Notes under the pieces: generated by a model
What the model was told of the DNA's origin: nothing
Seen by the model: only the letters and a program-made list of their open reading frames with translations
Databases searched by the model: none
Translations under genes and position numbers: made by a program
In this document: piece after piece, positions 1-64,000 of the stretch
How positions within the stretch are numbered: the first letter of the stretch is position 1
How the letters are laid out: each line of letters begins with the position of its first letter
Assembly (NCBI GenBank): GCA_002269645.1
Contig: NIVC01001551.1
Location: 1-64,000, forward strand
Source: Macrostomum lignano
Lineage: Eukaryota
DNA length: 64,000 nucleotides
Direction: 5' to 3'

Positions 1-618
1 TTCATGTTCTGTCTCACGCCTCCAATCTCCTCTCCATTCTCCATCTGGCATTCCTCACTTGCATTTGTTCTCATATCACTCCTGTCTCCCCCTCTTCTCT
101 CTTCTCTACCCCCTCTCTTCTCTTCTCTCTTATCTCACCCTCTCCCTCTCTTCTCTCTACCTCCCTTCTCCCTTCTCTCTCCTCCTCTCTTCTCTCACCC
201 TCTCCCCCCTCTCTCTTCTCTCTCCCCTCTCTTCTCTCCCACTCTCCACTCCTCTTCTCCGCTCTCCCATCTCTTCTTCCCCCTTCCCCCTGCCTCTCTT
301 CTCTTCTCTCTCCCGCTCCGCTCCCCCTCTCCCTCTCCCCTCTCCCCTCTCCCTCTCCCCTCTCCCTCTCCCCTCTCCCCTCTCCCCTCTCTTCTCTCTT
401 CTCTCTCCCCTCTCCCCTCCCCCGTCTCTCTCCCCCTTTCCCCTCTTCTTCTCTCTTCTCTCCCCTCTCCGCTCCTCTCTCCGCTCTCCATCTCTTCCCC
501 CCCCTCTGCCCTCTCCCCTCTCTTTTCTCTTCTCTCTTCTCTCTCCCCCTCCCCTCTCTTCTCTTCTCTCCCCTCTCCCCTCCTCCCATCTCTTCTCTCC
601 CCCTCTTTCACTGCACAG
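1..618. repeat. CT-rich low-complexity tract, intronic in the TIA-1-like gene
   Basis: Near-pure C/T sequence; overlapping L/S/P and E/R/G ORFs are compositional artefacts. Confidence 0.95.
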
Positions 619-959
619 TCCTGAATCCGCGCCCGACTCATTCTCAGATGTCGCACTTCTCACAGACACCTTTTGTAAACCCCTATCCGTGAGGTCTTAC
701 TGGTCTCATTTTCGGAAGCAGGAACTTCATCAGCAAAAAGGAGAGCAGTGGAGTGGGAAAGTGTTTGCGCGGAAACGAAGGAGGTTCTAAAGAGCCCCCC
801 TGGCTGTCCAAACAGAGCTGGGAGCCTCGGGCTTAGAAATTGAAGGAGAAATAAGTAATCTGAGACTTTCTGCTTTCACGCGAGTTTCAGGAGCTGTCGG
901 CTGAATACGAGCCTCATACCCTGTCCTGTCCTCATCCTGGAGTTTGAGAGGGCACTCAC

Positions 960-1047
960 GTGACAACACCGAAAACGGAGAAGGCCTCCTTTAACTGGTG
1001 CGACTCAACGTCTGGCGCCAGGTCGCCAACGAATATGTGGTGATGAC
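960..1047 (-). CDS. TIA1: TIA-1/TIAR-like RNA-binding protein, exon encoding the start of RRM2
   Basis: ctccag|GT CAT CAC CAC ATA TTC GTT GGC GAC CTG...GTC AC|gtgagt = HHHIFVGDLAPDVESHQLKEAFSVFGVV, matching TIA-1 RRM2 HFHVFVGDLSPEI...AF..FG. Gene continues beyond the left edge. Confidence 0.85.
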
Positions 1048-1089
1048 CTGGAGAGAAGAGAGTTGGTGGTGCGGGGTGAATGGCTGTTT

Positions 1090-1285
1090 ATGCTAGACTA
1101 GCAATCCATTCTATTCCTTCATCCAAAATTAACTACCTAAGTAGTCCACACGCTAGATTAGCAATCCACATGCAATCCACACGCTAGACTAGCAATCCAC
1201 TCGCTAGACTAGCATCCACTCGCTAGACTAGCAATCTACATTGGCTAGACTAGCAATCCACATTCGCTAGACTAGCAATCCACAT
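1090..1285. repeat. Intronic minisatellite, unit about 18-21 bp (gctagactagcaatccac)
   Basis: About 7-8 imperfect copies filling intron 1048-1299. Confidence 0.85.
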
Positions 1286-1299
1286 CGCGGCACACTCAC

Positions 1300-1369
1300 A
1301 GGTGGTGTCAATTTTGCCGCTGCCTCCAGTCCCAGACTGTCCGAGGCCCGCTGGGAAAATTTGCAGACC
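1300..1369 (-). CDS. TIA1: TIA-1-like gene, linker exon
   Basis: gacag|GGT CTG...ATT GAC ACC ACC T|gtgagt = GLQIFPAGLGQSGTGGSGKIDTT; KIDT resembles TIA-1 KKDT before RRM2; its phase-1 end joins 960-1047 in frame. Confidence 0.7.
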
Positions 1370-1742
1370 CTGTCGAAACGGTGGGACAGAACACGAATGC
1401 ATTGCAATGCTGTAATCAATGGTAAACTAATCAAAAAGGACTACATTAGTCAGAGGTCCTGGCCATTCCAGCTATGGGCTAATGACTGGTTGTTAGTTGA
1501 TAAAAGTCGAGTAACAACTAATAAAAATCGCTCGAAAACACAGGAAAGATTACGACATAATTGAATAAAATTAATATTTTATTAAATGTAACATTAAAGA
1601 TTGACAATAAAGCTTTGAAAAGCTGTCAGAAGGACACCTGTAGCGGGACGTCGAAATCAGTATTGATGGACAGCTTCGAAAATAAACAGGATATTTACGG
1701 ACGAAAGAGCTGATCGGATTACGTAAGAGAGTGAGAATACGA

Positions 1743-2680
1743 TAGAAGTAGGGAGAGAGAAGTAGACAGGATGAGAGAGAGAAGAGTAGACGGAGAGAGA
1801 GAGAGAAGTAGACAGATAGGAGAGAGAAGTAGACAGGATGAGAGAGGGGAAGACCGGATGGAGAGAAAGAAGTAGACATGATGAGAGATAAGTAGACAAG
1901 AGGGAGAGAGAAGTAGATAGAAGGGAGAGAGAAGTGGACAGGAGGGAAAGAGAAGTAGACAGGAAGGAGAGAGAAGTAGACAGGATGAGAGAGAAGTATA
2001 CAAGATGAGAGATAAGTAGACAGGAGGGAGAGAAAAGTAGACATGAGGAGAGAGAGAAGTAGACAGAATGAGAGATAAGTAGACAAGAGGGAGAGAGAGA
2101 AGTAGACAGGAGGGAGAGAGAAGTAGACAGGATGAGAGAGAGAAGTAGATATGAGGAGAGAGAAGTAGACAGGAGGGAGAGAGAAGTAGACAGGAGGAGA
2201 GAGAAGTAGACAGGAGGGAGAGAGAAGTATACAAGATGAGAGAGAGAAGTAGACAGGAGGGAGAGAGAAGTATACAAGATGAGAGAGAGAAGTAGACAGG
2301 AGGGAGAGAGAAGTAGACAGGATGAGAGAGAGAAGTAGATATGAGGAGAGAGAAGTAGACAGGAGGGAGAGAGAAGTAGACAGGAGGGAGAGAAAAGTAT
2401 ACAAGATGAGAGAGAGAAGTAGACAGGAGGGTGAGAGAAGTAGACAGGATGAGAGAGAGAAGTAGACAGAATGAGAGATAAGTAGACAAGAGGGAGAGAG
2501 AGAAGTAGACAGGAGGGAGAGAAAAGTAGACAGGAAGGAGAGAGAAGTAGACAGGATGAGAGAGAAGTATACAAGATGAGAGAGAGAAGTAGACAGGAGG
2601 GAGAGAGAAGTAGACAGGATGAGAGAGAGAAGTAGATATGAGGAGAGAGAAGTAGACAAGAGGGAGAGAGAAGTAGTCAG
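1743..2680. repeat. Intronic GA-rich minisatellite, unit about 22-24 bp (agagagaagtagacagga)
   Basis: Dozens of copies with the core agaagtagac. Confidence 0.95.
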
Positions 2681-4304
2681 GAGGCAATATACTCGCATTT
2701 TATTAGCGCATAGAAGCAAGCTGCAGCATTATTCTCCCACAGGAGAGTCATTCTTTATTGTTTAACTCCGCTCTCCGCTCCTCTCTGAGTCTCTCGACTC
2801 AGAGAAGAAGCGAAGAGCCTGTCGCAAAGGCGTTCGCATGCCGATTATTCCCAAGCCCGAGCCAGGTGGCTCCCAAGCAAGGGTAAGGGTTAAGGAGTCG
2901 ATGTTGGGGAAGCCGCTGAGCATTGAACTCCCTCCTCCCCCCCCCTCACAAAGAAATTATTCCCCTTCCACACGCGCGCTCGATCTCCTTATGCCAAAAT
3001 ACGAATATCCCTTTCCAATAAAGGCAGCAGCAGCTGTTTTCTCGGGAGCCTAGCGCCCTGGCGCAACCCCCCCTCCGCCTCCTCCAGACCTCCTGAAGGT
3101 GCAGAACAGCCAGTCCTGCTGCGCGCCGCCCGAGACACATGGGGAGCGCAAGTTACACGCAATTTATGGTGAGGGACTCGCCTGTTCTAGACTCTCTCTC
3201 TCTCTCTCTCTCTGCATGCTCGGGGTTTTGCCCAAGTTCGTTTTTTTTCTTCAATTTGAATTTCTTAAACGGCATATAAAGTTAGACAACTGTGCCGGGT
3301 TAAGGTAAAAGGCAACGAATGAAAGATCCAGGGCGTGTCGATTCTCCCCCTACCGTGAGGCCTCTCTCTGGCGCCCCCCTGGCCCATTGGCGAATACGGG
3401 ATGGGGTGTGCAGTGTGTGTGTCTAGCCAAGCACTGGATATGGGGCCACTCTAGATCCCTCGCACTCATTCACTCACTGAGCTACTTGACTCAGGGGCGA
3501 AGCTGATAATTGGCGGCATTCGCACTTGACAAGTTTCTTCTCAGTGTGACGCTGGAGGGCTGTGGGCCATCCTGGCGTCAGGACTGGGACTGCCTATGCA
3601 AGTGGGCGCTTGTTTAGATTGCCGACTAAGCATGGCAGGGGCGCGTTGCTAGCAGCATCACCAACAGTTACAATTAGGCCAACATCAAGCCTAACCATTC
3701 TTCCAAATTCTTTTTTCTCCCTACATCTAAGTGGCAAGGAATTTAGAGAGTATTTTTGAGGAGTTTTTGTCGTCAAGAATGGGAAGACCTCTCTCTTTCT
3801 GTAGTTCTCATCTTCCTTGCCTAGTGCTGCCGCTCCATCACCGTCAGGCTTTGACTCAGGATGCTGGGTCCGGTGGGTCTGGCTGAATTATTGATACCAA
3901 ATTCTCTGAGCAGTTTTGGCTGGCGGCTTGCAGAGGATGGGGCTGGAGGCTGAATCAATATTTTATTGAGGCGGCCAGCATCTCTGAGGGAGACCAGGAG
4001 AGAGGCAGAAAAGATGGGAGCCTGTTATGCCAGCAGCCGGGTAGCTGATGAATTATTTATTTGAGTGGGAAAGCTGGCAAGGCCGGGATGAGGCCCGCTC
4101 AGCCTCCCGCGGAGTCTGCAAGCTGTGGGAGGAGACTGCATGCCAAATGCCGCGCCCAGAAAATATGGGGGGGGAGAATTTCTCGGCAGGATGCGTTGCC
4201 AATCAGAGTGACGTGGCTGGGTGGGGGGGTCTGCACTTCTGATTCAAAAAGTTGCCACCCGGAATATTGCTCTGTTGTCTAGCGGTCAATTCAGGTCAGC
4301 AACC

Positions 4305-4985
4305 TGAGAGAGTCAGGACCAGGGAGAGAGTCAGGACCAGGGAGAGAGACAGGATCAGGGAGAGTCAGGACCAGGGAAAGAGTCAGGATCAGGGAGAGTC
4401 AGGACCAGGGAGAGAGTCAGGACCAGGGAGAGAGTCAGGACCAGGGAGAGAGTCAGGATCAGGGAGAGTCAGGACCAGGGAGAGTCAGGATCAGGGAGAG
4501 TCAGGACCAGGGAGAGAGTCAGGACCAGGGAGAGAGTCAGGATAGGGAGAGTCAGGACCAGGGAGAGTCAGGATCAGGGAGAGTCAGGACCAGGGAGAGA
4601 GTCAGGATCAGGGAGAGTCAGGACCAGGGAGAGAGTCAGGACCAGGGAGAGAGTCAGGACCAGGGAGAGAGTCAGGACCAGGGAGAGAGTCAGGACCAGG
4701 GAGAGAGTCAGGATCAGGGAGAGTCAGGACCAGGGAGAGAGTCTGGACCAAGAAGAGTCAGGACCAGCGAGAATCAGGACCAGCGAGAGTCAGGATAGGG
4801 AGAGTCAGGACAGGGATAGTCAGGACCAGCGAGAATCAGGACCAGCGAGAGTCAGGACCAGCGAGAATCAGGACCAGCGAGAGTCAGGACCAGCGAGAAT
4901 CAGGACCAGCGGGAATCAGGACCAGCGAGAGTCAGGATCGAGTCAGGACCAAGCAGAGAGAATCGGTCCCAGGGAGAGTCAGTGA
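4305..4985. repeat. Intronic minisatellite, unit 18-20 bp (cagggagagagtcaggac)
   Basis: More than 30 tandem copies, degenerating rightwards. Confidence 0.95.
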
Positions 4986-5349
4986 GGGAGTGGCGAACCG
5001 GATTTACCAGATGGAGTAGAGAGGAAATTCTGGCATATTTAAAAATTTGCCTTGATTAAAGAGGAATTAACTGATTAATTGTCTCACAGAAGAAAACTTA
5101 TCGCAGATTAATATTTAGTAATCAAGTAATCAATTAATTAAGAGAAAAGAAATTAGAAAAAAAACTATTACAGAAAATAATTATTCGGTGGGGGGGTTCG
5201 GATGGACTATATATAGGAAACTCGAATATTAAACAGGTAAGCAATCAAACTGTATTAATTAATAAGCAACATGAGTTAATAAGTATTTGAGTATTTGATT
5301 TTGAAAAAATAAATTTGTATTTGTAGGCTCGTCGGCATTCTTCAAAGAG

Positions 5350-5358
5350 AATTAAGAG

Positions 5359-5412
<54 letters not shown>
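5350..5412. repeat. (GA)n microsatellite
   Basis: Direct reading. Confidence 0.95.
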
Positions 5413-5416
<4 letters not shown>

Positions 5417-5612
5417 TCGAGTACTTACTGACCGGTCAGGAACACCCGCTTTTAACAGCCCTGTGACCGGGAATAACAGGTACGTAAGCACAGGTATAAT
5501 AACAATGGATTCTGTCTAAAAATTCTGTCTTCAGCTCTTTAAACGCATTTTTTGAGTAACAGACAATCTGAAAGTAAAATCTTGGCTGCAGGTCTTCGAA
5601 ACTCGATTAATC

Positions 5613-5745
5613 CATGTCTACTTCTCAGTGTCTCAGTCTTACCGATCTATATCTACTTCTTAGCCTACCGATCTATATCTACTTCTTAGCCTACCGATCT
5701 ATATCTACTTCTCAGTGTCTCAGCCTTATCTGTGTCTACTTCTCT
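5613..5745. repeat. Short array, unit about 25 bp, core tctacttct
   Basis: ctaccgatctatatctacttcttag-type copies; core is the reverse complement of the 1743-2680 core. Confidence 0.8.
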
Positions 5746-5826
5746 TGATTGCTCGCAATCTTTCAAGCCAACTTCTCAATGGCTCATTTCTGCCACTCAG
5801 CAACTGAGCTGCTCACAGCCTCTCAC

Positions 5827-6084
5827 CTTGTTCAGCGGTACCCCGGTCAGGGCTCCCGGATTTGCGTAGCCGCCGCCTCCGCCGCCGCCGCCAGTGTAGG
5901 CCGCCAGAGCCGCTCCGGTCGGGCTGCCGGCCAGCAGAGCCGCCGCCGCCGCCGCAGTCGCCGCCGAATTCTGGCCGCCGACGCCGCCGGCGCTGGTCGG
6001 ACCGCCAGCAGCGGCGGCAGCGGCCGGATTAGCGGCGTTATAAGCGGCGGCGCCCTGCGGCAGCATGACGAGTTCGTACAGCAT
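5827..6084 (-). CDS. TIA1: TIA-1-like gene, probable first coding exon (Ala/Gly-rich N-terminus)
   Basis: ATG at 6084 (or 6066), MLYELVMLPQGAAAYNAAN...GVPLNK|gtgaga; phase-0 donor is compatible with exon 1300-1369. Confidence 0.65.
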
Positions 6085-7477
6085 GCTGGGGAGTCGGTTC
6101 TCAAGCACGGTGCCTTCCGGAGTTTTGCGCTCAACCCCTTAGCTTACGGATTAGCGGGGCAGAGAAAGTTGCGAAGTTAGAGAAGCGAGAGGCCGCCGCG
6201 CCGCTGCTTTATCCCGGATGCGCTGCCTCCAGAAACCAGAGCCAGCCAATGACAGCGTCGTGTTGAGGGAATTGTAAGGCCCGTGCAGTCTTTGTGGCTC
6301 CTGCTGGGCAAGGCAAGTTCGGCCTCTGAGGTCTGTCCGTCCCGCCGCTTGAGGCGCCGCTTGCAACAAGTTGAGAGCTGACTGGCTGGCTGGCTGGGAC
6401 GCGAGGAAATGGGAAGAGAATTGAGCTGGCGGCACAAGCGGCTGAGCCAAGGAGTCTTAGAACCAGGGCAGGAGTCTGGAGTGACTTCTCTTCCAGTCAG
6501 TTTAAATGCAGTCTATCAGTTTACACACAAAAAATTGAAATCTTCCAAACTATAAGCGTCGCAAGGTTGTTTTGACACCGATTCCCAGTTTCACGAAAAT
6601 ACACATAGAGAGTAAAAACACGACGCCTGGCTTCAGGTGTCTTGAGTTGCCAGCCCAGCCCTCTGGCTCTGGCACTCCTTGCCCCGGACTGAGAGGGCAG
6701 GGTAGAGAAACTCAGTTCCGCCCTGAACACAGGGAGGCAGTGCAGGGCCTGGGGAAGCGGGCTGGGCTGGAGTTGAGGAGAACACTAACCAACAAGTCCC
6801 GAAGCAGTTCTAAGGGATTAACTTGGAGCTGGCAGGGGGAGGGCGGGCAAAAAAGAATTGGAAATTTGTTGGAAGTTAAACTGCACAAGCTGCCTGCATG
6901 ACAGGTGAATTGTAGCGCCCCGATCGGCTTAGCAGATAGAGAGTGGGGAAAGAATAGAGAGATAGCTACAGAAACAGGCGGTGGAGTGGCGCAACTCGCA
7001 GGGGATCATGCAGTTGCTGTCAGATCGATATTATATGCCTGACAGCCGCTCGTGACTGCAGACTCGAGAGCGATCTGGCAGCGCCTGTATAGTTTTTCCG
7101 TTCAAGAGTATTTTTAAATTGAATTCGCGTTATCATGGCATTGCATGCAGCTACAATGCGACTCCGATCATTTTTACTGGCACAAATAAAATGGAAGCGT
7201 TGATCGTCCATCTATTGTTTCAATATAAAGAAGTCAATAATGGACCACACGGCAATTCAAAATTTCAAACAGCGCAACAATATGACAGCCTTTGACTCTG
7301 ACAAGTTCTCATTCTCAAAATTCCTCTTCCAGCCTTTGTCCGAAGCTTCTTTTTCTCTGTAACCTTGCTTTGGCATCGTTGGGATAGCTCTAGCTCTTAT
7401 ACTGTATTTCGCAAATATTGAGTTTTAATAAATTCCAGGTGTTCAAGGTTTTTACCGTACAGAGCATGAGCACCCTG

Positions 7478-7478
7478 C

Positions 7479-7531
<53 letters not shown>

Positions 7532-7680
7532 CACAGACAGACACACACACACACACACACACAGACAGACACACACACAGACACACAGACACGCACACAG
7601 ACACACAGACAGACAGACAGACAGACAGACACACACACACACACACACACACAGACACACAGACACGCACACAGACACAC
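7478..7680. repeat. Compound (GACA)n/(CA)n microsatellite
   Basis: Direct reading. Confidence 0.95.
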
Positions 7681-8744
7681 TGACAGCGGATAATTTGAGA
7701 GTAAATGACCAACGCAGCAAAGGCAGCAGCAAATTGAATACTCAATCAAATTCTAACAGCGATCAGAGGTCGGTATAAGAAAATCTACGAACGCAATCAA
7801 TCAAATCGAACTAAGGACCGCGCCGCTGGCTACAAAGAAAGATTATTATATTTTTATTTTATTCAGACCAAACAATATCATTCCAAATAAGAGCTACAGC
7901 TAGCAAGCGGGGGGGGGAGAGCCGGGGTGACACTGCAGAACGCGCACTGCAGACTCAATTTGGTACAAAGCTAATGAATAGGGAAAAGTGCGCTAAATGA
8001 ATGACTTATTAATGGGTTAATGGCGTACACTCTGAAAAATTCAAATTATCAATCAATCAAGCAAAACTATCAATCTATCAACAGAATAAAAGATAAAAAA
8101 AGCCAACTTCGCGCCAGAAACACTCGGCCTGCACTGCAAAACAGATAAATTTATCAACTTATGCGCAAACACACTACTAACAAAAAATAAAGTGGCAAGT
8201 AGTGCGTCAGCAAACAGGCATTAGAAATTTCAATAATAATAAGTCTATCTAGCATTTCAACGGTCGAGCGAAAATAATGATAAAGAGGGATCATACTTTT
8301 GGTAGCAAAAATCGTGTTAGTAAAGAATGGGGGGGAGCGTTTAAAGAGCAATCAAAGTTTGACAGTTATGCGCGGGCAGGCTTCAACTATAATTGATTAA
8401 GATCTATAGAAAATCTAAAGAAAAAACAATAGAAAAAAAGATTCACTAAACTAAAGTGCATCATCTATTTTGTTGGCGGAATTGTAAAACTAGAAAGAGT
8501 CAATAGATCTTAACTAAATCGGTAGGCGCCAACTGTCAATTGTCAACTAACTAAACAGCGCTAATGCCAGTTGGTTCGCAAATTTAAAAATAGAACTAAA
8601 TAAACAACACGTGAGCAAAATATTATTCCATCCACAAATATTTAACCAATGCCGAATCAGTGATGTTAGCACAAACATTTAACCGAAACAAGAAACCATT
8701 GCTATGTGTATCCAAAGTAAACAATCGTGTTTCTAAGCGTACAC

Positions 8745-9095
8745 GTAAAACTTCCCGTTGCTAAGCGTATCCAAGGCAAAACTTTCCGTTGCTAAGCGTA
8801 TCCAAGGTAAGAATTTCCGTTGCTAAGCGTATCCAAGGAAAAACTTTCCGTTGCTAAGCGTATCCAAGGTAAGACTTTCCGTTGCTAAGCGTATCCAAGG
8901 TAAGACTTTCCGTTGCTAAGCGTATCCAAGGTAAAACTTTCCGTTGCTAAGCGTATCCAAGGTAAAAATTCCCGTTGCTAAGCGTATCCAAGGTAAAACT
9001 TCCCGTTGCTAAGCGTATCCAAGGTAAAATTTCCCGTTGCTAAGCGTCTCTAAGGTAAAACTTCCGTTGCTAAGCGTCTCTAAGGTCCCGTTGCA
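8745..9095. repeat. 31-bp minisatellite (gttgctaagcgtatccaaggtaaaacttccc), about 11 copies, just 3' of the glycogen synthase stop
   Basis: Tandem copies with no unique spacers. Confidence 0.95.
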
Positions 9096-9189
9096 AATTT
9101 CAAACCAAGCAAAAAGATCCATGATTTATAAAAAACCGCCCTCTCTCTTTGAGTACTCCACAGAAGTCCTGCTCGCCGCTCAGCTCAGC

Positions 9190-9609
9190 TCAGTTGGACC
9201 GGGACGACAGCTCGGCCCGTTCGGCGTCCTCGTCGACTTCGTCTTCGCTGCTAACCGCGCCAGCCCCGGTGCCGGTGTCGCCCTCGTCGTCGCTGCCAGG
9301 ATTGCTGTGATGCGGAGTCGAGGCCCGGCTGCCCATCGGGCTGGCCACGGCCGACAGCGGCCGGCTCAGGATGATCGACGACGGGCCTTTGCCGGTGCCG
9401 ACTCCGGCGCCGCCGACCTCGCGGACTGAGTCCTTGAACAGGGCCGGGTGGGTGGCGGACACGGCCGCCAGTCTGGCTTTGCGATAATAGATGGCCAGAT
9501 TTTTCCAGTCGAGCAATTCGCTGAGCCGCTCGGTCCGATTGCGCAAAATGATGCGCTGGCGCCGGTTCAACTGGGTGAAGTCGAACATGAACTGGGCGAG
9601 CTGCTGCAC
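9190..9609 (-). CDS. GYS: Glycogen synthase exon 6 (last)
   Basis: ccgcag|VQQLAQFMFDF...RQRIILRNRTERLSELLDW...RPLSAVASPMGSRASTPHHSNPGSDDE...stop; conserved RQRI.RNRTERLS.LLDW and C-terminal phospho-cluster. Confidence 0.95.
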   Translation of the reverse strand: MQQLAQFMFDFTQLNRRQRIILRNRTERLSELLDWKNLAIYYRKARLAAVSATHPALFKDSVREVGGAGVGTGKGPSSIILSRPLSAVASPMGSRASTPHHSNPGSDDEGDTGTGAGAVSSEDEVDEDAERAELSSRSN

Positions 9610-9654
9610 CTGCGGACCGGAATGGGAGCGGCGATGGGTTGGATTATTGTGTGC

Positions 9655-9935
9655 AGATATGATTATCATGAGTCAGATATATGATTGTCATGAGTCAGAT
9701 ATATGATTATCATGAGTCAGATATATGATTGTCATGAGTCAGATATATGATTATCATGAGTCAGATATATGATTATCATGAGTCAGATATATGATTATCA
9801 TGAGTCAGATATATGATTATCATGAGTCAGATATATGATTATCATGAGTCAGATATATGATTATCATGAGTCAGATATATGATTATCATGAGTCAGATAT
9901 ATGATTTATTGAAGTCAGAAATATGATTTATTGAA
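9655..9935. repeat. 22-bp intronic minisatellite (atatgattatcatgagtcagat)
   Basis: About 12 copies in GYS intron 5. Confidence 0.95.
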
Positions 9936-9944
9936 GTGAGAATT

Positions 9945-10535
9945 TTGATTATCATGGAGGTGATGATCATGGGGTGATGATCATGGGGTGATGATCATGG
10001 GGGGTGATGATCATGGGGGTGATGATCATGGGGGTGATGATCATGGGGGTGATGATCATGGGGGTGATGATCATGGGGTGATGATCATGGGGGTTGATGA
10101 TCATGGGGGTTGATGATCATGGGGTGATGATCATGGAGGTGATGATCATGGGGTGATGATCATGGGGGTGATGATCATGGGGGGTGATGATCATGGGGGT
10201 GATGATCATGGGGGGTGATGATCATGGGGGTGATGATCATGGGGGTTGATGATCATGGGGGTTGATGATCACGGGGGTGATGATCATGGGGTGATGATCA
10301 TGGGGGTGATTATCATGGTGGTGATTATCATGGGGGTGATGATCATGGGGGTGATTATCATGGTGGTGATGATCATGGGGGTGATGATCATGGGGGTGAT
10401 GATCATGGGGGTGATGATCATGGGGGGTGATTATCATGGTGGTGATTATCATGGTGGTGATTATCATGGAGGCTGATTATCATGGTGGTGATTATCATGG
10501 AGGCTGATTATCATGGGGGTGATGATCATAGATAA
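9945..10535. repeat. 14-16-bp intronic minisatellite (tgatgatcatggggg)
   Basis: About 40 copies with variable G-run, GYS intron 5. Confidence 0.95.
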
Positions 10536-10613
10536 CCATGAAGGTGGACACGTGGATAGATAGACCCAGCCACTGACGATAATCATCATCATAAAAAATG
10601 ATGCAGCACTAAC

Positions 10614-11072
10614 AGACTCCTCCCCGGACCGGTAGCGCCTGTCAACCACGTAGATGCCATAGCTGGCCGGATCCTCGATGTGCTGCTCCATGAAGCAGCC
10701 GAAGCCGCTGAGGTTGGTGGACACAGACGGAATGCCCAGCACGGTGCACTCAGCCGGGGTGTAGCCCCACGGCTCGTAATAGGACGGGAACACGCCCAGG
10801 TGGCAGCCGCGCACAAACTCTTCGTAGTCCATGGGCAGCAGCGGATTGCTGGAGTTCAGAAACTCGGGATGGAACACCACTTTGACGCGGTCGGAGCGAT
10901 TGTTGAATAGCTGGCAACGGCGAAGGTCGGCTAGCACGGGGTCCTTGCTGTCGTCTATGACATTGTGCGTGCATATTGGCGGCAGGTGGGTGCGGTTTGT
11001 GCCATAGACGCAGCGCTTCAACTGGACAACGTCCTCTTGGCGAAGAATGTCCTTGCCTTCGGGTATGCGGCC
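10614..11072 (-). CDS. GYS: Glycogen synthase exon 5
   Basis: gtgcag|GRIPEG...[12 protein letters not shown]...[22 protein letters not shown]...EES|gttagt; catalytic EPWGYTPAE motif. Confidence 0.97.
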
Positions 11073-11214
11073 CTGCACGGGACGCGGCAGTTTTGTGGTA
11101 ATTGTATTCATTAGGGAGAGGCTGGAGAGCGGCCAGTAGGGCGGCTTGGGGCGGATATTTACGGAGGAAAGTAAGCGCGTGGCGGTTTTTGAGTTTGGGG
11201 CGGATTTTGGGGGC

Positions 11215-11995
11215 GGATATTGGGGGAGGATAGTGGGTGCAGGCGGATACTGGGGGAGGATAGTGGGTGCAGGCGGATACTGGGGGAGGATAGTGGGTGC
11301 AGGCGGATACTGGGGGAGGATAGTGGGTGCAGCCGGATACTGGGGGAGGATAGTGGGTGCAGGCGGATACTGGGGGAGGATAGTGGGTGCAGGCGGATAC
11401 TGGGGAGGATAGTGGGTGCAGCCGGATACTGGGGGAGGATAGTGGGTGCAGGCGGATACTGGGGAGAGGATAGTGGGTGCAGGCGGATACTGGGGGAGGA
11501 TAGTGGGTGCAGGCGGATACTGGGGGAGGATAGTGGGTGCAGGCGGATACTGGGCGAGGATAGTGGGTGCAGAAGGATACTGGGGGAGGATAGTGGGTGC
11601 AGCCGGATACTGGGGGAGGATAGTGGGTGCAGCCGGATACTGGGGGAGGATAGTGGGTGCAGGCGGATACTGGGGAGAGGATAGTGGGTGCAGGCGGATA
11701 CTGGGGGAGGATAGTGGGTGCAGGCGGATACTGGGGGAGGATAGTGGGTGCAGGCGGATACTGGGCGAGGATAGTGGGTGCAGCCGGATACTGGGCGAGG
11801 ATAGTGGGTGCAGCCGGATACTGGGGGAGGATAGTGGGTGCAGGCGGATACTGGGGGAGGATAGTGGGTGCAGCCGGATACTGGGGGAGGATAGTGGGTG
11901 CAGGCGGATACTGGGGGAGGATAGTGGGTACAGCCGGATACTGGGGGAGGATAGTGGGTGCAGGCGGATACTGGGGGAGGATAGTGGGTGCGGGG
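11215..11995. repeat. 30-bp intronic minisatellite (ggcggatactgggggaggatagtgggtgca)
   Basis: About 26 copies in GYS intron 4. Confidence 0.95.
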
Positions 11996-12077
11996 CGGGT
12001 GTTGAGCGCACGTCGGAGGAGGATGGGTGATGGCAAAAGTTCAGCACAGTTCACACAGACCCCAGCCAGCTGCTCAC

Positions 12078-12425
12078 CTGCAGGCACAGCTCGAACATCC
12101 TATTGCCAATATCCTGTTCAATCTGTTTGCAAGTGTCGCGCATGCCTTTCACAATGGCCTGTCCACGAAAAGATTCCACATTGAAGGAGGCGGTGCGCGC
12201 CGGGAAGATCAGGAAAGCAACCACGGTGACAGCGCTGTTGATCTCCTTCAGATAGAAGTTGAGCCGGGACAGGGCCTCGATGAACACATCGGCGCCCTTG
12301 TTTGAGTACTCGTAGCGGCCCGCGATGAAGAAGTAGAGCACTTTGTCCATGTCAAAATCGTAGTGGCCGTGAAAGTGGCCCTGGATAAACCTGTTGATCT
12401 TCTCCTTGGCCATCGCATGCCGGTT
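12078..12425 (-). CDS. GYS: Glycogen synthase exon 4
   Basis: taacag|[10 protein letters not shown]...[24 protein letters not shown]...FELCLQ|gtgagc. Confidence 0.97.
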
Positions 12426-12469
12426 CTGTTAAGGTTGGGGTATGGGGCAGGGCTATTTGAAGGTCAGCT

Positions 12470-13550
12470 GGATGGCGATTCTTATAAAGTCAAGGGCGAT
12501 TCTTCTAAAACCAAGGGCGATTCTTATAAAGTCAAGGGGCGATTCTTATAAAGTCAAGGGCGATTCTTATAAAGTCAAGGGGCGATTCTTATAAAGTCAA
12601 GGGCGATTCTTATAAAGCCAAGGGGCGATTCTTATAAAGTCAAGGGGCGATTCTTATAAGGTCAGCTGGAGGGCGATTCTTATAAGGTCAGGGGCGATTC
12701 TTATAAAGTCAAGGGCGATTCTTAGAAATCCAAAGGGCGATTCTTATAAAGTCAAGGGTGATTCTTAAAAATTCAAGGGGCGATTCTTATAAGGTCAGCT
12801 GGAGGGCGATTCTTATAAGGTCAGGGGCGATTCTTATAAAGTCAAGGGCGATTCTTAGAAATCCAAAGGGCGATTCTTATAAAGTCAAGGGTGATTCTTA
12901 AAAATTCAAGGGGCGATTCGTATAAGGTCAGCTGGAGGGCGATTCTTTTAAGGTCAGCTGGAGGGCGATTCTTATAAGGTCAGCTGGAGGGCGATTCTTA
13001 TAAGGTCAGGGGCGATTCTTATAAAGTCAAGGGCGATTCTTAGAAATCCAAAGGGCGATTCTTATAAAGTCAAGGGTGATTCTTAAAAATTCAAGGGGCG
13101 ATTCTTATAAGGTCAGGGGCGATTCTTATAAAGTCAAGGGCGATTCTTAAAAATTCAAGGGGCGATTCTTATAAGGTCAGGGGCGATTCTTATAAAGTCA
13201 AGGGTGATTTTTAAAAATTCAAGGGGCGATTCGTATAAGGTCAGCTGGAGGGCGATTCGTATAAGGTCAGCTGGAGGGCGATTCGTATAAGGTCAGCTGG
13301 AGGGCGATTCTTATAAGGTCAGGGGCGATTCTTATAAAGTCAAGGGCGATTCTTAGAAATCCAAAGGGCGATTCTTATAAAACAAAGGGCGATTCTTATT
13401 AACTCAAGGGGCGATTCTTATAAGGTCAGGGGCGATTCTTATAAAGTCAAAGGTGATTCTTAAAAATTCAAGGGGCGATTCGTATAAGGTCAGCTGGAGG
13501 GCGATTCGTATAAGGTCAGCTGGAGGGCGATTCGTATAAGGTCAGCTGAA
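12470..13550. repeat. Intronic minisatellite, 23-27-bp variants (ggcgattcttataaggtcagctggag / ggcgattcttataaagtcaag)
   Basis: About 45 copies in GYS intron 3, several unit variants recurring in blocks. Confidence 0.95.
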
Positions 13551-13578
13551 GGACAATTTTGAGACACCGGACGCGCAC

Positions 13579-14070
13579 CTGGAACTCGTGCAGAGCGGCA
13601 AACTTGACCACATTCAGACCGTTAGGCGTGATAACATCTGGAACCCGTTTCAACAGAAACTGGCTCTCCAGGCCAGTGATCTCGGATACGGTGGTGAACA
13701 CGTGGCTGCAGTGCACCGCCGCCCGTTCGATGCAATATCGATGATAAATATTGCGGTCCCCGGCCTCCTTGTCGATATTGAATTTGTCCAAATTGTTATA
13801 GAAGTCCACGTGACCGGCGCACAGGTAGCGGCCAAGTAGGGTGGCGTGCGTGGTGAACACGGTGGACACTGGCAGGCGGCGGCACCTGGCCAAGATGAGG
13901 CCGACTCCAGTCAGCCATTCGTGGAAGTGAGCTGTAATGGGCACAGAGGCCGGGTCATCGCCCAGGTTGGCCAGCTGGCTGCGGAACTCGCCGAGAAACC
14001 AGGCGACTAGAGCGCCAAAAATGATGGCGTCGTTTGACTCGCGATCGTGATAGGGTATGCCGATGTGCGC
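13579..14070 (-). CDS. GYS: Glycogen synthase exon 3
   Basis: ccgcag|[19 protein letters not shown]...[12 protein letters not shown]...[15 protein letters not shown]...TVSEITG...[17 protein letters not shown]|gtgcgc. Confidence 0.97.
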
Positions 14071-14704
14071 CTGCGGGGGTAGGTCGCGTGAGTTCTGGGT
14101 GATAGGGTATGCCGATGTGCGCCTGCGGGGGGTCGCGTGAGTTCTGGGTGATAGGGTATGCCGATGTGCGCCTGCGGGGGGGGAGTCGCGTGAGTTCTGG
14201 GTGATAGGGTATGCCGATGTGCGCCTGCGGGGGTCGCGTGAGTTCTGGGTGATAGGGTATGCCGATGTGCGCCTGCGGGGGTCGCGTGAGTTCTGGGTGA
14301 TAGGGTATGCCGATGTGCGCCTGCGGGGGGGGTCGCGTGAGTTCTGGGTGATAGGGTATGCCGATGTGCGCCTGCGGGGGGTCGCGTGAGTTCTGGGTGA
14401 TAGGGTATGCCGATGTGCGCCTGCGGGGGGTCGCGTGAGTTCTGGGTGATAGGGTATGCCGATGTGCGCCTGCGGGGGGTCGCGTGAGTTCTGGGTGATA
14501 GGGTATGCCGATGTGCGCCTGCGGGGGTCGCGTGAGTTCTGGGTGATAGGGTATGCCGATGTGCGCCTGCGGGGGGTCGCGTGAGTTCTGGGTGATAGGG
14601 TATGCCGATGTGCGCCTGCGGGGGGGGGGGGTCGCGTGAGTTCTGGGTGATAGGGTATGCCGATGTGCGCCTGCGTGGGGGGGGGGTGGTCGCGTGAGTT
14701 CTGG
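14047..14704 (-). repeat. 48-55-bp minisatellite, 13 copies, each a branch-like ctcac + poly-C + CAG + the first 24 nt of GYS exon 3
   Basis: Minus-strand unit ccagaactcacgcgaccccccgcag|GCGCACATCGGCATACCCTATCAC; the last copy is the real exon start. Confidence 0.95.
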
Positions 14705-15513
14705 CTTTACTTATATTGTTTGAAATGCGCATCATCGGATTGCCTAGAGTTAGAGTTAAGCAGAGTTAATCGCGGTTAGTACGAAACTAAATCGGGCTGT
14801 TTAAGTCACCATAATACCCCTTTCATAGCTACCCTTAATAGACACTGCTATCACATCTCTAGCTTCGCTTAAATAGACACTGCATAATAACAGTCTGATC
14901 TGGTATTGCAAAATATCTAATGCGCCCGCTCTCTCTTCAAGGGCCATGGCTCTCGCGTAAACTCTCTTAGCTTAATCTTCCAGTTAGCACTTTGGTTTCG
15001 TTAGCTTTGTTGCACCTGCAAATGGTTTGCTTTTTAGACAGATTCTATATAGATAAGGTGCGGCACTGGCTGTTTATAGAGGTGAAAATAGATAACAGAG
15101 AACAAGCATGAAAGGCTAGAAAAGACACAAGGAACAGCTAAAATTATACTTTAAAAAATACGAAATAAAAAAGGATAGCAAACGGTGCCTAGACCAAGAA
15201 GCATCCCAGAGACAATTCCATCGCCCCAGAGTCGTAAATCGACGAGATGTCGCTAAAAAGTTGTCAAAAAAATTGCCTATAGGGGGTGCTTCTATAATGA
15301 CACTGGGGCCGCATGAGTCGTATCTGAGGCGTGCTAAAGTCGCTGTAAAATCACCGAGTTGCGCCTAAGGCACATCTGCGTCACTTTATTTCGCGACTCG
15401 TTGTTTGGTGACCACTAACAAGAAAAGACTGGTTCGGTTCCGTGAGCAAACGCACTCATTTGGAGCTTGTATACAAAAAAATCGGCAGGGGTTGTCATAG
15501 TAGTAGACATAGT

Positions 15514-15577
15514 ACTAATTAGATGACGAGGCATTTACCCTTAATAAGAAAGTTATAGTTGCTCCTGCCATTTACCC
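15514..15577 (-). rRNA. Degenerate 28S rRNA fragment (helix 69-71 region); not a functional gene
   Basis: actaattagatgacgaggcattt...aagaaagttatagttgctcctgccatttaccc aligns to the antisense of conserved LSU GGGTAAACGGCGGGAGTAACTATGACTCTCTTAAGGTAGCCAAATGCCTCGTCATCTAATTAGT. Confidence 0.8.
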
Positions 15578-15960
15578 AAAATTGCGTTAATTTTTTTCTT
15601 TAGGGTTTCTTTCTGTGTTGGATTTGGAGTGCCTGCGTACCGACCTTCTGCTATGTGTAGCGTCGCCAGTGTACACTTGGCGGTCCCCGTCTCAGAGGTG
15701 TTGGGGTGGGGTTGATGCGCGTGAGGCGTTGATGAGCCAGAGAGTTGGAGTGAGAAGATCGATTTGATTTAATATATAAGCAATAATTTAGCCACAGGGC
15801 TCATTTACCCGTTTTTTTGTTAAAGTCTAACCCTCAGATTTATTAGACTTGATTATTTCTTTAACACTTTCAGAGGTAAGTCGCATTTTTGGTGTAAAAC
15901 AGGGGGGGGGGTTGTGCATGTAGGAATGGTGCCACTTAGCTAGAAAATGTACAGACAGAC

Positions 15961-16250
15961 CTTCTCCCACAGCTCGTGCTTGAATTCGTCCAGACGATGC
16001 GCGCTGGTGCCAACGTCGAACAGCACAACATTTGGATAGCCTTCGATAAGCCAGCGCCCGGTGACCACTTTGCAGCCGGCGGATCTCATTGCTTGAACAG
16101 TTCGTTGAAGCGCTTCGTTGCTAGGCTCGCCATACTCCAGCTCGGTTCGGCAGCAGTGCTCATTATATGGACCCAAAAGTACATAGTGATCTTTTAGTTC
16201 GTCAACAGAGACGCCAGCTTTGGTGCGGATTACAGTGTAGATTCCGCCAA
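15961..16250 (-). CDS. GYS: Glycogen synthase exon 2
   Basis: tgacag|(V)GGIYTVIRTKA...LLGPY...GRWLIEGYPNVVLFDVG...ELWEK|gtctgt. Confidence 0.97.
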
Positions 16251-17224
16251 CTGTCAGATTGGGGCACAGTGAGCTATTTAGACGACGAGGCACTTCAGCA
16301 TATAGATACTCCCGCCATTTACTCACAATAGGACATTAATTATATTATTATAGTTTTAGGTGAAATATACTAATAGGTATAAACCCTTAAAGCATTTTTA
16401 GATTTTGCGAATAGCATTGTAGCAATGTAAAATATTTAATAGAGTATTCAGAAACCACTGCATTTTTTATAAACTAAAACTAGTCAAAACAAAAAGCAAA
16501 ATAGTCATTCAGCTGCAATAGCAGTGTGTACCAACACGTTATAAACCATTCCTGGCCAGATCTGTAAAATTGGCCATCTTTGAACAAAAAATCACATGAT
16601 CCCTGTTTTGACTCATTATCATTGGAGAACTTTTCTGTTGGTTAAAGCAAAGGGCTAACTAGCATGAAATCAAAAGACAACAAATCCCAATGACATCCCA
16701 ATGACAAAATAGATGGTTATATATATGTACATAAGGAATTAGATATATAATTCCTTATTTATATTTCTGATGATTTTAAAACTATTTTTGTAAAAAGTTT
16801 TTTGCCTTTAAATCTTAATATACATTATATCTGCTACCAAGCAAACAATTTCTATCTATATTGCTAAATCCTTAACCCCAAGGAGTAAAGAACTCTTTAA
16901 AAGAATGGCACATGAAAAAATAAAGAAATAAATAGGAAAATAAATTGTTTATTAATAACAAAAATAAGAACTGACGATAATGGCATAGTAATATATGCTG
17001 ATTATTATACTTGTTATAATAACTTACTATAACTGTACCAACTGTGCCAAAAAGGATATTTCCATTTTATAATGTAACTGTTTAGTTTAGCCATTTAGGC
17101 CTCTCCTTGGCCAATGTATTATATAGAATATAGATTTATAACAAAGCTAAAGAGTTTTGTGAACCTTGCTTTGCATAGTGAGCTTCTATTTGTAGTGTTT
17201 ATTGATTTTATTATTTACAAGTAT

Positions 17225-17390
17225 AATAATAGTTAGATACTAGCAATCTAGTGCCCTACTTTGAGGCATGCAATAAGCAAGGAGCAAAAATTATTCATTG
17301 AAAGCAATTAAAAAAGCACATTTTCTTTAAAAAACAATTCCTTCTTCAGTTTTATAAATCAACTTATTTTAGTAAAATTGTCATGGACAA
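17225..17390. repeat. Left arm of an inverted repeat pair (partner 24590-24750)
   Basis: Reverse complement aligns to 24590-24750 (shared atttttgctccttgcttattg, cactagattgc); roughly 80% similar by eye. Confidence 0.75.
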
Positions 17391-17489
17391 TGTTTGCTAT
17401 GAATCTTTTTTAAAAATTAACAGAAAGAACAAAATATAGTTCTCACAAAGATAATAGACATTCCACCTAAATATAAAACATCCCCAAGA

Positions 17490-17740
17490 TAGCAAGCAAA
17501 CATCCCCCTAGATAACAAGCATCTACCCAGATAGTAAGCATCCACCCAGATAGCAAGAATCCTTGGATAGAAAGAATCCCATACATGTAGATACATATAG
17601 CCAGTACCCTTCTCTCCTAAATAGCAAGTACCCCCTCCCCATCAAGAGGAAGCATCCACCAATAGTAAGCACCCCCCCCCAATACAATAGTAAGCACCCC
17701 CTTCCCAGATACAATAGCAAGCATCCATCAGACAGCAAGT
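17490..17740. repeat. Degenerate about 20-bp tandem repeat (cagatagcaagcatccaccc-like)
   Basis: Recurring agata(g/c)/agcaagca/ccc motifs. Confidence 0.55.
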
Positions 17741-17929
17741 AGCTGGTGCAAATATTTCCTCTGCTAATGCAATAATTGCTTTCTCAAGTTGTGCATTAAT
17801 CCATGTCTCATCTAGCACAATAATCTCTTTTTATTCTAGCGCAAAAATCCAATTCTTAGCTTGTGCAATAATCCTTTACTCATAAAGTGCAAAATTGATG
17901 TCTCCACTAGTGCATTAGTCTATTTCTAA

Positions 17930-18411
17930 GCTAGTGCAATATTCCTTAGTTTATCAAATGCAATAATCCATGGCTTTTCAAATACAATAATCCTTGGTTT
18001 ATCAAGTACAATAATCCTTGGTCTATCAAGTGCAATAATCCTTGGTTTATCAAGTGCAATAATCATTGGCTTATCAAGCACAAAAATCCTTGGCTTATCA
18101 AGTGCAATAATCATTGGCTAATCAAGTGCAATAATCCTTGGTTCATCAAGCAAAATAATTCTTGGTTTATCAAGTGCAATAATCCTTGGTTTATAAAGTG
18201 CAGTAATCCTTGGCTTATCAAGTGCAATAATCCTTGGCTTATTAAGTGCAATAATCCTTGGTTTATCAAGTGTAGCAATCCTTGGCTTATCAAGTGCAAT
18301 AATCTTTGGTTTATCAAGTGCAAGAACCCTTGGTCTATCAAGTGCAATATCATTGGCTAGTCAAGTGCAATAATCATTGCCTAATCAAGTGCAGTAATCC
18401 TTGGTTTTTCA
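17930..18411. repeat. 24-bp minisatellite (tatcaagtgcaataatccttggct), left part; resumes at 24252-24470
   Basis: Same unit on both sides of the hAT insertion. Confidence 0.93.
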
Positions 18412-19385
18412 TAGTGATGGATCCGAATATTCGGATTCGGAATCCGAATCCGAAAAAAAGTCTTACTTTTATAGGAATCCGAATGTTTCGGATTCGGAAA
18501 TTTTTTTTTCTGAATATTTCCGAATGTGCTTCTAAAATTCAAATCTAAAATAAATATTACAAATCAAGAAACCAAAGCATGCAACCCGTTAAATAAAGAA
18601 ACTAAAAACTAAAAATAAAGAAAATTAAAAGGCAAAGAGCAAAATCTATCACGTTATTCTTTTTTTCTACGATTGTCTATTTTTGCAGCAATAGCTGCAA
18701 TATATGTTTTAAAAAGTTAAATAAGTAAATTTACTAAACCTAGGGACCTGTAAGACAATAAACCTAAAGTTACGGAAATATTTTGGTAATTATTGTTTAA
18801 GTGTAATAACAGGTTTTTTCAAAATGCAAAATTGCAACTGCATGGGTCACATGGACTGTACGTACGTACGGTAAAATTATCATAATTGCACTGTATATAT
18901 GTCACTCATTAGCAATAGTCAGTAGTACTAGAATTAGATGTTCATGTAACACGGTAGAAGTAGAACTGAATTTCCTATCTAAGTCCATCTCTTTAAATTT
19001 GGTTTCGCGATAGATGTCAGTAGAGGTTGGACAAGCAGAAGATGGTCATGCGTGAATTTTTCAAAGTCAGGCGTGATCGTGATCGTGAATTTATATTAGC
19101 ATACATGTATATTGAGCTCGTAAGTTACAAGTGTTGAAAATAACAAACAAGAAAAGAAATCATACTTGTATATTGATAATAGCTACTCGGCCGTAATGCT
19201 GTCAAGTCAACAAATTTAAAATTTATTAATTCTTTACACATTCGTGTTCACATTTTTTGGTAAATCAAGTAGAAAAGTTATATTTCTAATAAAAACGTAA
19301 GCAGAAATTCACAACCGTTGGAACAGGTTTCAACAAAATCACTATCGTGAAAAAATGGTCCTGAATTCACGATTGTGATCACATC

Positions 19386-20726
19386 TATGAGCTGCATAGA
19401 ATGCAGTCATATTTGCAAAGGACGGCTGCACCTAAAACTTGCTGCGTAATTTGCATTTTGTTCTATGTAGCCTATAAGAGTTTACGTTCCCATGCGCATG
19501 TTCTGCTGTGTTTTAAATAAAAGGAGAGACAGTAGTGAAGGCGCTCGCTTCACTTTCCTCTCGCCCGCATCAGCGGGCCTAAAGGCATGGCCATTGCCTC
19601 GACTGGGCTGTAGGCCGCAGCAGCCTGGGCCCAGAAATACCGTGCTTCGAGTTCAATTCTTTGTTGTCCGACGTGAGCAGAAGGTGCAGGCAGGATGGAC
19701 ACAAAATCCTACCTGTTACAATGGTTCCCTGACCGCGTGAGTCTGCTAGACGAAGTTCCTGTCACGAAGGATAACAGAGGGTTGAATAGAAGCCGGTTGA
19801 AGGACAGCACAACATCAGCAGATCGAGATCCGGCGACCAGAGGACATCTTGCGTCGTTGGCGTGCTTGACGGCATTAAGTCGCAACGGTGGTTCAGTTCA
19901 ACTGCCACCACGGTGCAGCCGCCGCCCCAACTGACGCGTGTTCAACAGCCGTTCGGATGGATCGACAAGAAGAGAGTCAGCCCCAGCGTCACTGTCTCGG
20001 CGACTGGCATGCAGATCAAGTTTCCTGCCCTGAGAGGCGATGCGTCTCAAAAGTGGAGCAGTGTTTCGGCCCAAAGGCCAAGAGTCGCCTCCCCACAGCA
20101 AGAAGACTGTGAGGGAAATTTGCGATGCATCCGGCAGGAAGACCGGAGCACGATCTGTGCATGCAAGGGACATGCCAGTGAAGCTACTTAAGATAGCTCA
20201 CGAGGACTGCATGCTCGTTTCCGAGGTGGCGGACTTCAAGGTTGACCCCCTTAGAGCAGCGCGAATTGAAGAATGGTAGCGACCCGGCTGGAGGAGTCCG
20301 ACATTGCTATAGCTCATTGCTGGTGTATTCAAGCGCGTTTCAAATTTCAACTATACTTTGAGGTGTCGAAGTTTTTTCAACCATGGAGGGATATGAGCTG
20401 CATAGAATGCAGTCATATTTGCGAAGGACGGCTGCACCTAAAACTTGCTGCGTAATTTGCATTTTGTTCTATGTAGCCTATAAGAGTTTACGTTCCCACA
20501 CGCATGTTCTGCTGTGTTTTAAATAAAAGGAGAGACAGTAGTGGAGGCGCTCGCTTCACTTTCCTCTCGCCCGCATCAGCGGGCCTAAAGGCATGGCCAT
20601 TGCCTCGGCTGGGCTGTAGGCCGCAGCAGCCTGGGCCCAGAAATACTGTGCTTCGAGTTCAATTCTTTGTTGTCCGACGTGAGCAGAAGGTGCAGGCAGG
20701 ATGGACACAAAATCCTACTTGTTACA
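19386..20726 (+). mobile_element. Internally deleted LTR retrotransposon A (LTRs 19386-19720 and 20392-20726)
   Basis: 335-bp direct repeats ending tgttaca, about 7 transitions apart; PBS tggttccctgaccg (19722-19735) complementary to the tRNA-Glu 3' end; short PPT ggaggga; only a pol-tail-like remnant inside; no clean TSD. Confidence 0.9.
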
Positions 20727-21143
20727 ATGATATGAGCCATAAGAAAATGCTCATAAGTCTAGGAACGGGGATAGGCTAGGTCACCTGGTCGTGTCACCTG
20801 GTCGAGTCACCTGGCGAGGCTGGACGGCAACGAGAGGACCCAATGTGAGCCTGGAGCGAGGGGACCAAAGTTATGAAGTAGGCCCCAACGTTGCGCCCCA
20901 ATTAAAATTATCATCATTCATCATTGATTAAAAAGGCCAAATTTAATGTGATCAAAGATCAAATGATTTTTATATACTTTTCATATATTATAATATCTTA
21001 CAGACCGCACCTAAACCGCACCTACTTTTTTAATTTCAGGGTGCAATTTTAAAATTTAGGGTGCATACGCACACTCTGCGCACAAAAAAAACCCTGGAGC
21101 AAACACAACAATAGCGCCAAGACAAACCCTACGAATCTGGCCA

Positions 21144-21806
21144 ATGATTCTGATGGGACTGCTCATTTTTGCCGGAAGTTTCTGCGAAATCGAAGCGATG
21201 CACACGCAATATGTGGACAGTCCAAAATTTTGCACCGACATTAGAGCCCCCATAGCAATTCGGCTGCCGGAACAACAGGACTGCAAAATTCCAAAGGAAG
21301 GACAAGATGGACGGATAAAGCTTAAATTAACTTTACACCATGAGAACGCCGAGACACATAAAAGTGTCATGAAGATATGCCACAGAGAAGACTACAATTT
21401 CACAGCGCAACTGTACAAAATCGCAGGAAAAACAGTATTCGTGTACTTGACAGTAGCAATTAAGCTACAAACAGTCACAGTGGAACAATGTAACTCGTGG
21501 AATGCAGGAGCTACAACAGAAGATGGAACATTGGAAGAAGACCTCAAAGTGGATGGTTGCATCAGCCGATACTCTACGAAAAAATGGGTTCGAAATGACC
21601 TAGATAATCTGGCTAAGACCGGAGAGAAATTAGAAATAACAGTCAGCACTGTGTTGACGAATGTACCATTCTACGTTTCGGGAAATGGAATGAACTCGTT
21701 GTATGTGCCAGTAGACAAATGCAAATACAAGGAGAGCAAGTGCCAACGGGACGAGAAAGCGGCAAATTTTAAAATATGGCCACTAGAATGCACTTTACCA
21801 GAATGA
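21144..21806 (+). pseudogene. env-like viral glycoprotein ectodomain fragment
   Basis: Signal-like MILMGLLIFAG, Cys pattern C..P / C / C.SW...TTEDGTL / CKYKESKC...IW...C, NFT glycosylation site; reads on past a stop as LWSVTNFYDREY. Family assignment is by eye only. Confidence 0.55.
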
Positions 21807-21959
21807 CTTTGGTCAGTGACAAACTTCTACGACAGAGAATATTGAGTGCGAGGTTCAAGACTGTACCAGATGGTATGGACAGTGCATGAACATTACCAAT
21901 GCCAGTACTAGAAAGGACGACAACTGGTCGGATACATGCACACGGACTGGTTTCAATCG

Positions 21960-22498
21960 GAAGATATGACATATGTGCTAACCTTTCAGAGACCAGTAAA
22001 ACTGAATGCATCATGTGCAGAAGACAAGTATACTTTATACAAGGCGGAAGCTCTAAGATTAGCTCGAGAAATCGCCAGACACAATCTACAGCAAGCACAA
22101 AAGCGAACGCACAAACAAGCCAACAAGGGGCGACAGCAAACGACTCTACAAGTAGGTGACAGAGTCATGCTACAAGAACCACTAAGAACTGCAAAACATC
22201 AACCACGATTTTTGGACCGTATAGAGTGATTCGGAAATTCAACGAAACGAATGTAGCCATCCGATCGGAAGACAATAACAAAGAACCAATGCTGGTACAC
22301 GTCGACAGATTAAAAAAGATGCAGAACCCGGAGGAATCTGTTTTCTTGCCCGATTTCCAACCGATGGACCCTAGAAGAATGGCACTACAGCAGAGGAAGC
22401 CGCTATATAGAACAATTGGCACGCAAGTCTTGGATGAACTGGAAGAGCATCCCGCTCATGCATACAACTTGCGGAGCAGGGACAAAATCCAACACTAA
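21960..22498 (+). pseudogene. Gypsy integrase C-terminal region (GPY/F module), frameshifted
   Basis: LAREIARHNLQQAQKR...LQVGDRVML...PRF / GPYRVIRK...LVHVDRLKK...AYNLRSR across two frames. Confidence 0.85.
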
Positions 22499-24054
22499 CA
22501 GCAACAGGAGGGTAGAGGGATAGTTCAGAATGGACTATCCATGGCGACGGACTTACCACCAAGCGAATTAGCAGACGAAAATGTACATGTATGAGGACGA
22601 GTTTGATTACGAGACCTACCATGGAGAAGATCTACGACGCTATCAATATTTTGAGATGAACTACGAGTATTACTGTCCGCCAAATGGGATTATCAAGCAA
22701 GTTGAGTTAAGTCATAAAGAGACATCAAACTATTGAATAACAATGACACAAAACGCCTGCAGTAGAAAACAGTTTAGAAAGACAAAGTTATTACACGTGA
22801 AGCAAAGTTATAGTATAAATGCCCATTCCACGTGCAAGTACCTTTAAGTGGGATTGCCTGGTCTCGACTAACACTGCGATCGAAGCGAGACAGTTTGCCT
22901 GACTAAGGGTATAGTTAGTAGAACCCTTGTGTGTCGTGTGACTGAACTTAGGCAGTAGTAAGGCACTAGGCCTTTAGATTAGCGGTGGGACATAGGCGTG
23001 AAAAGTGGACGCCAAGACGACAGCCCTAGCAAGAAAATCAACACTATCGCGAAGGAGCATAACTCAAATCAAATGACGTGATGAGGATATCCAGCACTGA
23101 TCAAGACGCCATCATTTTCAGACCAGGAGTGGTCTGCGTTTCAACAAGGGGCGGATATGAGCCATAAGAAAATGCTCATAAGTCTAGGAACGGGGATAGG
23201 CTAGGTCACCTGGTCGTGTCACCTGGTCGAGTCACCTGGCGAGGCTGGACGGCAACGAGAGGACCCAATGTGAGCCTGGAGCGAGGGGACCAAAGTTATG
23301 AAGTAGGCCCCAACGTTGCGGACGCTAGCCTTTGTCTAAGACACCCAACGTAGCTCGGCTCGCACCATCAGCAGCAGCAGCATCAACGATCTCAGCAGTA
23401 TGCAACAATCAGCCGATCGGCTCAGGACAGCAAGACCAGTTCAGCAGGAGTTCATTGTGCTTCCCAACGCTCAATTGTTTGCACGAGTGAAAGTTAGAAA
23501 AGTTTAGCCGGCTGAAATTGGCTTGCACTAAGAACATCTGAACGTCTGGCTCTCACGAAAACTGCTGAGATCAGCGCCCAAAATTGCGACATCGATACAG
23601 CTGCAACACTGGTGGAGCCGCCGAATGACGCACAACGGCGCTGTCCGATTTCGCTGTTCACATGAAACTGGCACGCAGGCATCCAAACTTTCGCACCAAA
23701 AAAAATAATTCCCAGACTTTCTTGCAATTGCGTTGATCTAGAACTCTTTTGCTACAATTGCTATTGGTTTGAAATAACGCTGACTGAGGCAAATTTTGTT
23801 GTATAAATATAAGTGCGGAAAAGTAGAAATGGGCCAACTTGCGAGCGAGCAAACTGGCTGCCTAACAACTATCGTTCGAACAAAAACTTGTGTTCTAAAC
23901 TTTCGATTGAACAGTAAAGCCAGTAAAGTTGAAAGGCTAATTGAAATCAAAAGGAGGCGCAAGCAAACATATTTAGCCGCTTAACTCGACAGGCGCGTAA
24001 CCTCCTATAACATCCGACCTTTAAGATAAAAGTACGAGTACGAATATAAGCCCA

Positions 24055-24155
24055 GGAGAGATGGAATCTTGTCAGTCAATTTATGTGCGCACTAATTAGA
24101 TGACAAGACATTTTCATAAATTTAAAGAGTCATAGTTACTCCCGCCGTTTACCTT
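24055..24155 (-). rRNA. Second degenerate 28S rRNA fragment (helix 69-71 region); not a functional gene
   Basis: agagtcatagttactcccgccgtttacc (24126-24153) matches conserved LSU antisense; similarity continues through actaattagatgac to ggaatct. Confidence 0.88.
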
Positions 24156-24251
24156 GCACTTTTTGCTTATATTCGGAAACATTCGGATTTTTTTTGTACA
24201 TTCAGATTCGGTTTCGGAAACTTGCAAAAATCCACATTCGGTCCATCACTA

Positions 24252-24470
24252 GTTTATCAAGTGCAATAATTCTTGGTTTATAAAGTGCAGTAATCATTGG
24301 CTTATCAAGTGCAATAATCATTGGATCATCAAGTGCAGTAATCCTTGGCTTATCAAGTACCTGGTACAATAATCCTTAGCTTATCAAGTGCAATAATCAT
24401 TGGCTTATCAAGTGCAATAATCCTTGGTTTATCAAGTGCAATAATACTTGGTTTATCAAGGGCCATAATC
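24252..24470. repeat. 24-bp minisatellite, right part
   Basis: Same unit as 17930-18411. Confidence 0.93.
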
Positions 24471-24589
24471 CAGGTCTTTTTAATTAGTCCTTTAATAAAA
24501 ACTTTCAATTAAAAAAAATATACTACTTTCATTTACACTACTAAGATTTGAACCTAGGTTGCTGTATTAGTAGTCTAGTGTGTTCATAT

Positions 24590-24750
24590 TATATGACAAT
24601 TTTACACGAATAAGGTGATTTTTAAAAGTGAAGGAATTGGTTCTTAAGAAAATATGCTTTTTTAATTTTTTTCTATGAACTATTTTTGCTCCTTGCTTAT
24701 TGGACACCCTGAAGGGGGCCACACTAGATTGCTTAGATTGCTAGTTTATA
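24590..24750. repeat. Right arm of inverted repeat pair (partner 17225-17390)
   Basis: See left arm. Confidence 0.75.
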
Positions 24751-25179
24751 CCCTGAAATTTAGATTTGCACCCACTTTTTGGCACTAGATGCAACTTGTG
24801 CATCTGCATTTTTTTAAATCAAGATGCATGCAAATCATTTTTTAGCAAAAGTTACAAACAAAACATCATGTATAAATATATTGTTTCAATACTTTTCTGA
24901 AACTTCATTGAAAACTTTCTCTAAATTTAGACCTAGATGCAAGTTGCATCCTGGTTTTCATATTTGCATTTATTTTTTAAGCTTAAGATGCAAGCTTACA
25001 TCCATATTTTATCTTTTTATTTCATTCAAAACTTATTTTAAATTATTATTAGTTTCAAACAAAATTAATTTTATCTTTGATATAAATATATTAAGTATAA
25101 CCTATAAAATAATAAATAAGTAAATAATTTTTTAGCAAACTATGACAATTATTTCAGCCATTTATTAAAATGGCCTAGC

Positions 25180-25683
25180 CCCCCACTCCCGAATCTTACA
25201 TATACGCCGGAAAATTCCGGCGTACAGTAGACCTGAAAATATGCTTGGTGTATAACATCCGGCGTAACACAACAGCTATGCCAATTGTGCGCCACTGCGC
25301 CGGCATATTGGTGTCTAGCGTAGATGTCTGGCGTGGCAGTAGACGTATAAAATGAGGTATTCGCCTATTGTATGTTCAATTGACATACAAAAAACATTTA
25401 AAAATGTTTTTACAAACAAAATGTTAAAACAAAATACAAAACAAAAAACACTATACCATAGTTACTATTTATTTATTCCTAGATTTTTGTGTTTATTAAA
25501 GTAAAAGGTAATTTTACTCAAAAAGAAAAGGGACCTAAAATTTGAATTTCAATTTGGCATAACGTTGCAATTTTGTTGCGGCGTACATATCATGTACAAA
25601 ATTTTTTTCTGGCGAAAACTTAAATTTATGGCGTAAAGGGTCATTTTTTCTGGCGTACCATATAACAGATTCGAGAGTGTGGG
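25180..25683. mobile_element. MITE with CCC...GGG ends
   Basis: cccccactcccgaatct vs reverse complement cccacactctcgaatct; cctagc on both flanks; internal tacgccgg/ggcgta motifs. Confidence 0.65.
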
Positions 25684-25711
25684 CCTAGCCTAAAAATATA
25701 AAATTAAAAGC

Positions 25712-25983
25712 AATGGCTAGAGTTCCAGCACCAGAACCCATTTTCTAATGGCTATAGATTCTAGTAGTGCAGTTTATGGGTACAATATAGCAGAAACATT
25801 TACTTTTTAACAGGTGGTTGATATTGGGATTTTGTTCAAGATAATAGATAAGATCAAAATGAAATGATGATATTCAAAATAAGATACTTCTAATGTTCAG
25901 ACTTTATCAGATAACTGCCTGCAGAAGACTGCCAGATCTATAGCCATTAGAGAACAGGTTCTGGTGCTGGAACTTTAGCCATT
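25712..25983. mobile_element. 272-bp MITE with about 48-bp TIRs
   Basis: aatggctagagttccagcaccagaaccc...ggctatagat and its reverse complement; no clear TSD. Confidence 0.75.
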
Positions 25984-26087
25984 ACCAAAATTAAAATTTA
26001 TAAGTGGCAGTCATTTAAAATGGCAATCTTTTACTTTATTGCATTTAATTATTTTTCACTTTTTTTCTCATTTCAGCCAACTTACTA

Positions 26088-26530
26088 ATGGCTAGAAGGC
26101 CTTTTGCGCCCACTACGATTGTGCCCAAGGCCAATCTAAGGCCAGCAGCCAAGCTATGCGACATTGATGTCAAGCTACATGAGCTTGTGCTGTTGACATC
26201 TAACAGCCAGCAAACTATTCACTGGCTGGCCACTTACGGGCTACTGCGAAATTCTTGGGCATATGAACGATGCCTTGAGGCTCCAGCCATGCGGCTACAG
26301 AGGCGGGATGGAGCCCAATTTGTTGATGGCTATGCCTGGGCATGTCCGACCTGCAGGATGCAGAAAAGCATCATAAAGGGCAGCTTTTTTGAGGGCACCC
26401 ACCTCATCATCACCTAGCTAGTGGATTTGGTATACCACTGGATGCATGGCATGCTGCTTCACTAAGTTGAATGGGAGTGTCACATCTTGAGCAGGACTGC
26501 CACGGACTGGTTCAACTTCTTCAACCATTA
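26088..26530 (+). pseudogene. Merlin (IS1016/ISXO2-like) transposase N-terminal fragment
   Basis: C..APAMRL...DGYAWACPTCR..KSIIKGSFFEGTHL then, past stops, LVDLVYHW...TATDWFNF; in-frame stops and truncation. Confidence 0.75.
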
Positions 26531-26692
26531 AAAAAATTAAATGCAGTAAAGTAAAAGATTGCCTTTAAAACAATATATTATTTTAAATTAATTTTCTTCT
26601 TAAAGCTAGCTAGCTTTTTTAATGATCTATTAGTATCATTCCAGGCATAGCAATGTCATGAATGAAAAAGTTAGGTTGTTACTTGTAATTAC

Positions 26693-26858
26693 CTTTGTTT
26701 ACAACTTCCCATGCAACTTCAAAAACCCATCTTTTCTGGTAGTTTTGGAGGGCATCATTTCCTTCCAAGTAAAAAAGCTCAAATTCTGTATCATTTTCCG
26801 ATGTCAGACGAAACATTGAAGATCGTCTCTTCAACCCAACTCCAGAACTAAACGCCAT
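26693..26858 (-). CDS. GYS: Glycogen synthase exon 1 (first coding)
   Basis: ATG GCG TTT: MAFSSGVGLKRRSSMFRL...RWVFEVAWEVVNK G|gtaatt; joins exon 2 to give the FEVAWEV.NKVGGIY signature. Below the ORF-track cutoff. Confidence 0.93.
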
Positions 26859-28409
26859 TATGCTTGTGGCGTTGATCGATTCTTAGATAAAATAAAACGA
26901 GACTGATAGTGATATATATTTTCTATAGAAAATGGTAAATCTAGACCGTACAATTTGTAGGGGCCTATAGAAAAGCACTAGTAAAATTTATTTATGCCAA
27001 GAAACTAGAGTTTAGAGGAATAGTTTCGCTCCTAAAATTGTTTCGATAATACTGCGTTGAGATCAAAAGAATGTCAAATGTTACATACAAAGCGTCTGTC
27101 AGTCTTGCGTTCCCTCAGCCTGTGACGAGACGAGACGACGGTCAGCTTAAAATGTAAATTTAAGTTTTAAAGTAGCGCTATTACAACACATTATGACAAA
27201 AAAAGTAAAAATAAATTAAACTTACGTGAAAAAGCTTAATGCTCAATTTTATACTCAAAATAAATTTCTATAGCTTCGTACAGTACACAAAATTTAACGG
27301 CCATTAATGGAACGTCACGTTTGAAAGGAACTGCATGTAAATAGATTTTAATTCTTACCACGGCAGCCCGTTTACTTTACCCGTTTTTACCTTTATTCTT
27401 GCTGCTTGATAAGGAAAATTTATACTAGTTTCTGAGTGTACCTTAGACCTCAGCCACTGCTATAAGTATCTTTAAAACAGTATGCGTGGATGGTTAGGCA
27501 CTAAGCCCGTATCTTTTTTACAAAACCATTATCTACATGCATTAAAAAGTTCTACATCATGTCACTATTAGACTTATTAAGACTGATACTTGCCCATCGA
27601 ATAATATAAATGTCTTTTCTAGCGAGAGCTAAGATTGATTCTCATTTGCGTTTTTATACCAAAAGAAATCCCAATGATAAAAAATCAAATAATGTACGGT
27701 TTAAGAGCATATTTATAAAAATTGACATAAACACTTGTTGATTGGAGCATATTTCTAATAATATCGAATACCGCTACCTTTGCGGTAAAAGTCAACTTAA
27801 AAGCGCTAGCGTGTATTGAGAAAAGTAAATTGATTTTTCCGTTGGCCTTAGTAGATCAAATTTAGTACTATAGAATGCCACACCGTAAATGCGACAAGTC
27901 TATTGAGCACGCATGTTATACTTTTTATAAAAATAAAAATACAGGTAAAATTAATACGAAAAAATAATTAGAAAAGCAATGAAAAATACACTGGTACCAG
28001 TAGACGCCGTAAATACAAAAGCCGAAATTAAAGCATAAATATATTATATAATGCTTTAGAAAGCGCACTAATAAGTTAATCAAACTATAAAAAGTGGAAA
28101 TGAAGAGTTGAGAAAATAAAGTTTTTAAGGTAGTAAAAGCTCTTAACTAAACATTTTAGACCTACACTTACGGACACAAGTTTAAAACCTAAATTTCGAA
28201 TGTATGCTTTAGATCATACATATATTTGTGCATTTATATTACGGAAATAGTACGCAAAAAACAGAAAAAATACAGCTCTGTTGTTAACAAAACAGAAAGC
28301 GCACGCCTCATAGCAGCCTACTTTAAGCAGTAATTACAGTGTCAAATTAAAAAACAAATGCAAAAATGATCAAGTCAGCGTAAATTACCGGTTCACTAAG
28401 CTGACTTAA

Positions 28410-28911
28410 CTAAGCGTAACTCGGCGACTTTAAAGATGCCTGCAGTCGTCGAATTTGATCGTCAATGCGGGCGAGGCCGAGGCGGAAGTCCCGATCGTCA
28501 GCGTCCTCGGCATCGGTTTTGCCTGCGGCAATTGTTGCAGCAGATTTCTCAGCCTGCGGCGGCGGCTTGCAAACGTCAAGTGTCGGAGGTGAAGGCTGCA
28601 CAGATTCAATCGGCCGCTGTTGCTGATGACGCTGCCCGGCTGCTAATGGCGACGGCAAAACCGTGTAGGTCTTTGGCTGGCTTGGATGGGGGACCTCAGC
28701 AGCGCAAGAGCAGCCGGTACTCATTGAAACGTCACAGTCGGTGGTGGCATCGTCGGCTTCCGTGGCGTCGTCGTCTTTGTCGGTGAAGCCGGCGTCGCTA
28801 GCGGCAATCTTGGAGGCGGCCGCTACGGCGGCGGCAGCGGCGGCGCTGGGAGATTCGACGCCAAACTCGCTGGACGCCTTGGCTATGTAGCCCAGACTGC
28901 GGTTAATGCGC
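28410..28911 (-). CDS. Uncharacterised coiled-coil protein, last exon
   Basis: aatccag|G CGC ATT AAC: RINRSLGYIAK...DFRLGLARIDDQIRRLQASLKSPSYA-stop; phase 2 matches the upstream donor. Confidence 0.8.
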
Positions 28912-29019
28912 CTGGATTTGAATGATGATTGAATATCGATTTTAGATCGCCATAGGGGGTTTCACACTAGTGATAAGAAGCTAATGAAAATAAATTCTGT
29001 AGCATTCTTTCGATTAGTT

Positions 29020-29084
29020 CTGTTTGTCTGTCTGTCTTAGTGTCTGTCTGTCTTAGTGTCTGTCTATCTGTCTGTCTGTATTAG

Positions 29085-29151
<67 letters not shown>

Positions 29152-29156
29152 ATTAG

Positions 29157-29189
<33 letters not shown>

Positions 29190-29412
29190 TAGTGTCTGTC
29201 TATCTGTCTGTCTGTATTAGTGTCTGTCTGTCTGTCTTAGTGTCTGTCTATCTGTCTGTCTGTCTTAGCGTCTGTCTTAGTGTCTTAGTGTCTGTCTTAG
29301 TGTCTGTCTATCTGTCTGTCTGTCTTAGCGTCTATCTATCTGTCTGTCAGTCTGTCTTAGCGTCCGTCTGCCTGTCTCTCGTAGTGTCTTAGTGTCTGTC
29401 TGTCTGTCCGTC
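29020..29412. repeat. Imperfect (TCTG)n intronic microsatellite
   Basis: Direct reading. Confidence 0.93.
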
Positions 29413-29484
29413 TATTTTTTTACTGGAATTAAGCTCCGGTTAAACGGTTTTTCATCGCTAATATCCAATACAAAAGCTACTCAC

Positions 29485-30643
29485 CGCATCTTCTCTTGAC
29501 AGGCGCGCAACTGCAGGTCGCGCTCGCCAAGCGCGCTAGCCAGCCGGCGCGTCTCTTTCTCAAGAGCGTCGGCTCGCGCTTCGGCGCAAGCGCGCGCCTC
29601 CCGTTCCCTATCGGCTTCGGCGCGAAGTCGAGCCTCCCGACGTAGAGCGTCGTGCCGCAGGCGCATCAGCTCGTTCTCGCGGGCGCACAGCTCGGCTAGG
29701 CGAGCCTCGGCCTCGGCTCGGCTGCGCTCCAGCGCCGACTCGGTGGATTCCAGGCGGGCGAGCAGTTCCTGCGATGACTGGCAGCCGCCCACGGTGCATT
29801 TGGCCTGACTATCTCCTGCGGCATCGCTGATGACCTTGACAGCCGGTTGAGGCTGAGACTGACGATGGCGAGACTTTACCGGGTTGCCATGGCGACAAAC
29901 TGACCGACGCTGATGCTGGTGCCGATGCTGGTGCTCGCGGTCAGTGTCGCGAACCGGGCACTCCGAGCCAGTGGGAATGATTGGCAAACTGGCTGCTAGA
30001 GGTTCCGTTTGCTGTTGCTGCCCATTAGCAACCGTTGCTATGGCGTTTTTCGGTTCGGGACGAAGAGTCTGAGCAAATTGATGTTGCTCATCGTTAGCAA
30101 CCGTTGCTATGGCGTTTTTCGGTTCGGGACGAAGAGTCTGAGCAAATTGATGTTGCTCAACGTTAGCAACCGTTGCTATGGGCTTTTTCGATTCGGGGCG
30201 AAGAGTCTGAGCAAATTGATGATGTTGCTCATCGTTAGCAACCGTTGCTATGGGCTTTTTTAAACCTGGGCGGAGAGTCTGAGCAAACTGATGTTGCTGC
30301 TGCTGCTTGGGTACCGTAGGCTCCGGGCGAAGAGTCTGGCCAGACTGCCGCTGCTGCTGGTTGGCAACGGTTGCTAAGGTCGCCGTGGATTCCAAACGAT
30401 GATTTTGACTATGCCGCTCTTGCTGTTGCTTTTGATTAGCAGCCGTCCAATTTGGTTTCGTCGATTCAAACAGCGGAGAATTGCCGAATTCATAACTGTA
30501 ATCATACTGCTTTTGGTTGGCAACGGTTGCTAGGGACGCTACCGGTTTTGAGTAAACAGTCTGAGCAAACTCGCGATGCTGTTTAAGAGGCGGCTGAGAC
30601 TGCTGTCTTGGCTGTTGACCCGGCTGAGGCTGGGCTGCAGAAT
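29485..30643 (-). CDS. Coiled-coil protein, large exon with 22-aa repeats and an E/R/A-rich coiled coil
   Basis: ttgcag|AT TCT GCA..., open to ...ACQEKM CG|gtgagt; repeats IATVANDEQHQFAQTLRPEPKN; heptad-like ELLARLESTESALERSRAEAEARLAEL. Confidence 0.82.
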
Positions 30644-31089
30644 CTGCAATGAAATATATCAGTTGGTTAAAGCAAATGACCTGAGTAAAAATACAAATAC
30701 AAGGTCTATCTTTTCATACGGGGCCTAGCAAACAGAAACTTTCAATGCTAATCTTGCCTGAACCGACTTTGAATACTCAAAAATCACGAATCAATCAATT
30801 GAAATTCATCGACCAAAACACAAAGGAATTAAACATTAAACTGCTAAAATATTTTTTGGGTTAAAACAGAACGGAGCAAAGAAGAGAAAAAGTCATACTC
30901 ATTTGCTTGTAGCTTGGCAGGCTGTAAGCTATTAAATGGGATTATGAAACTTAATTTTGCTTGTTAGTTTAATAATGCACCGCTAAAATATCTATATGTT
31001 ATTCTATATGAATAAATAATTCATATGTTATTCATTGGTAGTTACTTTGCTGATAATGAAAAGAGCAACGATACAACACATGCGACAGA

Positions 31090-31775
31090 AGGGGGGCAGA
31101 GGCCCGACAAAAGGGGGCAGAGACCAGACAGAAGGGGACAAAGACCCTAACAGAAGGGAACAAAGACCTAACAGAAGGGAACAAAGACCTAACAGAAGGG
31201 AACAAAGACCTAACAGAAGGGAACAAAGACCTAACAGAAGGGAACAAAGACCTAACAGAAGGGGACAAAGACCTAACAGAAGGGAACAAAGACCTAACAG
31301 AAGGGGACAAAGACCTAACAGAAGGGAACAAAGACCTAACAGAAGGGAACAAAGACCTAACAGAAGGGAACAAAGACCTAACATAAGGGGACAAAGACCG
31401 TAACAGGAGACAGAGGGAGGGCAGAGGCCAGACAGAAGAGGCAGAGGCCTAACAAAAAGGGACAAAGACCTAACAGAAGGAGACAGAGAACTAACAGAAG
31501 GGGACAGAGACCTAACAGAAGGGAACAAAGACCTAACAGGAGACAGAGGGAGGGCAGAGGCCAGACAGAAGAGGCAGAGGCCTAACAAAAGGGGACAAAG
31601 ACCTAACAGAAGGAGACAGAGAACTAACAGAAGGGGACAGAGACCTAACAGAAGGGAACAAAGACCTAACAGGAGACAGAGGGAGGGCAGAGGCCAGACA
31701 GAAGATTCAGAGGCCTAACAAAAGGGGACAAAGACGTAACAGAAGGAGACAGAGGCCCGACAGAAGGGGACAGGG
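31090..31775. repeat. 21-bp intronic minisatellite (aacagaagggaacaaagacct)
   Basis: Homogeneous block followed by higher-order variants. Confidence 0.93.
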
Positions 31776-31875
31776 GCCCAACAACAGTGCAGTCACTAAT
31801 TTTTTTAAGCTAAAGCTAATATTAGCAAAATCATAATTCAGATGGGTGATAAAGAAAACAAGCGGGCAAACTCAC

Positions 31876-31944
31876 TGGAAGCTTCGGCAGCAGATCTGGC
31901 AGACAGGGTGCTCTGGTCCAGCTTGTCAATATCTTCATCCTCAG
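31876..31944 (-). CDS. Coiled-coil protein, internal exon
   Basis: ccacag|CT GAG GAT GAA...TCC A|gtgagt = EDEDIDKLDQSTLSARSAAEAS; phase 1-1. Confidence 0.75.
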
Positions 31945-32405
31945 CTGTGGGTTGGAATATTGAGAGTAGCAGAAAGCAGTTCCAACAGATTTTAGTATCA
32001 ATTAAGCATTTATTTTAAATCTACCTTGACTTTTATGCTATTTTATAGATAAGCACATAATGGTCATCAATAAGTATCTTATTAAAAACTAATGTTATTT
32101 ACATAATATATGTTGCTTCGCAAAATTTTTGCATTAGAAAATCAACTACTGTTAGAATACATACTACTCATGCTATAGTTAGGGAAATAAGTACTTAAAA
32201 AGCCTATCAAACCGAATTTTTTACCATTAACAAGGTCAAGAAGAGACAGTCGAAGAACTTCAATAATGTAGTTATAGAAAATCACTAGATCAGAATTTTG
32301 ATTTATATAATAATACAATTTATTGCCAAATAAATTAACTTACTGTAAGTAGCATTACTAATAAATACTGCAAACATGCAAAAAATAGGATAAATAATAA
32401 CTCAC

Positions 32406-32538
32406 AACTACTTGTCATTATATCAGCAAGAAGCTGACTGCAGCCCTTCAGTTGGCCAGTTGTTTTTCCGGCTGCTGGCTTGCTGCTTGATGATTGCTGC
32501 TGCTGCTGTTGTTGTTTTTGCTTCTGTTCCTCCAAGGC
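32406..32538 (-). CDS. Coiled-coil protein, poly-Q exon
   Basis: tgctag|ALEEQKQKQQQQQQQSSSS...DIMTSS T|gtgagt; phase 0-1. Confidence 0.72.
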
Positions 32539-32644
32539 CTAGCAAACAAGGAGGAAATTTTTGTTGCTATCAGCTCAGCCTAACAATAAATTAGCCCACA
32601 GAAAGCATTAACAGAGACAAAAAATACTGGGATCTACTACTCAC

Positions 32645-32771
32645 TGTCAAATTTACATAGTAGTAACCTGTTGACTCAGAAGCATAGCCTGGCCCAGAGC
32701 CCGCTGCACGCTGTTGGCCAGTTCTAACTGGAGTGCTTGAGGCCTTGCGGTGATGACTCATTGAGCAGAGG
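32645..32771 (-). CDS. Coiled-coil protein, most 5' exon found (ATG at 32761)
   Basis: ttgcag|CCTCTGCTCA ATG: MSHHRKASS...YYYVNLT|gtgagt, phase 0 into the next exon; further upstream exons are possible. Confidence 0.6.
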
Positions 32772-33418
32772 CTGCAATAAGGAATAGAAATATAATATGC
32801 ACATTCTACTAGTAGATTTCTATACTTTAGAATCATGTTTATGTATCATCTTTTGAGACTTAAGTTTAAAAAACACAAACAAAAAATAGCAAAACCCTCA
32901 TAATTATAAAAATTTGAAGAGTATTTTAGTAATCTGCAGATGTTATAAAAAATTGTTTGCCTAATTCCATAATATCATATGTACTATTATTTTAATTTGA
33001 TTTTAAAAACAAAAAAATTAATAAAATATATTACTTTTAAAATTTATAGAAATAACTTGCTTATCATATCATATAGGCCTACAGCATATATTTTATATAT
33101 TAATAACTCTGTTGGCAAAATATATTACGTTCTATTTGGCTAAGTAAAAAAGCCAAGACTATTTACATATTACACTAGACTTGGCCTAAAATAAAATGTT
33201 ATAAACAATTTCTCTACCCATAGGACTGCCTATTTAGGCTATTCAGTAATTTATAAGTTGACAAGTGACAATCTATTTGTTGAAACCTATAAACCAAGTT
33301 TTCTATAACTGTTATAATATTCATTGTTACACTAAACAAAAACTACAAATACTCAGCTGAGAAAAATAATCAAACATGCAAAATTAAATGATTACTAAAC
33401 TATATATATTATTTAGTC

Positions 33419-33751
33419 TAGGGATTGGCAATCTTTTTTATGTGGGCTAGATTGGAAGATTAGGCTAATACAGCGGGCCAAAAGAAAAAATATGCAACAA
33501 ATATAGGCTATAAATGACAAGTTTAAATGATTAGAGCATGGATCAAATATGACAAACAATCCTACAATTAAAACTGACATCTGGTCCATGATAGAGTAAA
33601 AGCTAATTTTACTTCTAAAGCTAAATATTTCAATATAAAATTAATTTGTAGGCTACTTTTCTATTGTTAAATAGTAAAAGTGCTGTAGGCCAGACTTGAA
33701 GGTATTGCAGGCCAGATCTGGCCCACATAGGCTAGAGTTTGCTGACCTTAG
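33419..33751. mobile_element. Old Charlie-like hAT MITE
   Basis: Ends tagggattggcaatc / gtttgctgaccttag resemble CAGGGGTCGGCAA; internal cagcgggcc and ggccagatctggccc; flanks atttagtc / atttagtt. Confidence 0.65.
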
Positions 33752-34674
33752 ATTTAGTTAATAAGAAATTATAATAGACCCAACAGTCATAGATAGGATA
33801 GAAAAAAATAGAAAAAATATTTAAATCAAAAACATTTTAAGTAGTTTAATGAAAGCCTTGAAGTTTTTTAATTTAAGGTTTGTCTCTAAATAATATTTTA
33901 AGGTTTTAAACACTTTGGGATAAATTTATAAGGCAGTTGTTATCTGTCCAATTGAAAAGATATTAGGCTTAGGCCTAATATTTATACATTTTTAAAAATA
34001 TTTCTAGATTTTAAATAAAGGCTTTTTATATGTATCTATCTTGTTAGACACATAGATTCTATCTTGATTAATATGTTGTTATAGGTCAACTAGTGTATGT
34101 CTAGTCTATACTTAGTTTGACTAGGCCTACTTCCTATCTTTCTTAGGCCTATACTAATATCCCTTTATGCTATGTCCTTTTTATAAAGCAAAGCACAGGG
34201 AAGAAGCAAGGTTTGACAGTGTGATAAGGCATGAAAATCAAACTGAACATAGAACAATAAGAAATTTCAGTAATAATCATGCAGTCTATGTGCAAGTAAA
34301 ATTTTTAAGCAAGTTAAGCCTAATTGCATACTTAGTAACCCTGGTATGCTAGGCTTAGTATAGCAAAATATTATTAAATTAAGATAGGAAAAAGGTCTTA
34401 AAATCCAGAATATTAATAACCACTTAACTAATATTTTGAAGTAGAATATTTGTATAGGCCTATTTATTAGCAATTAAACTAGATGAATAACAAAATGGCT
34501 ATATTCTGGCCATACGCCAAATTAGGGCATAGCTAGACAAATAATGAGATAGCTATTTGTCTAGTAACTATATAAAAAACCACGTCACTATTTGTCTGGT
34601 CACCAGACAAATAACAATTGGGAATTGGTAATCTTTTCCAATGACATTATTTTATTATAAATAATCAATACTTA

Positions 34675-34950
34675 TAGTGGTTTAGGACCAAGACTGCCAG
34701 TGCCACACACCAAGACCGCCACACTTGGGAGCTAAGGGAGAAATTTGAATTTATGTGTTATTAGATGGTGCTAGAGAGGAGATAAGTGGGTAGGAGAGCC
34801 AGCAGCTATTTCTGGCACTTAGAGCCAGAAAAGAACCTATGAGAGGAATAGCAATGCTAGAAGATTGGTAGCTCCCCCTCAAAACCAGTAGCCAGTAATA
34901 GAAATAGCTGTGGTGGTCTTGGTGTGTGGCGGTCTTAGTCATGCGCCCTT
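34675..34950. mobile_element. Possible hAT-like MITE with ccaagacc subterminal motifs
   Basis: gccacacaccaagacc vs ggtcttggtgtgtggc inverted; termini unclear. Confidence 0.45.
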
Positions 34951-35693
34951 ATAGCTAGCTTTTAGTTAGGCCAGGCTTGCTAGTTTATTTGCTAACACTA
35001 AGAATAAGATGCAATAATATTATTCAAGGTCCAATTTTAGGATATGATTTGGAAAATCAAAATGCTATAGGGCCTAGGCCTAGGTCTAGCATCTCTGTGA
35101 TACAAAAACTGTAAACTGGTAGTGGTACTATTTCACTTTTAGAGAATGCAAAATATTCGCTATTTTTTAGGTTTTTAGATATGACATTAATATTTACCGT
35201 AAGAGTTACATACTTACATTTTAACTAACACTAAAAGATGCCAATTAGTTTCATTAAGCCTTTTTTAGGAAATTTTTGTAAACAATTGTGCCAAACGTTT
35301 AATCGAAAAAATTAAATTTTTCCACACTTAATTTTGTGCAAAAATTCATTTTCATGTATATTTAAAAAACTTCGGACTTTGCATCACTGAGTGTACTAAA
35401 AAGTTTACTTTTAAGTGTCACAATTAACAACAGCCAAGTTGATCCATGGAATTATACTTTTATACGAAATTCTGTTTGATCAATATTTTCTAAGAACTCA
35501 ATTATGCTTAAATATACGTTTTCACCTATTTTCTTTAACCGTGGTCTTCTTTAATAGCATTGCCTAGAAAAGAAGACGATAAATTATTTTAGGGCCTACT
35601 GGATTTTTTATTTTTTATCAAAGACATGCAGGGCAATAAACTATGCTTCTATGTAAAACTTTATGCTTATATTTTTAATATTCACAAAATTAT

Positions 35694-36531
35694 GGCATTC
35701 TTTCGGATGACGATCACCTGAAAAGTGACGATCACCAATGTAAAAGTTCTGGGTAATAGAAATTGAAAGTAAGAAAGCGAGTCAAACAAATTGTCCAGAA
35801 ATTAAAAAACCCAACATTGGGGCTATCAGTCGTGAATCGTGTATTTCGTAGGAACCGCCACGTGTATTCTGGATATTTCTGTCATGGACGTGTATATAAT
35901 CAGTTTCGGAATGCGATCATTTCAATGATACTTTTGAATACAAATGATCGTCTTCCGAAACTACAGCTTGGCAATTCTAGAAAAAAATTAGTGTCTCAAA
36001 TGAAGTGGCCCCATTGCACGGCTGCCTCCGCTTCAATGCTGTACATGGCGCGCAGTGAACTGTGGGTTATAATATGGATGCACCCCCCCCCCCTCAGTTT
36101 CGGAAGGCGATCATTCTTAATGTAATTTGTACATTGTAATGATCGTCAACCGAAAGTACATGGCTTACCTTTGCTGTACAAAGTGAGTGCTACTGAAATA
36201 TGAGAAAGAAAAGCTGTAGTTTCGGATCACGATCATTTGTATTCAAAAGTATCATTGAAATGATCACATTCCGAAACTGATTATATACACGTCCATGACA
36301 GAAATAATGCTACTGATGTTGCTGGTTTTAAATTGGAAAGTTTCTCTGTTTTTCTGTAGTTTCGGATCGCGATCCTTTCTATTCAAAACTTATATTGAAA
36401 TGATCGCCTTCCGAAACTAATTATATAGTTGCCATTTTACCATGATTTCTACAGCACAATATACCATTTTCATAGGTGATCGTTAACCGAAACTTGTAAG
36501 AAACGGAATGATCGTCATCCGAAAGAATGCC
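35694..36531. mobile_element. Non-autonomous DNA transposon, GG termini, 8-bp TSD (Merlin-like)
   Basis: TIR ggcattctttcggatgacgatca / tgatcgtcatccgaaagaatgcc; TSD aaaattat at 35686 and 36532; many cgatc..ttccgaaac subterminal motifs. Confidence 0.88.
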
Positions 36532-36923
36532 AAAATTATGACTTTTGCACTATATTTGATAGTGATAGGCCTAGGCCTAGGCCTACTGAAACTAGATCTA
36601 AAAACCTACTTTAAGATATAATATATCAAAAATGGCCAAATCACTTTTAGATCATATTCAATATAGGGGGCCTACTGTAAATATCACTGCTACAAACTGT
36701 ATGCCACTATTTAGGGCCTTATTTAGTACTTTTTTTATAATTAAATTGCTAATAATGTAAAACTTAGCAATTGTCACATGTCATATTTTATTTGTTAAAT
36801 TCTTTTGAATCTAGAAAATTTAAAATTTGTCTATGGACTACAAACTATTTTAAGTAAAAAAAACTACTTTTAAGGGACTTAGCCCTAAGTCTATATACTA
36901 ATTTTGCACTGTTTGTATGTCTG

Positions 36924-38406
36924 CCAGGATGGAATTTTTGTAAAAAAATCCTGGATGTGTTCCATGCGCGGTAACAAAAACTTGCATACTTGTGCGCACA
37001 TTTCTAGCAAACTTTTGCAACTTTAAAAAGCTTATGAGGTGGGGTGGAGAAGATTTAGCCTTTTTAATTGGTGGTTTGAATTGTTGGTCAACACCAGTGA
37101 GGTGGGGTGGATTTCTATGTCTGAATTTCTGCTGGCGTTGTCTCGGCACTCGTAAAGCCAGAAAATTGCACAAACTGCTGCGTTGAGTCCTCTCCTTGGA
37201 TACTCCGTCTGCCAGGGTTCCTCAATTCTGGGGGGAGGGTAGTCGTAATTGTAGTCAAGCGGTCTTGTAGTGGCTTGGGTTGTTCAGAATGGGTCCTCTG
37301 ACATTGTAAACTCGTAATTTGTTGAGATTGCTAGTTGTGTTACTTTCAGTAGTAAAGTAGCACTGCCACCACCGTAAATGTCGTTTTATGGAATGTTGAA
37401 GATCTTAGAGCTTTCTTTGAGTTGAGACTGATTGGTTATTTTATGCCCCGTGGGCAAAGAACTCAATATAAACTAGGCCCTAGAGGCTTCAATTAAGACC
37501 AACTGGATAGATATTAATATAAAACTTATTATTATTGTTCATTAGGCCTACTATTAGCAATCAGTTATTATCGTAGTCAATGATTAAGAAAAATTATTAC
37601 TTTCCACAAGGTTAATAAGCAATTGACAAGTTAGTTGACTAATAAATGGATTTAGGCAATAAAATGAATGTCGCACACTATTAAATTTGATGGGTGATTA
37701 CGAGACAGTGCCAAACAGGCGGTTAACTACAAATTCACAACTTAACTAAACAGAGGCGAGAGCAGGAAATAGTAGTAGTCAAAAGGAGGACAAAGAAGAA
37801 GAAGTAAACGCAATGATTTTTATACAAAATTGTTACATGGATCCAATTGGGGGAACACCAAGGGGAACACTGGGGGGGACACTGGTGGGAAAAAGGAGAC
37901 AAACCCTGGAAGGAACACAGCAAAACAAAGCGGGACCAAGGGAAGGGGCAACTATTGGACCAAAGGTGGGGGCAATGAGGGGAAAGTGCACAGTTCATCC
38001 GGGGGAGCAGAAATGATGTCAAATATTGTCCCACCGGGTGAAGGCGCTTCGCACGTTGCCAACCATTGCAGGAGCCCCAGTGGTAGACTGGCCTACCACA
38101 CTTACCTGTGCGCAGCTTAATGTTCTAAGAAATCTTGCATAATTTCATTTAAATTTTAGGTATTGCACTTATTACAGTAAAACAAAGTTATTTTAAATTT
38201 AAAATCAAAGCTATTGGGAACTACAATAAACTAAAAAATAATAATATTATCTATTAAGATTTATTTAAACTTTAATAAAACATCATAAAAAGTTGCTAAG
38301 AAATTCAAGTGGCAAAAAACTTGCACATTCACAGATAAAAAACTAGCGCAAAAAAATTGCACGCAACTTTTTGTTCCAAACTTGTCATGCAAAGATTCCA
38401 TCCTGG
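36924..38406. mobile_element. Non-autonomous hAT-like element
   Basis: TIR ccaggatggaat / attccatcctgg; perfect 8-bp TSD tatgtctg (36916, 38407). Confidence 0.85.
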
Positions 38407-38730
38407 TATGTCTGCTTGTTTGTTGTTGATTTTTTCAAGAACCATCTGGCCCATTTTTTTCAAGTTTGCTTTTAAAATGCCAGTTTTTAGCAAAAACAGT
38501 TACTTTAAAGTTTAGTGTAACTCTTATAATTTTTAAAGAATATTTTTTCTAAAAAATTATAGTGTTCAAGCTACTTTACATTTAAAGTACAACTTTCTAA
38601 TTTATGTTGGCAAACTAGAATTGAAAAACTAGAAATTTCATTTTTTAGCGTATGGGCCTGCCATGATCTGCATTATGACTTTTTTTACAGTTGGCATGCT
38701 CGCTTGCGCGCTGCTCCAAAAACGTGTGCA

Positions 38731-39516
38731 GGCTCATTCCATATAAGCATGGTCGTAACATGACAGGTTATTTTTACTTATAAAATGAAATCTAATAATA
38801 GAATATACTAAACCAATATTTTAAATGAAAGATTATTTTGTCTAGAATATATTTATAGAGTTTCATATAGATATCATCATTAGTATAGATGCTATTAAAC
38901 CTTAAATGACACTTATGGTCGTAACGACAGGATTTTTGACATATAGAAACTAAAAGGTAAAAGTCTTATAACATTTTTCATTTTTCATATTTTGCAATAC
39001 ATTTTTTAAATTTGACTAAGAACATCTTTAGAAATCATACTCTTTTATTAGAATATATAAACTCAAAAGGCAACAAAGATACAAAAGAAAAGGCAGCCTT
39101 ATGGTCGTAACATTATGGTCGTAACATATTTTTTTCTGTCAATTCAGTAACTTTGAGGTACTAATACATTAAAAATATAATAGATTATTTGGTCACCAAT
39201 GCTTTTATCTGATGATGCAAGTACTATACTTTTATCTATAGTTTGTTTCAACCTTCAAAAGCTTTCTATTTGTTTTTAAAAGGTACAAAATCTTAATGAT
39301 GTCTTTTGCTTCGAAAAATGTCCAAATTTTTACAAAAATGACTTTTTGCCAATTGATAACATACTAATCCAACATTTTACCATTCCTTTATTCTTAGATT
39401 GTATATATTGCACAATATAAACATTTGCTAAAAAAATAGGCTAATTAGGCAATGGCAAGCAAAAATATTGACTTTTTTCTATTTTCCAAATATGTCTATC
39501 TTATATGGAATGAGCC
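38731..39516. mobile_element. MITE with ggctcattccatataag TIRs
   Basis: Perfect 17-bp TIR; tgca on both flanks (TSD or TIR extension); internal atggtcgtaac repeats; lies upstream of another attccatcct end at about 39545. Confidence 0.78.
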
Positions 39517-42389
39517 TGCATGCATTTTCCTACCCCCGAGCAAGAATTCCATCCTAGGGAATCATCCATATTTTTTTTTAAATTCAAATAGGAAGTAGGT
39601 CACATATTAAAAAAACAATTTTTAATGCTTTCAGTGGGCACTCTATTTCTAAATTTAATTGTTTAGTTCAACCATTTATTTAGGCCTCTCCTGGCCAATT
39701 TACAATGTAGAATATAAATTCACAATTAAGCTAAGGAGTTTTATGACCCTTTATGTGGCGGGCTTTGGGCTTGTAATTTATAAGGTTGGTTAAATTTTAT
39801 TATTGTTGATAAAAGAGTAGATGCATAAGAAAGGGATTAAAAAGCTAGCTTGATTAAAATTTATCAATCCCCTAAATTGCTCTGATCTTGTTTGTCTTAT
39901 TTTATGAATACAACACTGGGTAGCACAGTTGCAGATAGGGGGCAGTAGATAATGGGCCCAATTGATTTAAATTCATTTGGCAAATTTGTATATAAAATTT
40001 GTACCAATTATGAGTAGGTCAAATATTTTAAAAACAAAGTTTTTGATGCTCTCTATAGTCTGGATCATGCTGGGTGCAGACCCAAACAAAAATCAAATAA
40101 TTATAAATGCATGCCAAAAAATTGAGTGCACACCCATTCTCTAAACTACAATGGTGTTGCAACAACAACAATAAATGACCTTTTTGTTATGACAATAAAA
40201 AACATTTTTTGAATTGCATAATAAAACTTTTTTGGCAAATAATTTGGTTTATTTTTCTGCTTTTTCTTTGATATTATTCATTGTTGAAAATTGATACATG
40301 CAAAGATTTGTTTAAATGCTTAATTACAAGCTTAAAAAATTGAATGCTTGAAATTTTCACTCAAAATGAACCTTTTGCATCTTTTTTTCTACTTCACAAT
40401 AACTCTTCCACGTGATTCTATGAAGTGCATGCCAACTGTGCATGCCTACTTTTGGCATACAAGGCCAATGCACGCCCAAATTTTTGGGCTTATACTACAT
40501 AATCCAGAGTATGGAATGCTCTCAATGTTTGAATTTTTTATTTGAATGCCCACCATAGGGGGCTTAGTGTTGTAGTGTGCTTTTATACTTAGCAACATTG
40601 AAAAGTCTATGGTCACCACTTTTTAGAGTGCAGGTGAAGCTTCTTCATCTTTGCAAATAATGCAACTTGCTACACTATGGTAGGCTTGAGTTAAGGAATG
40701 AAGTGAGGGGGGATGCAGTATGTGAGGGTTTTATTAGATGAATTAAAACTATCTAATCAGTTTTCTCGACTTCTTTTATATTTTATTTCAGAATAGTCCA
40801 AGAAAAATTCCTTACTGGTATATAGTGATAACTTTTCAATGTTGCTGAGCATATATAAAATTTCAAACAATGAAAAATAGATTTAGAAGAGGGTCAAATA
40901 CTCAAAAAACAATTTTTCCTGTTTTCAATGTTTGGATTTTGAATTCAATGCCCCCATGGAGTTTAATGTGCTACTAAGCACTAATTCTATACTATAAAAC
41001 TTGTTATAATAATAATATATCTGATGCTAGAAAGCTACTACTAGTCAGTCTATGGCCAAAATGTTTTTACTAGACAAACTCATTGACTACATCTATACAA
41101 GAAATTTCTGGGATATACTCAAGAAATTTGGTAGATAGTTGGTATACAAAAAGTGAATTTGGGCTTTTGGTATATATGTTAATATTTTGGTAGGGGGCTT
41201 ACATGACATGCATCAAAGATAAAAATAACACAATTATCAATAATAGTCCCAATAGTTGTCCATGTAGTATAATTATAATATTTGATAACTATATAATGCA
41301 AAAATAGATTTTTGTATTTTTAAAAGGTAAAAGACTAAGAAAGATTTTAAATTTTGACAAAAATCTATAAATTCTATTTTTTTTTATATATATATTTTGT
41401 ATTTTGGATATATACAGAGTCTTCTGAACTATGGCATATATGTCTAACTTTGAAATTTTATCTAGCTGTATGATTTACTTTCTATCTCTAAATATACTTA
41501 AAACTGACACGATGTATTTTTATATCTAAAGCTGAGTAGATTGATAAATTGACTAGCCGGGTTTAATGCATATCTCCTCTTCTTGGCTGCCAACTCAACT
41601 GTGAGACTTCTGAATTAATGCATAATTTTCCTATGCAACAAATAGGCTATTTCAAGTTAAAATTTTCAAAATTAAGTCTGAAAAAAGCAGAAAAACTTTT
41701 CTTAACCTTATTTGGCCCTTTTGTCTTTCTAGTAGGGGGTAGCAGTCTATTTATAAAAAAAACTAGCCTAACCTCTACCTGCGGGTTGCTGGGTATTAGA
41801 GAGGTAAATGAAATGTATTGTGCATTTAATGCAACTATTGCCCTACATTTTTAAGGTGAAATTAAATTTAATGATTCTCTTGAAACAAGTTGGCTTGGGC
41901 TTGGGCTGAGTATACAAGCAGTTATACAGTGTAAACATAGATAGGATTATGTTGAGATTCAATTGGTTTTATTATTGTACCTTTTAATAGGCAGCACTGT
42001 GTTAGCTAGGCAATGAAATTCAAAGAATAAACTTGCAAGCTTCTCAAGTAAGCAGACAGGAAATTAGGAAATTTCAAATGCTAATTGTTCCTCAGGTTTT
42101 AAACTTTCAGAGGAAAGACCTATATTGCTAGAAAGATCTTGCAATGCTGAGTTTGGGAATATAAGTTGTTTACTTTAAATATAAAAACAAAAAGCACAGC
42201 ATTCAAAAATATTTTCTATACTTTTAACTTTCTGCAAAGATTGTAGTCATTTTTGCAATAGGTCAAAGTCAGATCAAGTTGAGGGTTGCGTATGCACATT
42301 CAAGCTAGCTATCATTTAAGTAATTTCAGTAATGGAGAGGGTGGTGACAAATTTCAATTAGTTTTATTATTGGCACCTTCAGTCAGTCA

Positions 42390-42760
42390 GATAAGAGAAT
42401 TTAAAAGATAGAAAGGAGACAAGAGGAGAGATGATAGAAAAGAGAGTAGATATGAGAGAGGAAAGATTAAAGATGACAGAGGGGAGAGAAGAGAAGAAGA
42501 GAGAGGAGAGAGAAGATAGGAGACAGTAGAGAGGAGAAAAGAAAGATGAGAGATAAAAAAGGAAAGGTTAGAGAGAATATAAATATGAGACATGAGAGCA
42601 AAGAGAGAGATAGAAAAGAGAGGACAAGGTAGAAGAGAGAATAGATAAGAGAGTAAAGATGTGAGATAAGAGAGGTAAAAAGAAAAAGAGAGATAAGAGA
42701 GAACAGTACAAAGAAAAGAGACAAAATGAGATAGGAGAGAGGAGACAGGAGAGAGTCTTA
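42390..42760. repeat. GA-rich low-complexity tract
   Basis: Direct reading. Confidence 0.85.
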
Positions 42761-43439
42761 GTTGGAATAATGGTGGTCAATTTTAGCCAACAGGGAAAAC
42801 AAGATATGATATGTGAGATGTTTTATAGAAGATTTAAAGAGCATTTGGAGGATAGGATTTGGGTCATGAGATTCAGCCAATGGATTTCACTGAATGAACT
42901 TCTGGGAATGGGAGTTCTATCCCCTTACTTTGCCAAAGGAGGAGTTGACCTCATTATTAGTGTAGTTTTGGGTTATAAAGTGAACTAATCTATTTTATGT
43001 ATGCTCTGAATTTGAGTGTAATGTATGGGCTAGCATGATATATATGCTTTTTTATAAGCTAGTGTTAGCTTATCAAAATGGATTGCAGTTCACAAGTTCA
43101 CTGTCTATTATTAAAACTCTCAATTATTTGTGTAGACAATATGCCCTTTTTTTTTCTACCTGGCACTAGGCAATTTGCCCCTTCATCCTCTTTAGCCTAC
43201 ACTGTTTTGTAGGCTAAAACCTTTTTCTCTATAACAAAAATTTAATCTATACTCATTGCTACTACTAGCAAACACTATTTAAGACTGTTTACAAATTGTA
43301 ATTTGCAATTGCAAAAACACTGCTTCTTGCAAAAAATTATCAATGAGAAGTGGAGTGCTCTTTTGTTCTAAACTAAAATAAAAGTTGCCTTCTTCGCAGT
43401 GTACGAGTATATCTAAGAAACAAGGTTTCCATCAATTTT

Positions 43440-43600
43440 ATATTGAAGCGCATGCCTCCTTCATTAATGCGCAACCTTGGAATCACCTGGCTGTTTCTAT
43501 TGGTAACATCTACATTTAAGTCGCTATTGGATGAGAGCTGTCACGTGACTACTATTCTGTCCAATAGCAACTTTCATGTGTTGCCAATGAATCCCTAGGT
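43440..43600. promoter_or_regulatory. Candidate promoter with clustered CCAAT boxes and an E-box
   Basis: attgg 43499, attgg 43526, tcacgtga 43541, ccaat 43561 and about 43584, 120-200 bp before the ATG at 43705. Confidence 0.45.
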
Positions 43601-43704
43601 TACGCCCAAGCATGCTCTTCTTAATATTATGCACTGATTAGTAATGCAGTAAATCATAAATTAGAGCACAACACTCCGCTTGATGAATAGCAAAGCGCTC
43701 AAGA

Positions 43705-44445
43705 ATGCCAGTGAACAGGCGGTCAATTGCTGGTGCTGCAACACCGCAGAGACAGCAGCAGCAGCCATCAGCCCTAAGCAAGCATGCTGGCTCTCCAGCA
43801 CTGTTTAAACTGGCCACATCTCAGGCTGGTAGCGCCCGTCAGCGACTGCAACAAAATGCTCCTAGCACCAGCCATCATGCTGGCACTGAATCAAGTTTTC
43901 CAGCTTCATCGACTGCTCAGCGCCATCAGCAGCAGATGCAGCAGGCTATCCAGTCTCCCGGGGTTCGATTCTCGACCCCGGCTCCGCCTCAGCAGCAGCA
44001 GCAGAAACAGCAGCAGCAGTCCAGGCGAATCCCAGTCGCTAGAAAGTCCACCGACCTGCTGCGAATCCGCGATCCGGAGCTGCGCTGTTTGGCCATCATG
44101 AACTCGCCAATGATTGACTGCAGGCCCCGAGGCCGCCGGTCCTTGGCCGCCAGCGGCCGGCACAGCATCTGCTGCGTGCCCAATGCTAATAATAGTTTGC
44201 TTGCCGCCTCGCCTCAGCGACCGCCCAGGCTCACCCAGCCGGCCGCCGACGATGGCACTTCGCCGCAGGCGGTCTGGCGTACCCTGTTCTGCGACGTTGA
44301 AGAGGCCGACGAAGACGAGGAGGCCGCGCTTGTAGACCAGGCCCGAGAGAAGGCCAGAGAGTCTGAGGATGCCATTCGCAAATATCGAATGCTGCTGCAT
44401 CAGCAGTGGGAGCTGATTCGCTTTCTCATTGACGATTGGAAAGAG
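43705..44445 (+). CDS. HURP/DLGAP5/Mars-like GKAP-domain protein, exon 1
   Basis: MPVNRRSI..., Q/S/P-rich, ending YRMLLHQQWELIRFLIDDWKE|gtaatt, resembling the start of the GKAP helical domain (FR.LL..ETERL...C.EW). Confidence 0.7.
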
Positions 44446-44524
44446 GTAATTTTTATCGAGGATTGACTGATGGACAAAGCATTGGCATGCCCCCCATTGC
44501 ACAAAGCATTGGTGGCGACGCGCC

Positions 44525-44805
44525 TGCCCTTGATAATCTCCCCTTGTTTATCCCCTTGATAATCTCCCCTTGTTTATCCCCTTGATAATCTCCCCTTGTT
44601 TATCCCCTTGATAATCTCCCCTTGTTTATCCCCTTGATATTTTCCCCTTGTTTATCCCCTTGATAATCTTCCCTTGTTTATCCCCTTGATAATCTCCCCT
44701 TGTTTATCCCCTTGATAATCTTCCCTTGTTTATCCCCTTGATAATCTTCCCTTGTTTATCCCCTTGATAATCTCCCCTTGTTTATCCCCTTGATAATCTT
44801 CCCTT
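44525..44805. repeat. 26-bp intronic minisatellite (ccccttgataatctccccttgtttat)
   Basis: About 11 copies. Confidence 0.95.
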
Positions 44806-44858
44806 CTTTATCCTACCAATACCATCCCATTCCCTCCTCAACGCACTGTTATTCCCAG

Positions 44859-45197
44859 GTGTCAATCAGCGAGTCGGTGCCCCAGTCGCTGCTGTCCGAG
44901 CTGACTGGCGCCCTGGCCGCGGCCGGCCGCCTCATCCGGGACACCCTGCCGGCATTCGAGGCCAAACTGGTGCCGGCCGGTCAGCCGTCGCCCGCCCAGC
45001 TGCACGCCACCTGGTCAAATGTCGAAGCCGACATTGTCGATACTCGTCGCAGATTCGCCCAGCTGGAGGCCTGCAGACTCGGCGGCTGGCCACCCGCCGC
45101 TGCTGAAAGCGCCGCAGTCGACGAGCGCAGGCGGGTGTCTGGGCAGCAGCAGCAACAGCAGAGGCGTCTGACCCGCCGTAGCCTGCAGGTGGCCTGA
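44859..45197 (+). CDS. HURP/DLGAP5/Mars-like protein, exon 2
   Basis: ttcccag|VSISESVPQSLLSELTGALAAAGRLIRDTLPAFEAKL...QLHATWSNVEADIVDTRRRFAQLEACRLGGW, paralleling GKAP IP....IRTAVGQ.RLL...F.QF...DL.GFWDMV..QIEDV..KF..L..L...GW. Confidence 0.7.
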   Translation: MSISESVPQSLLSELTGALAAAGRLIRDTLPAFEAKLVPAGQPSPAQLHATWSNVEADIVDTRRRFAQLEACRLGGWPPAAAESAAVDERRRVSGQQQQQQRRLTRRSLQVA

Positions 45198-46261
45198 CGG
45201 ATTCGAGTAAGTGTTAGTAGCATGCGGGGAGTCTGACAACAATTTCTGTGTGTACATATATGCTATTTATACTATGTGCGTTTTTAATCCAAACCACAGA
45301 AACTAAAATAACCAATGGGCCACTCAGGCATATATACTTAGTAAAACAGCTTTCTACTTTCAGTTCAATAGCAAAGAAGAATGCGTAAGCTATTTTATAA
45401 AAATAAAGGCAGCTGAAATGACTTTGATAAGATTAGAAGCCCAAGCTTGCAGGCGTGAACAGCTTGCTAATTGGTTCAGCAATAATGTACATTAGCCAGT
45501 CCACTGAAATGTACATGGCAGCTTTAGGCTGGAATTCCGAGAAAGTCAATAAATATTGGGGCGGGGATAGTGTGGAAAGGCGCGGTTGGAGGGTTTAAGC
45601 TGGAGCGTAATAAATGAATGGGGTAATAAAAGAGCCAATAAATGAGCCTTGGCTTTAAAAATACCATAAAATGCTTCTGTTTAACTCACTACTGAACTGA
45701 AAGTAGCTTACACGCAAATGTGCTGAGTAACCCATCTAGTTAGTCTAGTATCTGTGATCCAAACTGATATTAATCAAAGCCACAAGTTCTGCATGCTCTC
45801 AGTTTTTATTATTATTAGTCTGTTTCTCTAATACTTACTTTTACAAAATAATTACTTTTTTTCAACAGCTTCTAAGGCATTGTAAGGCATTTTGTTTCAA
45901 CGCGGTGCTACTTCGTTTAACTTTATCGAAATTTGCAATTTTTTTAGTTCTATTACTACTAGTAGTTTGATAGTTGTATTCTACTGAAAATGCGTTTAAT
46001 TAGTTGAAACCCGTGCTCAATCTTACTTTATATTCGTCGCCTGTCTGACTCCGTAACTATATTGCAACTTACTCGACATATAGCTTCGAAAAAATGCATC
46101 CATAATCAATTAAAATGTTATTTTTCTATTGAACTCTTGAAAAAACGCAACTCGGTGCTATGCTATTTTCAAGTCTTACTTTTTTGTCTTTTGAAAAGCT
46201 TTGGTCCTTTTTCCTGAAGGGAATCTTTGAATCTCCTTTGGCACTGAAATTATTATAGGAT

Positions 46262-46590
46262 AAGGTGTCAGAGTCGCCACTCTGGGTGTCAGGCTCGCCA
46301 CTCTAGGGTGTCAGGATCGCCACTCTAGGGTGTCAGGATCGCCACTCTAGGGTGTCAGGATCACCACTCTGGGGTGTCAGGATCGCCATTCTGGGGTGTC
46401 AGGATCGCCACTCTGAGGTGTCAGGATCGCCACTCTAGGCTGTCAGGCTCGCCACTCTGTAGTGTCAGGCTCGCCACTCTGGGTTGTCAGGATCGCCACT
46501 AGAGTGTCAGGATCGCCACTCTAGAGTGTCAGGATCGCCACTAGAGTGTCAGGATCGCCACTCTGGGGTGTCAGGGTCGTCACTGTGGGG
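46262..46590. repeat. 23-bp minisatellite (gtgtcaggatcgccactctaggg)
   Basis: About 14 copies, intergenic. Confidence 0.93.
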
Positions 46591-47514
46591 TGCAGGGGTC
46601 GTAGCTCGAGAGTCCGGCGCGTAAACCCCTGCCCCCTTGAGTATAAACAAATGCTCACTAGTCGCAATCAAACGCTTTTGATCCGAAAGAGATTCACCGC
46701 ATGATCTAGCACACACGCTCGCTCACACAGAGTGTACAGCGGTCCGGGATTTTCGTCAGTCAGTCAGTCAGTGCACACACCCTGTGCCTACGGGTGGCTG
46801 GCCCTTTGTGGGCCACAAGTGCAAGGATTCGAGCCCATTGGGTGCAACTGCCATGAGCTAATACTGATTGGACCGCAGCGGAGGATACAGCTGTCGGGCA
46901 ACTCTCAGCCGTATAAAAATATGCCAAAACGTTTAGCAGCTTCTGCTTCTAGTAGCCCCCCCCCCCAGTCAACCTAAGCAAGCAAAGAATTTCGCTCAGT
47001 CTCTCTAATGAGCGCCTAAGGCTTTTTATTTTGGACCCAAAACAACTGCCCGGGATACAATCGGTGGAGCCTGCATGCTGAGAGTTTCGGTGGAAGGCCT
47101 GTTTCTGCTTGTCAGCCGGTTCGGTTCCCGCGTGTCTCTGCTGCCCCTTCACTTCCCAGTGTCCCGTCATCCCCATATATTTCTGCGCTATCCCGAACTG
47201 ACCGCTGCTGCCTGCTGCAGTCGCCCCCCTCCCCACGCCAGAGAAATATTCCCATTAATTATTATCGCCAAAAGTTGAAAGAGACAGCTGGAATCTTTTC
47301 TCAACGGATTGGTAAGCAAAAATACCAGTATTTATATTTATACCTGTCAAGCCCTTCGCCAATGGATTTTGTTGAAAATTGGAATAAAAGTGCATTGCGG
47401 CTTTAATATATTGGCAGTTTTGGATTGCACTCAGCTGACGCGTCACTCAGTCCCCTAAGAAATTTTGAGTAGAGATTTTCAATCACCGATCCTTCGATCG
47501 GTTCCCGACGGTGC

Positions 47515-48045
47515 GCCACATTGGGTATCAGATAGGCGCCACTTTCAGTGTCAGATGGGCGCCACTTTCAGTGTCAGACTTTCAGTGTCAGATGGGCGCC
47601 AGTTTGAGTGTCAGACGGGTGACACTTTCAGTGTCAGATAGGCGCCAGTTTGAGTGTCAGACGGGTGACACTTTCAGTGTCAGATGGACGCCAGTTTGAG
47701 TGTCAGACTTTCAGTGTCAGATAAACGCCAGTTTGAGTGTCAGACGGGCGCCACTTTCAGTGTCAGATAGGCGCCAGTGTGAGTGTCAGACGGGTGACAC
47801 TTTCAGTGTCAGATAGGCGCCAGTTTGAGTGTCAGACGGGTGACACTTTCAGTGTCAGATAGGCGCCAGTTTGAGTGTCAGACGGGTGACACTTTCAGTG
47901 TCAGATAGGCGCCAGTTTGAGTGTCAGACGGGTGACACTTTCAGTGTCAGACAGGCGCCACTTTCAGTGTCAGATGGGCGCCAGTTTGAGTGTCAGACGG
48001 GTGCCACTTTCAGTGTCAGACAGGCGCCACTTTCAGTGTCAGATC
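47515..48045. repeat. Two alternating 23-bp units forming a higher-order repeat
   Basis: gcgccagtttgagtgtcagacgg alternating with gtgacactttcagtgtcagatag. Confidence 0.93.
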
Positions 48046-49611
48046 GATTCGCGCTACTTTCGCTGTCCATGGTTCAATCCCCATGGCATAGTGACGAAGC
48101 CTCAGTAATATACGAATCGCGTATTGATGATAAACATCATGTTTACATCAGCAGATCACTCTCAATGATGCAATCGATCATCTCTCTGTACAAGCTTACA
48201 TTGTTACGCTGTGTAGTGACAACCGATCCAGCACTGCAGGATCCGGTTACCCTGTTGCACTGCCTACAGCTGTCTAAATACCCTTGGCCATTTTTTTCAT
48301 TCTTAAGTCACTCATCTCCAGTTACAGACTAACAAATTGGTCAGAGCATTGCAAAGTTCTCATAAGTAAGCTTGCTCTTGTTATATGTTGTGTTATTTTG
48401 AACTTCATGGATGACCTTCTGTGTTCTTTATTTCAGTCCCTTACCTACTACGCAACTTCATTGTCTATAAGACACATAGAGGCCATTGTCTTATTTTCCA
48501 GCAGGATTTTATCACGACTGTTTCGTGACTTTCGTCTCTGGTAAAATCCTATTCCAGGGCAGGTATTTAGAAGGAAAACCTTTTGAGAAAGCCGGTTGAA
48601 TCAACCTCAGACAAAACAATTTTTATTTCTATCTGATCAAACATTTGACATTTAGCGATTCCAGTTTCTATGTGCGGAACTCCATGGATCGCCTTCAGCT
48701 ATCATCCTAGCCATCTTAACTTGTCCCAGGGCAATTAAAAATCGTACTATTGTACTAATTAGTTCATGCTCGAATCAACTCGAACAATTGCAAATAACCT
48801 TTCATTTGTTCTTGGCCAAGCAAGTATAGGATAGCAAGTCAAGCTATGATGCAGGGAAGTCTAGCATTGCTAGTCCTCAAATACTTGCAAAAGCGACAAT
48901 TTCCATCATTCTTTGTGAAAGCAGCTGGACAGACTTTTTTAAACGACAACAGTTTAAAGGAAAATTTACTGAAGCGAGCTAAAAATGCAGAAAGACGCCG
49001 ACGACAGGAAATGCAGTTAATTAGCAAAGCTGCCAGTCCAACTGCGAGTTGAATTGATGGATTTCAGCTGTAAGTGTGAAAAATAAAAAAAACCTGAAAT
49101 CCGTTTCGACCATAGAGGTCAGTTAAAGGCTCGCAAAAAACGCAGAAACGTTGCCTTATGCCAAGAGGTCCCGAGTTCGAGTCCTGTTTGAATTTATTCC
49201 AATTACTTAAATGATTTTATCCATACGCAAAATCGAAGTCAGTGCACAAAAGTTTGGAACCAGTGAAAAACTTACTGAAGATTTGACCCCACATTATCGA
49301 GGGAATACTGGAGCCGATATGTAGAGAAAGAGCACTTTTTAAGTTACAAAACTACACCTCGTATAATGCACAGCTAATTAAGCGCCAATCAGCATCCGAG
49401 GAAGGAGAACCTAGAATAGGCTTTGGGTGCATAAATTCTACTGAAAGAATATCGAGACAGAAGGAAAACAGGCGTAAACTGTGCCCGGAAACAATGCTGG
49501 CAGACAGGGTTTTACGAGTGACACAGCGGGTAGCAACAACTTTATGGTCTGCACGGTGCTGCCTGCATGCTGCTTCTATGGAGGGTGAATTCGGTACGAA
49601 GTACACTGCGA

Positions 49612-50093
<482 letters not shown>

Positions 50094-50371
50094 ATCCGTT
50101 TTCAAGTTACATTATTACTGAAATTGAAAGCGAACTTTTGTGCTTTTTGACTTAGATCCCATCGATCCCAACGTGAGATCCGGGTGGCAACTAAGCGCAC
50201 GCGGAGTTCCCAGCTGTTTAGTTTGAGAGACCAATCAAGATGGATTGTTGAACTGCAGAACAATAAAGTAGCACGTTGTCACTGATGATTTTTAATCGGT
50301 GAATGCTTCAAATACCGCCTTGACTGAGCGCTCCGAGTTGGGACGCAGTTTGTCCGACATTGTTCTAAACA

Positions 50372-50704
50372 ATGAGCCCTCTATACTGCAGACTTGCCAT
50401 GCTCGCCATCGCCTGTGCCAGCCTGCTGCTCCTGACAGCTGCGACAGACTGCGTTGATGCCGCAACAATCCAGCAAGCTGTTTGGCTCAGTCACGAATTC
50501 CCCGAGGAGCTCCCAGTCGGCACGGTGGTGGCCAGTGTTCCCTGGCTGTGTCGGCAGCTTCTTGACGGTGTTGATCGGGAGGCGGCTCGGTGCTCGGTGC
50601 TGGACTGCGGCGGCGACTGCGAATACCGGCTGCTGGATGCGGGAGGCGGCGGCCGCTTCTTCAGGCTGAGTGGCCGCAGCGGGGAAGTCGCGCTCGCCAG
50701 GAGG
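50372..50704 (+). CDS. Protocadherin exon 1 (signal peptide, start of EC1)
   Basis: MSPLYCRLAMLAIACASLLLL...EFPEELPVGTVV...FRLSGRSGEVALARR|gttcgt. Confidence 0.88.
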
Positions 50705-50734
50705 GTTCGTGTCCCAGTTCTGTGGGGATCGGAG

Positions 50735-51272
50735 TGCGGGAGAGAGCGGGAGATGAGGGGGAGGAAATAGGGAGAGAGCGGGAGATGAGGGGGAGGGAAT
50801 AGGGAGAGAGCGGGAGATGAGGGGGAGGGAATAGGGAGAGAGCGGGAGATGAGGGGGAGGGAATAGGGAGAGAGCGGGAGATGAGGGGGAGGAAATAGGG
50901 AGAGAGCGGGAGATGAGGGGGAGGGAGTAGAGAGAGAGCGGGAGATGAGGGGGAGGGAGTAGGGAGAGAGCGGGAGATGAGGGGAGGGAGTAGAGAGAGA
51001 GAGCGGGAGATGAGGGGGAGGGAATAGGGAGAGAGCGGGAGATGAGGGGGAATAGGGAGAGCGGGAGATGAGGGGGAATAGGGAGAGAGCGGCAGATGAG
51101 GGGGAATAGGGAGAGCGGGAGATGAAGGGGAATAACGAGAGCGGGAGATGAGGGGGAATAGGGAGAGCGGGAGATGAGGGGTAATATGGAGAGAGCGGCA
51201 GATGAGGGGGAATAACGAGAGCGGGAGATGAAGGGGAATAGGGAGAGAGCGGGAGATGAGGGGGAATAGGGA
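50735..51272. repeat. About 30-bp GA-rich minisatellite, protocadherin intron 1
   Basis: gggagagagcgggagatgagggggagggaata copies. Confidence 0.93.
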
Positions 51273-51315
51273 GAACTAAGGCAGTCACATCTGCAGATTC
51301 GTCATCACCCCGAAG

Positions 51316-52158
51316 GTGGACCGCGAGTTGCTCTGCCCCGAGGCCGGCACCTGCAGCCGCCAGGACGTCCAGCTCAGTCTGACGCTCGCCGTGGTGGAGC
51401 TGCCACTGGGCGGGCGTCTCCGAGCCGTTGTCCGGCTGAACTTCCTCATCAAGGATGTCAACGACAACGCGCCGAGCTGGCGGCCGGCAGCAGCGGCTGG
51501 CGGCGGCGGTAGCAACTCGACGCAGCTGAGGCTGGACATCCGGGAGCACTCTCAGGTGGGCAGCCGCTTCGCACTGCCACCCGCCGCGGACCCAGACAGG
51601 GCGCCGCAGAACAGCACCCGGAGGTACACCCTGGTGGACTCAGCTAGCGGTCGGTTTCGACTTGTTGACGCTGCTGGCGACTTCTCATCGTCGCTGGTGA
51701 CGCCGCCGCCGCCACCGCCGAGCCTCGAGCTGCTCGTCGACTTGGACGCTGACGACGCTGACCAGCCGACGAGGTACCAGCTGATCCTTCTGGCAGTAGA
51801 CGACGGCCGGCCCTCGCCGCTCACCGGCTCCCTGACGGTGCTCGTCACCGTTGTCGACATCAACGACAATCCGCCTCAATTCCCGGCCGGCAGCGTTCCC
51901 GCCCGCCTCGGTCTGTCCGAGTCCCAGCCTGTTGGCCGCGAGTTCCTCCGGCTGGCAGCCGTGGACATCGATTCTAACGACCGGCTGACCTACCGGCTGG
52001 GCGACGGCGCCGACCCCGGCACGGCCGCCGACTTTCATGTCGACGCCGTCACCGGCGCCGTAGCGCCAGCCAGGCCGCTTGACTTTGAAACTCGACGGCG
52101 GTACCGCCTGCCGCTGAGCGTCTCGGATGGCCAACACAGCGCTGAGGCTGCGGTTCAG
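51316..52158 (+). CDS. Protocadherin exon 2 (EC1-EC3)
   Basis: ccgaag|VDRELLC...DVNDNAP...IREHS...DPD...DINDNPP...AVDID...LDFE...AAVQ|gtgagc. Confidence 0.93.
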
Positions 52159-52194
52159 GTGAGCCTTGGGATAGAATGCCTGAGCTGCTCCTCT

Positions 52195-52725
52195 TTAGCC
52201 TCATCCCCAGCCTCACCTCCATCCGCATTCCCAGCCTCATTCCCAGCCTCATCCCTCTCCTCATCGTCAGCCTCATCCCAAGCCTGAGCTCTAGCCTCAT
52301 CTCCATCCCCATCTTGTGCCTCATCTTTTTCCTCATCTCCAGCCTCATCTCCATCCCTATCTTATGCCTCATCTTTATCCTCATCCCCAGCCTCATCTCC
52401 ATTCTCAATCCCAGTCTTATCTCCATCCTTATCTCCAGCCTCATCTCCATCCCTATCTTATGCCTCATCTTTATCCTCGTCCCAAGCCTCATCTCTATCC
52501 TCATCCCAACCTCATCTCCATCCTCATCCCAGCCTCATCTCCATCCTCATCCCTAGCTTCATCCCCATCCCCATCCCCATCCTCATCTCCATCCTCATCT
52601 TGTGCCTCATCTCCAACCTCATCTTCAACCTCATCCCCAGCCTCATCTCCATCCTCATCCCCAGCCTCATCTCCATCCTCATCCCCAGCCTCATCTCCAT
52701 CCTCATCCCCAGCCTCATCTCCATC
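52195..52725. repeat. 12/24-bp C-rich minisatellite (cctcatctccatcctcatccccag), intron 2, 5' half
   Basis: Direct reading. Confidence 0.92.
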
Positions 52726-53199
52726 CAACTGGATTCAACTGAAGTCACTCAGAGGGTGTTTATGATCTATAAAACATGCACCACAGCATTGTCACCAATA
52801 CATTCAAAAGGATAATTGGAGATGCAGTTATTAACATCCAACTTGACTGTGACCTAAAACAGTGCCAACTCTAACTTCAAAGGACTGGGAATATTGCTTG
52901 TTCCGTCGTTTTTTTTGTTTGATCCACGCTCATCAAAGAGATTCCGGTTGTTGGCGAGGTTGGAAATCCGATAGATAAGCTGGGCTCGGTTTCTGCCCTG
53001 GGGGTCATTTGATCCGAGCTTTTTTCGCCTTGCTTTGATTTTTTCTCAAGTTGGCTCACTGACACGCAGACAGGGAGTTTTGACTTGTCAGGTGACTTTT
53101 GGGGTGTTGGCTTTGTTGAGACTGAAGCTGGATAGCTGCCCTGTATATTGTATAAGTTATACTCAGTGTATACTATATTAGAAGGATATGTGAATCAGT

Positions 53200-53830
53200 A
53201 ACTGGTGAGTCAGGAGTCGGTGAATCTGGAATCTGTGAATCAGGAGTCGGTGAATGAGGAGTCAGTGAATCTGGAATCTGTGAATGAGGAATTTTTGAAT
53301 CAGGAGTCGGTGAATCAGGAATCTGTGAATGAGGAGTCGGTGAATTAGGATTCGGTGAATGAGGAGTTGGTGAATGAAGAGTCGGTGGATGAAGAGTCGG
53401 TGAATGAGGAGTCGGTGAATGAGGAGTCGGTGAATGAGGAGTCGGTGAATGAGGAGTCGGTGAATGAGGAGTCGGTGAATGAGGAGTCGGTGAATGAGGA
53501 GTCGGTGAATGAGGAGTCGGTGAATGAGGAGTCAGTGAATGAGGATTCGGTGAATGAGGAGTCGGTGAATGAGGAATCTGTGAATGAGGAATTTGTGAAT
53601 AAGGAGTCGGTGAATGAGGAATCTGTGAATGAGGAATTTGTGAATAAGGAGTCGGTGAATGAGGAGTTGGTGGATGAAGAGTCGGTGAATGAAGAGTCGG
53701 TGAATGGGGAGTCGGTGAATGAGGAGTCGGTGAATGAGGAGTCGGTGAATAAGGAGTCGGTGAATGAGGAGTCGGTGAATGAGGAGTCGGGGAATCAGGA
53801 GTCACTGAATCAGGAGCGAGCCACTGAATC
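53200..53830. repeat. 15-bp minisatellite (gaggagtcggtgaat), intron 2, 3' half
   Basis: About 40 copies. Confidence 0.95.
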
Positions 53831-53904
53831 AGGAGCCAGTGAATCAGCAATCAAAATCATTGGACATAAAATCTCCAAGCACCAGGACAACATCAACCCT
53901 CCAG

Positions 53905-54056
53905 GTGGAACTCATCAACGAGAACGACAACCCACCCGTGATCTCCGTCATGGGCGCCGGCTCCGATCCTGACCAGCTGGGGGTGGCCGAGAACGCGCCA
54001 GTGAACACCTTGGTGGCTTCGCTGGATGTCAGTGACGGCGATGACAAATGGCCAGG
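53905..54056 (+). CDS. Protocadherin exon 3 (EC3/EC4)
   Basis: ctccag|VELINENDNPPVI...VAENAPVN...VSDGDDKWP GG|gtgcgg. Confidence 0.9.
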
Positions 54057-54091
54057 GTGCGGGACTTTGCTTGGTGACTTTTGATAAGCTA

Positions 54092-54880
54092 GTCATCATC
54101 ATTATCATCATCACCATCATCATCACCATCATCATCACCATCATCATCACCATCATCATCACCATCATCATCACCATCATCATCACCATCATCATCACCA
54201 TCATCATCACCATCATCATCACCATCATCATCACCATCATCATCACCATCATCATCATCACCATCATCATCACCATCATCATCACCATCATCATCATCAT
54301 CATCCTCATCATCATCATCATCAACATCATTATCATCATCACCATCGTCAACATCATCATCAACATCACCATCATCATCCTCAACATCATCCTCATCATC
54401 ATCCTCATTATCATCATCACCACCTTCATCATCACCATCATCACCATCATCATCACCATCATCATAACCATCATCATCACCATCATCATCACCATCATCA
54501 TCACCATCATCATCACCATCATCATCACCATCATCATCACCATCATCATCATCACCATCATCATCACCATCATCATCACCATCATCATCATCATCATCCT
54601 CATCATCATCATCATCAACATCATTATCATCATCACCATCGTCAACATCATCATCAACATCACCATCATCATCCTCAACATCATCCTCATCATCATCCTC
54701 ATTATCATCATCACCACCTTCATCATCACCATCATCACCATCATCATCACCATCATCATCTCCATCATCATCACCATCATAATCATAATCATCATCATCA
54801 ACATCATCATCATCATCACCATTGTCAACATCATCATCAACATCACCATCATCATCCTCATCATCACCATCACGACCATC
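54092..54880. repeat. (CAT)n/(catcatcac)n array with an internal block duplication, intron 3
   Basis: Direct reading. Confidence 0.96.
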
Positions 54881-54912
54881 AATCGCCCCTTCCCGATGCT
54901 CCATCACCGCAG

Positions 54913-55126
54913 CAGCCCTGAGCAGCAGCCGCCTGTGAGCTGCCAGTCAGAGCCCCAATCGGACTTCGGGCTGCTGCCGCTGTACAGGTCGGCTCGCGGC
55001 CAGTTCCGCCTGGTTACCAGTCGCAGATTCGATCGCGAGTCGCTGCCGCCGCCCGGCGTGACCAGCGTCAAGATCGTCTGCAACGACAACGGCTCGCCGA
55101 GTCTGCTGACAGAGAGGCGACTCCAG
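54913..55126 (+). CDS. Protocadherin exon 4 (EC4)
   Basis: ccgcag|C AGC CCT (NAGNAG acceptor)...VSCQ...FDRE...VCNDNGSPSL...RRLQ|gtgagt. Confidence 0.9.
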
Positions 55127-55142
55127 GTGAGTTGCCAGATTC

Positions 55143-56110
55143 CAAATCTCCCCTGATCCCGAACCCGAATCTCCCCTGATCCCAAACCCGAATCTCCCCT
55201 GATCCCGAACCCAAATCTACCCCTGATCCCAAACCCAAATCTCCCCTGATCCCGAACCCAAATCTACCCCTGATCCCAAACCCGAATCTCCCCTGATCCC
55301 AAACCCGAATCTCCCCTGATCCCAAACCCGAATGTCCCCTGATCCCAAACCCGAATCTCCCCTGATCCCAAACCCGAGTCTCCCCTGATCCCAAACCCGA
55401 ATCTCCCCTGATCCCAAACCCGAATCTCCACTGATCCCAAACCCACATCTCCCCTGATCCCAAACCCGAATCTCCCCTGATCCCAAACCCGAGTCTCCCC
55501 TGATCCCAAACCCGAATCTCCCCTGATCCCAAACCCGAATCTCCACTGATCCCAAACCCACATCTCCCCTGATCCCAAACCCGAATCTCCCCTGATCCCA
55601 AACCCACATCTCCCCTGATCCCAAATCCGAATCTCCCCTGATCCCGAACCCGAATCTCCCCTGATCCCAAACCCGAATCTCCCCTGATCCCAAACCCGAA
55701 TCTCCCCTGATCCCAAACCCGAATCTCCCCTGATCCCAAACCCAAATCTCCCCTGATCCCAAACCCAAATCTCCCCTGATCCCAAACCCACATCTCCCCT
55801 GATCCCAAATCCGAATCTCCCCTGATCCCGAACCCGAATCTCCCCTGATCCCAAACCCGAATCTCCCCTGATCCCAAACCCGAATCTCCCCTGATCCCAA
55901 ACCCGAATCTCCCCTGATCCCAAACCCAAATCTCCCCTGATCCCAAACCCAAATCTCCCCTGATCCCAAACCCAAATCTCCCCTGATCCCAAACCCAAAT
56001 CTCCCCTGATCCCAAACCCGAATCTCCCCTGATCCCAAACCCAAATCTCCCCTGATCCCAAACCCAAATCTCCCCCTGATCCCAAACCCGAATCTGCCCT
56101 GATCCCAAAC
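55143..56110. repeat. 23-bp minisatellite (ccctgatcccaaacccgaatctc), intron 4
   Basis: About 42 copies. Confidence 0.96.
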
Positions 56111-56121
56111 CCCTCCCCCAG

Positions 56122-56757
56122 ATTCGAGTCACCGACGAGAACGACTCCCCGCCGGTGTTCGAGCGCAGCCCCCTGACGGCGCGCCTACCCGAGAACGAAC
56201 CTCCCGGTCGAGTGGTCGCCCAGCTCTCCGCCGTTGACGCCGACGAAGGCGAAAACGCGGAGCTGCGCTACCAACTTTGCGGCAGCGGCGGAGCTTCAAC
56301 CTCAACCTCTTCGCCGGATTTCGACGTCGACCGACTGACCGGGGAGCTGCGAGCTCGTCGCAGCTTCGATCGCGAGTCGCTTCTCGATCCCGTGGTCAAC
56401 GTCACGGTCTGCGCCGTGGATCTGGGCGACTCCAAAGATCCGGCCGGCCGGCCGCGCCACACCGCCACCGCCACCGTCATCGTCCAGATTGTCGATGTCA
56501 ACGACTGCCGGCCGGAGTTCGTCGGCGCCCCCACCAGCGGTTTCGACTTCGCCGTAGCCGAGAACTCGCCGCCCGGCCGGCTGATCGGCAGCGTCGCCGC
56601 CATCGACGGCGACGCAGAGCCGACGCATCGGCGAGTCGCCTATCGGCTGCTGCCGGACGGCGAGGTCGACGCCGCCTTCGAAGTCACTGACGATGGCCGA
56701 CTGGTCACTGGGCGGCGTCTGCTGGACCGGGAGGCCCGCGAAGTCTACGATTTTCAG
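56122..56757 (+). CDS. Protocadherin exon 5 (EC5-EC6)
   Basis: ccccag|IRVTDENDSPPVF...PENEPPG...DADEGENA...FDRE...DVNDCRP...AENSPPG...LDRE..VYDFQ|gcgagc (GC donor). Confidence 0.93.
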
Positions 56758-56789
56758 GCGAGCCGCTTCAAGTTCAGCAGCATCCTTTG

Positions 56790-56935
56790 AACCTCCCAGA
56801 TCCTCAGTTGCTGGGCCAGCCTACCAGATCCTCAGTTGCTAGGCCAGCCTCCCAGATCCTCAGTTGCTGGGCCAGCCTCCCAGATCCTCAGTTGCTAGGC
56901 CAGCCTCCAAGATCTTCAGTTGCTGGGCCAGCCTC
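56790..56935. repeat. 28-bp minisatellite (cctcccagatcctcagttgctgggccag), intron 5
   Basis: About 5 copies. Confidence 0.9.
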
Positions 56936-56996
56936 AGGTTCTCAGGCTTCAAGCATCCTTTCATTAACAATGAAAACTTTAAAAAATCGCCATCAG

Positions 56997-57398
56997 ATCG
57001 TCGCTGACGACGGCGCGGACGGCCGATCGTCAGCCCGGGTTCGAGTCCGGGTCCTGGACCTCAACGACAACCGGCCCGTCTGGCAGCAGCCGCCGGCCTC
57101 CTCCGCCGCCGCCGTGAACGTCAGCCTGGAGCACCCGGCAGGCCGGCCGGTCCTCCGCCTCCGGGCTGCGGACTCGGACGCCGGAGCCAACGGCAAAGTC
57201 GCCTATCGACTGAAAAGTGTCCGACCCGAGGAAGGTCGGCAACTCTTTGAAGTGGCGCCAGGCTCCGGCGACCTGACAACTTTGGCGGCAACGCTGACGA
57301 AGGAGACGCGGCGGAAGCTGCTGGGCGCGGTCTTCGTGCTGGAGCTGACGGCTGAGGACTGCGGGAAGCCGCCGATGTCCAGCACTGCGATGCTGCAG
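56997..57398 (+). CDS. Protocadherin exon 6 (EC6-EC7)
   Basis: catcag|IVADDG...VLDLNDNRP...DSDAGANG...AEDCGKPPMSSTAMLQ|gtgccc. Confidence 0.92.
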
Positions 57399-57504
57399 GT
57401 GCCCGAGGGATTGGGGACTTTTCTGAGTGCGCCCACGCTCACACAGGGTGTACAGAAGCCGCTTTGACTTTCAAATTGTGACCGGCATCATCATCTTTTC
57501 ATCA

Positions 57505-58025
57505 TGTCAGGGAATGGGAGCTTAGGTGTCAGGGAATGGGAGCTTAGGTGTCAGGGAATGGGAGCTTAGGTGTCAGGGAATGGGAGCTTAGGTGTCAGGG
57601 AATGGGAGCTTAGGTGTCAGGGAATGGGAGCTTAGGTGTCAGGGAATGGGAGCTTAGGTGTCAGGGAATGGGAGCTTAGGTGTCAGGGAATGGGAGCTTA
57701 GGTGTCAGGGAATGGGAGCTTAGGTGTCAGGGAATGGGAGCTTAGGTGTCAGGGTATGGGAGCTTAGGTGTCAGGGAATGGGAGCTTAGGTGTCAGGGAA
57801 TGGGAGCTTAGGTGTCAGGGAATGGGAGCTTAGGTGTCAGGGAATGGGAGCTTAGGTGTCAGGGAATGGGAGCTTAGGTGTCAGGGAATGGGAGCTTAGG
57901 TGTCAGGGAATGGGAGCTTAGGTGTCAGGGAATGGGAGCTTAGGTGTCAGGGTATGGGAGCTTAGGTGTCAGGGTATGGGAGCTTAGGTGTCAGGGAATG
58001 GGAGCTTAGGTGTCAGGGTATGGGA
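57505..58025. repeat. 22-bp minisatellite (gtgtcagggaatgggagcttag), intron 6
   Basis: About 23 near-identical copies. Confidence 0.96.
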
Positions 58026-58083
58026 GCTCAAGTGCCCGGCTGGATCGGTGTGGATGACGCCTCACAGACAATCGCTGTTGCAG

Positions 58084-58360
58084 GTCACCATTGTTGAGAC
58101 GCCGCCGCCGCCGCCAGCCCGGCAGTTTCCTTCGTCTTCTTGGGCCGTGGCTTCAGTCGCTTCGGACGCCAGTATAGTAGTATTGGTTGCTATGGTAACG
58201 GCCACTCTAGGCGTCTCAGCGCCGCTGCTGGCCGCCATCGCCTGCCTGCGGTGTCGGAGAGGCCGCGGGCGCTGGAGCCGGCGAACCGCCCGGCAACCGG
58301 GTGCGCCAGGAGGCAACCCCGAGGAGACGGAAGTCCTGTCAGCGTGCAAGCCGCCCACTG
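58084..58360 (+). CDS. Protocadherin exon 7 (transmembrane helix and juxtamembrane region)
   Basis: ttgcag|VTIVE...IVVLVAMVTATLGVSAPLLAAIACL RCRRGRGR...KPPT G|gtgagg. Confidence 0.88.
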
Positions 58361-58387
58361 GTGAGGGGGCTGATGAGATACCAGCAG

Positions 58388-59020
58388 GAGGGTGCTGTCA
58401 CAGGGGACAGGAGGAGAGAAGAGGGTGCTGTCACAGGGGACAGGAGCAGAGGGGAAGGGTGCTGTCACAGGGGACAGCATCAGAGGTGAGGGTGCTGTCA
58501 CAGGGGACAGGAGGAGAGGGGAGGGTGTTGTCACAGGGGACAGAAGGAGAGGGGAGGGTGCTGTCACAGGGGACAGGAGGAGAAGGGAGGGTGTTGTCAC
58601 ATGGGACAGGAGGAGAGGGGAGGGTGCTGTCACAGGGGACAGGAGGAGAGGAGAGGGTGCTGTCACAGGGGACAGGAGCAGAGGGGAAGGGTGCTGTCAC
58701 AGGGGACAGGAGGAGAGGAGAGGGTGCTGTCACAGGGGACAGGAGGAGAGGGGAGGGTGTTGTCACAGGGGACAGAAGGAGAGGGGAGGGTGCTGTCACA
58801 GGGGACAGGAGGAGAGGGGAGGGTGTTGTCACAGGGGACAGAAGGAGAGGGGAGGGTGCTGTCACAGGGGACAGGAGGTGAAGGGAGGGTGCTGTCACAG
58901 GGGACAGGAGGAGAGGGGAGGGTGCTGTCACAGGGGACAGGAGGAGAGGAGAGGGTGCTGTCACAGGGGACAGGAGCAGAGGGGAAGGGTGCTGTCACAG
59001 GGGACAGGAGGAGAGGGGGT
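58388..59020. repeat. 33-bp minisatellite (gggtgctgtcacaggggacaggaggagagggga), intron 7
   Basis: About 19 copies. Confidence 0.95.
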
Positions 59021-59106
59021 GCTTTAATTAGATGGATAGTCCCCTGCTTGGCCTTCCCCAGAATCCCAAAATCGAGATCCCAACTATTCGCTTTGCAAAC
59101 CCGCAG

Positions 59107-59213
59107 TCCGGCCACTGTCCGGGGGCAGCTGTCCGGGAGATTCGCCCGACTCGGACAGTGCAAACGTGTACACAGCGCCGTTGACGCCCGACACGGGCAG
59201 GCAGCCGTCGGAG
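59107..59213 (+). CDS. Protocadherin exon 8 (cytoplasmic)
   Basis: ccgcag|TC CGG...TCG GAG|gttggt = (V)RPLSGGSCPGDSPDSDSANVYTAPLTPDTGRQPSE. Confidence 0.7.
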
Positions 59214-59328
59214 GTTGGTTGATTTCATGATTGTTTTCCTTGTTTCCTTGTGCCTCATTATTTACGATCGTATTGGTTATAATGATGATGTGTCAGGGAA
59301 TGATGTGTCTTAATATTTTATGCTTCAG

Positions 59329-59359
59329 AATTTTGAGGAAGCGACGATCAGCCAATCAG
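59329..59359 (+). CDS. Protocadherin exon 9 (31-nt micro-exon)
   Basis: cttcag|NFEEATISQS G|gtagtg; supplies the phase change needed for the last exon. Confidence 0.6.
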
Positions 59360-59446
59360 GTAGTGCTTTTTCAAAATAAAATTCTATTCACTCTACTGAA
59401 TTTCGATTATTATCAGTAGTAATATAGGGCAATAATTGAATTTCAG

Positions 59447-59559
59447 AGAATGCTACTGGCACATCGGGGCACAGAGACTCGCAGCGTCTGCATGAAGATG
59501 ACGATGGACTTTTGAGCTCTCTGGCTTCGCTTTCCGTGCAGAATTGCACTTATGTCTGA
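59447..59559 (+). CDS. Protocadherin exon 10 (last)
   Basis: tttcag|AG AAT...: NATGTSGHRDSQRLHEDDDGLLSSLASLSVQNCTYV-stop; ends in a T-x-V motif. Confidence 0.62.
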
Positions 59560-59599
59560 TCTAGCGTAACTCCGCGTTCCTGAAATTTCACTACTTGGT

Positions 59600-60930
59600 C
59601 TCCTGAAGGCTACTATAGCCTTCTGAAGGGTGTCATAATTTCCTGAAGGGTGTCATGGTCTCCTGAAGGGTGTCATGGTATCCTGAAGGGTGTCACGGTC
59701 TCCGGAAGGGTGTCATGGTATCCTGAAGGGTGTCATGGTCTCCTGAAGGGTGTCATGGTCTCCTGAAGGGTGTCATGGTATCGTGAAGGGTTTCATGGTA
59801 TCCTGAATGGTGTCATGGTATCCTGAAGGGTGTCATGGTATCCTGAAGGGTGTCATGGTCTCCTGAAGGGTGTCATGGTCTCCTGAAGGGTTTCATGGTA
59901 TCCTGAATGGTGTCATGGTATCCTGAAGGGTGTCATGGTCTCCTGAAGGGTGTCATGGTATCCTGAAGGGTGTCACGGTCTCCGGAAGGGTGTCATGGTC
60001 TCCTGAAGGGTGTCACGGTCTCCTGAAGGGTGTCATGGTCTCCTGAAGGGTGTCATGGTCTCCTGAAGGGTGTCATGGTATCTTGAAGGGTGTCACGGTC
60101 TCCGGAAGGGTGTCATGGTATCCTGAAGGGTGTCATGGTCTCCTGAAGGGTGTCACGGTCTCCGGAAGGGTGTCATGGTATCCTGAAGGGTGTCATGGTC
60201 TCCAGAAGGGTGTCATGGTCTCCTGAAGGGTGTCATGGTATCCTGAAGGGTTTCATGGTATCCTGAATGGTGTCATGGTATCCTGAAGGGTGTCATGGTA
60301 TCCTGAAGGGTGTCATGGTCTCCTGAAGGGTGTCATGGTCTCCTGAAGGGTGTCATGGTATCCTGAATGGTGTCATGGTATCCTGAAGGGTGTCATGGTC
60401 TCTTGAAGGGTGTCATGGTCTCCTGAAGGGTGTCATGGTCTCCTGAAGGGTGTCACGGTCTCCGGAAGGGTGTCATGGTCTCCTGAAGGGTGTCATGGTC
60501 TCTTGAAGGGTGTCATGGTCTCCTGAAGATGTCATGGTCTCCTGAAGGGTGTCATGATCTCTTGAAGGGTGTCATGGTCTCTTGAAGGGTGTCATGGTCT
60601 CTTGAAGGGTGTCATGGTCTCCTGAAGATGTCATGGTCTCTTGAAGGATGTCATGGTCTCCTGAAGATGTCATGGTCTCCTGAAGATGTCATGGTCTCTT
60701 GAAGGATGTCATGGTCTCCTGAAGATGTCATGGTCTCCTGAAGGGTGTCATGGTCTCTTGAAGGGTGTCATGGTCTCTTGAAGGTGTCATGGTCTCCTGA
60801 AGGGTGTCATGGTCTCTTGAAGGGTGTCATGGTCTCTTGAAGGGTGTCATGGTCTCCTGAAGGGTGTTATGGTCTCCTGAAGGGTGTCATGGTCTCCTGG
60901 AGGTGCTATAGTCTTCCGAAGGGTGCTATG
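59600..60930. repeat. 20-bp minisatellite (cctgaagggtgtcatggtct), about 65 copies, between convergent genes
   Basis: Direct reading. Confidence 0.96.
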
Positions 60931-61674
60931 GTCTCCTAAAGGATCCATAAGATCAGAAGTGCTGTATCACAAATGTTCGCCTAATTCTGCAAGTCAAAGC
61001 ATGCTACTTAAAGTATGTATGGCGTACATGTGTGCTGTTTTTTATTTTAATAAACACTAAAATGAGTAGCAAGCATTCAAGCTACTTACACTATTTAAGT
61101 AGAATATACGGCGTGTTAGCTTCTGTTTTCAATAGATAAGACGCAACCAACATGTATTATTGTGGTTCGCATGGTTTTAACCAAAAACCGCAAAATAAAA
61201 CGAACTTGAATTAATTTAATTTGTCCGCTTTAGAGGGTTTAAATAAACAAAAATTCTGATGGACTAATTAGACGTGAGGTGCACAAAAAACTAAAAATGG
61301 CTCTATGGGTGCTTGGTTACTACTACTAATAGTAACTCAACAGCTGATGCACTGATGTAAGTAACTGCGTATGTAGAGCTGATAAGTAAATAGTAAAATG
61401 AAATAATTAACTGTCTACAGGATGAATCGATTTCACTACCATTTGATTCCTAATAAAAGTACATTCCCAATTCTCATTTCATAAGTCTTTTATGACTACC
61501 CCCATGCAGAGAGCATAAAAGTACATTCCGCATTCCGATTTGAAGAGTGTAAAAGTGCATTGCATGTTTTTTCAATTTCAGCAGCATGTTACTCCGACAC
61601 GAAATCAAAATTTTCATCGGTAAATTAAAATTCATCCTTTATTTCAACATTAGTACTGTATTTATTGTAAACTT

Positions 61675-61881
61675 TCAACAGGTGTACTTGCAGAGAAACT
61701 GTTGCAGAAAGGCGTACACGAGAAAGGCTAAGTACAGCGCGAATAGTACCACCGCCATCAACTTGCCAATGCGAAATTTTGCGGCACTCATCATGCTGAT
61801 CGTGATTAGAAGGATGACTATCAGGATGATGCCGAATTTCACGTGGACAACCATCTTCATGCGGCCTTCGCAATAGTCCTT
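61675..61881 (-). CDS. NCKX: K-dependent Na/Ca exchanger (SLC24), last exon
   Basis: gtgcag|KDYCEGRMK...FGIILIVILLITISMMSAAKFRIGKLMAVVLFALYLAFLVYAFL...stop; two C-terminal TM helices. Confidence 0.85.
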   Translation of the reverse strand, partial: KDYCEGRMKMVVHVKFGIILIVILLITISMMSAAKFRIGKLMAVVLFALYLAFLVYAFLQQFLCKYTC

Positions 61882-61924
61882 CTGCACATTGGAGAAGTGG
61901 TGAGGTGGACGTCCCGTTCGGTTG

Positions 61925-62195
61925 GCCAATAGAAATTGAGGAGGGGAAGAAATGAAACCGTGTGGCGGTTATTTGGATCCTTATCAGCCAATAGAAATTG
62001 AGTAGTTGTAGAAATCAAACCGTGGCGGTTAGGTGGGTCCTTATCAGCCAATAGAAATCGAGGAGGGGTAGAAATCAAACCGTGGCGGTTAGGTGGGTCC
62101 TTATCAGCCAATAGAAATCGAGGAGGGGTAGAAATCAAACCGTGGCGGTTAGGTGGGTCCTTATCAGCCAATAGAAATCGCTATCAGCCAATAGG
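61925..62195. repeat. 60-bp intronic minisatellite, about 4 copies
   Basis: ccttatcagccaatagaaatcgaggaggggtagaaatcaaaccgtggcggttaggtgggt. Confidence 0.92.
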
Positions 62196-62296
62196 AACCG
62201 AGGAACAGAGGAATCAAGGAAGGATAGATTCGATGCGTTGATTTAGAGGGAAAGTACTGACTTAGCTCGTATAAAAATTCCAATAACTGAGCTCAC

Positions 62297-62467
62297 CCTC
62301 TCTTGCTCGCTGAACACATCCAGCGGTTCGGCTCTGTTGGCTATGAGCCGGACAAGAAAGGGCAGCCCGAGGCCCAGGTCGATGTCGAACACGTTGGAGC
62401 CAATGGCGTTTGAGACCGCCATGTCCGCGAATCCGTCTCGAGCCACGATGATGGAGCTCACCAAGTC
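62297..62467 (-). CDS. NCKX: NCKX exon, alpha-2 repeat
   Basis: cccaag|DLVSSIIVARDGFADMAVSNAIGSNVFDI...EQER|gtgagc; keeps the Asp equivalent to NCKX2 D575 (K dependence). Confidence 0.93.
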
Positions 62468-62548
62468 CTTGGGTTCGTGAAGTAGCGATTGTTTAATTTG
62501 GCAGCCTTCTACTATCACTGCACACCCCACAGCCTTCTCACTGCTTAC

Positions 62549-62702
62549 CGGAATGCTGGTCCCGGCAGCCAGCACAGTCATGGACATCACGAAGGTGTCG
62601 ATACCCAGCAGGCAGCCCAGCTTGGCCACCACTGTCACCATGACGAATGAGATTCCGGCAATCCACAGTACCGAGACGAAGAAGCTGACTAGGAAGTACT
62701 TT
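62549..62702 (-). CDS. NCKX: NCKX exon (TM helices into alpha-2)
   Basis: gtgcag|A AAG TAC: KYFLVSFFVSVLWIAGISFVMV...LGI..FVMSMTVLAAGTSIP|gtaagc. Confidence 0.93.
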
Positions 62703-62781
62703 CTGCACAATGGGTTAGCAGTGCTGTTAATTGAACACAATATTAGCTTTCTTATGCGGAAAATTGCAAAAAATTTCTCAC

Positions 62782-63098
62782 CTCAGGTGAGCCTTGGAGC
62801 AGTCCGGAATCGTCCAGCTATAGGCGCACAGAAACGGAAAAGCCGCTATAAAGACTAGCCATTTGAGTACAAAGACTAGCCACTGGCCGGCGCTCATCTC
62901 GGTTGTCCGGCGCGGCGGCGCCCCCCGGATGTCCGGGCAGCAGGCGCAGCAGCAGCCGATTTTGGCCTCAGCTTCTTCTCCGTCTGCCTGCCGTCGACCT
63001 TGTCCGTCGACCTCGCCGACATTCGATTCGCCGGCTGCGGCCGCGACGGCCGCCTCAACGTCTGCGGACGTCTCCGTCAGCGGCTCGCGGCGTGGCTC
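62782..63098 (-). CDS. NCKX: NCKX exon (end of cytosolic loop, start of TM region)
   Basis: tttcag|EPRRE...WLVFIAAFPFLCAYSWTIPDCSKAHL AG|gtgaga; P....TIPDC motif typical of NCKX. Confidence 0.9.
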
Positions 63099-63139
63099 CT
63101 GAAATTGAATTCTGCTTTGCTCACAAGGCATCACATCCG

Positions 63140-63365
63140 GTTTTATGAGCCACCTCATTTCCGGTTTTATGAGCCACCTCATTTCCGGTTTGATGAGCCA
63201 CCTCATTTCCGGTTTTATGAGCCACCTCATTTCCGGTTTTATGAGCCACCTCATTTCTGGTTTTATGAGCCACCTCATTTCCAGTTTTATGAGCCACCTC
63301 ATTTCCGGTTTTATGAGCCACCTCATTTTCTGTTTTATGAGCCACCTCATTTCCTGTTTTATGAG
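63140..63365. repeat. 24-bp intronic minisatellite (gttttatgagccacctcatttccg)
   Basis: About 10 copies. Confidence 0.95.
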
Positions 63366-63421
63366 CCATCTCCCGTTCAGTTTTATGACCCAAGTGTCCA
63401 CCTCACTCTCCGATGCCTCAC

Positions 63422-63649
63422 CTCCTCAATGGTGAAGATGTTCGCCCGCTCCCCCGGGCTGGTCAGCAGGCTGGTGACTGTATTGGGCGAGTCCGTGCTG
63501 GACTGTCCGCGCGAGTCCAGCTGGACCGCCTGGCCATTCAAATTGCGCAGGTCCGACTCGCTGAGACTGGCGAAGCTGTTCCGGCCGCTGGTCAACACTG
63601 CACTGTCATGAGCGGCGTCTTTCTGGCGCAACTGAGGAGTTGAGGCCGC
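63422..63649 (-). CDS. NCKX: NCKX exon (cytosolic loop); gene continues past the right edge
   Basis: ctacag|AASTPQLRQKD...ANIFTIEE|gtgagg; phase 0-0. Confidence 0.75.
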
Positions 63650-63665
63650 CTGTAGTGAAAAAATG

Positions 63666-64000
<335 letters not shown>

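What the first reader, a model, noticed from the sequence alone, without database searches (positions are those of the whole stretch)
14047..14704. Minisatellite made of an entire 3' splice site plus 8 codons of the exon: 13 tandem acceptors
Seen: each sense-strand unit is ccagaactcacgcgac(c)ncgcag|GCGCACATCGGCATACCCTATCAC, i.e. branch-like CTCAC, a pyrimidine run, CAG and AHIGIPYH of exon 3. Unit lengths counted from the exon: 52, 49, 53, 48, 48, 51, 49, 49, 49, 48, 49, 55. The unit has no stop in any frame. The last acceptor (14070) gives normal GS, while the first (14670, +600 nt) and the ninth (+399 nt) are also in frame and would insert 200 or 133 Pro/His/Arg/Thr-rich residues after ELWEK; the other ten frameshift. 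Known: scanning favours the first AG after a branch point, and tandem duplication across splice junctions is a proposed route to intron growth and gain. Inference: either a mechanism selects the 13th of 13 near-identical acceptors, or poly-C length acts as a mutable dial between functional, extended and NMD isoforms. Caveat: homopolymer lengths are error-prone in long-read assemblies.
Basis: partly seen in the sequence, partly recalled or inferred. Interest (0 to 1): 0.82.

Follow-up and report, generated by a model that had tools for sequence, protein, structure and literature searches.

The report
Minisatellite copying a splice acceptor ("mirage")
A 49-base stretch spanning the end of an intron and the first eight codons of the next exon of a glycogen synthase gene has been copied 13 times head to tail; this kind of boundary-spanning repeat is already known from amphioxus as a "mirage", and in this repeat-saturated region it is probably a young, mostly harmless by-product, not a regulatory device.

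Summary
There are 13 complete units on the minus strand (14704-14047, 658 nt). Each carries CTCAC, a C-run, CAG and the first 24 nt of exon 3 of an animal glycogen synthase. Acceptors 1 (+600 nt) and 5 (+399 nt) are in frame, and the array has no stop codon and no GT.

This is a known kind of object, a "mirage": a minisatellite that duplicates an exon-intron boundary. Mirages are described in amphioxus Adh3, globin, troponin C and PGBD5 genes, where RT-PCR showed normal splicing. The human F7 intron-7 VNTR is the mirror image at a donor site.

The setting makes it unsurprising. Minisatellites make up 24% of the window and 60-97% of seven of the ten examined introns, ending 9-124 nt from the splice sites.

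Only the last acceptor gives an uninterrupted 724-aa synthase. Nothing suggests selection on the extra acceptors: unit lengths are not multiples of three, and 2 of 12 are in frame where 4 are expected by chance.

The "mutable dial" idea has no support. Which acceptors are actually used cannot be settled without transcripts, and none were found.

The parts
14047..14704 (-). The array: 13 complete tandem units of 48-58 nt. Each unit is the intron 3' end (CCAGAACTCACGCGA + C-run + GCAG) followed by the first 24 nt of exon 3 (GCGCACATCGGCATACCCTATCAC).
14047..14098 (-). Unit 13, the authentic copy. Its C-run variant is CCTACCCCC, its acceptor AG is at 14072-14071, and its exon part (14070-14047) continues into the rest of exon 3. 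It is the only copy that yields an uninterrupted glycogen synthase.
14647..14704 (-). Unit 1, the most upstream decoy. Its C-run segment is CCACCCCCCCCCCAC, and the first base after its AG is 14670 (+600 nt, in frame, open). It is contiguous with unique intron sequence upstream (...AAGTAAAG|CCAGAAC).
14469..14517 (-). Unit 5. It holds the second in-frame decoy acceptor; the first base after its AG is 14469 (+399 nt).
14094..14121 (-). The joint of units 12 and 13 (exon-like part of unit 12, 14122-14099, then the start of unit 13). It carries the extra AG created at every unit joint (CACCCAG|AACTCAC). The first base after this one is 14094 (+24 nt, in frame). It is one of 12 such joint AGs.
14071..15960 (-). 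Intron 2 of the glycogen synthase gene (1890 nt, phase 0, GT...AG). Its last 634 nt are the array. Its position (K|A after ELWEK) is not shared with the bivalve, stingray, nematode or choanoflagellate genes.
15961..16250 (-). Exon 2 (VGGIYTV...HELWEK), followed by donor AAG|GTCTGT.
13579..14070 (-). Exon 3 ([14 protein letters not shown]...ALHEFQ), followed by donor CAG|GTGCGC.
9190..26858 (-). The whole glycogen synthase gene. Its six coding exons are 26858-26693, 16250-15961, 14070-13579, 12425-12078, 11072-10614 and 9609-9190. The ORF is 2175 nt and encodes 724 aa.

Best explanation
This is a 'mirage' minisatellite. A roughly 49-bp segment straddling the intron-2/exon-3 junction of a glycogen synthase gene (25 nt of intron with a branch-like CTCAC, a C-tract and CAG, plus 24 nt of exon) was duplicated in tandem and amplified to 13 copies. 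The likely agents are the slippage and unequal-exchange processes that have filled almost every intron in this GC-rich, minisatellite-saturated region.

Such a duplication is tolerated because the 3'-most copy stays contiguous with the exon, and the 12 extra copies simply lengthen the intron by 600 nt.

Shown here: the anatomy; the local abundance of arrays ending close to splice sites; the fact that only the last acceptor gives an intact enzyme; the near-identity of the units, which points to a young or homogenised array; and the absence of any sign of selection on the decoys.

Inferred: productive mRNA is made mainly through the last acceptor. The reason would be that only this acceptor is followed by real exon sequence (exon-bound factors favour the nearest acceptor, i.e. 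exon definition and proximity). In addition, seven of the twelve decoys have a short CTCAC-to-exon spacing of 15-16 nt, against 19 nt for the authentic copy. Occasional use of decoys would mostly give frameshifted transcripts with a stop in exon 3, upstream of three more introns, and therefore open to nonsense-mediated decay. C-run length differences are slippage or sequencing noise, not a regulatory dial.
For: Anatomy.

Only acceptor 13 gives a 724-aa ORF that matches Pfam Glycogen_syn at 1068 bits over profile positions 1-636 of 639.

Context: 33 minisatellite arrays cover 24% of the window. Seven of the ten examined introns (three in glycogen synthase, four in the neighbouring cadherin gene) are 60-97% array, and array edges lie 9-124 nt from the splice sites. 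Other acceptors of the gene are also C-rich ...CCGCAG|G.

No selection on decoys: 2 of 12 are in frame (4 expected), unit lengths are not multiples of 3, and the insert has no family match.

The insertion point lies at the end of helix 80-98, before the conserved loop HIGIPYHD, in a part of the model with pLDDT about 96.

The unit occurs nowhere else in the window.

Base substitutions occur only in units 1, 11 and 13. That is roughly the edge-versus-core pattern of concerted evolution reported for amphioxus mirages.

Precedent: amphioxus mirages at Adh3, globin BflGb6/9, TnC and PGBD5 do not disturb splicing. In human F7 the identical pseudo-donors of a boundary-spanning VNTR stay silent.
Against: No transcript, second haplotype or related species could be found. 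The splicing outcome is therefore inferred, not shown.

All 12 decoys are intact. Decoys 1 and 2 have longer C-tracts and 22-25 nt branch spacing, so they could be as good as or better than the authentic site.

First-AG scanning and 5'-to-3' order of synthesis would favour upstream copies. The classic experiments with duplicated splice sites gave contradictory results.

The array RNA is less structured than shuffled controls (z = +4.4), so nothing masks the decoys.

The precedent comes from another phylum: the window is probably spiralian, not a cephalochordate.
Confidence: 0.7

Rival explanations
1. Decoy acceptors are used at a substantial level. The array would then lower glycogen synthase output through frameshifted, decay-prone mRNAs and/or make enzymes with a 133- or 200-residue Pro/Arg/Thr/His-rich insert. 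C-run slippage would change the mix.
For: The acceptors are identical in their core. Acceptors 1 and 5 are in frame and open, and the array has no stops and no GT. No RNA structure hides the decoys. C-rich tracts can be genuine, factor-dependent acceptor elements (PMC4797308). Scanning and first-come rules favour upstream sites.
Against: In-frame decoys are not enriched and unit lengths ignore the reading frame. The insert would split a conserved, confidently folded segment and has no family match. Mirages studied by RT-PCR gave no aberrant mRNAs. A dial needs heritable tuning under selection, and nothing here indicates that. The C-run lengths themselves are uncertain.
Confidence: 0.15
2. Assembly artefact. 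The copy number, or the whole array, is wrong, or the C-run lengths are mis-called. In either case the frame arithmetic is meaningless.
For: All variation between units is homopolymer length, the classic long-read error. Ebner et al. note that the BflGb6 mirage was aberrantly assembled in the amphioxus draft genome.
Against: The unit boundaries are clean and join unique sequence on both sides. There are three non-homopolymer variants (A, T and TA interruptions). Thirty-two other arrays of similar size are assembled in the same window. An artefact would not create a boundary-spanning unit from nothing. Wrong C-run lengths are quite possible (my guess is about 0.4), but that does not remove the array.
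Confidence: 0.07
3. The first acceptor (14670) is the constitutive one, and the 600 nt are a real coding insertion in this species' glycogen synthase.
For: +600 is in frame and open. It is the first AG with a full acceptor context that follows the unique part of the intron.
Against: In-frame status has a 1-in-3 prior. Units shift frame relative to each other, so the 'repeat protein' is not a repeat at protein level. There is no homolog with an insert here among 28 aligned synthases. The position is at a helix end next to a conserved loop.
Confidence: 0.04
4. The array is a selected intronic element, for example a binding platform for poly-C-binding proteins that sets the splicing efficiency of intron 2, and not a neutral by-product.
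For: There are thirteen C-tracts at regular spacing. Poly-C-binding proteins act on C-rich acceptor tracts in mammals.
Against: The units are nearly identical, which suggests a young array. Neighbouring introns carry unrelated arrays of every sequence type, which points to a mutational process and not to a sequence-specific function.
Confidence: 0.04

Closest known systems
Amphioxus 'mirages': minisatellite tandem duplications of exon-intron boundaries (Adh3, Canestro et al. 2002 NAR 30:2871, cited but not held; globins BflGb6/BflGb9, PMC3087553; troponin C and PGBD5, PMC3902484)
   Same: The tandem repeat unit contains both intron and exon sequence together with the splice signal. BflGb6 is the same case (3' end of the intron plus 5' part of the exon). 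The authentic copy sits at the array edge next to the exon body. Inner units are homogenised and edge units diverge. The host genome is rich in intronic minisatellites.
   Different: This array has more copies (13, against 3-6 in BflGb6) and a shorter unit (49 bp, against 150-160; Adh3 units are 10-72 bp). Every copy keeps an intact acceptor. The host is apparently not a cephalochordate: there is no glycogen synthase above 65-72% identity in the database, and the nearest locus is a bivalve's. The intron sits at a lineage-specific position. Splicing was not tested here.
Human F7 intron 7 37-bp VNTR whose first unit spans the exon 7 donor (PMC1557585)
   Same: A minisatellite spans a splice junction, so several splice sites of identical sequence compete for one partner. 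Some pseudo-sites would keep the reading frame. No masking structure was found.
   Different: It is on the donor side, not the acceptor side. The authentic site is the first of the series, consistent with 5'-to-3' scanning, whereas here the productive site is the last. It has 5-9 copies and has been characterised experimentally.
Intron gain or modification by tandem duplication (Rogers model; potato RdRp, PMC4974935; human internal tandem repeats at exon-intron boundaries, PMC2812944)
   Same: Tandem duplication involves splice signals and changes intron length or gene structure.
   Different: No new intron is created here. The unit has no GT, so no copy can act as a donor. The effect is only to lengthen an existing intron.
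NAGNAG and other close tandem acceptors
   Same: More than one usable AG lies at the end of one intron.
   Different: NAGNAG sites share one branch point and pyrimidine tract and lie 3 nt apart. Here each acceptor has its own branch-like motif and tract, and they lie 48-55 nt apart.

Membership tests
Mirage (boundary-spanning minisatellite) | Head-to-tail minisatellite array (unit of tens of bp, several copies) | tested here: met
   13 units of 48-58 nt. TRF period 49, score 1105.
Mirage (boundary-spanning minisatellite) | The unit contains both intronic and exonic sequence, including the splice signal | tested here: met
   The unit holds 24-34 nt of intron ending in CAG plus 24 nt that encode AHIGIPYH of glycogen synthase exon 3.
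Mirage (boundary-spanning minisatellite) | One edge copy is the authentic junction, contiguous with the rest of the exon | tested here: met
   Unit 13 continues into [11 protein letters not shown].... Only this copy gives a full-length PF05693 match.
Mirage (boundary-spanning minisatellite) | Concerted evolution: inner units homogenised, edge units diverged | tested here: inconclusive
   Base substitutions are found only in units 1, 11 and 13, and everything else is identical apart from C-run length. This fits the pattern, but there are too few differences for a test.
Mirage (boundary-spanning minisatellite) | Regular splicing is not disturbed (RT-PCR shows only the normal junction) | not testable with these tools
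   No transcripts or close relatives were found.
Mirage (boundary-spanning minisatellite) | Copy number is unstable between haplotypes or individuals | not testable with these tools
   Only one haplotype is available.
Rogers-type intron gain by tandem duplication | The duplicated segment supplies both a GT donor and an AG acceptor, so that a new intron is spliced out | tested here: not met
   There is no GT anywhere on the sense strand of the array.
Recursive splice site | An AG|GT(A/G)AGT junction that regenerates a donor after the first splice | tested here: not met
   The junctions read CAG|GCGCAC. The exon 2/decoy joint AAG|GCGCAC is not a donor.
Tandem cassette or mutually exclusive exons | Each repeat has an acceptor and a donor flanking an exon-sized segment | tested here: not met
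   There are no donors in the array, and the 'exon' part is 24 nt.
Animal/fungal glycogen synthase (Pfam PF05693, GT3) | Full-length match above the curated cut-off, with invariant residues kept | tested here: met
   1068 bits against a cut-off of 27, covering profile positions 1-636 of 639. E = 7e-112 to human GYS1 structure 8cvx. Invariant columns are shared with 27 homologs.

The most novel reading that the evidence does not exclude
In this lineage, minisatellite amplification at splice junctions could be a working route of gene-structure change. The lineage has lost four ancestral glycogen synthase introns, carries two at positions not seen in the bivalve, stingray, nematode or choanoflagellate genes, and its introns are mostly minisatellite. 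On this reading the array supplies in-frame upstream acceptors (+24, +399, +600 nt and others) that are used at measurable levels. That would give length-polymorphic enzyme isoforms or a shifting intron boundary, and the minisatellite-filled, novel-position introns nearby would be products of the same process.
Probability: 0.1. Interest if true: 0.6.

Novelty: new member of a known kind. Interest (0 to 1): 0.3.

Why it matters
If the array is real and only the thirteenth acceptor is used, it is a clean natural test case for how a spliceosome chooses among near-identical 3' splice sites. It would be the acceptor-side counterpart of the well-studied F7 donor VNTR, and it would show that 'mirages' are not confined to cephalochordates.

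It also flags a genome region where introns consist almost entirely of minisatellites, in a gene with lineage-specific intron positions. That bears on how introns grow and move.

It does not by itself reveal a new mechanism.

Tried and rejected
1. Looking for the same gene in the same or a related species, or for a transcript across the junction. The protein search with exons 2+3 gave nothing above 65% identity. Two exact DNA scans of metagenome contigs gave 0 hits. A search with the neighbouring cadherin gave at best 31% identity. Species and splice usage therefore remain unknown.

2. Rfam scan of the whole window: no match.

3. RNA structure that could hide the decoys: rejected. The array folds worse than shuffled controls (z = +4.4).

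4. Transposon or dispersed-repeat origin of the unit: rejected. The unit occurs only in the array.

5. Intron gain by duplication, recursive splicing, tandem cassette exons: rejected, because the array has no GT.

6. Coding function of the 200-residue insert: no family match, and the frame changes from unit to unit.

7. Amphioxus origin: unlikely. Annotated Branchiostoma proteomes are public (my own knowledge, not tested here), so a Branchiostoma origin should have given a close hit, and none appeared. In addition, four ancestral introns are missing.

8. The original mirage paper (PMC117041) is not held in the library. It is cited only through PMC3087553.

9. Branch-point reasoning from CTCAC spacing is inference only. 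I could not derive a reliable branch consensus from the few acceptors in the window.

Full report
OBSERVATION

The minus strand of 14704-14047 is a perfect head-to-tail array of 13 complete units (658 nt). Each unit reads CCAGAACTCACGCGA + C-run + GCAG | GCGCACATCGGCATACCCTATCAC. TRF reports period 49, 12.7 copies, 94% matches and score 1105.

The distances between successive acceptors are 55, 49, 48, 49, 49, 49, 51, 48, 48, 53, 49 and 52 nt, 600 nt in all. All differences between units lie in the C-run segment (15, 12, 6, 5, 6, 6, 6, 8, 5, 5, 10, 6 and 9 nt). The other 43 positions are identical in all 13 copies. The only base substitutions are A interruptions in unit 1, a T in unit 11 and TA in unit 13.

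The sense strand of the array has no stop codon in any frame and no GT. Acceptor 1 (first exon base 14670, +600 nt) and acceptor 5 (14469, +399 nt) are in frame and open. The other ten shift the frame and meet a stop inside exon 3.

Each unit joint makes a further AG in a good pyrimidine context (ATACCCTATCACCCAG|AAC). That gives twelve more candidate acceptors, seven of them in frame, including one only 24 nt upstream of the real one.

THE GENE

A tblastn search with human GYS1 (sequence written from memory, used only as a probe) and a search of 5.8 billion proteins identify an animal-type glycogen synthase on the minus strand. The N-terminal exon was found with homolog N-termini.

With the last acceptor, the six coding exons are 26858-26693, 16250-15961, 14070-13579, 12425-12078, 11072-10614 and 9609-9190. 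They join into one 2175-nt ORF of 724 residues. This protein matches Pfam Glycogen_syn at 1068 bits over profile positions 1-636 of 639 and human GYS1 structures at E = 7e-112. The gene is therefore intact, and only acceptor 13 gives an uninterrupted enzyme.

The exon 2/3 junction (ELWEK|AHIG) corresponds to human T136|C137. In an AlphaFold model of exons 2+3 (pLDDT 88) it lies at the C-terminal end of helix 80-98, immediately before the conserved loop HIGIPYHD, where local confidence is about 96.

CONTEXT

The window is saturated with minisatellites. There are 33 arrays with period of at least 10, covering 24% of the 64 kb, or 27% with microsatellites.

All ten introns I could delimit carry at least one array, and seven of them are mostly array:

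| Gene | Intron | Length | Share that is array | Unique flanks (donor/acceptor side) |
|---|---|---|---|---|
| Glycogen synthase | 3 | 1153 nt | 88% | 86 / 48 nt |
| Glycogen synthase | 4 | 1005 nt | 79% | 84 / 124 nt |
| Glycogen synthase | 5 | 1004 nt | 85% | 84 / 47 nt |
| Cadherin | A | 592 nt | 91% | 33 / 22 nt |
| Cadherin | C | 995 nt | 97% | 18 / 9 nt |
| Cadherin | D | 239 nt | 60% | 34 / 61 nt |
| Cadherin | E | 685 nt | 76% | 106 / 55 nt |

The remaining three are glycogen synthase intron 1 (10.4 kb, with small arrays and a retroelement), glycogen synthase intron 2 (the intron of this finding, about one third array) and cadherin intron B (three arrays; its acceptor was not located exactly).

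In cadherin intron C the last repeat unit runs to within 9 nt of the AG, so the branch site of that intron must lie inside a repeat unit. An array that overshoots an acceptor by 24 nt is therefore the tail of a local distribution, not a singular event.

The other acceptors of the glycogen synthase gene are also C-rich (...CCCGTGCAG|G...GGTCCGCAG|G...CCCCAACCTTAACAG|A). A poly-C tract is thus normal for this organism.

WHAT IT IS

The literature search turned up the exact kind. Ebner et al. [quoted passage not shown] The term comes from the Adh3 locus (Canestro et al. 2002, not held in the library). Further cases are troponin C and PGBD5 (PMC3902484).

[quoted passage not shown] They also report that inner units are homogenised while edge units diverge. 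The substitutions seen here only in units 1, 11 and 13 roughly fit that pattern.

The mirror image in man is the 37-bp VNTR of F7 intron 7. Its first unit spans the exon 7 donor. The 5-9 identical pseudo-donors are functional when tested but normally silent, and frame-preserving ones are not preferred (PMC1557585).

The present array meets the structural criteria of a mirage. The two behavioural criteria, normal splicing and copy-number instability, cannot be tested here.

HOW IT PROBABLY WORKS

Shown:
- A duplication across an acceptor leaves one copy contiguous with the exon and places the others in the intron, so the coding sequence is not interrupted.
- The units are almost identical, so the array is young or is being homogenised, and the decoys have not had time to decay.
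- There is no sign of selection on the decoys. Two of twelve are in frame, where four are expected by chance. Unit lengths (48-55 nt) ignore the triplet frame, so the hypothetical insert runs through all three frames of the unit. The 200-residue peptide matches no family.

Inferred:
- Productive mRNA uses acceptor 13, because only this one is followed by real exon sequence beyond the shared 24 nt. Exon-bound factors and the downstream donor would favour the nearest acceptor (exon definition and proximity; established knowledge, not tested here).
- Seven of the twelve decoys have only 15-16 nt between the A of CTCAC and the exon, against 19 nt for the authentic copy.
- Leaky use of decoys would mostly give a stop codon in exon 3, upstream of three further introns, so these transcripts would be open to nonsense-mediated decay.

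Points against this inference:
- Decoys 1, 2, 8 and 11 have spacings of 18-25 nt and long C-tracts.
- The array RNA is less structured than shuffled sequence (z = +4.4), so nothing masks them.
- First-AG scanning and 5'-to-3' synthesis favour upstream sites.
- The old experiments with duplicated splice sites gave contradictory answers.

I therefore put 0.7 on the main explanation and 0.15 on substantial decoy use.

THE 'DIAL'

Nothing in the sequence supports a tuned switch. It would need C-run lengths under selection. Ebner et al. also note that one amphioxus mirage was mis-assembled in the draft genome.

INTRON HISTORY (beyond the finding)

I fetched the glycogen synthase loci of a bivalve (Tegillarca, L001), a stingray (L002), a nematode (L003) and a choanoflagellate (L004) and mapped exons by tblastn.

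- The bivalve and the stingray share introns at query residues 62, 125, 193 and 241. The window gene has none of these.
- It shares only the intron before VGGIY.
- Its intron 2 (K97|A98) and intron 3 (after HEFQ) are absent from all four genes. The nematode has an intron four codons upstream (HE|LWEK), and the choanoflagellate has one just before the ELWEK equivalent.

The array therefore sits in an intron at a lineage-specific position, in a lineage with strong intron turnover. This keeps alive, at low probability, the idea put forward for amphioxus globins that mirages take part in remodelling intron boundaries.

SPECIES

The species was not identified. No glycogen synthase is more than about 65% identical in the protein database. 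The bivalve locus is the closest (about 72%, against about 65% for the stingray). The best named cadherin hit is from the flatworm Macrostomum, at 31%. This suggests a spiralian and argues against amphioxus. If that holds, mirages occur outside cephalochordates.

VERDICT

The array is real and was accurately described, but it belongs to a known kind, it is unsurprising in this setting, and there is no evidence for the proposed regulatory role. It is a good natural substrate for a splice-site choice experiment.

Interest 0.3; novelty: new member of a known kind.

Noticed in passing
window 1-16000 and 44000-64000; introns listed in the report: Minisatellites make up 24% of the window (33 arrays). 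Seven of the ten delimited introns (three in glycogen synthase, four in the cadherin gene) are 60-97% minisatellite, and unique flanks are only 9-124 nt. Each intron carries an unrelated repeat unit.
   Followed up: partly
window 55127-56121 (+), cadherin intron C: A 23-bp x 42 array (AATCTCCCCTGATCCCAAACCCG) fills 97% of the intron and ends 9 nt before the acceptor AG. The branch site and pyrimidine tract of this intron must therefore be repeat units, making it a near-mirage without the AG.
   Followed up: partly
window 9190-26858 (-), glycogen synthase gene versus L001-L004: Intron turnover. Four introns shared by a bivalve and a stingray are absent. Introns 2 (K|A after ELWEK) and 3 (after HEFQ) are at positions not found in the bivalve, stingray, nematode or choanoflagellate genes.
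   Followed up: partly
window 9190-26858 (-): There is a steep third-codon-position GC gradient along one gene: 0.35, 0.57, 0.73, 0.77, 0.80 and 0.84 for exons 1 to 6. A composition break near 16 kb coincides with the minisatellite-dense part. This could mark a recombination or biased-gene-conversion hotspot.
   Followed up: no
window 56758-56996 (+), cadherin intron D: An apparent GC-AG intron (donor TTTCAG|GCGAGC) of 239 nt. It holds a 28-bp x 5 array whose units each contain three AGs.
   Followed up: no
window 20729-23320 (+), inside glycogen synthase intron 1: Two 167-nt direct repeats, 100% identical (20729-20895 and 23154-23320), flank ORFs with a weak match to the C-terminal domain of integrase. 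This is probably a young LTR retroelement. A separate 300-nt direct repeat, 98% identical, lies at 19386 and 20392.
   Followed up: partly
window 50372-59000 (+): A protocadherin-like gene (signal peptide, cadherin repeats, transmembrane segment) whose extracellular region is split by minisatellite-filled introns. The array at 58387-59018 lies in an open frame continuous with the cytoplasmic exon, so it may be coding.
   Followed up: no
window 8745-9086: A 31-bp x 11 array starts about 100 nt downstream of the glycogen synthase stop codon, probably inside the 3' UTR.
   Followed up: no
window 49612-50093 and 63666-64000: Very long, almost perfect tetranucleotide runs: (ATCT)x120 at 100% matches, and (AGTT)x84 running off the end of the window.
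   Followed up: no
window 62243-62740 (-): Exons of a sodium/calcium exchanger family gene (Pfam Na_Ca_ex, 63.7 bits). Next to them is a 24-bp x 10 array at 63136-63372.
   Followed up: no
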